Assembly (NCBI GenBank): GCA_040954595.2
Contig: CM082577.2
Coordinates: forward strand, 12,371,654-12,435,653
From: Balanoglossus misakiensis
Lineage: Eukaryota > Animalia > Hemichordata
Length of the DNA: 64,000 nt
Direction: 5' to 3'
The translations under genes and the position numbers were made by a program. Shown in pieces: positions 1 through 64,000 of the stretch (position 1 is the first letter of the stretch; each line of letters starts with the position of its first letter). The notes beneath the pieces are model-generated. The model had not been told where the DNA came from, did no database searches, and saw nothing but the letters and a program-made list of their open reading frames with translations.

Positions 1-292
1 GTATTTACTTTATTAAGTTGTTTTAATTAGGCAGGAACTCCCTCCTGTGTTTCATATAAACATAGCAAATTCCTGAATGATTACATAACTGGCTAAGTTT
101 TATAGAGGCCAGCTGTTCTATTTAGTGTATGTACAGTACATATGCCATTGGCAGCTTATGGGTCAGTCAGTGTTTGCCCATTGATCTCTCTCTATGTGTG
201 TGTGTGTGTCTGTATGTGGCCATGTACTCCGGTGTAGACTTTTTCTTGTGTAATCCCTCAATGGGACCGCCGTGTCCTTGACGCAATTTTTT
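1..292 (+). mobile_element. HINE/DINE-like non-autonomous Helentron, family A, 3' part (cut by window edge)
   Basis: Matches the 3' half of 20677-21285. Ends in subTIR atgggacc, hairpin gtgtccttgacgc and a T-run. Contains (TG)n. Confidence 0.75.
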
Positions 293-420
293 ATTTGTTT
301 GTTTGTTTGCTTAGAGAAACCTACCTCAAATCACATTTCTATTTTGTGACTTCATTACTTAATATACTACATTTCAATTGTTGTGACATTGTTCTCATGC
401 TCCTCCTTCATTACTTACAG

Positions 421-519
421 GATGGAGAGACACCTTTGCACCTTGCAGCAGAGTATGGTGATGAAGGCCGTGTCAGATTGTTATTGGAACACAAAGCTGA
501 TGCTAACATACAAAACAAG
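421..519 (+). CDS. ANK exon 1 (array type X)
   Basis: ttacag|DGETPLHLAAEYGDEGRVRLLLEHKADANIQNK|gtaaat, 99 nt. Confidence 0.93.
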
Positions 520-3500
520 GTAAATACCAACCTGACTTCTACAGGTTAATTCTAATCAACATACAAACATTTGTTGGTGTGTTTTTGTTTATTTAAGGAA
601 ACCTCGCATTACATTTCATTTTTGTGACATTGTTCTCATGCTCCTCCTTCATTACTTACAGGATGGAGACACACCCTTCCATATTGCAGCAAGGTCTGGC
701 AATAAAGGCTGTGTCAGATTGTTATTGGAACACAAAGCTGATGCTAACATACAAAACAAGGTAAATACCAACCTGACTTCTACAGGTTAATTCTAATCAA
801 CATACAAACATTTGTTGGTGTGTTTTTGTTTATTTAAGGAAACCTCGCATTACATTTCATTTTTGTGACATTGTTCTCATGCTCCTCCTTCATTACTTAC
901 AGGATGGAGACACACCCTTCCATATTGCAGCAAGGTCTGGCAATAAAGGCTGTGTCAGATTGTTATTGGAATACAAAGCTGATACTAACATACAAAACAA
1001 GGTAAATACCAACCTGACTTCTACAGGTTAATGATATAAATGTGGAAAGATTTATGTATTTACATGTATTTGTTTGTTTAAAAAAACCTCGCAGTTCAAT
1101 TGTCATTTTGTGACATTGTTCTCATGCTCCTCCTTCATTGCGTACAGGATGGAGAGACACCTTTGCACCTTGCAGCAGAGTATGGTGATGAAGGCCGTGT
1201 CAGATTGTTATTGGAACACAAAGCTGATGCTAACATACAAAACAAGGTAAATACCAACCTGACTTCTACAGGTTAATTCTAATCAACATACAAACATTTG
1301 TTGGTGTGTTTTTGTTTATTTAAGGAAACCTCGCATTACATTTCATTTTTGTGACATTGTTCTCATGCTCCTCCTTCATTACTTACAGGATGGAGACACA
1401 CCTTTACACAAGGTAGCAAGGTCTGGCAGTAAAGGCTGTGTCAGATTGTTATTGGAACACAAAGCTGATACTGACATACAAAACAAAGTAAATACCAACC
1501 TGACTTCTACAGGTTAATGCTATCAATGTGGAAAGATTAATTCATATATAAAAATTTTATCTCCAGAAAAGCAATATTACCAGTACATAATTCTTTGTAA
1601 TGAGGGAGAGATCCCTACTGAGATTTGTACACACAGCATGCATGATTACATAACCGGCTAACTTTAAAAGAGACCAGCTGTTCTATTTTTTGTATGTACA
1701 GTACACATGCCATTGGCAGCTTATGGGTCAGTCAGTGTTTGCCCGTTGATCTCTCCATGTGTGTGTGTGTGTGTGTGTGCATGTGTATGTCTGTCTGTAT
1801 ATGTACTACTGTGTAGACTTTTTCTTGTGTAATCCCTAAATGGGACCACAGTGTCCTTGACACGATTTTTGTGACATTGGAGAAAAAAATCTCCTTCTCC
1901 TCCTTCATTACTTAGGGTGGAGACACACCCTTCCATATTGCAGCAAGGTCTGGCAATAAAGGCTGTGTCATATTGTTATTGGAACACAAAGCTGATACTA
2001 ACATACAAAACAAGGTAAATACCAACCTGACTTCTACAGGTTAATGATATCAATGTGGAAAGATTTATTTATTTACATGTATTTGTTTGTTTAAAGAAAC
2101 CTCGCAGTTCATGTAATTTTGTGACATTGTTCTCATGCTCCTCCTTCATTACGTACAGGATGGAGAGACACCTTTGCACCTTGCAGCAGAGTATGGTGAT
2201 GAAGGCCGTGTCAGATTGTTATTGGAACACAAAGCTGATGCTAACATTCAAAACAAGGTAAATACCAACCTGACTTCTACAGGTTAATTCTAATCAACAT
2301 ACAAACGTTTGTGATTTTTTAAGGAGGCCTCACAGTAGATTTCAATTTTATGGCATTGTTCTCATGCTCCTCCTTCATTACTTACAGGGTGGAGACACAC
2401 CTTTACACAAGGTAGCAAGGTCTGGCAGTAAAGGCTGTGTCAGATTGTTATTGGAACACAAAGCTGATACTAACATACAAAACAAGGTAAATACCAACCT
2501 GACTTCTACAGGTTAATGCTATCAATGTGAAAAGATTTATTCATTTATTTGTTTGTTTGTTTTATTGTTTGTTTATTTAAGGAGCTCACAGTACACTTCA
2601 ACTTTTTAGGGGCCCAAGTCTACCGGGCTTGGGCACCTATATGAATTGTTAGAATTTTTAGAGGCCCAAACCCCCTTTTCTTCTTTATTCGTCTGACCTG
2701 TTTTTTTGGCCACGTAGACACGTAGATCCCGACGCATTGCCCTCCGCTACACGCCGGGCAATACCGGGCGCTAATGTCCTTGAGCACACTTTGCGGTATT
2801 TTTGTAATAACCTCATAACATTTAACAGAAATGTTCAATATTTATCAGCAAAAATAGCTCATACATATATCCAATGTCATAAATATTTTAAATTGACAAA
2901 TATTAATTATATTAAATTGACAGACTGGTATGACTGTACTGCATGAAGCTGCAGCCAATAATTTTCCTAAAGCAGTGAATATCCTGATAGAAGCTGGGGC
3001 AGATAAAGACAAAACAGATCAGGTATATTTCATCTCATCTTTCTCAGTATAGGGCTTTTAGTATGTATCGAGTATAGTATGTGTTGACTATTAGAAAAAA
3101 TAGTGCATTAGTTGATATATGATCATTTTCCCACATACTCATTAATTGCAAGGTTGGTGACACAGCTCTGCACTATGCTGTAAAGAATGGACATCACCAG
3201 GTTGTCAAAGTGTTAATAAACAAAGATGTCAACCTAAACTTAGACAATGAGGTAAGTGTTGATCATATTTCTCTATTACCTCCCAATTGGTTTTTCTTTT
3301 TATTCATACTCCAATTTGTTATGCCGTTGGTAATGGAATATGGTTACATTTTGGAAAGCAGATAAATTTAACAGCAATTCATTTAAAAACTGGTGGCAGT
3401 TGAAATTTTCAATCCAATATTTCTTTACTTCTAGGATGGTGAGACTGCACTCTATTCTGCTCTTAAACTTCGGGACATTGAGTCTGCCAAACATTTGCTT

Positions 3501-6500
3501 AATGCAAATGCCCGTCTGCACAAGAATGCGGTAAGCTGAATTTTAATAGCAACAGTTCATTCATATTATATATATATTTTATCAGTAAGTAATATTTTTA
3601 AAGGGACATTAACTGAACATTTGGCTTTATTTTCAGTATTTTTGTTCTGTGTACCAAATGTAATTTCTTGTTTTACTCAAAACAACATGCTAATTACCCA
3701 CAGTACTCTGCTTGTCAACATAGCCATTGTAATTAATGAATTCTTGTCCGAACTTGAATGCAAATATTTCACAATCACATTGCTGATTATATACATAGTA
3801 TGCGTTTAACCAGAAACTTTCAATATTTATCAGCAAATTAGCTCATTAATAAATCCAATTTCAAAAATATTTTAAGTTGACAAATAGTAATTATATTAAA
3901 TTGGCAGACAATGCACTATTTCCGTTTTCTAAATTTTCAATTTACCAAAAATCTCTTTATACTAATGAGAGGGGGGGGGGAGCTGATAGTATCAATCTTT
4001 TGCCTAGGAATGCATGAAATTGTGCCACTGGTTTTCGCGGCAACTTCTTACCATGGATCATACAATCATTATTTTTAGAGAGGGCCGAGGAGATGGGAGG
4101 GTGAACATGCGTACTTGAATTAGCATGCATAACATTGAGACCTAACCCCTACTTTAACCTAACCCGTTAGTTTTTTCCCTACCCTCGTCTGTATTTTTGT
4201 AACTTTTTTTATTTTACGATATGCGTGATCGGTCCCTCTTTGTTCAAGTAAACATGGTCACCCGCCACAGTCCCCGACCTTCCCTCCAAAGTAAAGATTT
4301 CATATTCTAAGTGGTATCTTGAACCTGCTAAAGTTTTATGCGATTTTTGTTCAATGTCGCAAACTTGTACGCTGTCATGTTCACCCTCCCATCTCCTCCT
4401 CAAGGATTTTTGTTACTTACAAGTTGTTTGTATAATCGTTACATTATGCATGGTATGGATGGATGGATGGATGGATGGATGTATGTCCGTCCACATCAAA
4501 AACTTGAAAACCACTGCGTGTATCACCTTGAAATTTGGTGTGCAGATGCAGGCTGGGCTGTAGATGGGAGTTTGTTCAAATGAAGTTGTCATTGCCAAAA
4601 ATATGCAAATTAGCTGGAAAAATGTGAATTTGGTCAAAACTTGGTAACCCAAGAACTACTGGTCAGATTGCTTTGCAGAGTGGTGTGTATTTACTTAAGG
4701 TGGCATTGCATGAAACCGTCGAGACTTTTTCAGAGGCCTATTTCTCAAAGACAACTTTAAAACCCCCATAAACCATATATATTCTGGAAGCTGATCATGA
4801 GTTTTTGAACTTTTGTTTGAGTTGAATATATTATTGATCCCCGGAAATGGTGGCATTTTTGGGTTAAAAAAACCATTTTTAGGTCCCATTGGTATGTACC
4901 ATGGGACCTTATGGGATCGGTAGCGTCTGTATGTTTGTATGGATGTATGGATGTATGTCTGTATGTCCGTCCACATCAAAAACTTGAAAACCGCTGTGCG
5001 TATGACCTCGATATTTGGTGTGTAGATGCAGCCAGGGCTGTAGATGGGAGTTTGTTCAAATGAAGTTGTCATTGCCAAAAATATGCAAATTAGCTGGGAA
5101 AATTTGAAATTGGTCAAAACTCAAAAACTCGACAACCACTGGTCAGATTGATTTGAAAATTGGCTTGTATGTATCTTATGTCTACCTCAAACAGTCCTGT
5201 ATGTTTTGAGCTGATATTATCGATTTCCTATTTTTTATGCATTTTTTTTTATTTTTCCATGTTATTGGTAGAAAGTCTTCATTTCTGAAAGTGATGGGTT
5301 TACTTCTTTGAAATTTAGTATGAAGCTTCCTAATGGTTGTCTGAGTAACCATAGTTTTGTTCAAATTGTTGCAAAATTTGCATATTTATAATTTTGAGCG
5401 ATATTGGTCAAAATTATTTTCTTTAAAAAAGCATGCCAGATTGCTTTGCAATTTGGTAGGCATGTTCGTAGGGTAACCTAAGTAATATGTTGTAAAAAAA
5501 TGTGATATTTGCATAAATGTGTCATCGGGGAAACTTTTGCAATTTTGTCAAAACTTGTTTTCTCTGAAACCACTTGTCAAGCTTTGGCAGCAGGTTCCTT
5601 GTAGTGATCGAAGTAAGATATTGTACAATTTTGGTGAATATTTGCATATTTGTGTTTTTGCCAATTTTGAACAAATATTTTCTGTGAAACTGCTTGTTAG
5701 ATTGCTTTGAAATTTGTTTTTTCTCTGATTGCTTTGAAATTTAGGATATAATTTCATAACACATACATGTATATGTGCAACTTTTAGTCTATTCTGATAT
5801 CAGAAATATTCAATATTTAGCAAGTTTTTTTGTAAGTTTCTTTGTTTTTTGTTAGCAAATCTTCTCCTAAACCAATTGTCCAGTTGTTTTTAAAGTTACT
5901 ATTTACAAGGAGTTGTTACCCCGAACTAAGACATGTTTACATAACTTTAATAGGCCAGCTGTTACAGAGACCACCAGCTATTAAATTTTTAATTACCAGT
6001 GGCAGGTCAGTGTGTGTGTGTGTGTGTCTGTCTGTATGTCTGTTCCAGGGCTGACTGAAAGAAGTTGCTTCTCATATGTGTTTGTACAGACAATTGTTGG
6101 TCAATTTTTTTTCCAGCACCACTTGTAAGACTGCCATGACACATGAGTTTATTGGGCATGTTCCTTGTTAATTTTTTTACATTCCATATTTCTGTATCGT
6201 AAGATCATATCTGCTTGCAATGTCACCTGTAATTTTTATTCTTGTGTGTCACTGTTTCCGCATAATCCTCAAATGGGACCACAGTGTCCTTGACGCTATT
6301 TTTTGATATTATGTCATTAAATTTAAATTAGATAAAAAAGTTGACCATGCATCATGCATCTTAATATGTCATTCGAAACTAGAGTACACGTGCAAAAAGA
6401 CGGTAATTTTGTTTTGCGTTATCTGCTTCCATTGAGTAACAGCGTTTGAATGAGTTCTTTGTAATTAGGTCCAGACCCCCTCCTGTGATGTATATACACA

Positions 6501-9500
6501 GCAAATTCCTGCATGATTACATAACTTTTAAGAGACCAGCTGTTCTATTTAGTGTATGTACAGTACCTATGCCATTGGCAGCTTATTGGTGAAGTCAGTG
6601 TTTGCCCATTGATCTCTCTCTATCTGTGTGTGTGTGTGTGTGTGTGTCTGTCTGTCTGTATATGGCCATGTACTCCGGTGTAGACTTTTTCTTGTGGAAT
6701 TCCTCAATGGGACCACCGTGTCCTTGACGCGATTTTTGCTATTAGTGGTAACAATCATCCAAAGCCATTTCTCTCATTCTTTTTAGATATTAATTACCAT
6801 GCACATTTCTTCAAATTGTGACGATGTTCCACGTTAGATATTTTTGAGCAAATACATTTGCCTAAAGACAGGAATGAAAATTTAGCATTGACAGACTTGT
6901 TCAAAATGTGATATTATAATTCACGATTTAGGTGTATTCATATTGCTTTGTTAGTGTTCTCATGGGGTGGGTCAGTACTGGTCATTAAGAAGATTATGAC
7001 AGAACTTCATGACCTCTGCAGGCAATCTGTGCCGTACAGAAGTTATTTTCATGAGTGATGCGGTGTATTCTGCCACTGTATTTGTAGCGAGCGAAAATAC
7101 GGCAGAATACTCCGCATCACTAGTGAAAATAACTTCTGTACGGCACAGATCGCATGCAGAGGTCATGAAATTCTGTTATTATTGCATATGTTTTCGCAGA
7201 TTTCGATCGCGGCGTATTGATTTTCATTACAGTGATGCGCCACTGGCTATGCAACCCAGAGATGGCCACTCATTGGACAAAATGATGCAACCTTTGTTAT
7301 GCAAAGTAGGGTCAAGTCGGGTCTTTTCATCGGTGATTCAGCTGAGGTCGCGCGATCGCAGCAGTAAATTTTGAAAATCCTGGCGATAACGAGAGTTTTT
7401 TCGCAATTTTTGAGATTCCAAAACATACTGACAATCAAATGGTCTGTTACTCTGACAATAGTTGGGAAGGATAGTAAAAGAGCGTGCATGAAAGTTGAAA
7501 AATGTCCACGTTTCGGCGATCATGTTTGGTCATTTATCATTGGTTTACCTGAGGTCGCGTGATCGCGGCAATAAATTTTGAAACACTGGTGATAGCGAGA
7601 GATTTTTGTAATTTTTTTTTTGTCGACGTTCCCAAACATACTGACTACTAAATGTTTTATTATTCTGACAAAAGGTGGGAAGGATTATAAAATGACGTGC
7701 AAGAATGTTTTAAAATCCCCGCGTTTCCGCGATCAAAAGTTAGCTCTAGCGTTCTTGTCGTTCGATATTTACAAGCAGAACGCAGTCCCACTTGCTTGCT
7801 CATTTGCATAAATAGTCATTAAATACCGACAAAAATTATTTAATGGACATGTGACTTATTTGCATAGTTATTTCATGGCTTTTAATAATCTCAATTCACT
7901 CTATATGTAAGGTTTGACATGTTAAACGTGGGGTTTGACATAAATATCAAGAACAAAACTAACAAGTGTAAAATAGAACTTGCTTGTCAATAGTGTATTC
8001 AACAAATGATCCGAAAAATTGAATTTTAAAGGGACTATTTTTCTTCATTCTCACAGTAATGAGAGGCAATACCAAAGTTATGTAGTAGTGAACCACAGAA
8101 TAATCTGCAGTACATATGCAATAATATAATAGAATATAATGCCTTTCCGCTGATATCCTTATTTGGACAGAGTATCACCTAAGGTGTGAATGCCTCAGTA
8201 AACATTTTGACCACCTTCAAAGAACACCTATAAACATGCATCCAGCACTTGTTTTAAGAAAAAATTAATAATGTTTAACTGCAGGCAGTATAGAAATATG
8301 TTTGAGGTGCACAAGTTCGTCCGGCAGAAATCCCTTGTGATAATTTAAAAACAGATGGCCCACGCAAGGTTCACTTTTAGAAGATTAAACAGACAAACAC
8401 CTCTGCTAACAGATTCCGATGAAATAGTATGTTGTATTTAGAAGACAGTCAACAGAAAGAATTGTTTATTTATGATAATATGCACATATCGTTTATTCAA
8501 CAGGACATTGCCATTTAATAAATAATGCAAACAGCACCAGACAATTACTGAAATTTAAGTTGCTTACACTTTCATATTTCGCTAAAGATTTTAAATTTAG
8601 AAAAATAATCATTTTATATCAAATTTACTGTTGTAGCCTGGTTCCTCGAACATTGCGCAACTATTTTGGGCTGTGAAAGAACATGATGAAGAAATGGTAG
8701 AAGGCCTTGTGAAAGCTGGGGTTAAAATAGATGACCATTTGGAGGTAAAGAGATATTTTTAAATATCAAAACGTTTTGAGTGTAAATAGTTTTTGAGTGG
8801 ATAAACTTTTTGATATACCGGTAATATGTTATATTATCCTTCTACCACACTATGAAGGAAAACAAATTTGCAACGGTGTTGACTTCATTGACTGACAGAA
8901 TGATTTTACATTGTGATCTTTGGATATTTTGATGCATTCCTGTGCCACAAATGAATATTTATTTGAACTCTAACATGTACTCAACCTTATTAATTACTGT
9001 AAAACAAATTATGTTCTGCATTTTTTTCAGGATGGTCTTTCCGCACTTCATGCGTGTGCACAAAATGGTGATGCAGAGGCTGTTACCATACTTCTGAAGA
9101 AACGTGCCAATGTCACAAAAGATTCAAAGGTAACTAGTCATAGTGCGTCTTATAAGTTGTTGACAATCTAGAACGTGACTCACTCTCTTAAAAGCAGTGC
9201 ACATTCACTGCAAAAACAATATGTCAAGCACAAGTGGTTCCTATGGTAACCAGCGAATGCCAAGGCTGTATCTGTTGTGGATACAAAGATACAGGAAAGT
9301 AGGTCAAAGGTCACCCAAGGTCACCCAAAATTTGGGCATAAAATTTAGACCCAATAGTGGGCCATGTCCAACAAAAACCAGACCTCTAGCCCCATTGTTT
9401 AGCCTGGAATTAGATATGCAGAACAATGATGTATCAGAAATAGGTCAAAGGTCATTGCCAAAGTTACAAAAATATTTGTGTCAACTCCTGGCAGCAGTGT

Positions 9501-12500
9501 TACCCATGTCCACAGAATTCATGACTGGTGCTGTTACAAGAGGAGGTACAAGGCATATGTATATATAATTAGTTGTTTTAAAACTGGGTCAAAGGTCATG
9601 TGAAAATTGCCCCGAAAAATTGTGACTCATATCCACGAAAAGAATTTCCGTGCTGTCAACATTTTGGCTACAAAACGGAATTTTCATTTTTCAATGGTTT
9701 TCAGAAAATCCAATATGGCCGCCATAATGATCGACCAATCACAGTGCGCTTCGCAAACTTGATAGACATAGGTTAGGTGACCACATACCCCGAATCCCGT
9801 GACTCAGTAATCGCTGGTTCTGGAGAAGAAGATTTGTAAAATTTTAAGTAGTTTTTCAGAAAAAAAATTTGCAGCAAAGAAAATGTATGTTTGACGTCAT
9901 AATTTCAGTAGGGTAAAATGACGGACCGAAGGTAGGCTACCTGCACACCAAACTTCAGTGTTTTTGCTAAGGTCGGGGAACATAGGTAAATGGCCGGGGA
10001 ACTCAGGTAACATGTTGACCATGTACACCCCCCCCCCCCACTGCCGGCTTAAAAGCAAAGACTGAATGACTACATCCATTATAATATACATGTGTATTTT
10101 CCACATCATAATGCATATTAAGTTAACACACTCGAATATTGAAATGACAACCGACATAACTACCATGGTCCGGTAGCCCTATCTTTTGATTCATGAAAAT
10201 GGATTAAAGTTAATTTTCTTCCATCAAGTTCAATGATCAACTGTTTTTTGTGGTAAAAATGCCATTTTCCAGGGTGTTTTACGCAACAAAATTGTGCAAC
10301 TTTACTATTACTGTTACATTCATATGCACTCTAGTTTAACAAATCATTTAAAGACATTTGACTGTGATAGTACAAATTTCAATGACCTCCCCATGAAGAC
10401 CTAGTAAATCAATTTTCACCCAGAGATCTCCTGGGTTCCTAAATCATTTAGCATATTTGGCTAAAATTTAAGTGACCCCCCCCCCCCCCCCTGGATTTTG
10501 CCGCCACCCCTCGGCCGTAAAAACTGAACAGTCCCTAAAGCAATGATTTCTGTCCTGATAAAATCGACAAATTACTGATGGAAATTACTGTTATGCTGCT
10601 GAAAAAAACCCACAAAAAAACGCCTGCCTTTTTTGCTTCTTTTTGATATCACTAATTGCCCTTGAACATCGATCTCAGGGTGTCTGCCGCGGCCGTGTGT
10701 ACAAGTATTCTGCAGACGCGCGGACACATGGCATGACCTCTAACAAAAGTTGCTACATCTTTTGTCAAGTTTTAGATATTTTGTTGCGACCGGAATGCTG
10801 AGCTGCGTTAGTTGTTGCAATTTGTGCGTTACTACGTCAATGATACTATTTATAGAACGCCTATCTAAAGATAACTGGTGCGCTGAGTGAAATGGGCAAC
10901 GCGTACTGTTTCACGATCCGGTGAAATGCGAAATCGACAACGCGTGATACGTGATTTATTCTACTTTGCGTGTTCCGTGGGGAACTCCGGTAAAATGACC
11001 GGGGAACTCCGGTAACATTTACCGGGGTACCGGCCTTAACAAAAACACTGAAACTTGAAGTCGATTGGCCCTGTAGGTTTTGAGAAAGAGTCATTTAACG
11101 GTTTTCAGAAAATCCAATATGGCCGCCAGGTCACTTGACTTATTAAATATTCACGGGCCACAGTACGTCTACACATTGGCCCCTACCACCCTGCCAAGTT
11201 TCAGCCCCGTATACGTAGGTGCTGCGGTTACCCAGATCTACCTGGTCGAATTTTGGGGAATAATAATAATAATAAAGAAAAATTCCAACAATACCAATAG
11301 GGGCACAAGCCTGATAGGCTTGTGCCCCTAATAATAAGAGTGATTTCTTATACCGGGGTATAGTGCACGAATCCTCAATCATGTTCAAAATGCTATACAG
11401 TTATTACCTAATTTAATGCCATTCAACTCCCTTGGGAGCAAACAACAGGTCACATGTGTAGCCATAATGTCAGATACAATTGATACATAACAGATACATT
11501 TGCAATGTCTGTCCTACCACAGTACCAGGTACCCATTACTCCTGGGTAGGGAGAAGTAATAAGAAGTATTGGTGCCTGTAGTCTGTGGGCTGGAGGGGCC
11601 CACCGTGCACCCCCCCCCCCCCCATAAACCTACCACTTGGGTATTTTTATGTTCTTTAGAACGTGCTGAAAAAGAAAAAAGATGTTATTAGGCCAGGAAG
11701 AAAAAATAAATTGTTAATCGAATCAATATTCTACTTCCGTGTTACAAAATTCTTAGTACTGCCGCTGGTGGCCAAAATGTGCAAACACCAACTGTAAAGT
11801 TAATTGCCTATGTTATTGTTGGGAAATATAGTATTGAATTCAGTTACAAGTACATGTATCAGTGTTTTTGTCTGAGATATTTCTGGTAAAAAGGGAAACA
11901 ATTATCTCGCCCAGTCTGCATCTGTACAAATATGCCAGAGAACCGCATTTACCTTCAGCCTAAAAAAATAAATAAATAAAAATATTCGCTCGCCGCTCCT
12001 GGAACTTGGTCCAAAAAATCCGATGAACAAGATTTTTTAGGTCCCATTGGTATGTACCATGGGACCTTATGGGATCGGTTGCGTCTGTATGTATGTATGT
12101 ATGTATGTATGTATGTATGTATGTATGGATGTATGTCTGAATGTCTGTCCACATCAAAAACTTGAAAACCACTGCGCGTATGACCTTGATATTTGGTGTG
12201 TAGATGAAGGCAGGGCTATAGATGGGAGTTTGTTCAAATGAAGTTGTCATTGCCAAAAAAATGCAAATTAGCTGGGAAAATGTGAAATAGGTCAAAACTC
12301 AAAAACTCAACAACCACTGGTCATATTGATTTGAAAATTGGTATGCATGTACCTTATGTCAACCTCATACAGTCCTGTATTTTTTGAGCTAATATTATTG
12401 ATTTCCTATTTTTTATGCATTTTTTTGTATTTAGGGGCACAAGCCTATCGGGCTTGTGCCCCTATTAGTCCATGGGCCAGAGACCGAAACCCTCCCCCCC

Positions 12501-15500
12501 CCCCCCCCCCTGGGGAGTATTGCAGACATATATTTTTGGAAAGCCTATTTATCCAGCTGTCAGAATCAGGTTGTTTGCACTCATATTAATGGTGGGTGTG
12601 GCCGTGAGGAGCGGTTGTCATGGTAATGATAGCATAATTTTAGGGGTACTCATACAGTTAAAAAATGATATATTTCAGGATCTGAGAAAGCTAGAGAAAA
12701 AATTTAAACATTGGGTCTTATAAAGTAGGTTACGGGCTATCCAATGATTACATGACCAACAAGGTCAGAGGTCAAGTTCATCTTCAAAACGCGGGGTCAA
12801 AGTAAAAATTGCGCTATTTTTTGCATATCGATCATACATAGTTTCGATTTACTAGAAAAAGGTTTGCTCGAGGAGGCTGTAAATTGGTCATCAGGTAGCA
12901 TGGAACATTAGGTTTAAGAAAAATAAGCTGTTTCATGTCTTTGAAATTAAGTTATATTAAAATTCTGTTACCATAACGACGGATAGCAGATTTTGCGAAA
13001 ATCACAAAAATAAGAATCCTGCTATATCTTTGCTACCAATTAAGCTTTAGATAAAATTTAAACACTCAAACTTATAATGTCGGGTGCGAGCTTTTCATTG
13101 CTAACTTGAACTTTGGGGTTCAAGGTCAAGGTCATCCTCAAATTTCAGGTCAAAGTGACAAAATGGACATTATGGACTTTTGTTCAAAATGACATTTTAC
13201 GGCGAGCGTTTACTAAACACTGTTTGGATCTAGAATGCTATGATTTGATCTCCAGATAGAGATGTGTATTGTTTACAAAGATTTTAATTTATTTTGCTGT
13301 TTACATATACTTAATATGCAAAACCTGCTGTTTTAATGACAACAAAATGAATGGTAGGAATAGCAAGAGTACTCATACAGTTAAAATGAGATATTTCAGG
13401 TTCTGAGAAAGCTAGAGAAAAAATTTAAACATTCAGTATTATAAAGTAGGGTACGGGCTATCCAATGATTACATGACCGACAAGGTCAGAGGTCAAGTTC
13501 ATCTTCAAAACTTGGGGTCAAAGTGAAAATTTCGCTATTTTTTGCATATCTATCATGCATAGTTTTGATTTACTGGAAAACGGTTTGCTCGAGGAGGCTG
13601 TAAACTGGTCATCAGGTAGCAAGTTATATTAGCTTTAAGAAAAATAGGCCTATTTTCGTCTTTGGTTGTAATTTATATTAAAATTCTGTAACCATAACGA
13701 CGGGTAGAAGATTTTGCGAAATTCCCCAAAATAAGAAACTTGCTATATCTTTGCTACCAATTAAGCTTTACATAAAATTTAAAAACTCAAACATATAATG
13801 TCGGGTGCGAGCTTTTGATGGCTAAATTGAACTTTGGGGTTCAAGGTCAAGGTCATCCCCAAATTTCGGGTCAAAGTGACAAAATGGGCATTATGGACTT
13901 TGTTCAAAATGACATTTTACGGCGAGTTTACTACACTGTTTGGATCTAGAATGCTATAATTTTGTATATTTTGATATTTTAAATTTAAAGTTCAGGGTCA
14001 CCTTCAAAAGATGGGGTCAAAATTCAATATCCCAACTCTAATTAGTGTTGCAGATCTCCCCAGAAAAAAACGAACCCTCTGACTTGGCCATACAACATTT
14101 TGTGTCATACACCATTTTAAAGTTAAGTTCTGAGAGTTTGAAAATGCTTGACGACATTTTCAATTCCCATGGCGAGCTGATGAATTCAAGATTTAGTAAA
14201 ATTGGTATATTTCTTGAAATATGCGAACGTGCATTTGCAATTGCTATAAAGGGACATACATTATCAGCATGTTTTTACTGTAAAAATACTATATTCAACT
14301 TATATTGTGGCCATTCTATGGTATTTCAGTTTAAATATGTACAAAGTTTTATCATATTTAGCACATTCTTATCAAGATGATTTCTGTTGATATGACAAGT
14401 TGACGTAAGGAGTCATCTTGCCCCTCTAATCAGACGCTGCAATTGTGTGTAGAACTAAGAACAATCCTCGTATCTGCTTCTTCACTGTATCTTTTGCGAC
14501 AACAAAAGTGGTGAAGTTTGGTCCTCCACTTACAATTAATTTCTGACCAATGTTGAGATCTACTTTTTTCATTATGTGTAGCATTTTGCAAAATTTGCTT
14601 TGTTTTCTTGATTAATGGTAAGCAAGAATGCCGTCCATTTTGTCGGAGCACTTAGGTCAAGTATGATATGATGTGCTGGTGCAACACTCACATCACGTGT
14701 TTGACCTTTGATCCTTTGATCCCTTTCGCATCATAATTATCAATGATCATGTGTATTTGCGAATTATCAACAGGACCTAAAATTCAGCCTCTGTTTTACA
14801 TTATGTATTCCATAAATCCTATTGCTATATTGATAAAAGTGATTCTGTCTACAAGATTAGGACCAGGCAGAGACTGAATGGTCATCATAAACTATGGCAT
14901 CGGCAGCCTCAATGCTAGTCTATCTGTCTGCTGGAAATGAATTTTAAGTCCATCATCTGAAAACAAACAGAGAGGAACGTTGGAATTTTCAATGACTCCG
15001 ATGAGTGGCATCTTCTAACTTGTATTAACAGCAGGTAATCAAAGATAAACCGTCTTCTTCATTTTTGTCATGTTTTTACATTGCTGCAAGTCATACTATG
15101 GTAGAAGCACTTACACGGTTTGTCAGGTTCTTCTTATATAATTAGTTGCTCAGAAAAAAAACCCAGCCATTTCTTTTGATATAGTAATGTTGATAGTTGC
15201 TTAAATGAAGGTCGGAAAGATCAAATGGGTCGACAAATGCTCCACCTTGTAATTCTTAAAGCTTTGCCACATCAGTATTCCATCTCTTAATGACTGCTTT
15301 TCCATATCGGATCTTATTTTGTTTACCAATACTGCATATTTATTTGTGAAATGTATCAGAGAACTTTGCAGTAATCGGTCCACCCAAAACCACTTTTCAA
15401 GTGCTAAACCTCTCATCGTTTCGATTGGCACAAAACAACAGAGGTAATAATAGCTGATTCTTAGCAGTTTGGCAAATATCTCAATCACCATTTCTTAATG

Positions 15501-18500
15501 CACTTACATTTCTACCGGTGGGTAGAGTTTTAATGGCAGCAATACTCTACACAAAGTCATACCAAAAGTTAAAAGTTACTCCTCTCTTGTCTAAACTCAG
15601 CCATAAGCGGGAAATGATGTTCAATGATGTGTTCCACAAAATTGTGAACTATTTCCAAAAGTTCATTAGCAGGCTGGGAAGTCAAAAGATCACAATCCAT
15701 CTCAGGCATTGACTGTGTTCCCTACCTTTACACCATGATAAAAAGTTGCAGACCCTAGCGCTGGACGTTTCATCAGCAAGACGGAGGCCATGCAATGACA
15801 AATAACCGGAAAACATTTTCACATGAGCAAACGTTTTTTTTTTAAAAACGTAGCATTCATTTTGTATGATTATGAATGATTGTGATTTAAAAATATTGCT
15901 TTTGAGTATATAATGTGTCTTAAGTGCTTTACGCACAATTTCCTAAAAATCTCTGTGCCTAAAACACATATTCGATCGGGTTGTCTGGACTATTGCCGCA
16001 GTGGCATCATGGGATAACACATAAATCAGCATGACTCGCACTCCCGCGGTCGCGTTTTTTTATATAATAATATCCAGAAGTAAAAGTGGCATCTTATTTA
16101 AATATTAATATCAAAATATACAAAATTATAGCATTCTAGATCCCAACAGTGTAGTAAACGCTCGCCGTAAAATGTCATTTTGAACAAAGTCCATAATGCC
16201 CATTTTGTCACTTTGACCCGAAATTTGAGGATGACCTTAACCTTGACCCCAAAGTTCAATTTAGCAATCAAAAGCTCGCATCCGACAATATAAGTTTGAG
16301 TGTTTCAATTTTATCTAAAGTTTAATTGGTAGCAAAGATATAGCAAGTTTCTTATTTTGGGGAATTTCGCAAAATCTTCTATCCGTCGTTATGGTTACAG
16401 AATTTTAATATAAATTACAACCAAAGACGAAAATAGGCCTATTTTTCTTAAAGCTAATATTCCTTGCTACCTGATGACCAATTTACAGCCTCCTCGAGCA
16501 AACCGTTTTCCAGTAAATCAAAACTATGTATGATCGATATGCAAAAAATAGCGAAATTTTCACTTTGACCCCAAGTTTTGAAGATGAACTTGACCTCTGA
16601 CCTTGTTGGTCGTGTAATAATTGGATAGCCCGTACCCTACTTTATAATACTGAATGTTTAATTTTTTTCGCTAGCTTTCTCAGAACCTGAAATATCTCAT
16701 TTTAACTGTATGAGTACTCTTGCTATTCCTACCATTCATTTTGTTGTCATTATAACAGCTGGTTTTGCATATTAAGTATATGTAAACAGCAAAACAAATT
16801 AAAATCTTTGTAAACAATACACATCTCTATCTGGAGATCAAATCATAGCATTCTAGACCCAAACAGTGTTTAGTAAACGCTCCCCGTAAAATGTCATTTT
16901 GAACAAAAATCCATAATGTCCATTGTGTCACTTTGACCTGAAATTTGAGGATGACCTTGACCTTGAACCCCAAAGTTCAAGTTAGCAATGAAAAGCTCGC
17001 ACCCGACATTATAAGTTTGAGTGTTTAAATTTTATCTAAAGCTTAATTGGTAGCAAAGATATGGCAGGATTCTTATTTTTGTGATTTTCGCAAAATCTGC
17101 TATCCGTCGTTATGGTAACAGAATTTTAATAACTTAATATCAAAGACGTGAAACAGCTTATTTTTCTTAAACCTAATGTTCCATGCTACCTGATGACCAA
17201 TTTACAGCCTCCTCGAGCAAACCGTTTTCCAGCAAATCGAAACTATGTATGATCGATATGCAAAAAATAGCGCAATTTTTACTTTGACCCCGCGTTTTGA
17301 AGATGAACTTGACCTCTGACCTTGTCGGTCATGTAATCATTGGATAGCCCGTACCCTACTTTATAAGACCCAATGTTTAAATTTTTTCTCTAGCTTTCTC
17401 AGATCCTGAAATATATCATTTTTTAACTGTATGAGTACCCCTAAAATTATGCTATCGTTACCATGACAACCGCTCCTCACGGCCACACCCACCATTAATA
17501 TGAGTGCAAACAACCTGATTCTGACACGGGCGTCATGGAACAATAAAGTGTATGGATAATTTAGCATAGGCCTAAACGAACACACAATAAATTATTTCGT
17601 GTTTTTTTTTATGTGAACGAGAACTACACTCACGAACGGCTACAGCTGGACTTGCAAAATATGCGAGCGAACGCACTAGCGCCGCGGAACGCGGAAGTGA
17701 TGTTGCAATCTACAACCGCACGCGCCCGACCCGGCGCGCGCGCAGACGATCGTACGACTCCGTTGCTAGCCAGGACAGGCGCGTTCGTATACAGTGTATA
17801 TATGTGTACTCACGTAAGTACACAGGGCAGATCAGTTTCGGGCGCGCACGCATGCGTAGACATCGCCTTTACTGCTCAAGACGATATCGTACACACGGTG
17901 CCTATCCCCTATAGACGCGTACGCCGTACGGTGTGGTTTTGCAAATAAAGTTAACACTGACCTAGCTTTAGTGCATTTCTCGTCCACACCAAACAAACCT
18001 ATGAAATATTTTATTCTTTGTTCATTGGGGACGTCGCGTTTATGTTAATTTTATTAATATCTATACACTTTATTGTTCCATGACGCCCGTGATTCTGACA
18101 GCTGGATAAATATAGGCTTTCCAAAAATATATGTCTGCAAAATTCCCCGGGGGGGGGGGGGGGGGGAGGGTTTCGGTCTCTGGCCCATGGACTATATTGG
18201 CATTGTTGGAATTTTTCGTCTTTATTATTCCGTCTTCTTCTTCCGACATTTTCGGCCAGGTGGATCTGGAAAACCGCAGCACCTACGGGGCTGAAACTTG
18301 GCAGGGTGATAGGGGCCAATGAGTAGACGTGCAGTGGCTCGTGAATATTTAATTAGTCACGTGACCTGGCGGCCATATTGGATTTCCTGAAAATCGTTAA
18401 ATGAGTCCTTCTCCAAAACTACAGGGCCAATCGATTTCAAATTTGGTGTGCAGGTAGCCTACCTTCTGTCCATCATTTTACCCCATTGAAATCATGACGT

Positions 18501-21500
18501 CACACCTAAAGTTTTTTTGCTACAATTGTTTTTCTGAAAAACTACTTAAAACTTTAAAAATCTTCTTCTCCAGAACCAGCGATTGCCGAGTCACGGGATT
18601 TCGGGGTATGTGGTCACCTAACCTATGTCTATCAAGTTTGCGACCATGTTGGATTTTCGGAAAACCATTGAAAAATGAAAATTCCGTTTTGTAGCCAAAA
18701 TGTTGACAGCACGGAAATTCTTTTTTTGGATATGAGTCATCATATGACCGGAAGTTGTTACAATTTTTCGGGGCAATTTTCACATGACCTTTGACCCAGT
18801 TTTAAAACAACTAATTACATATGCATATTCCCCATACCTCCTCTTGTAAAAGCACCACAGTCATGAATTTTGTGAACATGGGTACCAATGCTGCCAGGAC
18901 ATGACACAAATATTTTGGTAATTTTGGCAATGACCCTTGACCTATTTCTGAAACATCATTTTTCTGCATATCTAATTCCAGGCTAAACAATAGGGCTAGA
19001 GGTCTGGTTTTAGTTGGACATGGCCCACTCTGGGGTCAAAATTTTATGCCCAAATTTTGGGTGACCTTGGATGACCTTTGATCTACTTTCCCATATCTCA
19101 GCATCCAGAGCAGTTAGAGCCCTGGCTTTTATGGGGATTGAACACATAATGGAGTCTTACACAAGACCTCATTAATTATGTGCATACCTAATTGTAGGCG
19201 AACCAATAGGGCTAGGGGTCTGGTTTTTTGTTGGATCTACAATTTGTTTGCCCAATTTTGGGGTGACCTCAGGTGACCTTTGACCTATTTTCCCATATCT
19301 TGGTATCCCCAGCAGATACAGCCTTGGCATTTGCTGGTCACCATGGGAACCGCTTGTGCCCCGCCAATGCTGCTTGCAGCTTTAATTTTCAATGTTATTG
19401 GTAAAAAGTCTTCATTTCTGAAAGTGATGGGCTTACTTCTTTGAAATTTAGTATGAAGCTTCCTAATGGTTGTCTGAGTAACCATAGTTTGGTTCAAATT
19501 GTTTCAAAATTTGCATATTTATAATTTTGAGCAATATTTGCCATATTTGGTCAAACATTTTTTTCTTTAAAACCGCATGCCAGATTGCTTTGCCATTTGG
19601 TAGGCATGTTCGTAAGGGTAACCTAAGTAATATGTTGTAAAAAAATGTGATATTTTCCTAAATGTGTTATCAGGGAAATTTTGCAATTTTTGTCAAAAAT
19701 TGTTTTCTCTGAAACTGCTTGTCATATTGCATTGAACTTTGGCAGCATGTTCCTTGTAGTGATTGAATTAAGATATTGTAAAATTTTGGTGATATTTGCA
19801 TATTTTTGTTTTTGCCACTTTTGAACAAATATTTTTTGTGAAACTGCTTGTTGGATTGCTTTGAAATTTGTTTTTTCTCTGATTGCTTTGAAATTTAGGA
19901 TATAATTTCATAACGCTTTTCATGCAACTTTTATTCAATTTTGATATCAGAAATATTCAATATTTAGCGAGTTTCTTTGATTTTGGTTAGCAAATCTTCT
20001 CCTAAACCAATTGTCCAGTTGTTTTTAAAGTTACTGTTGACAAGGAGTTGTTACCCCCAACTTAGACATGTTTACATAACTTTAATAAGCCAGCTGTTAC
20101 AGAGACCACCGGCTATTAAATTTTAATTACCAGTGGCAGGTCAGTGTGTGTCTGTCTGTCTGTATGTCTGTTCCAGGGCTGACTGAAAGAAGTTGCTTCT
20201 CATATGTGTTTGTACAGACAATTTTTGGTCAATTTTTTTTCCAGCAACACTTGTAAGACTGCCATGACACATGAGTTTATTGGGCATGTTCCTTGTTAAT
20301 TTTTTTACATTCCATATTTCTGTATCGTAAGATCATATCTGCTTGCAATGTCACCTGTAATTTTTATTCTGGTGTGTCACTGTTTCCGCATAATCCTCAA
20401 ATGGGACCACAGTGTCCTTGAAGCTATTTTTCCCTCTCTGGCCTAACATTGAATATTTTGGGTTGCACTACCTCTCCGGGTTGGTTTTTGAATGGTATGT
20501 GCCGCTCAAAATGGCGAAAAATGGGTTGGGGTAGGGGGTACTATACTCTCTCCTAAAAAAGTAAAACTAGCATGAAATTACATAAACCTTATATTTTTAG
20601 AAAGCTTAGACACTGCTCTTTACGGGAAGCACAAATTTTATTAAGAAATATTTATGAATATTTAATTATATGATTTTTAGGACCCATTTGTATAGGTATA
20701 TATACCATGGGACCTTATGGGATGGGTTGCGTCTGTATGTATGTATGGATGTATGTATGGATGGATGTATGTCTGTATGTCCGTCCACATCAAAAACTTG
20801 AAAACCGCTGCACGTATTACCTCAATATTTGGTGTGCAGGTGCAGGCAGGGCTGTAGATGGGAGTTTGTTCAAATGAAGTTGCCAGGCCCAAAAATATGC
20901 AAATTAGCTGGAAAAATGTGAATTTGGTCAAAACTCAGTAACTCAAGAACTACTGGTCAGATTGCTTTACAAAGTGGTGTGTATTTACTTAATGAGTTGT
21001 TTTAATTAGGCAGGAACCCCATCCTGTGATATTTATATACACAGCAAATTCCTGCATGATTACATAACTGGCTAAGTTTTAAAGAGGCCAGCTGTTCTTT
21101 TAAATAGTATGTGTACAGTACATATGCCATTGGCAGCTTATGGGTCAGTCAGTGTTTGCCCATTGATCTCTTGCTATGTGTGTGTGTGTGTGTGTCTGTG
21201 TCTGTCTGTATATGGCCATGTACTCTGTTGTAGACTTTTTCTTGTGTAATCACTCAATGGGACCACTGTGTCCTTGACGCGATTTTTAAATTAATTTTTT
21301 CGGCAATTTTGAAAGTTTTCACTCAAAAGACAATGTAACAATTGTTATTTTCTTTTTGTGAAGCTAATTTTTGACAACTTTTTAGGTTTGGATTATTTAA
21401 TTCTACCGTTGTTGCATGGGTAAGAGCCCCTGTGCGGGCAAACCACTCAAAAATTACGGTAGAGAAGGGCATGATTTCCACGATGCCGATGCATCATTTT

Positions 21501-24500
21501 GTTCAGAAAACTACACATAAAGATAGATGTATTTACGTGCGTCCGTCGACGTCTAAGTAATGCATGGGTACGGGTGGGATCGACCATTTACCTGAATGTC
21601 CCGGTTAAACGGGATGTTTTGTCTGCGCCCATGGTGTCCCGATTAAACGGCGGCGACTATAATATGTTTTCTGTATTTGATTTATGGGAAAAAAACATTT
21701 TATTGTTTAGTAAAGTACATTGTTTTACCGTGAAATGTTTTGCCATGACATGTTATTTGCATCATTATTCACCCCTTCCTCGTGTCCCTAGGCTTTTCAT
21801 TTGCATAAAAGTCGAGGTGGTGTCCTGGCAAACGCCCCCTTGTTTTTTTCATTAATTTGGGGGCGCAGCACCCGGGGCTCTTACCCGAGCAACTACGGTA
21901 TATATTAAACAAGAAAACAAATGTTAACATTAGTTATATAACAATACAATACTTCTTTAGAGACAACTTTGAAATGCATGTATCCTATGGGATTACGCAT
22001 GGTCTTGGGGTAGGGGGTACTATATCCTCTCCTACAACAATAAAACTAGCTTCATAGTACATAAACCTTATATCTTTAGAAAGCTTAGACACTGCTCTTT
22101 ACTTAATGTTCTAGGACAATATTACACCACAGTCATGATGGCGCTTGATCACAATCATGAGTCCCATGGTCTAGCCATCATGAGTCCGATGCTATCAATG
22201 AAAATCACAGGGTCATTAGTGGATTGTCAGGAAGCCTACTTAATATCAATATTATATTTGTACTTTCAGGAAGGATTTACTGCCTTATATTATGCAGCAG
22301 CAGGGTGTCATGTTGAGGTAGCCAAGATCTTACTTGACTATAAACCGGAACAGCTACATCGCGAAAATATGGTAAAAATTGTTGCAATCTTCCCACTACC
22401 ATTTACTCTTCTTAGTAGTTTTCCTTAGTATGGTTAAAATAACATGATTTGACTGAACAGGGGTCGTGTGTTTGAAACGTGACAACGTGTGTTTTCAACC
22501 AACAGACAACGATGTTACACTGGGCCATTGAAAACTATGAAGATACTGTGGCAGAAACTCTCGTCAAGGCTGGACAGGATATAAATGGAGTTGTTCTGCA
22601 TTTGGATAAGGTATGTGTAATTGTGGGGATAATAATTATGCAAAAAGCTGTGACACATGTCATTAGAGAGGTTTAGTTACACGTAAATACGCGTACGTCT
22701 GACGGCAGGCAGTGGCGTTCGCGTATGTTTAGTGACGCATGAATTTTGCGGTTTAGTTGTCCGTTTTGAATAACAAAAATATTTAAAAACAATAGAAAAT
22801 TCAAATATTTTTCACTTATATAAATTTTGTGTGTGATGAATATTCTCTAAGATCACCACCTTTGCAATAAATTTCTTGACTGCAGTGGAAAGATAGTTTA
22901 GTGAAGTTTTCCGATGTCTTTGTCGAGGAGTCCACTGAAAACGTAGTTTGGGAATAAATTTTTGTGTTTATGTTTTGAAAACACCAAATGGCGCCGGTTT
23001 TAGCACATATGGCAGAATATTTTTAGATAACATGGATGCTGGCTACATCACAATTGCACTTCAGAGATCAATCGCTCAAATTAAAGAGAGAATATCGAGA
23101 AATTCCGAAAAATATTACACGTAATCATGATTAAGCGTAGAAGTGGTTTGCCGTTCCGAACGTCTGCTCTACACGTACGCGACGTCTGCTTATCACGTGA
23201 CAACGACGCTACGCGTACTGATCGAACGTATTTACGTGTAACTAAGGTGGTGTGTGTCACGCGCAAAGCACCATGGGAGGTCCAACATGAGTAAGCGTTC
23301 ATTTGACTTCTGGCTGGCCTCGAGTACACACGTCAGCAGTGTCTGGACGATCACTTTCTTTGAACCTTTTACGTAGGATATTTTCGATTTTTGTGACACC
23401 GGACATTTAGTTGTGCACAGATTGGTACCAAGTTCGTTCTCTGTGATATTTTCGGCTCGCTTGACGTTTTTAACCGTCTATTCAGATCGATGTACTGGCC
23501 GCGGGGCTATGCGCATACGCCAACGGGGCGTAGCTGCATGATGGCCGCCGAGCGTGAAAAGCTTTACCGTAGGCCAACATACCGTTGCAGCTTTTCGATG
23601 CGTTCTATTACAGCTCAGTTTTCTTCTCAAATATGTACAGTATTTTTTTAAACCCCACTCCAAAACGCAAACAAACGAAAACCAGAAGACTTTTTTTTAT
23701 TTTACGCACAATGAGTACAAGAAACCTACATGCATATCTGTAAATATGTGGTTAGTTACGCAAGTCAAACAGCGCACATCCTTAACTACCACATAAAAAA
23801 TCCTATGTAAGTGCTTGAAAGAAAATTTTACTGCCACTGGAATGGTACCGAAGCGAGCGTTATGTCTTTGGTCTTTTTCAGGAACGTGTTGACTGTAATA
23901 GGGTTATTCTAAAATTTAGTATTACAGTAAGTTGCGATCACCACGGCCTTCACATACGGATATGGGATTGGGATGTGTTAGGCGCCTATGAGATAGTACA
24001 GTTTCTAAATACGGTGAAATCGATAAAATGAAAGGGGCGCTTTGGGGCTCCCATGCAATTTCACACACATTACATATTAGTCTTTCAAAATATACACATA
24101 ACAAAGCTGTGCGCTCGCTGTTTAGTCAGCCTGCGAACTTCAAACTACGTCACCCGAGTACGATCGTTGGCAACAGTACGCCATGATGCCAGCTGACATA
24201 CAGAGTGAAAAAATACCAAAAAATTGCAACTCGGAACAAAATCGATAGTACTTTCCTCACAGAACGATGCTAACATACATGAACTTATAAAAATTCGATT
24301 GGTTTTTCGTTCGAACGGAGTTTCCTTTACATAACCTACGAGAACATAAGTTGATTGTGCACAGAAAGCTACACGCGTGACACTGCTAGGTCGACCATAT
24401 TTTGCTGACTAAGAGCGGGTTAAACCGGAAGTGACGTCGTTACACTCACCACCTTCGTGTAACTAAACCTCTCTATTGTGTTGCCTTGGTTGCTTTGTGT

Positions 24501-27500
24501 GTTTCCTTAGGTTTCACTTGTGATATTTTTATTAGTACAATGCATCTTTGTATTAAAATACTTGCTTTTGGACTAACCTCTTTCTTGTAATGGCTATTCT
24601 GTTCTAAGCTCTCTTTAGCTAAATACCGTGTATCTTTTGCTTGTGTCATCCAGTGACAGTAAGACTGTGCACTACCCTTTTGGGCTGAATAAAGTATTTG
24701 TTATGGGTGCGGGGATAATAATTAGGCAAAAAGCTATGATCCAATATCTCACTGTATTTTCTTGGTTTCTTTGAATATTTGTTTTCTCGAGTATTACTTA
24801 TGCATATATTGTACTCATGTTTAATGATATTTGGGTGGACTATTTTTCAGTCTGAAAGTATTTCTTCTTCTCTAGGAATTACCTACTGGTTTAACAGTTC
24901 TCCATCTTATGGCACAAAAAGAGGACCCAAAATATGCAGAACTATGCCTCTCACTTAAAGCAAAAGTCAATGTCTTAGATAATGTAGGTTCACTATAACT
25001 TTTTTATCCAAACTTTGAAATCAGGCCATGCATATCCGTTCAATGCTCTCCAATATTTAATTGCCTCATGTTTTAGCGTATGTCTTATCAATATGACTAT
25101 TTGAAGAATCAAAACATGGAACGTTATACTAGTTTCCAACAATAAGTACTAAATTTTAAGAATAAAGATAATATTTTTTTTCTGGCATGTTCTTCAAGTT
25201 ATCATGTCAACACAAATGGTCACCAGAAATGTGTCACAAACATAGGCTGTCACCAAGCACAGCAGTAATAATTTGTTTTGAAATGGTAAGAAAACCTTTC
25301 ATGTTGATAGTTGTCATCCAAACAGTTTAATTTGTAATAGAAGCATGTTTACAATATTTTTGTTTTGTCAACAGGAGTGTAACACTCCTTTGTACTATGC
25401 TGTCCTAAGGAAGAATAAAAGGACAGTGAAAGTTCTTCTCAATGCAAAAGCGAACTTTATCGGTGAGGGGGTAAGTATGGTGATGCAGAATAGTTTTAAA
25501 CCATATAAGACAAAAAGAAGGTCCCAAAATAACAAATATCTTAAGGTTGAAAAAATGCCAATCATGTAATCATTTTTCTGTGTGCCAAATTTATCATAAA
25601 AATGTATTTTGGAACATGCCATCAAATAGTACATTTTCTACTTTTACTCATTATAGGATCCACAGTTTTCTGTGGAATGTAGACCCATGTATGTTGCAGC
25701 TGCAAAGTATCCAAACATGGACTTTGTTCGTGACTTAACAGATATGGGTGTTATTGATATAAATGATGCAAATGAGGTAAGTTATGGAGTAATATTTGTA
25801 AAAGATACACTGTTTCATACATTTTATTATTAAGTACTATATAAATAGACAATAAATGTTACTATTTTGAAACTAGAGTTTTCATTTTTATGTCATAAAC
25901 AGCCTGACTGTTTTCATGTTCATAGGATGAAATGACGGTACTCCATGAAGCTGCCGCTAATGACTTTCCTAAAGCAGTTGACCTTTTGATAGAAGCTGGT
26001 GCTGATAAAAACAGAGCAGATAAAGTATGTTCATATTCCAATTCCAATTCCAATTAAAGTTACATTAAGTATAAATCAAACAGACAATTTTGTTTATGGT
26101 AAAAGACTACCGAGATGGGCTTGCTAATACCACGTTCCTTAGCCATCACATTACATGTAGAGTGTTGAGAGAACATTCCTTTTCTTGAAATTTTCACAAA
26201 ATTTGCCAAAACAGGAGTTATATTAAATGGTATAAAGAAAACACTATGTCACGGTGCTTGATTTTTTGATAGAGCTTTTCAGATATTTTCATCATAGGAA
26301 AACTATAGCATTAGCAGTAGGAGAAAAGTGTTGACTCAGCATTTTCCACAATATTTAAGACCCCCTAACTGAAACATGGGAACACCCTGTTTTCTCCCTA
26401 TACTTTAGTTGATTTTAACAATTTTGATAAACAGTTCATCAGGATAATGGCAATATTCTGACTTTTGAGTAGTCATCTAATTTACATAATGTATTTGTTT
26501 TCAATTATGAATGCAACCATTATAACATTTACTCAAAGAACGGGTGCGACTTATAAAATGACTTTAACGGTAAATATCGTAGAAAAAAATATTGTATTGC
26601 CTTTTTAGGTTCTTCTTTGACATGTGAACAGTTTGAATATTAATATTATTTATAATTCAACTATAAGTTAAAATTGGTATATTGTGATTTATGATCATTT
26701 TATCATTTCTTGCAAGACTGGTGACACAGCTTTACACCATGCAGTAAAGGCTCGTCATCACTGTGTTGTCAACGTGTTAATAACAAAGGACGTTAACCTC
26801 AACTTAGAAAATAAGGTGAGTCAGTTTCTTCATAGTTTGGTGTCCAAAGGCTTTGCTATTTCTACTGTGATCTATACCATTGTAATTATACCGTAGATCA
26901 TTTGAATAAAATAAGTTTATGATTAAAGTCCGTTTTGCTGTCATAAAAACATGACGGGTCAACTTAAAATATCAAGAGTCTCTCTTTTTTGTTTTGTCCA
27001 GAATGGTGAGACACCACTCTATTGTGCACTCAAGCTTAGGGACATTGAGTCTGTCACACCACTGCTAAATGCACGTGCCTGTCTGTGCAAAGATATGGTA
27101 AGGTTTTAATTTGAAATAGCAGTAATCCGTTCCTCTCATTGGCTTTATTGACAGCATATTTACAATATCTCCTGGCGACTTTCATCAAATTTGGTTCTGT
27201 ATTTGGTTTGAATTTCCCACCATGGAATTTACCTGTTTTTTTTTGTGTGTGTATTGAACATACTTTATGATAAACCTCATGTTCTAGCCTAACACATCAA
27301 AAATTGGACAATTGTTGTGGGCTACCAAAACATATCAGGAAGACATGGTAGAAGACCTTGTGAAAGCTGGTGTTAAAATAGATACACTTTTACAGGTAGG
27401 AAATGCATAATAGTACACAGGACATTATGTTACGAATTTTATACTCTCACAAATAAGTGATAGAAATATTTCAGTATTTCATTTTCTGCAAGACTGTCAT

Positions 27501-30500
27501 TGATTTCGGTGGGAAATTAAAATACTTCAAAAGGTTCTATAACAAAGAAAAATGTGTTAATTTTATAATTTACTATACAAACATTTATTATCACCTTATA
27601 TTATGATTATTATGATGTTTTTTTAGGACGGACTCACAGCACTTCATCATTTTTCGAAGAATGGTGATGTTAGGGCTGTCAATATCCTTCTGACCAATCA
27701 AGCAAATGTCAATGAATTTTCAAAGGTAAAAAAGACCAAATTCTTTACTTCTTAATGAGATACTTTGAGCAGTGCACTACCATAAGTACAAAAACATAAA
27801 TACCAGGTTGTTACTGTCGCTGTTGAGTATATTGTACAGGGTTGAGTGGGTCCTTCAGCATTTTTTTTGGACCAGGCTCTGCCATCCAAGTTGAAAACAT
27901 CAACATAAATGCTAATAGTCCGTGGGCTGGAGGGGTCCACCGTGCCCCCCCCCCCCCCCATAAACCTACTACTGGGGTATTTTTTTGTTCTTTAGAACGT
28001 GCTGAACAAGAAAAAAGATGTTAACATTGAATATTTTGGGTGGCACTACCCCTCCGGGTTGGTTTTTGAATGGTATGTGCCGCTCAAAATGGCGAAAAAT
28101 GGGTTGGGGTAGGGGGTACTATTCTCTCTCCTAAAAAAATAAAACTAGCATGAAATTACATAAACCTTATATTTTTAGAAAGCTTAGATACTCCTCTTTA
28201 CGGGAAGCACAAACTTTATTAAAAATTATTTATGAATATTTAATTGGATGATTTTTAAATTATTTTTTTCGGCAATTTCGAAAGTTTTCACTCAAACGAC
28301 AATGTTACAATTGTGATTTTCTTTTTGTGAAGCAAATTTTTGACAACTTTTTAGGTTTGGATTATTTAATTCTATATATTAAACAATAAAACAAATGTTA
28401 ACATTAGTTATTTAACAATACAATACTTCTTTAGAGACAACTTTGAAATGCATGTATCCTATGGGATTACGCATGGTCTTGGGGTAGGGGGTACTATATC
28501 CTCTCCTAAAAAAATAAAACTAGCATGAAATTGCACAAACCTTATATTTTTAGAAAGCTTAGACACTGCTTTTTACGGGAAGCACAAATTTAAGTATAAA
28601 AAATTTATGAATATTTAATTATAAGATTTTTAAATTAATTTTTTCGGCAATTTTGAAAATATTCACCCCAAAGACAACGCAACAATTGTGATTTTCTTTT
28701 TGTGAAGCAAATTTTTGACATCTTTGGGGGGTTTGGATTATTGACTTCTATTTATTAAACAAGAAAACAAATGTTAACATTAGTTATATAACAATACTAA
28801 CAATACTTCTTTAGAGACAACTTTGAAATGCATGTATCCTATGGGATTACGCATGGTCATGGTGTAGGGGGTACTATATCCTCTCCTATACAACAATAAA
28901 ACTAGCTTCAAAGTACATAAACCTTATATCTTTAGAAAGCTTAGACACTGCTCTTTACGGGAAGTGCAAACTGGAGTAAAATTAATTTTTGATTATTAAA
29001 TTATATGATTTTTAAATTATTTTCTTCGGCAATTTTGAAAATATTCACCCCAAAGACAACGCAACTATTGTGATTTTTCTTTTTGTGAAGCAAATTTTTG
29101 ACAACTTTTTAGGTTTGGATTATTTTTTTTTATTGTCATAAACTAAACAAAATATCTCTACATCTCAAAAGAAAACAAAATGTTCAAGTACAGAAATTTT
29201 TGAAAATATTCCAGTACCTGTAGTGTGTGTGATTCTCTATTGCCTTTGCTTGGTAAGTATCAATTTTTTGTATATTATTGAGGTAAGATAAAAATCTGCG
29301 AAGGTTTGGCAATACTCGCTTAAATTTATATTTAAAGATAAAATTCTTTGAAAGTAATATAAAGTAATTCAGGGCTAACCACTCATCTTTTGTGTGGTTA
29401 CTTTGAAAATTCTATTTTATACCCACCAAAACATCAAAAGGGTACAGCTCAATGGCAATATTACACTTTGTCTGTAATTGCAACTCTACATCCTTCCAAA
29501 AAGACAAAATACAGACGCATTCGAAAAATAAATATATAAGGATTTCCTCATAATTTTCACAGAAGGTGCATTTCACAGAATCGCATTTTCCCTGTTATCT
29601 TTAAAAATGTATTTGTAGTACAGATTCTACTAGCAATTCTGAATTGAAAATTACGCAAAGTGGAATCCTTTGTTACAATAAATGGTAAGGCATAGTGTAA
29701 TTGCGAATCAAATCCCGAAGAGGTTTTTCCATTTTTGCGTACATCTCATCGGTTTAAGATTATTCTTCAAAAATAACTTATTATAAGTAAAATAGAGTAG
29801 GTTTTTTGCAGGATCTATTTGTGTGATACATGTTTGGGTGGTCATTATTTACAGAGCCTTGTTGCTGAATCTTTCTGAACCGTGATCTTGGAATAGCGTT
29901 GTTTAAACCCATATGAAGGAGACAGTTTGGTGAAAAATTATGTCAGTTACTAAAATCTTGAATGATAAAATGGAACCGGAAAAATCTAATAAATCCGAAA
30001 TATACATTACAACATTATCATATCAGCTTTTATAAAATATGGTAGCGTTGTTAACTTTCAGCTCTGGATTGAACCATATACACCTTTTTTATGTTATTAA
30101 GGATGTACGTTCAGTAAAATTGAAAGTATTGTCATTTTTTTTAATTGTGGATTTTTGGATTCTCCTTTGTATGTATAATGAAAATCCGTAATAAAATATA
30201 TGGGTCACCGCGCTTGTTTTTGAAATACAGAGCCATGAATTTAGTCGATAATAGAAGAAAACTGCTGACTCAGCATTTTTCACCAATGGTTTGTCTATGG
30301 GCAAAATTTTTGACGCAATTTATCTCAAAATAGAGCGCGGTGACCCCTATATTTTATTTGACCAATGAATTTATATTTGCTGGACTGAGCTATGTGTAAA
30401 ATTTCGTGAAAATGACAATAGTAGAAGTTTGTTTTCTAGCAATTTTCAATGTAATCCTATGGGAAAAAGACCGGGCGCGCACTGCTTCCGGTTTATGTTC

Positions 30501-33500
30501 TGCGCGTACATCCTTAATGGGGGGGGGGGGGGGGGGGGGGGTAAAGTTTTTGACCAACATAGTAGTACTGAGTACCAGAAGCTATGACGTGAAAATCTGT
30601 TTCTGGCAAACTCCACGACCTGAGCCGGGGTGAAGTGGGTAAGATAGCAGGGGATATACCCACAGTATAAACATTTCTATCCACTGAGAATATTGATTGG
30701 ACATTAATCTGTTAATCCACGAAGCACGCACTGTTTGAACGAATGAGGGAAGATGGGTCATTCGCAAACCCCACTCATCACAATTACAACATAATCTTAA
30801 TCTATTGACTTTATCAGGTTTTGAATTCCGATAAAAATCTAATAAGTGTACAGATTTGATTATCTGACATGGGAGGTAAGGATGAGAAAATATGAATAAA
30901 CTTTGACAAAGCAAGTGTTTTAGCTATTGTAATCTTGCCACATAAGTCACAGGTCGCCATGACCATTTAGTAAGCAGTGTGGACACTTCCCTTACTTTTG
31001 GTGTAAAATTTAACATATCGAGCCGAACAAGATCAACGTTCAGGTTAATACCAAGAACTGTTAACGGTTCATCAACCCATAATAAGTTCTTGTTTGGCAA
31101 CAAAATATCATGTGAATGGCATGTAGCACCAAACCAAACCAATTTAGTTTTTTGGTAGTTAATTCGCAAACCCGACAGAAAAGTAAAGAAACCCAAGGTA
31201 GCAAACAGATTTTTCAGAGAACTTTCAGAACCATCTAAATATACAAAAATATCATCTGCGTATTGCCCCAGTAAATTTTTTTTATCTCTAAGTGTAATCC
31301 CTTCTATATTACTATGAGCTCTGATTTAATGCCCAAGTTTTTCAACACAGGTGATAAACAGGTACGGTGATAGAGGATCACCTTGTCTAACACCTCTCTC
31401 GAGGGGAAAAAATCAGAAAAGTTTCCGTTATTTATAACACAACTAGTGGTGTTTTTATAAAACACTTTGACCCATTTTCTGAAAGAGGGATCAAAATTAA
31501 ACTTTCTCAATGCTTTATCGATAAATTCCCAAGAAAGCGTGTCAAACGCCATTTCAAAGTCTAGAAATACAAGCAAACCCGGGACCTTGTCTATCTTTGA
31601 AGTTAACAATACATCATAAATCAAACGTGTATTTTCACCAATATACCTTCCTTTCCTCAAAAAAACCTTTCTAGTCAGGGTGAATAACTTTTGGCAAGAA
31701 CCGTTTCATACGGTTTGCTATAACACCAGATGCAATCTTATAATCCGTGTTTAGCAATGTAATACGGCGCCAATTTTTCATGTGAAATCTGTTCTTGTTG
31801 GGTTTCGGAATACAAGTAACAATTCCCCGCTTTTGAGAAATAGACATTTTGCCTGAGGAGTAGGCAGAATTAATTGCACGGGCTATATAAACACCAATGT
31901 CGGGCCAAAAAAATTCCGGCAGAAAAACCGTCTGTTCCTGGTGACTTATTATTTGCTATTGACTTCAACACTACTCCACATTCATGCTTAGACAGGGCCC
32001 CTTCCAAAGAATCCCGTTCCTCAGTACTCAAAGTAGGCAAAGTATTTCCATGCTGCATAAAATTATCTAACTGATCAATATTGCAAGCAACGTTTTCTGT
32101 TTCTCGGCCCTAGTAAATTCCTAGTTGCATACGAAATCGTATCTCCACGAATTTTTATTTTCAACATATCCAAGAAAAGTTGATCCGAAATGGTAAAAGT
32201 GGGACCAGCTTGAGAGCTTCCCTCCTGTCTGTACTCATCCTTAGTATCCCGAATTGTATTTTTAACAATGTCCACATAATCGTTGTCATCCAAGAGAGAC
32301 GTATTGCAGAGTGGTCACTCCGGTAACCGACACTAATATTTGCAGTTGCGGTCATATTAGTGAATTCAGGCGTAATAAGAAAATAATGCAGCCTAATCTG
32401 AACAATATTAGGATTGCGCCAACACTACGTAAATGTACGCGAGGACTCGTTTATCATCCGCCAAATATCTATCAAATTATACTCATCACAGAGACGATCA
32501 ATTTGTTGCCTTGCATCCGAGTGAGAGTCTGTAGTGCGGCCAGCTGTGTCAGCGTCAAATCCCTCATTACATTCCAGTCCCAAACTGCAATAACTGAATT
32601 ATTACCAAACATATTGATCTGCACTTTCAAATCAATATAGAATATAGTACCCCCTACCCCAAGACCATGCGTAATCCCATAGGATACACACATTTCAAAG
32701 TTGTCTCTAAAGAAGTGTTTTATTGTTAAATAACTAATGTTAACATTTGCTTTCTTGTTTAGTATATATAGAAGTCAATAATCCAAACCCCAAAAAGCTG
32801 TCAAAAATTTGCTTCACAAAAACAAAATCACAATCATTGCGTTGTCTTTGGGGTGAATATTTTCAAAATTGTCGAAGAAAATAATTTAAAAATCATATAA
32901 TTAAATAATCAAAAATTAATTTTACTCCAGTTTTCACTTACCGTAAAGAGCAGTGTCTAAGCTTTCTAAAGATATAAGGTTTATGTACTTTGAAGCTAGT
33001 TTTATTGTTGTAGGAGAGGATATAGTACCCCCTACCCCAAGACCATGCGTAATCCCATAGGATACATGCATTTCAAAGTTGTCTCTAAAGAAGTATTGTA
33101 TTGTTATATAACTAATGTTAACATTTGTTTTCTTGTTTAATAAATAGAAGTCAATAATCCAAACCCCCAAAAGATGTCAAAAATTTGCTTCACAAAAAGA
33201 AAATTGTTGCGTTGTCTTTGGGGTGAATATTTTCAAAATTGCCGAAAAAATTAATTTAAAAATCTTATAATTAAATATTCATAATTTTTTTATACTTCAG
33301 TTTGTGCTTCCCGTAAAGAGCAGAGTCTAAGCTTTCTAAAAATATAAGGTTTGTGCAATTTCATGCTAGTTTTATTTTTTTAGGAGAGGATATAGTACCC
33401 CCTACCCCAAGACCATGCGTAATCCCATAGGATACATGCATTTCAAAGTTGTCGCTAAAGAAGTATTGTATTGTTAAATAACTAATGTTAACATTTGTTT

Positions 33501-36500
33501 TATTGTTTAATATATAGAATTAAATAATCCAAACCTAAAAAGTTGTCAAAAATTTGCTTCACAAAAAGAAATTCACAATTGTAACTTTGTCTTTTGAGTG
33601 AAAACTTTCAAAATTGCCGAAAAAAATAATTTAAAAATCATCTAATTAAATATTCATAAATAATTTTTAATAAAGTTTGTGCTTCCCGTAAAGAGGAGTA
33701 TCTAAGCTTTCTAAAAATATAAGGTTTATGTAATTTCATGGTAGTTTTATTTTTTTAGGAGAGAATATAGTACCCCCTACCCCAACCCATTTTTCGCCAT
33801 TTTGTATTCGGGTATAATTTGTGAACAGCATGATCCAGGATGGATCACCTTTTTCTGAGCATGTCTAAAGAAAAAACCCTAAACATGGGGTTTAATTTTC
33901 AGTTGAAATTCCCTAAAGATGGAACAAGAGCATCAGAAATGGTCCCAGTTAATTCTTAAAGAAACTATTAATATGGCAACAGAAAAAATGGTGATATGAC
34001 CAGAAAAAGCGACCAGGCGCTTTTTCTGGTCATATCACCATTTTTTCTGTTGCATATTAAGAGTTTCTTTAAGAATTAATGGGACATTTCTGATGCTCTT
34101 GTTCCATCTTTAGGGAATTTTCAACTGAAAATTAAACCCATGTTTAGGGATTTTTTCTTTGAAAAAGTGATCCATCCTGATCATGCTGTATCACAAATTA
34201 TACCCGAATCTAGCATATAACTGCCCGTGAAGGGGTTATTGCCTAAATTTAATAATTAGTAAATTAATACTTTGATTTTACTTATAAATCATTTTACTTG
34301 AACCTGGTCATTTTGAGAGTATATTGCCGGCTGAGAACAGGTTTTAGGGTCTGCGCATCTTTTCTGCGCATAACAAACTGTCGTTCAATGGCTTCCTTCA
34401 CGATCAGTCAACTCCCGCATATATGGCTTCAAAGCGACACACAGGATTAACAGCTGTTCAACTGGACGATATTTTACCGCAAACGGACAGTAAATACACC
34501 AAAGTCGCAACCAACATGGCGGTTTTATCTGAGTTCGAAGTAGGTACACTGTACAGTGAGATATTTTAGTTCACTGCAACCAGCATCGTACGAAATGGAC
34601 GCAACCCTCTATGCTGTGTATGGTCAAATGTTCGGTATAATAAAATTAATAACACATGTCATGTTCGGGCAATATCATGATCTTTGGCCTGCCCTCGGGC
34701 TGGTGATCTCTGACCATAATATTGATGATGCCCTCGCCTGCGGCTCGGGCATCATCATTATTATGGTCAGAGATCACCATCCCTCGTGCAGGCCAAAGAT
34801 CATGATATTGCCCTCGCTAACATGTGTTATTATTTAAATATTGATTCAATTATCCCAACCTTGGATGACATGCGGAATACTCACAGCTGGGAGGCAAAGT
34901 TGTAGCTCAATGTGGGTAGCTCAATAACTAAATACGAACCCAGTGGCCTGTATTTGGATTTTGGACATGAACACACATCAAGCAAACTGTCAGATCAGAT
35001 AAGCTGACAGCCATTCACAATGCAGAGACTCTGCCACAAGTGACGTTTTACACTCACTTTTTGGGTGTGCCCATTTTCCATAAAATACTATTTTTTTATG
35101 TTTAATATCTCGTACCAAAATTTTAGATAAACAAAAAGTGCATCAGTTTTTGTCTTGATCCTCAAATAAGGCCTCTCCTAATATCAATTATCACCATAAT
35201 TTATCAGCTGAGCATCTGCGCAACTGACAAGATCCGGTGAGGAATATTTAAATTTGCGTGTGGCGTAGACTCAGATAGAGTATCCGTCAGACGCATGAGC
35301 TACTGGTTAAAAGTATCCACACTAGTCTCTGTGTGGAGAATAGCTGACAGCATGAGTAAGTGCATGGTTCAGAAGGGTATCTATAATCAGTAGTGCTACT
35401 GATATTTTGATATTTTCAGAGTGGGTTTACTGCCCTGCATTATGCAGCAGCAGAGAGCCATATTGATGTAGCCAGGATCTTAGTAGAGAATAACACACAG
35501 CAGCTACATCAAGAAAACGTGGTAAGGTCTTACTCTCATTTATCCAGTGCTATTCATGAGGATAACGACTAAGCTAGGCAATAGATGTAGAATTTGTTGA
35601 ATAAAACAAGATCAGTCCAACTACTGTGAGTGTACCGGTATACACCGTTCCAATGTAGGTAGATTACCTGCTTCATTGGATGTCTGAATTGTAGTGGTTA
35701 AGTCTTGCATTGCTAGATGTTGAATGTGTATATATTGAGGAAGAATTCCGTTGTCTATAAGTCTTGGTTGCAAGTCAACGTTTGTGGTAACGTGTATTTC
35801 AGTAGTACTAATTTTTGAAATGCAATTGTGTTTTTGACAACAAGGCGAATTGTGTAGTAAACCTGATTAGGTTCTGTCTATGTATTAAAGTCTGTATTTC
35901 TAAAAAAACACAGCAACAACAGATATCCATGTTACACTGGGCTGTTGAAAACTTTGAAGATATTGTGGCAGAGACTCTCATCAAGGCAGGACTGGATATA
36001 AATGAACTTGCTCAGGGACTGAATAAGGTACGTGTTAAGTTTAATGTTGATATAAAAAATGGTAATAAATTATAATTACATTGTATAATGTCTTATTTCC
36101 AAAATTCCAAAACCTGCAATTTTGCAGGTTTTTACGTCCTTCTCCTAAACCAATTGTCCAGCTGTTTTGAAAGTTATTGTTTACAAGGAGTTGTTACCCA
36201 CAACTTAAACATGTTTACATAACTTTAATAGGCCATAGGCCAGCTGTTACAGAGACCACCAGCTATTAAATTTCTAATTACCAGTGGCAGGTCAGTGAGT
36301 GTCTTTGTCTGTCTGTCTGTGTGTGTGTGTGTCTGTTCCAGGGCTGACTGAAAGTAGTTGCTTGTCATATGTGTGTGTACAGACAATTTTGGTCAAAAAT
36401 AAATTTTTCTAGCACCACTTGTAAGACTGCCTTGACACATGGCAGTTCATTGGGCATGTTCCTTGTTAATTTTTTTACATTCCATATATCCATGATTAGA

Positions 36501-39500
36501 TCATATCTGCTTGCAATGTCACCAGTAATTTTTATTCTGGTGTATCCCTATTTCTGCGTAATCCTCGAATGGGACCACAGTGTCCTTGACGCTATTTTTT
36601 CATTATCGTTACTTTTCCTTCTGCTTTAGTTCAATGCTTGCATTTAATGAGGATGTATTTAATGACCAATCAAATTTTGTATTTCTCTAGGAATCAGCCA
36701 GTGATTTAACAGTTCTCCATCTTATGGCCCAAAAGGAGGATCCGGATTATGTAGAGCTATGCCTCAAACTTGAAGCAAAAGTCAATGTCTTAGATAAAGT
36801 AGGTTGATTTGTCTATCCAAATCAAGAGCAACGTTCTGCTCAATTAATTCATATATGTCCTAAACTGCAATGGCAACATGGCTTCATTTAGCTATAATTC
36901 AGATATGTAGATTTTTACACTTTCATGGATACAGAATAAAATTAAATGAAGAATCATAAAAATAATAATTTTAATAATAATAGGTACAATTTCCAAATTT
37001 TTTTCACCTTATAGATAATTGGCACAAAAAAGATATCTGTTTTGAGGACACATATGTTACAACAAGTCTCAGTGATGCAAGATAACTTTTGATTGTACTC
37101 TTATGTAAAGACCCGGGCACGCAAAGGCAAATATGCATCACATTGTCACCTAAATTCAAGAACCATAGCTCCACTCCTAAATTCCATTTGAAAGAAATGC
37201 TTTGTCCATTTTGTCAAATGCAATGTTACATTGAGGTTAGAAACAGAGCACTCATGTATTTGGCATGGATAAAGACTTCCAGATGAAAATTTCCTTCACT
37301 CAGAGATCATTTCCCACCCATAGTCCATATTTCATGTAAGAGGCTTTCCATCTGCAACCGAATACCCTCCCTTGCCATTTATAAACTTTAAACTTTAAAC
37401 TTTTCTCAATAGAATGGCCGCACTCCCTTGTACTATGCAGTACTGAACAAGAATACAGAGACAGTGAAAATTCTCCTTGCTGCAAAAGCCAACTTTATCG
37501 CCGAAAATACGGTAGGTTTATAAACCAACTATGATAACATTTTTAGGTCCCATTGGTATACACTACAGACTGAATGTCCTGCACATGGCGCGCTTGCCTT
37601 GCGCGCTCAGTGGCTTGCTGCGCGCGCCAGGGGGCTCGGTCCCTCCGGGCCCAGCAGGCCCATGGGCCCGCAGGGCTTGCTAATTAAATGTGTTTGGTGG
37701 GCCCGCATTCGGGCCCACTGGGCCCAGCTAGCCCATGGGCCCACTGCGCTTGCTGTGTTTGGTGGGCCCGAATGAACACATGAGAAGTCTGCCAGTCTTA
37801 GAATGAGAAGAAGGCATGTTTGAGAATTCTGGAGTTAAGAATTGGGCTAGCATGTCACCCGTCGGAATAAATTAGACGTTTCGTGTGTGTCTGCACATGG
37901 ACGTAAAAAGAGATGGTCTGCATGTGTCCGAGATGTAATCAATGTGTCATGGTTTGCCACGACAAATTCTAGCTCAGTCTTCTTGATCGGGCCTAGATTG
38001 ATCATTGCAACCTAATCATCAAAGTTAGCAAACATGTAAGATCGTTCGCGTTTGCCTGAGGTTCTACCTCCATTACTCGATCGGACTGTGACTCGATCTC
38101 TCTTTGTGATGTGATGTCGTCGATCGACGCCATGTTTGTTTTAATACATGATTGTACAATCACGCGTAGCTATGGTCTGACGCAGGGACTCTACCTGTTT
38201 CATCGCCTGATAAATTAGATGGATATTCTCAAGACAATAGAATGTATATTGTGTTCTGATTGCATTCTTCGTGTATCAAACTTTTATTTTATTGATTTCC
38301 TTTTGTTGTCAGCCACATGCTAGTAGCCTTGCCAATAAACAGTCGTGTTTACTCGGTAAACAAGTGGAATCACAGACTTGCCTCAAAAACAAGAGTAGCA
38401 GGTGTAGTTCCTTTCCGTCCCACCTCCATGTAACAACATACAATTCGCATCAAACAAGCACTCCTGAATAACTATGAAATGTCTAGCTTGTGCTTATTCT
38501 GTCAAACTATTGCATAGACTCCAGCCATATTCAATGCCAGTTTAAGTAGATCTTAAACTCACCGTCAGTGAGTTAGATACAGGTGCACACATACATGTAT
38601 GACACTATTGTGAAGTAACATTTCTTTTTATTTTAGAACATGTGAAAAATAATAGGGACAATTTTGAGTTTACATAAATGTTACAAACTATACAGCAAGT
38701 CACATCAGAGTAGAATAAAAATGTCCTCAAGTACAAATAAACAGCAAAACGGAAAAATGCATCGATGTCGGAACTACTAAAGTCGAGAATCAGCTCTGAA
38801 CTTATTCAGTAATCTAGTGCTTGGGGCGGAAACTTTAATGCAGAACACACTCTCTCGATATACAAATATAACTTATTGAAACTCGTTGCCATACGAACAA
38901 ATGACCAGGAACCATCGGACACGGCACAGTCTATATATACATGTACACTGAGAAGCCATAGAGACGTGCATGTTCAAATAGACCTTCTGAATAATGATCC
39001 ATCGAGCAACAACAACAAAAAGGAAAAGATCCTTTGTACTTTAAATACGACCGAACTTTGCGAGGATTATCGGTTTGTCAATACGGTAACAGGTCGTTTC
39101 GGCCCAAAAGATTTTCGATCCCAATCGTTTCGGCCGCCAATTTTCACGACCCCGGTCTGTTCGGCCCCGACACCCCAGTCGTTTCGGTACTTATCGGTAA
39201 TGGCCCAACTAAACTTGGCTCTAGGTCCCCCTGACTCATTGTTGCCTAGTTCAGTAAAGGGGCGATGTCAGTGGGACTGGCAGTGAGGGGCGACAGTGCA
39301 TATTCTCGTTTGTGGTACCATGTGTTTTGAAACACAGGAGTCGACAAATGTGACGTGTAATAATTTGTACACAATTTTCTTTACCCCAATACAAAAATGC
39401 CTTTCAGCACAGAAAAACAACAAAGCAACGCCATTATCGTTAACGCCTAATTGTTTCTCCCAATTTGAAGTGGTCTCTTTCGAAGATAAAGGATTCGTCA

Positions 39501-42500
39501 TGAGAGTTACTCATTGTACAAACTGACCACCTGTCAGACATTGTGGATTTTCCTTACATTTCTGCTTTCTATCCGAGTTACTACCTGTCACCTGTCAGAC
39601 ATTGTGGATTTTCCTTACATTTCTGCTTTCTATCCGAGTGCAGAGCGGGAAAACCCGCTGAGGCTATACCGCTGTCAGAAGAAACAGCGAGGGCTTCGAA
39701 CGTACTTTTATTTTTCACACTTAAATCACTGCTCATAAATTAATGCATCAAAAGTAAAAGTTTCCTTTTTCCTTTTAAATTTAAAAGTATATATGGCCTA
39801 TGTCACGATCAAAATTGCGATTGTGTTTATAACTAGCATAGCTGCAATAATTAGAGTGATGGGTAGCTATTTTCGCTTGGTTGAATCACGGTCACTCCAC
39901 AAGGGTCGCGGACGTAGTCAGATTTATGGACGAAAAAGTCAGAACAATCAAGACCGAGAGTATACTGCGAGCAGTCATACGCATTGATACTCATATGAAA
40001 TCAACAATGAAGAATAATCTGCATAACAGGAAAAAGAAAGCCTACTGACGACTAGCCTGCACATTAGTAAATCACAGGTGTGAATGGGGTGGGCCCCGGG
40101 AGGTAGCCTTTGGTCAGTAGGATCGTACCGGCTACCCCATAAATGTATTTTTCACTAATTTGTGCGATCAAGTTTTTTTCCTCAACATGATCTCCAAAAC
40201 TATAGAGTCTATTGCAGATTCAAAATCATATCCAGGGAATCCACAGATCGCGATTCGTGTTTTCTTGTGTTTATATTTAGCTGGAATAATTGTAACAGCA
40301 CCTTGTCGCTGTTTTTGGTGTAGATGCCCTGCACACTTACATGCAATGGACTGCAGTTACGTTGCGCGGTCGTGATGTAAATTTAGGAAATAGTGATACA
40401 CTGCATCTATTAAAGCTTATCTTTGTTTCAGAGTAAAAATCTACCCGCTTTCTCTGTACTGTATCTCTCAGCGTCCACGGGTGTTACATGTTTATGCTCG
40501 GCCAGCCACGTTCTTCAGGTTGTTATCACCTTTTTGTTCGTCAGTACTTCAAAATAAAATATGTGTGAACTCAATGAACAAAAACTTCTGAAGTCAGTAC
40601 ATTTTTGTCTGTGGTTTGTTTTAAAAATACAATTTGATGCGCCGGTCACTAGGATCCTAGGGTCATAGTTCTGAGTGTCAGGCTCATGAAAACAAGAACA
40701 ATCTATGACTCAAATATTAGATACATACTAGTATTGTAATTTGCGTCTTACAAAGCACAATAATGTGACTTCATCCATTTCCCAAACAGAGAAACTAAGA
40801 CAAATCAGTCAGAGTATCGACCACACTGTTGTCTGTGATCGACAACACGTATACGCGCGTCCGTTCACCGCGACAATAATGTGTGTAACGATCGTTCAAT
40901 TCATTCGATCAGGCACTATGATCATGCCCCCGCCGATTCCACAAGCGCCCACCTTGTCACCAACACCACTCCCACCACGCCCAGCCGCTGATATTACACC
41001 ATCGTTCCAAACTACACTACAGCCGGCAGTACAGCCGATTCTCACGTCTCCGCAGACAACGGGGATGATTGAGACTACTCCGCCTCCACTATGGTTCCCT
41101 CCTATCACCGGGGATGTTCTCATACCAGAATCATATATAGACCGGTGTAAGGTCATAAGTTGCTCTATAGGCAACTTTGCCAAGAACCTTGTGTTTATGG
41201 TTTATTCGCCGAGTGAACGCGCCGGACGTAATTGCACAGGGCGTGTGTTTGGGGGTACCAAACAGAAATTGAAGTTAAGTCCCAGAAGGCTTAAGAAAGT
41301 TGAAGGAGCAACTTTCCGAAAATATTTTAGAAATAATGGACGACGCCCTGACCATTAACGTTTGTTTATGGGCAAGGGCGAGGGGAAAGCCAAAAATTCA
41401 TGGGCGAGGCTTCCGAGCCCATGAATTTTGGCTTTCCTCGAGCCCGTGCCCATAAACAAACGTTTATGGTCAGGGCGGAGTCGGTTATTTCCATTATATT
41501 ACCAACAAAATCAAGAAAACCGTCAAAATTTACGAAAATGTCCCACTAGGGGCCCCGGAACTTGTATTACGCAAAATGTTATATTCACTGAACTGTTTGC
41601 TAATATTACTATTCAGATTTACGGGGATGAAAACAAACCATTACTGAGTATTTGTGGTCAGTGACGTCGTTCATCTCGACTAATTAAAATGTGACGCACA
41701 GGCCATGGTAATATAATCCCACGATTTCCCGCGATCCGCCGAGCGCGACGTGTGGTCAAAACAGTGCATCAAGGCAATCGATAAAGCTCTCCGCCGTTGA
41801 TGTGTTGTTGTTTTTTTTTTGGGGGGGGGGATTTATCAGCATGTTTGTCGGATTGTCATTCTCTCGTTCAGAAAGGAAATGTTCCCTTGCATTTGTACAA
41901 CTAATGTAGTGTAATTGTGTTTTAAATGCTTAATAAAGAAAACTAACACTGACAGTGGACACATTTTGTTCGTAGTGAATTAAACGCCCCTCCCTGAATG
42001 CCTAGTCTGAAATAAAACTTAGGCCGTGTCAATTGACACGCGCGTGTCAATAGCCAGTGCTTGTCGGGCCGGCTATTGACACGCGCGTGTCAATAGCCAG
42101 TGCATAGGGGGCCGGCTATTGACACGCGGGGACTTTAATATTCTCAAATTATTGCCGATTTTTGAAAACCAAAGCACATTTCACATAGTCCATTAAATGA
42201 TTCGTCTTTCCTTCCCCGAAAATCAGATGAAACGAAGTGCAAAACTCCGAAAGTCAAAGCGTAATGTCATAGTTCTTCTACCCGTTCTACGCGTGTACGC
42301 CTGCCGATTCTAAGCTTATCTCCTGACCGTGACACGACTTTTATAAAGCAATGCACATTCCGTATCCTCCGTTGCGAGGTGTAAAATAAAGAAAATCCAA
42401 GTACATGTATTTCGAAGTATGTCAGACTGCACTGGGCAATACGTCATTTTCGTTGCTTCAACCAGGAAAAATCTGACTGCTAGTGCTATGGCATGAAAAT

Positions 42501-45500
42501 GTTAATTTCGGTAATACACATCATTGCACTGGACCCTGCAAGGCATGCATTTGGGGACTAAGTAAGTTGTCACACCACGGTTCAAGTTGTAACGCAACGG
42601 AGGATACGGAATGTGCATTGCTTTATAAAAGTCGTGTCACGGTCAGGAGATAAGCTTAGAATCGGCAGGCGTACACGTGTAGAACGGGTAGAAGAACTAT
42701 GACATTACGCTTTGACTTTCGGAATTTTGCACTTCGTTTCATCTGATTTTCGGGGAAGGAAAGACGAATCATTTAATGGACTATGTGAAATGTGCTTTGG
42801 TTTTCAAAAATCGGCAATAATTTGAGAATATTAAAGTCCCCGCGTGTCAATAGCCGGCCCCCTATGCACTGGCTATTGACACGCGCGTGTCAATAGCCGG
42901 CCCGACAAGCACTGGCTATTGACACGCGCGTGTCAATAGACACTCCGTAAAAACTTATGTTGAGAAGGAGAGTTGTACATTGATTAACGTTTTCAACGGT
43001 GTAGTACCGGTGTAGCAACGATCCAGATACGACTTCGACGGAGAATGCTTTTCGCCTGTGCTGCGCCGGTGTTAATTTTTGACAGCGATGACGGGTGGTT
43101 CAGATCCAGACCGAAGCAAATATACAGTGAGAACGCAAAGCACAACCCTGTCGTGACTTTTGATTATGTTTATCTAGGTAACCTATTGTCTTGGATCAGT
43201 TTCCATTGTTGAGTCAATCACACTGGACGCGAGTGGTTTTCTAGCCACTCGCGGTTAGTCGGGTCTGCAACACTTCTGTCTGCCACCAACTTTAGGTTCT
43301 TTCGATCGCCGAAAAGACGAGGCGTTTTCGATTTGTGGATTAACATCCAGTACTTCTAAACGATATCAAAACGGTCATGAAGAAGACGACAAAGTCGCCT
43401 AGAACGCATATCCAGGTATAGAAACTGAGATATGTTGCAATTACATGTCCTCGACGTCCTCAATTTTTGTTAGTTGCCGTGTTCCTAAACATTGCCATTT
43501 AGACGGCGTTGATCTCAAAACAATGTCCGTTTAGTGTGTGGACGCACACAGATTCTGAGGGCTAATCCCCTGTTAGCAAGAAACAGGAAGTGCTACGATA
43601 TTCGTCATTTTTAAGTTGCTGCAATTGATCTGTAGTTTGTACGTGTATGCTTTACATGTATGCATCTGTGGAAACATAAAACACAGGTTACAAATGAACA
43701 TAAATGACTACATGTACATAGTGTTTTGACCCACTAGCATTCTTTATCTGAATTGGAGGTTGCGCAACTAGACTAGAAAAACCAGAAATGCCATGGGATC
43801 AATCATAGACCCTATGGATCAATCAAACGTGTTTGGGGTTCAAACCGACCGGCTTCCTTAGTGGTAAGCAACCGGTGCGCCAGTAGACTAGCCCACTAGT
43901 TGCTTGGTGATTTTTAAATCTAAATAGTTAAGGTGTTTTCGATGGTTTTTTGTCTTAATAAATAATTTCAATACGTTTTGCGTGCATGCTTGCCTTGAGC
44001 ATGTTTTTGGTAGTGAGGTGAGTTTCGAATTTGGGACTGAGCTTGTGGTTTTGGGTAGCGTGGGTCTACGCGTTCCCTACGCATAATGAAGCCCATAGAC
44101 TTGGAGCAAGTATAGTGCGCCAGGTAAACAAGCGCGCTTCCTGTGACCTGGCTGGCCATGCAAGCCAGGTAGCTCATGAATATTCAGGATGCAAGCCTGG
44201 CGCGCTCAGCAAGCACGCTCACCGGGCCTGGCGAGCAGGGCGAGCCACCTGGCTTGCTGCGTTCAGGAGCAGGCGCGCCAGGTAGAACAGGACATTCAGT
44301 CTGTAGTGTAGGCATATAGACCATGGGACCTTATGGGATCGGTTGCGTCTGTATGTATGGATGTATGTCTGTATGTCCGTCCACATCAAAAACTTGAAAA
44401 CAGCTGTGTGTATCACCTTGATATTTAGTGTGCTGATGCAGGCTGGGCTGTAGATGGGAGTTTGTTCAAATGAAGTTGCCATTGCCAAAAATATGCAAAG
44501 TAGCTGGAAAAATGTGAATTTAGGCAAAAATCAGTAACTCAAGAACTACTGGTCAGATTGCTTTGCAAAGTGGTGTGTATTTACTTTATTGAGTTGTTTT
44601 AATTAGGCAGGAACTCCCCTCTGTGATTCATATAAACACAGCAAATTCCTGAATGATTACATATTAACTGGCTAAGTTTTAAAGAGGCCAGCTGTTCTAT
44701 TTAGTGTATGTACAGTACATATGCCATTGGCAGCTTATGGGTCAGTCAGTGTTGGCCCATTGATCTCTCGCTATGTGTGTGTGTCTGCCTATCTGTATAT
44801 GGCCATGTACTCCGGTGTAGACTTTTTCTTGTGTAATCAATCAATGGGACCACCGTGTCCTTGACGCGATTTTTTAAAATGTAGCCAAATTATCGCCCTG
44901 GGCGACTAATTGGTTCCAAGTGTGCACCTGTCAATTTCCTCATTTTCCAATTAATAGCCCTGGGCGAACTATCAGTAAAACCCGGTATGAGTCAAAAGAA
45001 TTGAAAAGAAACTAATCAACCTTAACTATTGTGGTTTTATTACTCAAACAACTTTTGAATGACTTCACTGTCTTTAAGGGAGCTGCAATTATTTATGACC
45101 TGGGGGTTGGAGGAATCATAGGGGTCACTCAAAAATGGACGGTTGGAAGGTGGGGTTCTCAAAAAATGGAGACGAAGAGGGGGACACTCAATTTTTGGAA
45201 AAGTATCAATTGAACGTATTTCAACTGAAAGATTTATTTGTGTGCTCGTCTTAACATACAAGATATGGATGTATGGTGTAAATTTCCAAATTAGAGTTCA
45301 TTTTGATTTATATGATCCTTTTTTTTACCAACGGAATTTTGGAGTCTTTACAAGACATGCAGTGAAGTGACCTGCTAAAAATGTATTTTCCAGTATGCCG
45401 CATTTTGATTGGTCAATTTATAATTAGTTTGGGTGTGGTCCATGACCCGCATTGGCTGATGTTTTGATATAGTGCGCCAGGTAAACAAGCGCGCTTCCTG

Positions 45501-48500
45501 TGACCTGGCTGGCCATGCAAGCCAGGTAGCTCATGAATATTCAGGATGCAAGCCTGGCGCGCTCAGCAAGCACGCTCACCGGGCCTGGCGAGCAGGGCGA
45601 GCCACCTGGCTTGCTGCGTTCAGGAGCAGGCGCGCCAGGTAGAACAGGACATTCAGTCTGTAGTGTAGGCATATAGACCATGGGACCTTATGGGATCGGT
45701 TGCGTCTGTATGTATGGATGTATGTCTGTATGTCCGTCCACATCAAAAACTTGAAAACAGCTGCGTGTATCACCTTGATATTTAGTGTGCTGATGCAGGC
45801 TGGGCTGTAGATGGGAGTTTGTTCAAATGAAGTTTCCATTGCCAAAAATATGCAAAGTAGCTGGAAAAATGTGAATTTAGGCAAAAATCAGTAACTCAAG
45901 AACTACTGGTCAGATTGCTTTGCAAAGTGGTGTGTATTTACTTTATTGAGTTGTTTTAATTAGGCAGGAACTCCCCTCTGTGATTCATATAAACACAGCA
46001 AATTCCTGAATGATTACATATTAACTGGCTAAGTTTTAAAGAGGCCAGCTGTTCTATTTAGTGTATGTACAGTACATATGCCATTGGCAGCTTATGGGTC
46101 AGTCAGTGTTGGCCCATTGATCTCTCGCTATGTGTGTGTGTCTGCCTATCTGTATATGGCCATGTACTCCGGTGTAGACTTTTTCTTGTGTAATCAATCA
46201 ATGGGACCACCGTGTCCTTGACGCGATTTTTTAAAATGTAGCCAAATTATCGCCCTGGGCGACTAATTGGTTCCAAGTGTGCACCTGTCAATTTCCTCAT
46301 TTTCCAATTAATAGCCCTGGGCGAACTATCAGTAAAACCCGGTATGAGTCAAAAGAATTGCAAAAGAAACTAATCAACCTTAACTATTGTGGTTTTATTA
46401 CTCAAACAACTTTTGAATGACTTCACTGTCTTTAAGGGAGCTGCAATTATTTATGACCTGGGGGTTGGAGGAATCATAGGGGTCACTCAAAAATGGAAGG
46501 TTGGAAGGTGGGGTTCTCAAAAAATGGAGACGAAGAGGGGGACACTCAATTTTTGGAAAAGTATCAATTGAACGTATTTCAACTGAAAGATTTATTTGTG
46601 TGCTGGTCTTAACATACAAGATATGGATGTATGGTGTAAATTTCCAAATTAGAGTTCATTTTGATTTATATGATCCTTTTTTTTACCAACGGAATTTTGG
46701 AGTCTTTACAAGACATGCAGTGAAGTGACCTGCTAAAAATGTATTTTCCAGTATGCCGCATTTTGATTGGTCAATTTATAATTAGTTTGGGTGTGGTCCA
46801 TGACCCGCATTGGCTGATGTTTTGATATGTTTTGATGGTCACTAAAACTTTCTGTGTTAGAAAATTGGGGGGGGGGGGGGTTTACTGCAAATTTTGGAGT
46901 TTCAAGTGACATTCTTCCCCCCCCCCAGGCCGTACATAATGACAGCTTCCTAAGTGATTTTTTTCCCCTTTCTAACAGAATGAATCTCGCATATCGCAAT
47001 CGTTCACGTATTCACACAGACCTATATTCATAGCAGCTGCCATGTATGAAGATTTAAGCTTTGTGAAAGTACTCCAAGATGTTGGTATTGATTTAAATAC
47101 AGCTGATGATGTAAGTAAATTTTAATTTTTCATGTTTTGGGAGAACATTAAATACAAAATAGTTTTGTTCTATAATGAAGCAATAATTTAATTAACGTTC
47201 TATCCTTTGAAAACTTATCTTAGCCTTTTGCCAGGTTCAAAATTGTGACAAATGGAGAATGCTGGCAGGAAACATTAAACACTGATAGAATTGTAAAGCA
47301 TTGAAGATTCTTGTCAGTGCCTCCTATGAATAACAAGTACATTATAATAAGATGATAATTAATTCCGAGAAAGAAGCATTTAATCTTCATGACCTTCAGT
47401 GTCTGTTTTGGTAAAATTTAACACAAAACCTTGCCTGATTTTTGTATACTTTTGGTTGACCCTGTATTACATGTTATTAGGAACTGTAACAGTTAAACAG
47501 GCCAGGTGCTTGTGACATATCATATTTAACCTTGTGCATCAGTTTTGTAATAGTGTGTGAGTTCAACATATAATAACTGCATCACGTACAGGTATAGCAT
47601 TAAATGGATCACAATCTTCAACTGCAGTCTCATTCACTTCTAGAATGATCTGACCGTTCTGCAAGAAGCAGCAAAGGAGGGATATGATAAAGCTGTCACT
47701 GTTTTAATAAAAGCAGGTGTAGAAGTAAACAAAACAGACCAGGTGTGTGTCTTATCCATGACATTTCTGTTGCAGATTTAATATATGTGGTGTCATATTA
47801 CATGTGATATAGAGGGACTGGTGATGGCGGCCATGTATGTCCAGAAAAGTTCAAAACATGTTGCCTATGTTCTCTGTGGTTAATAATCTGTGTTTTCAGT
47901 GGTGGGTCTACAGCCCTATTTGTATGTAGGCACATTTGTGTCAAAATCTTTTGCTATCTTTTACTGTTTACTGTCTTCCCCTATTTTATGTAAAGTTCAT
48001 GATAATGTGGGTGTCATTAAACAATATAGCAATACTGAGATGCAATGAGACATCAAAAAGTAATACATTTTTGTCAGTGGTTTTCCACACCTGCATAATT
48101 GTAGTCTCCGTGACCCAGCTACTCAGTGTTCAACCTACCACATAGCGCAGCAGCCCCCAGCAGAGGGGCTGGGTCACAGAGACTAGCAAAAGGGCAGTGA
48201 TCATAAATTATGTGACCTCATGTAAACTTCCAGTTTTGGCATGGTATATTACAAACTTGCGCCTGCATATTGTGAGTCAGATGCTACACTTCTATTAAAC
48301 TTGTCAACTTACCCTTTAAACATGGAGATTTAAAGTGCCTATGACATGCCCTATACAACCACGCGTAAAATCACTCTTTGGGTCTTGAAGTTAACGTATG
48401 TTACTATCTGGCATTGCGTATCACCCTCTGTGCTTAGATAACAGGCAAGTAAAAGTGGCGAGTGGGCGTGTACTCCTAACCCAACTCAGTCGATTTTTTT

Positions 48501-51500
48501 CGGCTTTTCAAAGTTAAGCAGAAGACTTATCTTGATGTGGACAAATAGTCTTTCACACCTTTGTAAATCCTCTGCCTGTAATGTTAGGCAAGGGCTTCCT
48601 AAATGCTTTGAACACTGCTTATATATTTTATCTTTGTCTATGTACTTAATTGCTCATGGCCCGCTAATTACACTTTACTGTAAACAGAATGGTACACTAG
48701 AACCTAGTGTACTTGTTTGTCCATATGCAAATACCTTCGCCTGGCTCGAGTGCGAAGTGGCTGCCTGATCACAGGCATGAAAAAAGGTGGCAAATTCCGG
48801 CATTCGTGCACATTTTTCGGAACCGACACAATAAGCAATGCATAGACAGGTACCCAAGGTGAGCTTTTGACGGGGAAAAATAAAAACTTTTTATAGCATG
48901 TCATAGACCCTTTAATGTTGGCAATTCAAATTTCCATTTTGCATACAGAGATGCTTTGTTTGCAATCCTCAATATAATAGGTGTTTGATTATGTTTCATG
49001 AAGAGAAATTTAATACAAGTTTAATGAACAGAATCAAAATTGATCATCTTGTGTATCCTACCTTTTGTAAACAGAAACAACAGACCGCTTTGCATCATGC
49101 TGTCAATGGATCCAAACCTAAAGTTATCAAAGCTCTGTTGAGTTGTAATAGCACTGACAAAGATGCTACAGAAAAGGTAAAATAATGCTTTTTGGTTTTA
49201 CCATCTGTCCACTTGATCTCAGTAGGTCTTTAACATAACAGATGCATGTATGTGTTTATGTCTGACGTATGCATTTACATATCACTATTCACCTGACAAA
49301 CTGAACATCACATGACTGCTTTCTACATGTCTATCAATATTAAATAAACATATCATATCTAAAGTATGCATAATAGCTATGATATGAAAATGGTTACATG
49401 TAAAGATCGATATGTTAATGATTGTTATTCTGATTGATTTGCATGATACCATAGTGATTTTCTTCTTCTTATGATTTAAGTCATAAAAGATATGGCATCA
49501 AAATTCCTTAAATACCTTTCACAAATTTTGCATTTAAAAAAGTAGCTAGAAGTGCATGTTTTCAATATGACTTTGTATCAGCACACCTGTCATTGTCATT
49601 TTATACTGGTGGTTTATTTAATCAGTGTCCCTATTCAGTTCATCTGGTTGGTTTGCCTCACAGAATGCCAAAACACCCTTGTACGTAGCGACAGAAAATG
49701 ATGATGTCGACTGTGTTAAGGCTCTTCTGGAGAAAGATTGTCGTATCCATGCCAATGTAACACGTAATATCTATGGAAAGGTAAGCAGATCAAACACTTA
49801 TACTATAAGAAATATTTATTTTATTTATAAAACACACGACCGGAAGTCCAACCTAGCCAAATTAATTTGTAGTGTGAACCCTTTTCAAAACTAAACAAAT
49901 ACGTCCAGATTTTTATCGTATTGTTGGATGGGTCATACACAATCCCCTCAAAAAATTTGAGCAAATTCGGCCAACGCAGAGCGAAACTAAATTCTTCTGA
50001 AGTTGTCAAAAGCAGCGAAAATGCAAACTGAGAAAAACGGCAATTTGCGTTGCATGTTGACACCTATTTCTTAAGCTGCTGACTCATTCAGAAATTTTTG
50101 GATGGTTATGTACCATTTCCACCAAGACGCATTTGTCAGAATGTGGGTCAGTATTACACCTACCGATTTATGTGTAAAAGTAAAATTTAGGAAATATCAC
50201 AACTTTTAATCCAATGCCACCTTAAAATGACCAATGGATACAAAAATGGTCAGGTAAATTTATTAACTTAATCTTGAGTTACACTTTCTGAGTAGAGAAC
50301 CATAAATTTATGTTACTAAATTTGGCATCTGTCCTTCTAGAACCATTGATTTTACCATTAATCATATTTCTGTCTGATTAATACTATAAGGCGTACACCA
50401 GTAATTTGACCCAGCTGAAGTGGGTAGTTGAAAATGAGAAAAACCCAATGGTGCAGACATTGCAAAGAGCTGGAGTAGACATAGATTCACATGATGAAGT
50501 AAGTTAATCTTTAAGTTATTACTGCTTATACACAGAAATTACACTGCATAGATATTCTCAATTGAAAAAGTCTTTCAAGGACTTCAAGTAAGTTGAAGCA
50601 ATATATACCGGGTAAATGTTATTTTAATTATTTTGAATATTAATTAAAATGAGTATAAAAAATATATATCTTTTATTTAGAGAATATTGTACGCCCATAA
50701 TAGACGAGAGCACACATTGTACGAAATAATGTACAAGGCGAATGCCGAGTACATTTATGGAGTACAATGTGTGCTTTATGGGTCTTACAATTATATAGTT
50801 TTATCAATGCCAGTGAATTTGCAGACTTCAAAATTCTTTAAAATACTATAGGTGCGAAAAACTCAGACTCGGACACGAATATCAAAAACAGAGCAATTGG
50901 CATAAACAACGAATCAAATAGTGATTGCGGTCAATCGGTGTACTGTATCAGGAAACAAATAATGAAGATTTATTAACACATGTGAAAATTCATTTAAGGG
51001 TTCTGCTGAAAAATATCTGAAAAAGTTTCGTTTTATGTGAAATCTTGGTGAGGACTAGGGGAATATTTGCTTTGGTTTGCGTTCTCAGGAAAGTTCATGT
51101 ATACAGGCGCTCGGAAGGTTGCAATACATAGACAAACTCGCCCTTCTCCGTACCGCATAAACAACATAACAGTGACACTTGCGGCATACATTTTTTACGT
51201 AGAGCTTCATTCTCATGGCGCGTCGCTCGTCAGGGTTATATCACTTTACATTATCAGTAATAATGGACAGCTATGTCATCACAAAATTCACTGGTATTTA
51301 TATAGCTATAATATAATAATCGATATCATTTGATGGTTATTGGTTTACATGACCTATTCTGCTCATGTAAATTGCCATCCTCTTTTCTAATTTTAACATT
51401 ATGAAGATAGATGTATTCATACTGTGTTTTTGTAAGTTGATAAACAGCAAATCACATATTAGTAAATAATTTTTATTCAAGGACAATTTCACACTTCTAC

Positions 51501-54500
51501 ATCACTTTGCAAGTAATGGAAATGTAGCTTGTGTAAAGATCCTGCTTGACAACGGTGCCACAATCGATACATATTGTAAGGTGAGCATTTTGTTTGTTTG
51601 TCTATTTTTATATGTAAAGTATGTATAAATTTATATGAAAGTTACCATCACAGTAGTGTATGGGTTTTATAAAGTACTCTATTCATATTGTGTATGTTTT
51701 TCCATTACTCAACATATATTGTTTTGCAGGATAACTACACTCCTGTCTTTTATGCTGCCCAAAACGAACATGTTGATGTCACCAGCCTTCTGATTTCATC
51801 TGGTGCAAGATATCTGCATTCTGACAACAAGGTACTTTTACCATTTCATTAAATATGTGAATACCATGCAAGTTCTGTCTCAATTCGGTCTGTTGTTTAA
51901 TTCCAGTAGAAGGATTCACACAAATTGCCAAACATTTCATCCTTCATTGTGTTCATTAATAATTGCAGTGTGAATTGTTTATGTTCATTATGCATGCAAA
52001 ACACATGATATCATACATCTTACCAAAATGTAAATCTTATAGAAATTATGCTTCATACTTCATTGAGAAGTACCGTATATTCTCACAAATAAGCGCCACC
52101 CTTGATTAGGCACCAGTGATACCTGACTTTGCTACTTTTTACTTAAAATTAAGCGCCAGGAATTTTTTTTTTTTTTTTGAGGTGTGTGGACGTACGTGAA
52201 TCATGGCAAGTACTACCGGGGTAACACCTGTTTAGGGGTCTTGTCAAAAACAACGGGGGCTTGCTGCGTGAATAATAATTGACCTGAGCAGACAATGCAT
52301 GCTTTGGGCTGATGTGCTATTTATTTACAAGATGAAATCGGGCACATGTCAACCTCCTAATTTATGTAAATTATTATTCACTGCAAAAGACACAGGTGCC
52401 GGGCGTCTAGACACTCGTCTTTTTCCTGTCGATCGATCGGCAGCCGCTTACGTTACCGGCACTACCACCCAAGTTTGACCATATTGCCAGGGCTTTGAAA
52501 TAATAGGACTACGGTAGTTTCAAGTTGTGAATGTTTGCGGTATTAATTTTCTCATGAATATTCACGCAACGTGAGTATTCACGCAACCGTGCCTGACCTT
52601 ACATGTGTGAGAGCATTACAAAGACGCACTTGGACTAAACTACTATACGTCAGTAGATTTTGTTGATGGTTCAGCCAGCATACTGTAATGCTGCTCGTAG
52701 TATTCACTTCGTTGACAACTTTTTATTTCTGGAATATTTATTAGACAATACATTGAACTAACTGTATTTGAATAGAAAATGTTAAAACTTTACATATGAA
52801 TTCGAAACAGCCATTCATTCAGTGCGGACACCCCCTTACCAGAACACTGATTGGAACGTCCCAAATCATTTGCATATGAATCAACAGGGTACAGTATACA
52901 GGGCGACCCATGAATAAGTGCCATCGGTTCTTGAAAGACTCATTTCTGCTTTTGTTTAGGCGCCACCAAAATTTGAAATGGTTAAAAAGTGGCGCTTATT
53001 TGTGAGAATATACGGTAAATTATATGACAACAAGCTTATAAGCTTCATTTATCAACTGTACCATATTGTCATGGTTTATATTTTTAAACAGACAACAGCT
53101 CTTCATTGGGCAGTATCCAATACCATGGAATCCGTTGCGAAGACTTTGCTTAGAGTTGAAGGAATTAGCATAAATGATAAAGTCACTGGCTTACCAAAGG
53201 TAAGCATACAACACATACCACTCCCTGTACTAGATATGATAACAGGTGGTTACAGTTCAAACTTTTATGTTGACAATTTTCACAATTCAGAAAATACAAT
53301 TGAAAGAATTAAAAAAATATAATAAATTTTCAGTCAGTTTGACTGTATTGCTCATTATACAATTGGCTGAACGCACTTGAAGGTGAGATTAGTGAGATAT
53401 CTTCCTCCAGATGTGTCTCTACATTAAACAATGGAAGCCAATAACACTGTATAATAAACACCACCCTGAATGATACAGATATATATTTAACAAAAAAGCT
53501 TACAATGGATTTAATTTTGTGTTTAAATTCCCAGGAATATCCTAAAAAAACAACAGTACTGCATCTTGTTGCGAGAGAAAACAACATTGATGCAGTTAAT
53601 CTGTGTCTACAAATGAACGCTGATTGCCACATGCTTGATGCAGTAAGTGACTTTGAATAGATTAGTACCTGGACTGATTTTGGGATGGCTGATGCAATAG
53701 GGAGGAGGGTCACAACTTTCATCAAAACAATGACATTTAGAGATCTTTCTTCTGTTAAACAGAAATATGAAACAGTACTGACATTATTAATATTTTGCCA
53801 GCATTTTTGCTTTGTGATAACATCTGGTATTGCATGCTTGTCATTTGTAACTTCCTCAGGACCCCTGGTGAGCCATGGAAGCCTTTACAATCTTACATTG
53901 GTTATTAATTAATTAATTGATTCATTCATTCATTCATTCATTCTTTTATTCCCATAATTTTAGAAAAAATAAGTTTTTTTTATGCCAAAGAAATGAAAAA
54001 TACACAATATATTTTATTATTATTCACCTTTTGCTGTAACCTATGGAGTTCAGTAATACAATAATTCTCGGTATCAGAATACAATAATTGAGTGAGGATG
54101 CAGAGTCCCATAACTTCAGGGTATAGTAATAAGTTTATTCACAAAATACCGGGATTTATTTATTGTATGTTGTGAATAATATTTTGAATTTATATTTGTG
54201 AATAATATATTGTGAATGACATTTACAATGGCAATATGCAGATAAAAATATAGCTTACATTAGTCGAGTCTTGCCAAATTTACTTGGTGACAAATATAGG
54301 GCTACTGATGTATCATTCATAGAACTCACTTCTAAGAAAAAATGATAATTCTCCCTACTTTCAATTGGTTTTAAGCTACCTAAGTGAGTGATGAAAATCT
54401 CATATGGTCGACACAATTTCATGATGGCCGATTTTTGCCATGTTTAAGAAATGGGAGTTCATAAGCTAAAGTGGTGATGGGTCATTCTGAAAGTTTTTAA

Positions 54501-57500
54501 AAGAAAAAAAAAACAAAATGTGAAAAAAGTTTAATGAGTTTAATATACTAACTACAAAGACAGACATGCTTGACCATAGAAAGTCATGAAATACAGTAAA
54601 CATATCATTTCTTCTATCTCTTACTACATTGGGTTGTCGACTTTTTACCCAGAATGCAATGTGATTTGTCCCCTTAGCGCAAAGTGAAAACCTATATAAG
54701 GCAGCCAGAATTGTGTGAAAAACATTTTAAATAAAGTTTAAATAAACTGTGTAAAACATATCCCTGGGTTCATTTGTTGACTTGCACCTGGAAGGTTGTG
54801 TTTTAAGGATGTACATACAGAACGAAAACTTGTGAACTGTGCAAATGTGTATGCATTTGTGTCTTAATTCCATAGCACTATATTGACATCAGCTAGAAAA
54901 TTCACTTGTACTATTTTTTTTAATGGAATTTTAAAATTGCTCAGTCAAATAAAATTAAATTAGTCAGATAAATAAAATTGTTTTATCCAATAAATAAGCC
55001 CTTTGTGTGTTTGACAAATATGTTTCCTGCTTTTTCAAACTAAGGACGGGAAGAGTGCATTCTACTATGCTGTCCATCACGAACAAACGGACAACGTGAA
55101 GACACTTAAAATGGCTGGTGCTGGTTTTGAAAGTTCATTGCAGGTATGTACAGAGGAACACTGATCTGCACCTCGGGCATTTATTTTACATGCCATGTTA
55201 CCAGTTAAAGCTATTTTCATTGACAAGTAATAAATGCTTTAAACCTTGTGAATTGAAGAGGATATACAATAACATTTTAAATAAGGCACCTACACATGCT
55301 AACCCCATGTAATAAGTATTGTCAGTTATGACCTATCCTCAACATTTTTTTCTTTTAATTAGCCTGAGAAATTGGAAGAAATGACAGTCTACTGTGCTGC
55401 AGCAAAGTATACAAAAAAACCATATCTGAAAGTGCTATGCAATGCTGGTTATAGGGTGGATGCCACAAACAGTGTAAGTTGCATTGGTGGATACGTAATG
55501 TCAAAAAATCAAGTCACATTGTGAAGGAATATCAGAAAAGTAGAATTGCGTTTTGCTTTATACAGATGTCAAAACAATTTTAAAAGTACAAATTATGATA
55601 TAGCTTTCTTATTTCCACATTTTCTTTAAGGATGGAGAAACTGCCCTACATTTAGCATCAAAAAAAAATGAGAAAGAAGCAATATCTCTTCTTCTTAAAC
55701 ATGGAGCACTTATTGACATTAAAGACAAAGTAAGTGGGAAATTATTGCAGTGTAAATAATAGCACAACAATTGTCATGTCTAAGTCATGCATCTTTGGTT
55801 TGCTTAAGAAATATCGTAGCATCGTCACTACTGTTGTGTACTGTTGTGTCCTGAATTTTTTGCCATACATATACACAATTACACATAAATCAAGCTCCAA
55901 CATATTCACAACAATAACATAAATGTTCTAGCTCTCGTATCACATTTTTTCACTATCATTGTAGAAAATTTGAAACCTCATGTCTTTTAAACTGCATGCA
56001 AAACTGTTTAATACATTATGCTTTGTATTTACAAAGTAACAAGGGCAACTGTAATTATGAAATTTTGTGTATAGGACATAGTTTGCCTAGTGGACGTGCT
56101 CAACAGGGCTAGATGTGCATGATGGGCACTCTCACTAGTTAAATACATGTAAATGCAAGAACCGATTAATTTTGCAGGTGTTCTGTTTACTTATCTGGTT
56201 AATAATAAATAGGTTTTGACAGTAATGTTAACAATATTACTCTGTTGAATGTGGCAAACTCAAAGACTTGTTTGAGGTCATGAATGGTCTTTTTATAGTG
56301 TCAGAATTTACCAAATTCGCAAATGCCACATGGCCAATGTACCGGTAGGTTATCAATTCTATCTCAAACTTTTAAAATTATTCACAGGATGGGCGAACAG
56401 CAATGCACCATGCTGTACTTGGGGCTAACTTTGAAGCCAGCGAAACTCTTATGCAAAGCGGGGCGAGATCAGATATACCTGATGTGGTATGTAACAATAA
56501 TTTTATATTTTTGATTATTAGTCCTTTTATGTTATCACTCTGCATGCTCTGAATGTCATATGCAATTTACCATAGGTAGCGATTGTTCATAAATATTTTT
56601 GGTAACATAATTGAATCTTTGCCAGTGACATTTTGGGATGTTTTACTAAAATAAGTATTATCATTAGCATAAAGATCACAAAGTATATAGTGTCAACTTG
56701 AAAACTGCTAAACCAAATGTCATTCTAAATTGGCATATCACATCTCAATAGATCTGATAAGATTTTTGATGCACAAGGCATGCATAATTTGTCTGAAAAG
56801 TTGTGAACTTTGACCTACATTTGCATATCCCAGTTGCTAAATTATAGAGAGTTTTTGCTGTTTGCTTATTATTGGTCAATGAGCAACCAAAATCTCTAGA
56901 GTTTGGTTGACCTTTTGTATACTTTTTCATACACAACATGATGAAACTGGCTTCCAAAATATATGAAAACTTGGTTTTGATTGAAATGGGTCACATAAGC
57001 GACCAAAATGTACTCATAATTATAATATGCATGGTGTGAATCCAGCTCGCTGATTGGCTGGAGCCGGGGTTTATATTCTTGACAAGAAGACCTAGTACCT
57101 GGACCCTGAACAGTGAATAGTTTAAAAAAGGTAGAACATGTAGAAGAGAACCGCCTGAATAGAACTTATTTCATAAATTCTACTGGCGGTGGCATAAAAT
57201 CGCGTGGCTTTAGACATTCTAGACCATGTTTGCACAAGCTCAGCTGGCATGTTCTAGAACAGTGCCATTGAGGCCCTTGAACTGGCATGATTAATTCCCA
57301 ACCAAACAACAGATTTGAAATAATGCAGGGTTCGCGTTAGCGCAGATAATTTACGTTTTCACGCAAGATTGTAATGATTGCACTCAAGAAAAGACGTGCA
57401 GTTGCGAGCACTGCGCGCAAACGTTTCTCATGCCGGCCAAAAGTGGCTATTGATCTGCAGTAGCTAGGCAACTATATCGGTATTATGACTCCACTTGCGC

Positions 57501-60500
57501 TGCGCGTCTGGAATTCTGAGGTAAAACAAACAATGTTGCAAGCGCATCAGGTCATGCGCGCGTCAAAACCAAGTTACAATGTACCTACTACCGATTTCAA
57601 AATACCTTGGAAATTCTTTGTGTTCAAGTGTTACAATAAACGTCTCCCATGATAAGAAAAAAACGTCTAAGTTCATGAAACTGAATACTGCACTTTGTTT
57701 ATTTTGCAACAAAGTTACCGTTTGAAACGTGCGTAATCCCACTCTGAGATTGTCTGTAGTCTACTCTGAACCTTGTATGAGGATGTTTTGCACTGACAAC
57801 CAAGAAAACTTCCTAATGATGAAGAGCAATATATCGAGTATTTAAAACGACAAACTCCTTCGATTTCATACGAAGAAATTCAACAAAAATTGGCGGAATT
57901 TTCGCAAGCAGACGTGTCTATACCCACCGTCTGTCGAACCGTCAGAAATCGTTTGTCCGACAAAACGTGGACTTGGAAAAAATGGCGTGTTGCAAACGAC
58001 GAGAGTTGTTTAGCGTGTCGAATGCTGCTCTACGAAGCTCGTAGTTACCTTCTGACCGGGACATTTATGCTTGAACGGACTGCGTTCACCCCACTTCAGG
58101 TCGGTATATTCCTTTGAAGCAGAGATGTGAATTGCTAGTTCCGCGGGTTGCAGTGTATCCCGTCTGTTGAACTTTCTTTTAGAGAATCGACGTATTGCGA
58201 AGAGAGACGATTGAGATGAGAATTAGCGGTGTAGGATATAGAGACGATGTACCAAACCGCCGTGTTGTATTCAGAATTTGTGTTGTTGAAATGAAATACA
58301 ACGGAAGAGTTTGAACCGCATCGCTGTATGGACTGATAGTGTTGTGGCAAATTCGGGCGTGCGAGGCCGCCGCTAACCTTGCAGCGATCACCCGGCCGCT
58401 TGAGAACTTTTTCGACCTACGCATGAACGTGTTTGTGGCAGCAAAATATATGAACTCAGCGTGACAGGCTACATTGTTTGAAAAATAACGTCGGCGCGTC
58501 TTCGCGCCCAGCGGATATTTTTTTCAGATCTGGCTTTTTCAACGTTTGTTTGGCGTTCATGATTAGTATAAATCCATGTTCTTGTTCCGCTATTTCCATT
58601 CCGAAAACCCCAAAGTTTTAAATGTGTACACTTTGACTAGAAAAGGCCTCAGACACCTTCATATGCTGTCTGGCAGCCAGGGTGGGATATCCGACTGCGG
58701 TGCAGCTCAAAGTAGCCTGGAGCTGGTCATGTTGGGAGCGGTGCAGCCGGCCAGTGGATAGACGTCTTACACTGTCATACGCGCAGGCGTGCGGCAATCG
58801 GCAAGAACCCATCGGGAGGAACCCAGTCCGTTCAAGCGTAAATGTCCCGGTCAGAAGGTAACTACGAGCTTCGTAGAGCAGCATTCGACACGCTAAACAA
58901 CTCTCGTCGTTTGCAACACGCCATTTTTTCCAAGTCCCCGTTTTGTCGGACAAACGATTTATGACGTTTCAACAGACGGTGGGTATAGACACGTCTGCTT
59001 ACGAAAATTCCGCCAATTTTTGTTGAATTTCTTCGTATGAAATCGAAGGAGTTTGTCGTTTTAAATACTTGATATATTGCTCTTCATCATTAGGAAGTTT
59101 CCTTGGTTGTCAGTGCAAAACATCCTCATACAAGGTTCAGAGTAGACTACAGACAATCTCAGAGTGGGATTACGCACGTTTCAAACGGTAACTTTGTTGC
59201 AAAATAAACAAAGTGCGGTATTCAGTTTCATGAACTTAGACGTTTTTTTCTTATCATGGGAGACGTTTATTGTAACACTTGAACACAAAGAATTTCCAAG
59301 GTATTTTGAAATCGGTAGTAAAATGTTACAAAATTTGTCCACTCGCCGTACTCATGAATGAACGCTTGCACGACGTTAGCAGTACTTATGGGGTCATCAT
59401 CAGGTCATGAAATGAGGCGATTCTACTTATACTTTGGGGGTTTCAGGTCTCTTACAATGCGCGCTCAAAGAAAGTGGGGCTGCACGTAAATAAATTATAC
59501 TCGTTGCGCGCACTGCACGTAGAAACTGCAAAGTCTGGCGCCAACCCTGTAATGAAATTGTATCTTTGTCAAGCAAAATCATATTATTGTCATATCTCCC
59601 GGTAGGTATTTATAAAGACAGACTTTTTCGTTGAAATGTGCCACCAGTGGACCAAATTTTTTTGACATTTTCATTTCTTTGCCTCGGTTTACACATTATA
59701 TTAGCACATGTTATTAAATATTTTTTTCCAATTTGCTTATCTTGCAAACCCAGTGTATGTGTATGCAGATCTGCCTTTGCTTTACATTTGTCAGTAAAAT
59801 TGGGACCAAACTCACTTTCAAAAGTATGTAGTGACCTTCAGTCTGTTTTGCATGGATAATACTGATTGCTGACTCAAACTGTACTCCGTACAATCAACGC
59901 CTATAGTAAACTTTGAAATAATTTTTTCTAGGTAGCTGTGCATGGGTACATACCTTATCTACTGATTCAAGATAAACCTCTAGAATATTCCATACAACCT
60001 GGGCCTGACTGCTCTATTCTATAATCTGTGTCGAATGTGTCTCCATTTGGAATATTAAACTTACAGGATAGATACAGTCTATACCAGATGAATTATGAAG
60101 TAGGCCGGTTAATGGAACGACAGCTTCTGGGTCAGTTACATGGTCTGATTACAAACTATGTCAATATTTATTGCAGGAAATCCAAACTCCACTATACATG
60201 GCATTGAATAAATACCAAGAGAAAGGACAAAAAGAAATCGTCAAGATTCTTTTAGAAGCCGAAAGTCCTATTCATCCAGACACAGTTAGTATTAAGATAA
60301 ATACAATGTTATCACATAGTTTGAGATATGTCCTGAAGTTGGAAGAAGTAATATGTAAACATATGAATAATTTTTGTCTTGATTTTTATAATCTTCTCAG
60401 TAAGCGGACTAAGCCACTGTCCCTATATTAAGAAAATGACTGCAATGGGTAAAAAATCTTCATAAATATGAATGATCCTTTTGCATAACAACTATATGAG

Positions 60501-60891
60501 ATGTTTAAAGCTCTAAATTATCTGTTGATGAGATTGTGGAAGGATAAACTGTAATGTGTAACTGTTTCTTTACAGAAAAATGCATCAAATGTGTCACAAG
60601 TATACTGGGCAGCTAGAAATGACAAAGCGAATATGGTAAAAGCCCTTGCAGACTCTGGCGTTGACATGAATAAAGAAGTACAGGTTGGTTTAGAAATTTG
60701 GTCATATAACGATGCATTAATAAGTACATTCTGAAATTAGAAAACAAATTCTAAATACAATTGACATTTGTTATACTTTTGTAACTTTGAAGGATGGAAA
60801 GACTCCACTACATCTAGCTTGTGAGGTGGGTGATGAAACTGCAGTCGAAATCCTGCTAAGTAATGATGCTAGTGAAAATGTGTATTGTAAG
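421..60891 (+). CDS. Partial multi-exon gene encoding a giant ankyrin-repeat protein (at least 43 ANK repeats, about 1,479 aa in window, open at both ends)
   Basis: 43 exons of 96-132 nt, all multiples of 3, all AG|exon|GT, no in-frame stops. Most carry (D/N)G.T(P/A)LH.A...G....V..LL..GA ankyrin consensus features. The A-J exon order is complete in each super-repeat. Confidence 0.93.
662..760 (+). CDS. ANK exon 2 (array type Y, X-like 3' end)
   Basis: [33 protein letters not shown], 99 nt, AG/GT. Confidence 0.93.
903..1001 (+). CDS. ANK exon 3 (type Y)
   Basis: [33 protein letters not shown], 99 nt, AG/GT. Confidence 0.93.
1148..1246 (+). CDS. ANK exon 4 (type X)
   Basis: Identical to exon 1, 99 nt, AG/GT. 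Confidence 0.93.
1389..1487 (+). CDS. ANK exon 5 (type Z)
   Basis: [33 protein letters not shown], 99 nt, AG/GT. Confidence 0.92.
1590..1870 (+). mobile_element. HINE family A 3' fragment in array intron 5
   Basis: Same 3' end (aatgggaccacagtgtccttgacacgattttt). Confidence 0.75.
1916..2014 (+). CDS. ANK exon 6 (type Y)
   Basis: cttag|[33 protein letters not shown]|gtaaat. Confidence 0.9.
2159..2257 (+). CDS. ANK exon 7 (type X)
   Basis: Same peptide as exon 1 with one synonymous change, AG/GT. Confidence 0.93.
2388..2486 (+). CDS. ANK exon 8 (type Z)
   Basis: [35 protein letters not shown]/GT. Confidence 0.92.
2604..2660 (+). mobile_element. HINE family B-like 5' end
   Basis: tttttaggggcccaagtc...ggcttgggcacctat resembles the subTIR+IR at 12431-12465. 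Confidence 0.5.
2924..3022 (+). CDS. ANK exon 9 (A1)
   Basis: TGMTVLHEAAANNFPKAVNILIEAGADKDKTDQ, AG/GT. Confidence 0.9.
3153..3251 (+). CDS. ANK exon 10 (B1)
   Basis: tgcaag|VGDTALHYAVKNGHHQVVKVLINKDVNLNLDNE|gtaagt. Confidence 0.9.
3435..3530 (+). CDS. ANK exon 11 (C1)
   Basis: DGETALYSALKLRDIESAKHLLNANARLHKNA, 96 nt, AG/GT. Confidence 0.9.
4056..4437. mobile_element. Unclassified MITE
   Basis: 23-bp inverted pair gaggagatgggagggtgaacatg (about 4087-4109) / catgttcaccctcccatctcctc (about 4377-4399). Outer ends approximate. Confidence 0.5.
4450..6737 (+). mobile_element. HINE family A short form, split at a TTAA (4696-4699) by a nested insertion and resuming at about 6450
   Basis: 4450-4699 plus 6450-6737 together match the uninterrupted copy at 20677-21285. 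Confidence 0.7.
4879..6302 (+). mobile_element. HINE family A long form, complete
   Basis: 5' ttaggtcccattg with IR atgggacctta, (GTAT)n microsatellite, 3' subTIR aatgggacc plus hairpin, T-run flanks, no TSD. This is the DINE-1/HINE architecture. Confidence 0.8.
6990..8125. mobile_element. Palindrome-headed non-autonomous element
   Basis: About 185-bp palindrome (6996-7179), then attattgcatatg whose reverse complement closes the element at 8113-8125. Internal two-copy repeat of about 207 bp (7344/7551). Confidence 0.6.
8637..8744 (+). CDS. ANK exon 12 (D1)
   Basis: PGSSNIAQLFWAVKEHDEEMVEGLVKAGVKIDDHLE, 108 nt, AG/GT, paralogous to 27288-27395. Confidence 0.87.
9031..9129 (+). CDS. ANK exon 13 (E1)
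   Basis: DGLSALHACAQNGDAEAVTILLKKRANVTKDSK, AG/GT. Confidence 0.92.
9190..11331 (-). mobile_element. HINE family B copy on minus strand, interrupted by hAT-like element
   Basis: taggggcacaagcc...ggcttgtgccccta end at 11298-11330. Body is the reverse complement of 18195-19380. Confidence 0.75.
9956..11050. mobile_element. hAT-like non-autonomous element with 6-bp TSD
   Basis: TIR cagtgtttttg(c/t)taagg(t/c)cgg, TSD aaactt at 9950-9955 and 11051-11056, subterminal ccggggaactc repeats. Confidence 0.75.
11410..11570 (-). mobile_element. Probable SINE relic (Nin/Deu-domain-like core)
   Basis: ccaggtacccattactcctgggtagggagaag resembles the reverse strand of the conserved Nin-domain SINE core. Recalled similarity only. 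Confidence 0.35.
14900..15800 (-). pseudogene. Decayed transposase, Academ-like
   Basis: Minus-strand fragments FWYDFV ... SALRNGD*DICQTAKNQLLLPLLFCANR resemble the A.R.G(N/D)W...LP.(F)F.A motif I recall from Academ transposases. Stops and frameshifts present; limits approximate. Confidence 0.45.
17525..18091. mobile_element. MITE with 29-bp TIR (P-like if 7-bp TSD, MULE-like if 9-bp TSD)
   Basis: cacgggcgtcatggaacaataaagtgtat / atacactttattgttccatgacgcccgtg. Duplicated target (g)attctga(c) occurs once in the opposite arm. Confidence 0.75.
20677..21285 (+). mobile_element. HINE family A short form, complete
   Basis: Both ends present, inserted in the T-run gattttt of family C without TSD. 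Confidence 0.8.
21406..21898. mobile_element. Tc1/mariner-type MITE
   Basis: TA|ccgttgttgcatgggtaagagcccc ... ggggctcttacccgagcaactacgg|TA. Confidence 0.7.
22270..22371 (+). CDS. ANK exon 14 (F1)
   Basis: EGFTALYYAAAGCHVEVAKILLDYKPEQLHRENM, 102 nt, AG/GT. Confidence 0.9.
22506..22610 (+). CDS. ANK exon 15 (G1)
   Basis: TTMLHWAIENYEDTVAETLVKAGQDINGVVLHLDK, 105 nt, AG/GT. Confidence 0.9.
22665..24474. mobile_element. TIR element (PIF/Harbinger-ISL2EU-like), composite
   Basis: agagaggtttagttacacg / cgtgtaactaaacctctct, flanked by att...att, with a third internal TIR copy at about 23247-23265. Confidence 0.6.
24876..24983 (+). CDS. ANK exon 16 (H1)
   Basis: ELPTGLTVLHLMAQKEDPKYAELCLSLKAKVNVLDN, 108 nt, AG/GT. 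Confidence 0.9.
25375..25470 (+). CDS. ANK exon 17 (I1)
   Basis: ECNTPLYYAVLRKNKRTVKVLLNAKANFIGEG, 96 nt, AG/GT. Confidence 0.9.
25657..25776 (+). CDS. ANK exon 18 (J1, degenerate repeat)
   Basis: DPQFSVECRPMYVAAAKYPNMDFVRDLTDMGVIDINDANE, 120 nt, AG/GT. Confidence 0.85.
25926..26024 (+). CDS. ANK exon 19 (A2)
   Basis: DEMTVLHEAAANDFPKAVDLLIEAGADKNRADK, 24/33 aa identical to A1. Confidence 0.92.
26717..26815 (+). CDS. ANK exon 20 (B2)
   Basis: tgcaag|TGDTALHHAVKARHHCVVNVLITKDVNLNLENK|gtgagt, 24/33 aa identical to B1. Confidence 0.92.
27002..27097 (+). CDS. ANK exon 21 (C2)
   Basis: NGETPLYCALKLRDIESVTPLLNARACLCKDM, 96 nt, AG/GT. Confidence 0.9.
27288..27395 (+). CDS. ANK exon 22 (D2)
   Basis: PNTSKIGQLLWATKTYQEDMVEDLVKAGVKIDTLLQ, 108 nt, AG/GT. 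Confidence 0.88.
27627..27725 (+). CDS. ANK exon 23 (E2)
   Basis: DGLTALHHFSKNGDVRAVNILLTNQANVNEFSK, AG/GT. Confidence 0.92.
29123..32640 (-). mobile_element. Decayed 5'-truncated L1/Tx1-clade LINE
   Basis: Minus-strand motifs GYRSDHSAI (endonuclease end), KSPGTDGF, WRRITLLNTDYKIA, LDFEMAFD, GVRQGDPLSPYLFI, QYADD, C-terminal CTFC knuckle, A-tail at 29123-29131. Many frameshifts. Confidence 0.9.
30101..30513. mobile_element. Kolobok-like MITE inside the LINE
   Basis: TTAA|ggatgtacg ... cgtacatcc|TTAA. Confidence 0.65.
33806..34209. repeat. Near-perfect 400-bp palindrome
   Basis: Arms of about 200 bp around a loop of about 6 nt at about 34012-34017, differing mostly by small indels. Confidence 0.9.
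34647..34832. repeat. Palindrome (head of palindrome-headed element)
   Basis: taataacacatg...catgtgttatta with centre ctcgcctgcggctcg. Confidence 0.8.
35420..35521 (+). CDS. ANK exon 24 (F2)
   Basis: SGFTALHYAAAESHIDVARILVENNTQQLHQENV, 102 nt, AG/GT. Confidence 0.9.
35923..36027 (+). CDS. ANK exon 25 (G2)
   Basis: ISMLHWAVENFEDIVAETLIKAGLDINELAQGLNK. An alternative in-frame acceptor 9 nt upstream (exon start 35914) would add QQQ. Confidence 0.88.
36141..36600 (+). mobile_element. HINE family A long-form 3' fragment
   Basis: Matches 5864-6302, ends gggaccacagtgtccttgacgctattttt. Confidence 0.75.
36691..36798 (+). CDS. ANK exon 26 (H2)
   Basis: ESASDLTVLHLMAQKEDPDYVELCLKLEAKVNVLDK, 27/36 aa identical to H1. 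Confidence 0.92.
37413..37511 (+). CDS. ANK exon 27 (I2)
   Basis: NGRTPLYYAVLNKNTETVKILLAAKANFIAENT, AG/GT. Confidence 0.92.
39528..39639 (+). repeat. Two-copy direct repeat, period 61 bp
   Basis: cacctgtcagacattgtggattttccttacatttctgctttctatccgagt occurs twice. Confidence 0.9.
40741..41800 (+). pseudogene. BEN-domain protein ORF carried by the CACTA element, disrupted by insertion 41326-41716
   Basis: Pro/Thr-rich linker then SIGNFAKNLVFMVYSPSERAGRNCTG...KLSPRRLKKV..ATFRKY. Removing the insertion continues in frame SHDFPRSAERDVWSKQCIKAIDKALRR*, which fits the BEN pattern FA..L...F...E....N..G....L.P.....W..C..AID. 5' start uncertain. Confidence 0.75.
41326..41716. mobile_element. Palindrome-headed non-autonomous element
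   Basis: Palindrome 41332-41497 (centre gcgaggcttccgagc). attatattacca pairs with terminal tggtaatataat. No TSD. Confidence 0.7.
42022..42946. mobile_element. Foldback element, MULE-like
   Basis: Near-perfect inverted arms of about 350 bp, spacer of about 210 bp, repeated ttgacacgcgcgtgtcaa palindromes, imperfect flanking repeat taaaactta / taaaaactta. Confidence 0.7.
44111..46828 (+). repeat. Tandem duplication, unit 1357-1358 bp
   Basis: 44111-45467 repeated from 45468 with about 5 differences seen, and tat microhomology at the junction. Contains the CACTA right end, a HINE A body and a MITE 5' part. Confidence 0.95.
46434..46953. mobile_element. MITE, unclassified
   Basis: aagggagctgcaattatttatgacctggggg / cccccaggccgtacataatgacagcttcctaa imperfect TIRs. 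Confidence 0.5.
46979..47110 (+). CDS. ANK exon 28 (J2)
   Basis: NESRISQSFTYSHRPIFIAAAMYEDLSFVKVLQDVGIDLNTADD, 132 nt, aacag|...|gtaagt. Confidence 0.85.
47644..47742 (+). CDS. ANK exon 29 (A3)
   Basis: NDLTVLQEAAKEGYDKAVTVLIKAGVEVNKTDQ, AG/GT. Confidence 0.9.
48102..48185. mobile_element. 84-bp TAGTC-terminal mini-MITE (Academ-like termini)
   Basis: tagtctccgtgacccagc / gctgggtcacagagacta, 17/18 match. Confidence 0.6.
48334..48911. mobile_element. Kolobok-like MITE
   Basis: TTAA|agtgcctatgacatgc ... gcatgtcatagaccct|TTAA. Confidence 0.6.
49075..49176 (+). CDS. ANK exon 30 (B3)
   Basis: KQQTALHHAVNGSKPKVIKALLSCNSTDKDATEK, 102 nt, AG/GT. Confidence 0.88.
49664..49780 (+). CDS. ANK exon 31 (C3)
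   Basis: NAKTPLYVATENDDVDCVKALLEKDCRIHANVTRNIYGK, 117 nt, AG/GT. Confidence 0.88.
50391..50498 (+). CDS. ANK exon 32 (D3)
   Basis: AYTSNLTQLKWVVENEKNPMVQTLQRAGVDIDSHDE, 108 nt, aag|...|gtaagt. Confidence 0.83.
50676..51312. mobile_element. Palindrome-headed non-autonomous element (older)
   Basis: Imperfect palindrome about 50686-50792 (centre aggcgaatgccgag). ccagtgaattt pairs with aaattcactgg at about 51285-51295. Confidence 0.5.
51482..51580 (+). CDS. ANK exon 33 (E3)
   Basis: DNFTLLHHFASNGNVACVKILLDNGATIDTYCK, AG/GT. Confidence 0.9.
51730..51831 (+). CDS. ANK exon 34 (F3)
   Basis: DNYTPVFYAAQNEHVDVTSLLISSGARYLHSDNK, 102 nt, AG/GT. Confidence 0.9.
52073..53015. mobile_element. Tc1/mariner (pogo-like) MITE
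   Basis: Perfect 27-bp TIR ccgtatattctcacaaataagcgccac, TA on both sides. Confidence 0.85.
53092..53199 (+). CDS. ANK exon 35 (G3)
   Basis: TTALHWAVSNTMESVAKTLLRVEGISINDKVTGLPK, 108 nt, AG/GT. Confidence 0.9.
53535..53642 (+). CDS. ANK exon 36 (H3)
   Basis: EYPKKTTVLHLVARENNIDAVNLCLQMNADCHMLDA, 108 nt, AG/GT. Confidence 0.9.
55045..55143 (+). CDS. ANK exon 37 (I3)
   Basis: DGKSAFYYAVHHEQTDNVKTLKMAGAGFESSLQ, AG/GT. Confidence 0.87.
55363..55473 (+). CDS. ANK exon 38 (J3)
   Basis: PEKLEEMTVYCAAAKYTKKPYLKVLCNAGYRVDATNS, 111 nt, AAAKY motif as in J1. Confidence 0.83.
55631..55729 (+). CDS. ANK exon 39 (A4)
   Basis: DGETALHLASKKNEKEAISLLLKHGALIDIKDK, AG/GT. Confidence 0.93.
56388..56486 (+). 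CDS. ANK exon 40 (B4)
   Basis: DGRTAMHHAVLGANFEASETLMQSGARSDIPDV, AG/GT. Confidence 0.9.
57326..59549. mobile_element. hAT-like element with 5-bp TSD and internal inverted arms of about 500 bp
   Basis: taatg|cagggtt ... aaccctg|taatg, arms about 57586-58082 and 58824-59319. Confidence 0.72.
57800..57982 (+). pseudogene. IS630-Tc1-mariner-type transposase HTH fragment (inverted copy at about 58923-59105)
   Basis: PRKLPNDEEQYIEYLKRQTPSISYEEIQQKLAEFSQADVSIPTVCRTVRNRLSDKTWTWKK fits the RPRKL...P....EI...L....VS..T..R......T.KK pattern. Confidence 0.6.
60177..60284 (+). CDS. ANK exon 41 (C4)
   Basis: EIQTPLYMALNKYQEKGQKEIVKILLEAESPIHPDT, 108 nt, AG/GT. Confidence 0.88.
60576..60683 (+). CDS. 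ANK exon 42 (D4)
   Basis: KNASNVSQVYWAARNDKANMVKALADSGVDMNKEVQ, 108 nt, AG/GT. Confidence 0.88.
60793..60891 (+). CDS. ANK exon 43 (E4)
   Basis: DGKTPLHLACEVGDETAVEILLSNDASENVYCK, AG/GT. Confidence 0.93.
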
Positions 60892-61251
60892 GTATGTTAC
60901 TCTAATCCCGACTAATTAATGTAATATATAGTGGCTTTATCTTTACTAGAGTGTTCACTTTAGTGGAAGCCAAGCTATGTTTGTTATTTGTTTTAAACTT
61001 AAACTTTCCACCACAGTAGAAACAATATGTTAAGCCAAACAAGATATTTGCTTCATTGAATATTGAAGTAGCAGAAATCGCAAATGCTGGACATAGTGTT
61101 TGTTAGTTGAATTGCTGCAAAAGTGATGCACATGTAGCGTTATGTACAGATTAGTTAATTTTTAATTTTTGTGTTTGATTTAAATTTACCTATGGCCTAC
61201 AAGTTAATTATCCAGATAATGAAACCAGTTTGAACAGTTGTCAGTTTCAAA

Positions 61252-61479
61252 TTTTTAGCTCTGCTGTCACTTGTGTCAGCCGAGCTGTAGCAGTAGGTTG
61301 ATAAGTGTCCGTCCGTCGTCCGCGTCCTTCAACTTTTAGTATTTCAATCTTCTTCTTTAAAACAACTTGGCATATTTAGCTGAAATTTGGTTTGAATGTG
61401 TGTTATGGTGGCTTTAACTGATTTTGTTAATTTGGATTTGATGGGGTCATGAATATGCAAATTAGATCTAAAAATAGAA
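61252..61479 (+). mobile_element. HINE-like 5' part (third family), interrupted by DIRS element
   Basis: tttttagctc...gagct IR, (GTCC)n microsatellite, gaaatttgg and atatgcaaattag core motifs as in families A/B. Confidence 0.6.
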
Positions 61480-61718
61480 GTTCTGCCTCACTGCTGTCTC
61501 GCAGGTGTCACTCGAGATTGCGTGATACTACCCATCATTCAGTGCGCTTTCTACTTCAGCGACAGTAACACCGCCTGAAAATCGCTCTGCGATTTCAGCG
61601 GGTAAGATAAACTTTCGTGAGAAAAACCTCACAGAAAGTAACGTTCTAAGGTATTCTAATACCTTTCTACGGTCACAGACCCTGTAATCAGGAACTCTGA
61701 TGACATAAAACTTGCGAT

Positions 61719-63160
61719 ATGCAAACTTCGAAATCTGACACCGCTAGCACTAGCAGCGGGAGCGACGCGATGATAAACGCCAGACAACAGCAGAGAACCA
61801 CAAAGGGAATCAACAACCCGACATCGGGAAATGGGAAGCCCACGGGCAAAAACGGACTTGCAGCTCAAAATAGCGGTGAGAAACCACCAAAGAGCAGCAG
61901 ACCGGCGTCGAGAAAAACTGTGGCAGCCACGGCCGTTACTACGGTAACGAGCGTCGGGCGGGAAATGCCAGCCTGCATGTACCAGTATGGGTCCCGACAT
62001 CGCAACATCGGTAATAACGGAGCCTATACCATCAACGAGCAACAGTTCCTCCGATTTTCAACGGGCACAGGTACAGTACAACCTCGGAAACACTGATTTC
62101 ATTCAGAAAATGCTTATTATGCAACAAGAATCCATGGCGCAATTCGCTGGCGCCCTTCAAACGATAACATCCAATATGGCGGCCACCGCCAATGGGAACG
62201 GCGCAGACGACGCACATGCACGTCGAGCCGAAAAACGTAAGTCGGAAACAAACGAAAGTGAACACACCCCGTGAAAACGAGTAAAACTCGTGCGGAGACT
62301 AATGACAATGAGTCAGAAGACATCGATTATGACGATTTATTGCAAACTCGTACGACCGAGAATGACAATGCAAATGATGCAGGTGCAAACGAGGTTGACC
62401 AGGATTGCCTGAAAGAACTGAGCGAACTGTACAGTATGACGTGGAGGGTGAACGTGGCCCTCCTCTCAGCGAGCACCTAGCTAAAGTAGCAGACAAGATG
62501 CTGAGAAAGAAACTCAATGATGAAAAAGCTAAGAAATTGCTCGAATCATACTAACCCTTGCAACCACAGAATGTGGACAACCTACAGATAGTAAGAGTGA
62601 ATGAGCCAATCTGGGCAAAGTTGGACAGACATGCAAAGCTGAGAGACATCAGCATGCAGAACGTGCAGAAATTTCTGCTCAAGGGATTGATACCCCTATT
62701 TACCCTGCTGGACAAAATGTCGACGGCTAAGGGTACCACCACTGACAAATCTGCTTCCACAAACATGGACCAAATGCAGAAACTCGTCATTCACGCACTT
62801 TCCTTTGTAACACAAGCCAATCACTTGATGAGCCTACGCAGAAGGGAGCTCATCCGGCCTACTTTGGGGCCAGTATTCAAACAACTATGTGGCACATCTA
62901 CCCCTGTGACAGACTTCCTCTTCGGTGATGACCTGCCGAAACAGGTTAAAGACCTTATGGAAACAAACAAAATTGGAGACAGAGTACAGCACGCCACCAC
63001 TGCCAACAGACAAGGGCACAGAAACTGGTCCTACTCACAGGGCAGCAGCAACAACAATTACAGTGGCTACAGGAGAGACTACAACTACAAACCACGAGAC
63101 AAGACTTTTTTATACAAGAAAAAGTACACAAAGAAAGGGCAAGGCGAGAAACGCCAGTAG
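61719..63160 (+). pseudogene. DIRS gag-like ORF1, frameshifted
   Basis: P.NV..L....VNEPIW, RRRELIRP.L, LFGDDL motifs typical of DIRS ORF1. Split across ORFs starting 61719, 61987, 62271 and 62558. Confidence 0.7.
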
Positions 63161-63199
63161 AACAGCCCGCTCCTGATTTGGAGGTAAGCATTGTGTTGA

Positions 63200-64000
63200 C
63201 CTACCCTTGTAAGCATACAGAGCATAATTTTCAGGCAGGTCAACTGAAACAGTGTCCCAGCAATTGGAAACGCATCACTAAAGGACCAAAACATATTAAA
63301 TGCTGTCTCGGGCTACAAAATTGACATGATTCAAAGGCCTGTACAGACTGGTCAGATCAACATTCATCACTTCAACCCATCGGAAACCATCATAGTAAAC
63401 AATGAAATTCAGAAACTAGTTGCCAAAAATGTAGTTGAAGGCACAGATCACACAGCAGGAGAATTTATCTCCCCAATATTTCTCAGGAAAAAGAAAAATG
63501 GCTCTTTCCGACTAATACTGAACTTAAAACAGTTTAATGAGAATGTTGCCTATCACCATTTTAAAATGGAAACCATAAAATCAGCTATTGCCTTGATGAC
63601 TCCAAATTGCTTCATGGCAAGCATCGACCTAAAGGATGCATATTACTCTGTACCAGTTGCACATGAAGACCGAAAATACTTGCGTTTCCTATGGAAGGGA
63701 CAACTGTACCAGTTTACCTGCCTGCCAAATGGCTTAGCATGTGCCCCATATTTACCAAAATCATGAAGCCAGTCTTCTCCACTCTGCGGAAAATGGGACA
63801 TACAAACACTTCATACATAGACGACTCATTTTTGTGCAGTGATTCTTACGAAGAATGCACTGAAAATGTACAGGACACAGTATCATTATTGGATGATCTG
63901 GGAAAATCTGTGTTCATACCCTCTCAAATTATCACCTTTCTTGGGTTTGTCCTGAATTCAATAAATATGACCATATCACTAACCCAGGAAAAAGCCATGA
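63200..64000 (+). pseudogene. DIRS reverse transcriptase, frameshifted
   Basis: FISPIFLRKKKNGSFRLILNLK, FKMET, SIDLKDAYYSVP, YQFTCLPNGLACAP; after a frameshift near 63750, IFTKIMKP...SYIDDSFL. Confidence 0.9.

Follow-up and report, generated by a model that had tools for sequence, protein, structure and literature searches.

The window, that is, the whole 64,000-nucleotide stretch of DNA analysed here, carries near its start an array of eight single-repeat ankyrin exons, which we regard with moderate confidence as the variable block of a giant ankyrin gene, reshuffled so that its predicted binding surface changes, and probably belonging to an intracellular sensor of non-self; the immune role is one that we infer by analogy.

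All eight array exons lie on the forward strand, are 99 nt long, bounded by AG and GT, in phase 0 and free of stops, and each encodes one ankyrin repeat. They follow the order X Y Y X Z Y X Z, and this order, the number of exons and the peptides given for them in an initial annotation made from the sequence were all recovered. Type X, with an acidic helix 1, is represented by exons 1 (421-519), 4 (1148-1246, same sequence as exon 1) and 7 (2159-2257), type Y by exons 3 (903-1001) and 6 (1916-2014, its acceptor region altered beside a repeat insertion), and type Z by exons 5 (1389-1487) and 8 (2388-2486); exon 2 (662-760) is a mosaic that joins a Y 5' half to an X 3' half and precedes a type-a intron. 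Exons of the same type differ at 0-3 of the 99 nt and exons of different types at 8-18, and the charge over codons 1-17 is -4 in X and 0 to +2 in Y and Z. A Pfam Ank (PF00023) scan of three of the eight exons, one per type, scored 41.2 (X), 43.0 (Y) and 36.6 bits (Z) against a cut-off of 21.1. Exon 1 has no start codon, the 40 nt preceding it are an array acceptor, identical to the end of intron 1 and closing an array-type intron end (292-420), and array-like intron lies farther upstream; the gene therefore starts, and the array probably extends, upstream of the window, so that the count of eight stands inside the window and is probably a lower bound. The donors of all array exons and the acceptors of seven of the eight were near-identical and strong, these acceptors scoring 8.5-12.8 on a small home-made matrix. 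The same matrix gave 0.4 for the acceptor of exon 6 (1890-1915), next to the repeat insertion, which makes this exon at best a weak candidate for skipping.

The separation of the introns into two types, as originally drawn, was borne out with two additions. Type a, 142 nt long, is represented without any difference by introns 1, 2 and 4, and type b by introns 3 and 6 and, with an insertion of ~335 nt, by intron 5; intron 7 is a type a that has diverged. The first 31 nt are identical in all eight introns that follow array exons. The insertion in intron 5 (1538-1872, no strand assigned) is a dispersed repeat with related copies at 1-300, 6455, 21027, 44597 and 45954. Of the aligned sites, 39 distinguish the X-a units (1 and 4) from the Y-b units (3 and 6), and at these unit 2 (exon 2 plus intron 2) carries the Y letter at the first 12 and the X letter at the next 27, a clean mosaic with its switch point between exon nt 49 and 82, in agreement with the crossover inside exon 2 that had been proposed.

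Two long identical tracts accompany this mosaic. A recent tandem duplication on the forward strand (470-971) makes positions 470-730 identical to 711-971 over 261 nt; its breakpoint falls within the exon's constant half, the arrangement expected from one unequal crossover there. The second tract, also on the forward strand (416-675, identical to 1143-1402 over 260 nt), spans an X exon and the type-a intron after it and reaches nt 14 of the exon that follows, a Y exon in one copy but a Z exon in the other; its end lies in the homogenised zone on the acceptor side. The ends of these two tracts thus mark two exchange points that flank the variable codons. Recombination between repeats, one of the criteria for hypervariable arrays, is represented here by the mosaic unit 2 and by both tracts; they show recent exchange in the lineage, which is no sign of ongoing exchange or of differences among individuals.

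The distribution of differences between X-a and Y-b units followed the same geometry, with 12-13 of 51 nt in the 5' half of the exon, 2 of 48 in the 3' half, none of 31 at the start of the intron, 24-28 of 75 in its middle and 1-2 of 36 at its end. The flanks of the variable half are homogenised, intron DNA included. Within the unit of ~241 nt one homogenised zone comprises the last ~36 nt of the intron and the first codons, the other comprises exon nt 50-99 and intron nt 1-31, and the variable codons 3-17 sit between them, both recent exchange points falling inside these zones.

Within the exons, the first 51 nt hold 17 of the 23 variable nucleotides (Fisher p = 0.018) and 17 of the 18 informative ones (p = 4e-5), although clustering by a floating window over all variable sites was not significant (p = 0.11); these counts, together with the 31 identical intron nucleotides, agree with the near-invariance earlier ascribed to the C-terminal half and the intron start. 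That the differences are mostly non-synonymous, as was also claimed, proved true but equal to the neutral ratio, with 9 non-synonymous and 3 synonymous differences over 39 and 12 sites in codons 1-17 of the pair X1/Y2. The codon-wise comparison that the initial annotation had put forward as a check showed no departure from neutrality, pN/pS in the variable half being ~1, and no non-synonymous excess over neutral expectation was seen in the window for X/Y (10/13, p = 1.0) or X/Z (13/15, p = 0.54), a comparison of three types with low power. Positive selection argued from a non-synonymous excess was accordingly rejected. As a control, seven pairs of paralogous exons from the tail of the same gene, described below, gave a pN/pS of 0.40 in the first 17 codons and 0.51 in the rest, with intron flanks alike at just 10-18 of 31 positions; the array differed from this control for X/Z (Fisher p = 0.044) and did not for X/Y (p = 0.24). 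Divergence reached 24% in the cassette versus 32-37% in the intron middle.

The variable codons were placed on the predicted binding face by alignment to the DARPin sequence in PMC8248824, on which the mapping rests and in which exon codon n corresponds to DARPin position n+2. According to that source, the artificial DARPin libraries randomise positions 2, 3, 5, 13, 14 and 33, and position 10 is a target contact in the D5-HER3 complex. Both the DARPin and the window array are built on a 33-residue module with a constant framework and vary at positions 3, 5, 13, 14 and 10; the array, unlike the DARPin, is invariant at 2 and 33 and also varies at 8, 11, 16, 17 and 19 (core or turn) and at 30, and its binding face is a predicted one. 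The original equation of the variable residues with the DARPin-randomised positions therefore holds for four of the six. Contact positions were enriched among the variable ones (5 of 7 versus 6 of 26 others, one-sided p = 0.027) when position 10, added after seeing the data, was included, and not significantly so with the six DARPin positions alone (4 of 6, p = 0.078), the p-value ranging from 0.027 to 0.19 with the definition used. The pattern of variation fits a binding face and is no proof of diversifying selection.

Extending the gene inside the window towards possible effector domains, as had been suggested, yielded 34 more ankyrin exons that the initial annotation lacked, each divergent and encoding a single repeat, on the same strand and reaching 60891. 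The resulting gene model, obtained by profile search and splice-site inspection, comprises 42 exons and 1,445 aa, all 42 exons having AG/GT ends, phase 0, no stop and one repeat each. The tail consists of a ten-exon block copied about three times, plus five more exons. Block 1 (2924-25776, forward strand, as are all the others) has ten divergent exons at 2924, 3153, 3435, 8637, 9031, 22270, 22506, 24876, 25375 and 25657; block 2 (25926-47110) has ten exons with 62% protein identity to block 1; block 3 (47644-55143) has nine, with 38% identity to blocks 1 and 2; and the last five ankyrin exons (55631-60891) have 32-35% identity to the starts of blocks 1-3. The final exon ends in GT, and the gene likely continues past 60891. 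No effector domain was seen inside the window, outside which both ends of the gene lie: the ANK-Roc proteins P0139 and P0143, two of the five queries of a Roc/NACHT comparison, gave no Roc match among those listed (best E 0.83-0.87), and a splice-site scan of the window revealed no convincing non-ankyrin exon, the 42 modelled exons all being ankyrin-like.

Contigs from three public sequencing runs (X1, X2 and X3; one sample from one study, perhaps the source of the assembly) placed the array unit in a much larger family. A single unit (630-790) was hit by 226 contigs in run X1, 208 in run X2 and 12 in run X3. In run X1 the summed contig depth over the constant half was ~250,000, compared with 23.8 and 19.9 on two long contigs of the unique flank, a ratio of ~11,000-13,000, or of ~340-410 if each base was counted 31 times, that is no copy number. 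One variant contig alone reached 62-74 times the flank depth, and we read the cassette family as having at least hundreds of copies. The first tail exons were found on contigs at 5-13 times flank depth, so several paralogous genes likely share the tail.

Variation in this family fell on the same codons as in the window, the 24 variants listed with frequencies of at least 8% being at codons 1, 4-8, 11-15, 17, 20 (one row) and 28-29. Codons 8 and 12 each showed several letters, whereas helix 2 was almost invariant. At codons 13-15 the X form is the norm and the letters of Y and Z are rare, for which reason X/Y/Z was rejected as a family-wide code and is treated as a local trio. The cassette also varies in length: gaps of 3 nt against the window unit occur in some family contigs, and one additional codon in helix 1 was read by hand in two contigs with spliced exons. 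These contig data extend the initial annotation, in that the unit recurs in many copies, which carry numerous further variants of helix 1.

Contigs of run X3 covered only 660-762 and contained exon-to-exon joints (762 to 664, that is, back by 99 nt, and 760 to 687) that were not found in runs X1 and X2. This exon-limited cover and the joints, the two features on which the assignment depends, point to an RNA origin of X3, provisionally labelled DNA, and to tandem splicing of family exons. The spliced contigs carry helix-1 variants other than X, Y and Z and come from family paralogues. In one X3 contig (705-761) a family exon was followed by ~130 nt absent from the window; another family gene thus leaves its array into a different exon.

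In the mechanism that we propose, the array would be drawn from the high-copy cassette family and reshuffled in the germline by unequal crossing-over and gene conversion. Each unit would act as a frame-neutral cassette, any gain, loss or swap keeping the frame because every exon is in phase 0 and one repeat long. As the identical tracts suggest, whole repeats would be gained or lost when units pair out of register in the constant exon half, and the half that encodes helix 1 would be exchanged by conversion within the stretch that the two homogenised zones bound. The exons would then be spliced in a row into a stacked ankyrin domain. Ankyrin repeats are described as stacking with their hairpin and inner-helix residues lining one groove, and a lone repeat as unable to fold (PMC8229355); in the array the equivalent residues would form one groove with a charge pattern that varies with repeat order, and the 34-repeat tail would serve as a conserved scaffold or stalk. 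A bolder extension, which we offer as a tentative possibility, is that hundreds to thousands of exchangeable ankyrin exon cassettes constitute a natural DARPin library, with homology arms flanking the binding helix, from which conversion between loci or exon skipping would deal new surfaces to intracellular immune sensors, the present gene being a giant, long-stalked member.

Repeat arrays of fungal NLRs and brown-algal ROCO genes offer the closest parallels, and the analogy with both, drawn at the outset, is supported by PMC4986451 and PMC3341825 as far as these sources describe the two systems. The ANK arrays of fungal NLRs are reported to evolve in concert, to be polymorphic for repeat number and to be under positive selection on the concave face (2014, PMC4986451), an array of that type being defined by internal conservation over 85% over 100 aa. 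Like them, the window array has near-identical repeats that evolve in concert, and its variable sites are on the inner helices and hairpin. For the fungal proteins, polymorphism in repeat number, positive selection and a NACHT domain have been demonstrated; the window array is known from the sequence of one sample and, unlike them, has one repeat per exon, homogenised intron flanks and a divergent tail of 34 repeats. The LRR-ROCO genes of brown algae, described as having one LRR per exon, exon shuffling and candidate status as immune receptors (Zambounis et al. 2012, PMC3341825; Teng et al. 2024, PMC11378527), share these traits with the array, the one-repeat exons all being in one phase (42 of 42 here), and likewise have variable residues on the concave face. 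They differ in that their repeats are LRRs of 72 nt in phase 2 rather than ankyrin repeats of 99 nt in phase 0, and neither a ROC-COR domain nor reversed intronic cassettes were found within the window. By analogy, the array would work like these two repeat systems; membership in either family is set by an NTPase domain, which was not found in the window.

Expanded ankyrin-bearing immune adaptors have been reported from marine invertebrates (PMC8195603), the sections of that paper considered here describing no single-repeat exon design, and the literature covered, to which most subscription journals do not belong, yielded no account of a family of single-exon ankyrin cassettes in animals. Orthologue searches against proteins covered entries of up to 2,000 aa and are weak evidence of absence: no orthologue was found with the Y exon (three of six candidates examined, all generic), with tail exon C (30 matches, of which 10 were looked up and four were named, from unrelated animals), with the tail profile among 120 of 931 matches listed (generic ankyrin proteins sharing at most ~35% identity with the tail and its blocks) or with the distinctive tail exons (0 of 450 candidates). 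A DNA pattern search of metagenome contigs returned four loci, three of them chance matches and one an intronless ankyrin gene, all four without blastn similarity to the window. This last gene, an ankyrin-repeat gene at 393-2924 of contig L003, has ~33% protein identity to the array and is otherwise without DNA similarity. If the family is a sensor repertoire, it would be an animal, ankyrin-based counterpart of the fungal and brown-algal repeat-shuffling receptors, and would offer a testable explanation of how invertebrates, without RAG, can diversify what they recognise inside the cell. This locus contributes a pair of features: its exchange points can be located to either side of the variable helix, and the old tail of the gene provides an internal control.

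The main rival to the sensor reading is neutral concerted evolution, in which an easily duplicated phase-0 ankyrin unit has spread in the manner of a minisatellite through scaffold genes, helix 1 drifting under relaxed constraint and no recognition being involved. We consider this unlikely, though the pN/pS of ~1 in the variable half, an intron middle as diverged as the cassette, a gene already built from nested exon duplications of several ages and the lack of an effector in the window are all in its favour. Drift would not be expected, however, to leave eight of eight exons with open frames and an intact TPxH..A..G framework, nor to place variation at the same codons throughout the family beside an almost invariant helix 2, and the tail exon pairs, with their lower pN/pS, contrast with the array. 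Concerted evolution of metazoan repeats is, moreover, reported to be rare and enriched in host-parasite functions (PMC5100051).

Diversity could also be generated within the animal, by combinatorial skipping of in-frame exons (Dscam-like) or by somatic rearrangement from the cassette pool (VLR-like). In VLR-type receptors an incomplete germline gene is completed from flanking cassettes in the soma. Neither a recombinase nor an incomplete germline gene was seen in the window, the cassettes having intact splice sites and one frame, and no isoform of the window gene was seen among the contigs, the X3 joints being between neighbouring family exons and unable to show skipping. Uniform phase and length of the array exons, a large cassette pool and the alternative splicing of one-repeat exons in brown-algal ROCO genes (PMC11378527) speak for such a generator, but the near-identical, strong splice sites (all but the one acceptor) and the duplicate exons 1 and 4, which add no splicing diversity, speak against it, and we hold it to be quite improbable. 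Still less credible is a silent or decaying copy, at most a donor of cassettes: its X, Y and Z exons are spliced in no contig, repeats have inserted in intron 5 and before exon 1, and the tail introns hold many mobile elements, but all 42 modelled exons keep AG/GT ends and phase 0 without a stop, and the tail pairs are under purifying selection. An assembly artefact, with 241-nt units mis-expanded or paralogues joined as chimeras, would account for perfect 260-nt tracts in a high-copy family and for an array spanned by no listed contig; most units, however, have private differences and unique introns, the window contains no N, and the Y-specific letter at 679 has a depth of 66 in run X1, ~3 times the unique flank (20-24), as three Y exons predict (a rough measure, perhaps from the same sample), so that we give this explanation the least credence of all. 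The variable block of a sensor gene thus remains our preferred reading.

Several mobile elements and duplications were recorded in and beyond the tail. Past the last ankyrin exon lies a retroelement (61600-64000), the layout of which we take to be reminiscent of DIRS elements. Its reverse transcriptase (63248-63763, PF00078) stands behind a 201-aa ORF without a Pfam match. A broken reverse-transcriptase element on the minus strand (30924-31702) is located at 28085-33804 between two inverted arrays of a tandem repeat of ~375 nt. Long inverted repeats at 12558-17526 (886 nt, 97%) and at 57586-59320 (507 nt, 98%, around a weak HTH_32 match below the cut-off) are likely intronic DNA transposons. 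Two nearly perfect copies in direct orientation, spaced by 1,357 nt, lie at 44111-46661, also in an intron, and represent either a recent event or a duplication of the assembly.
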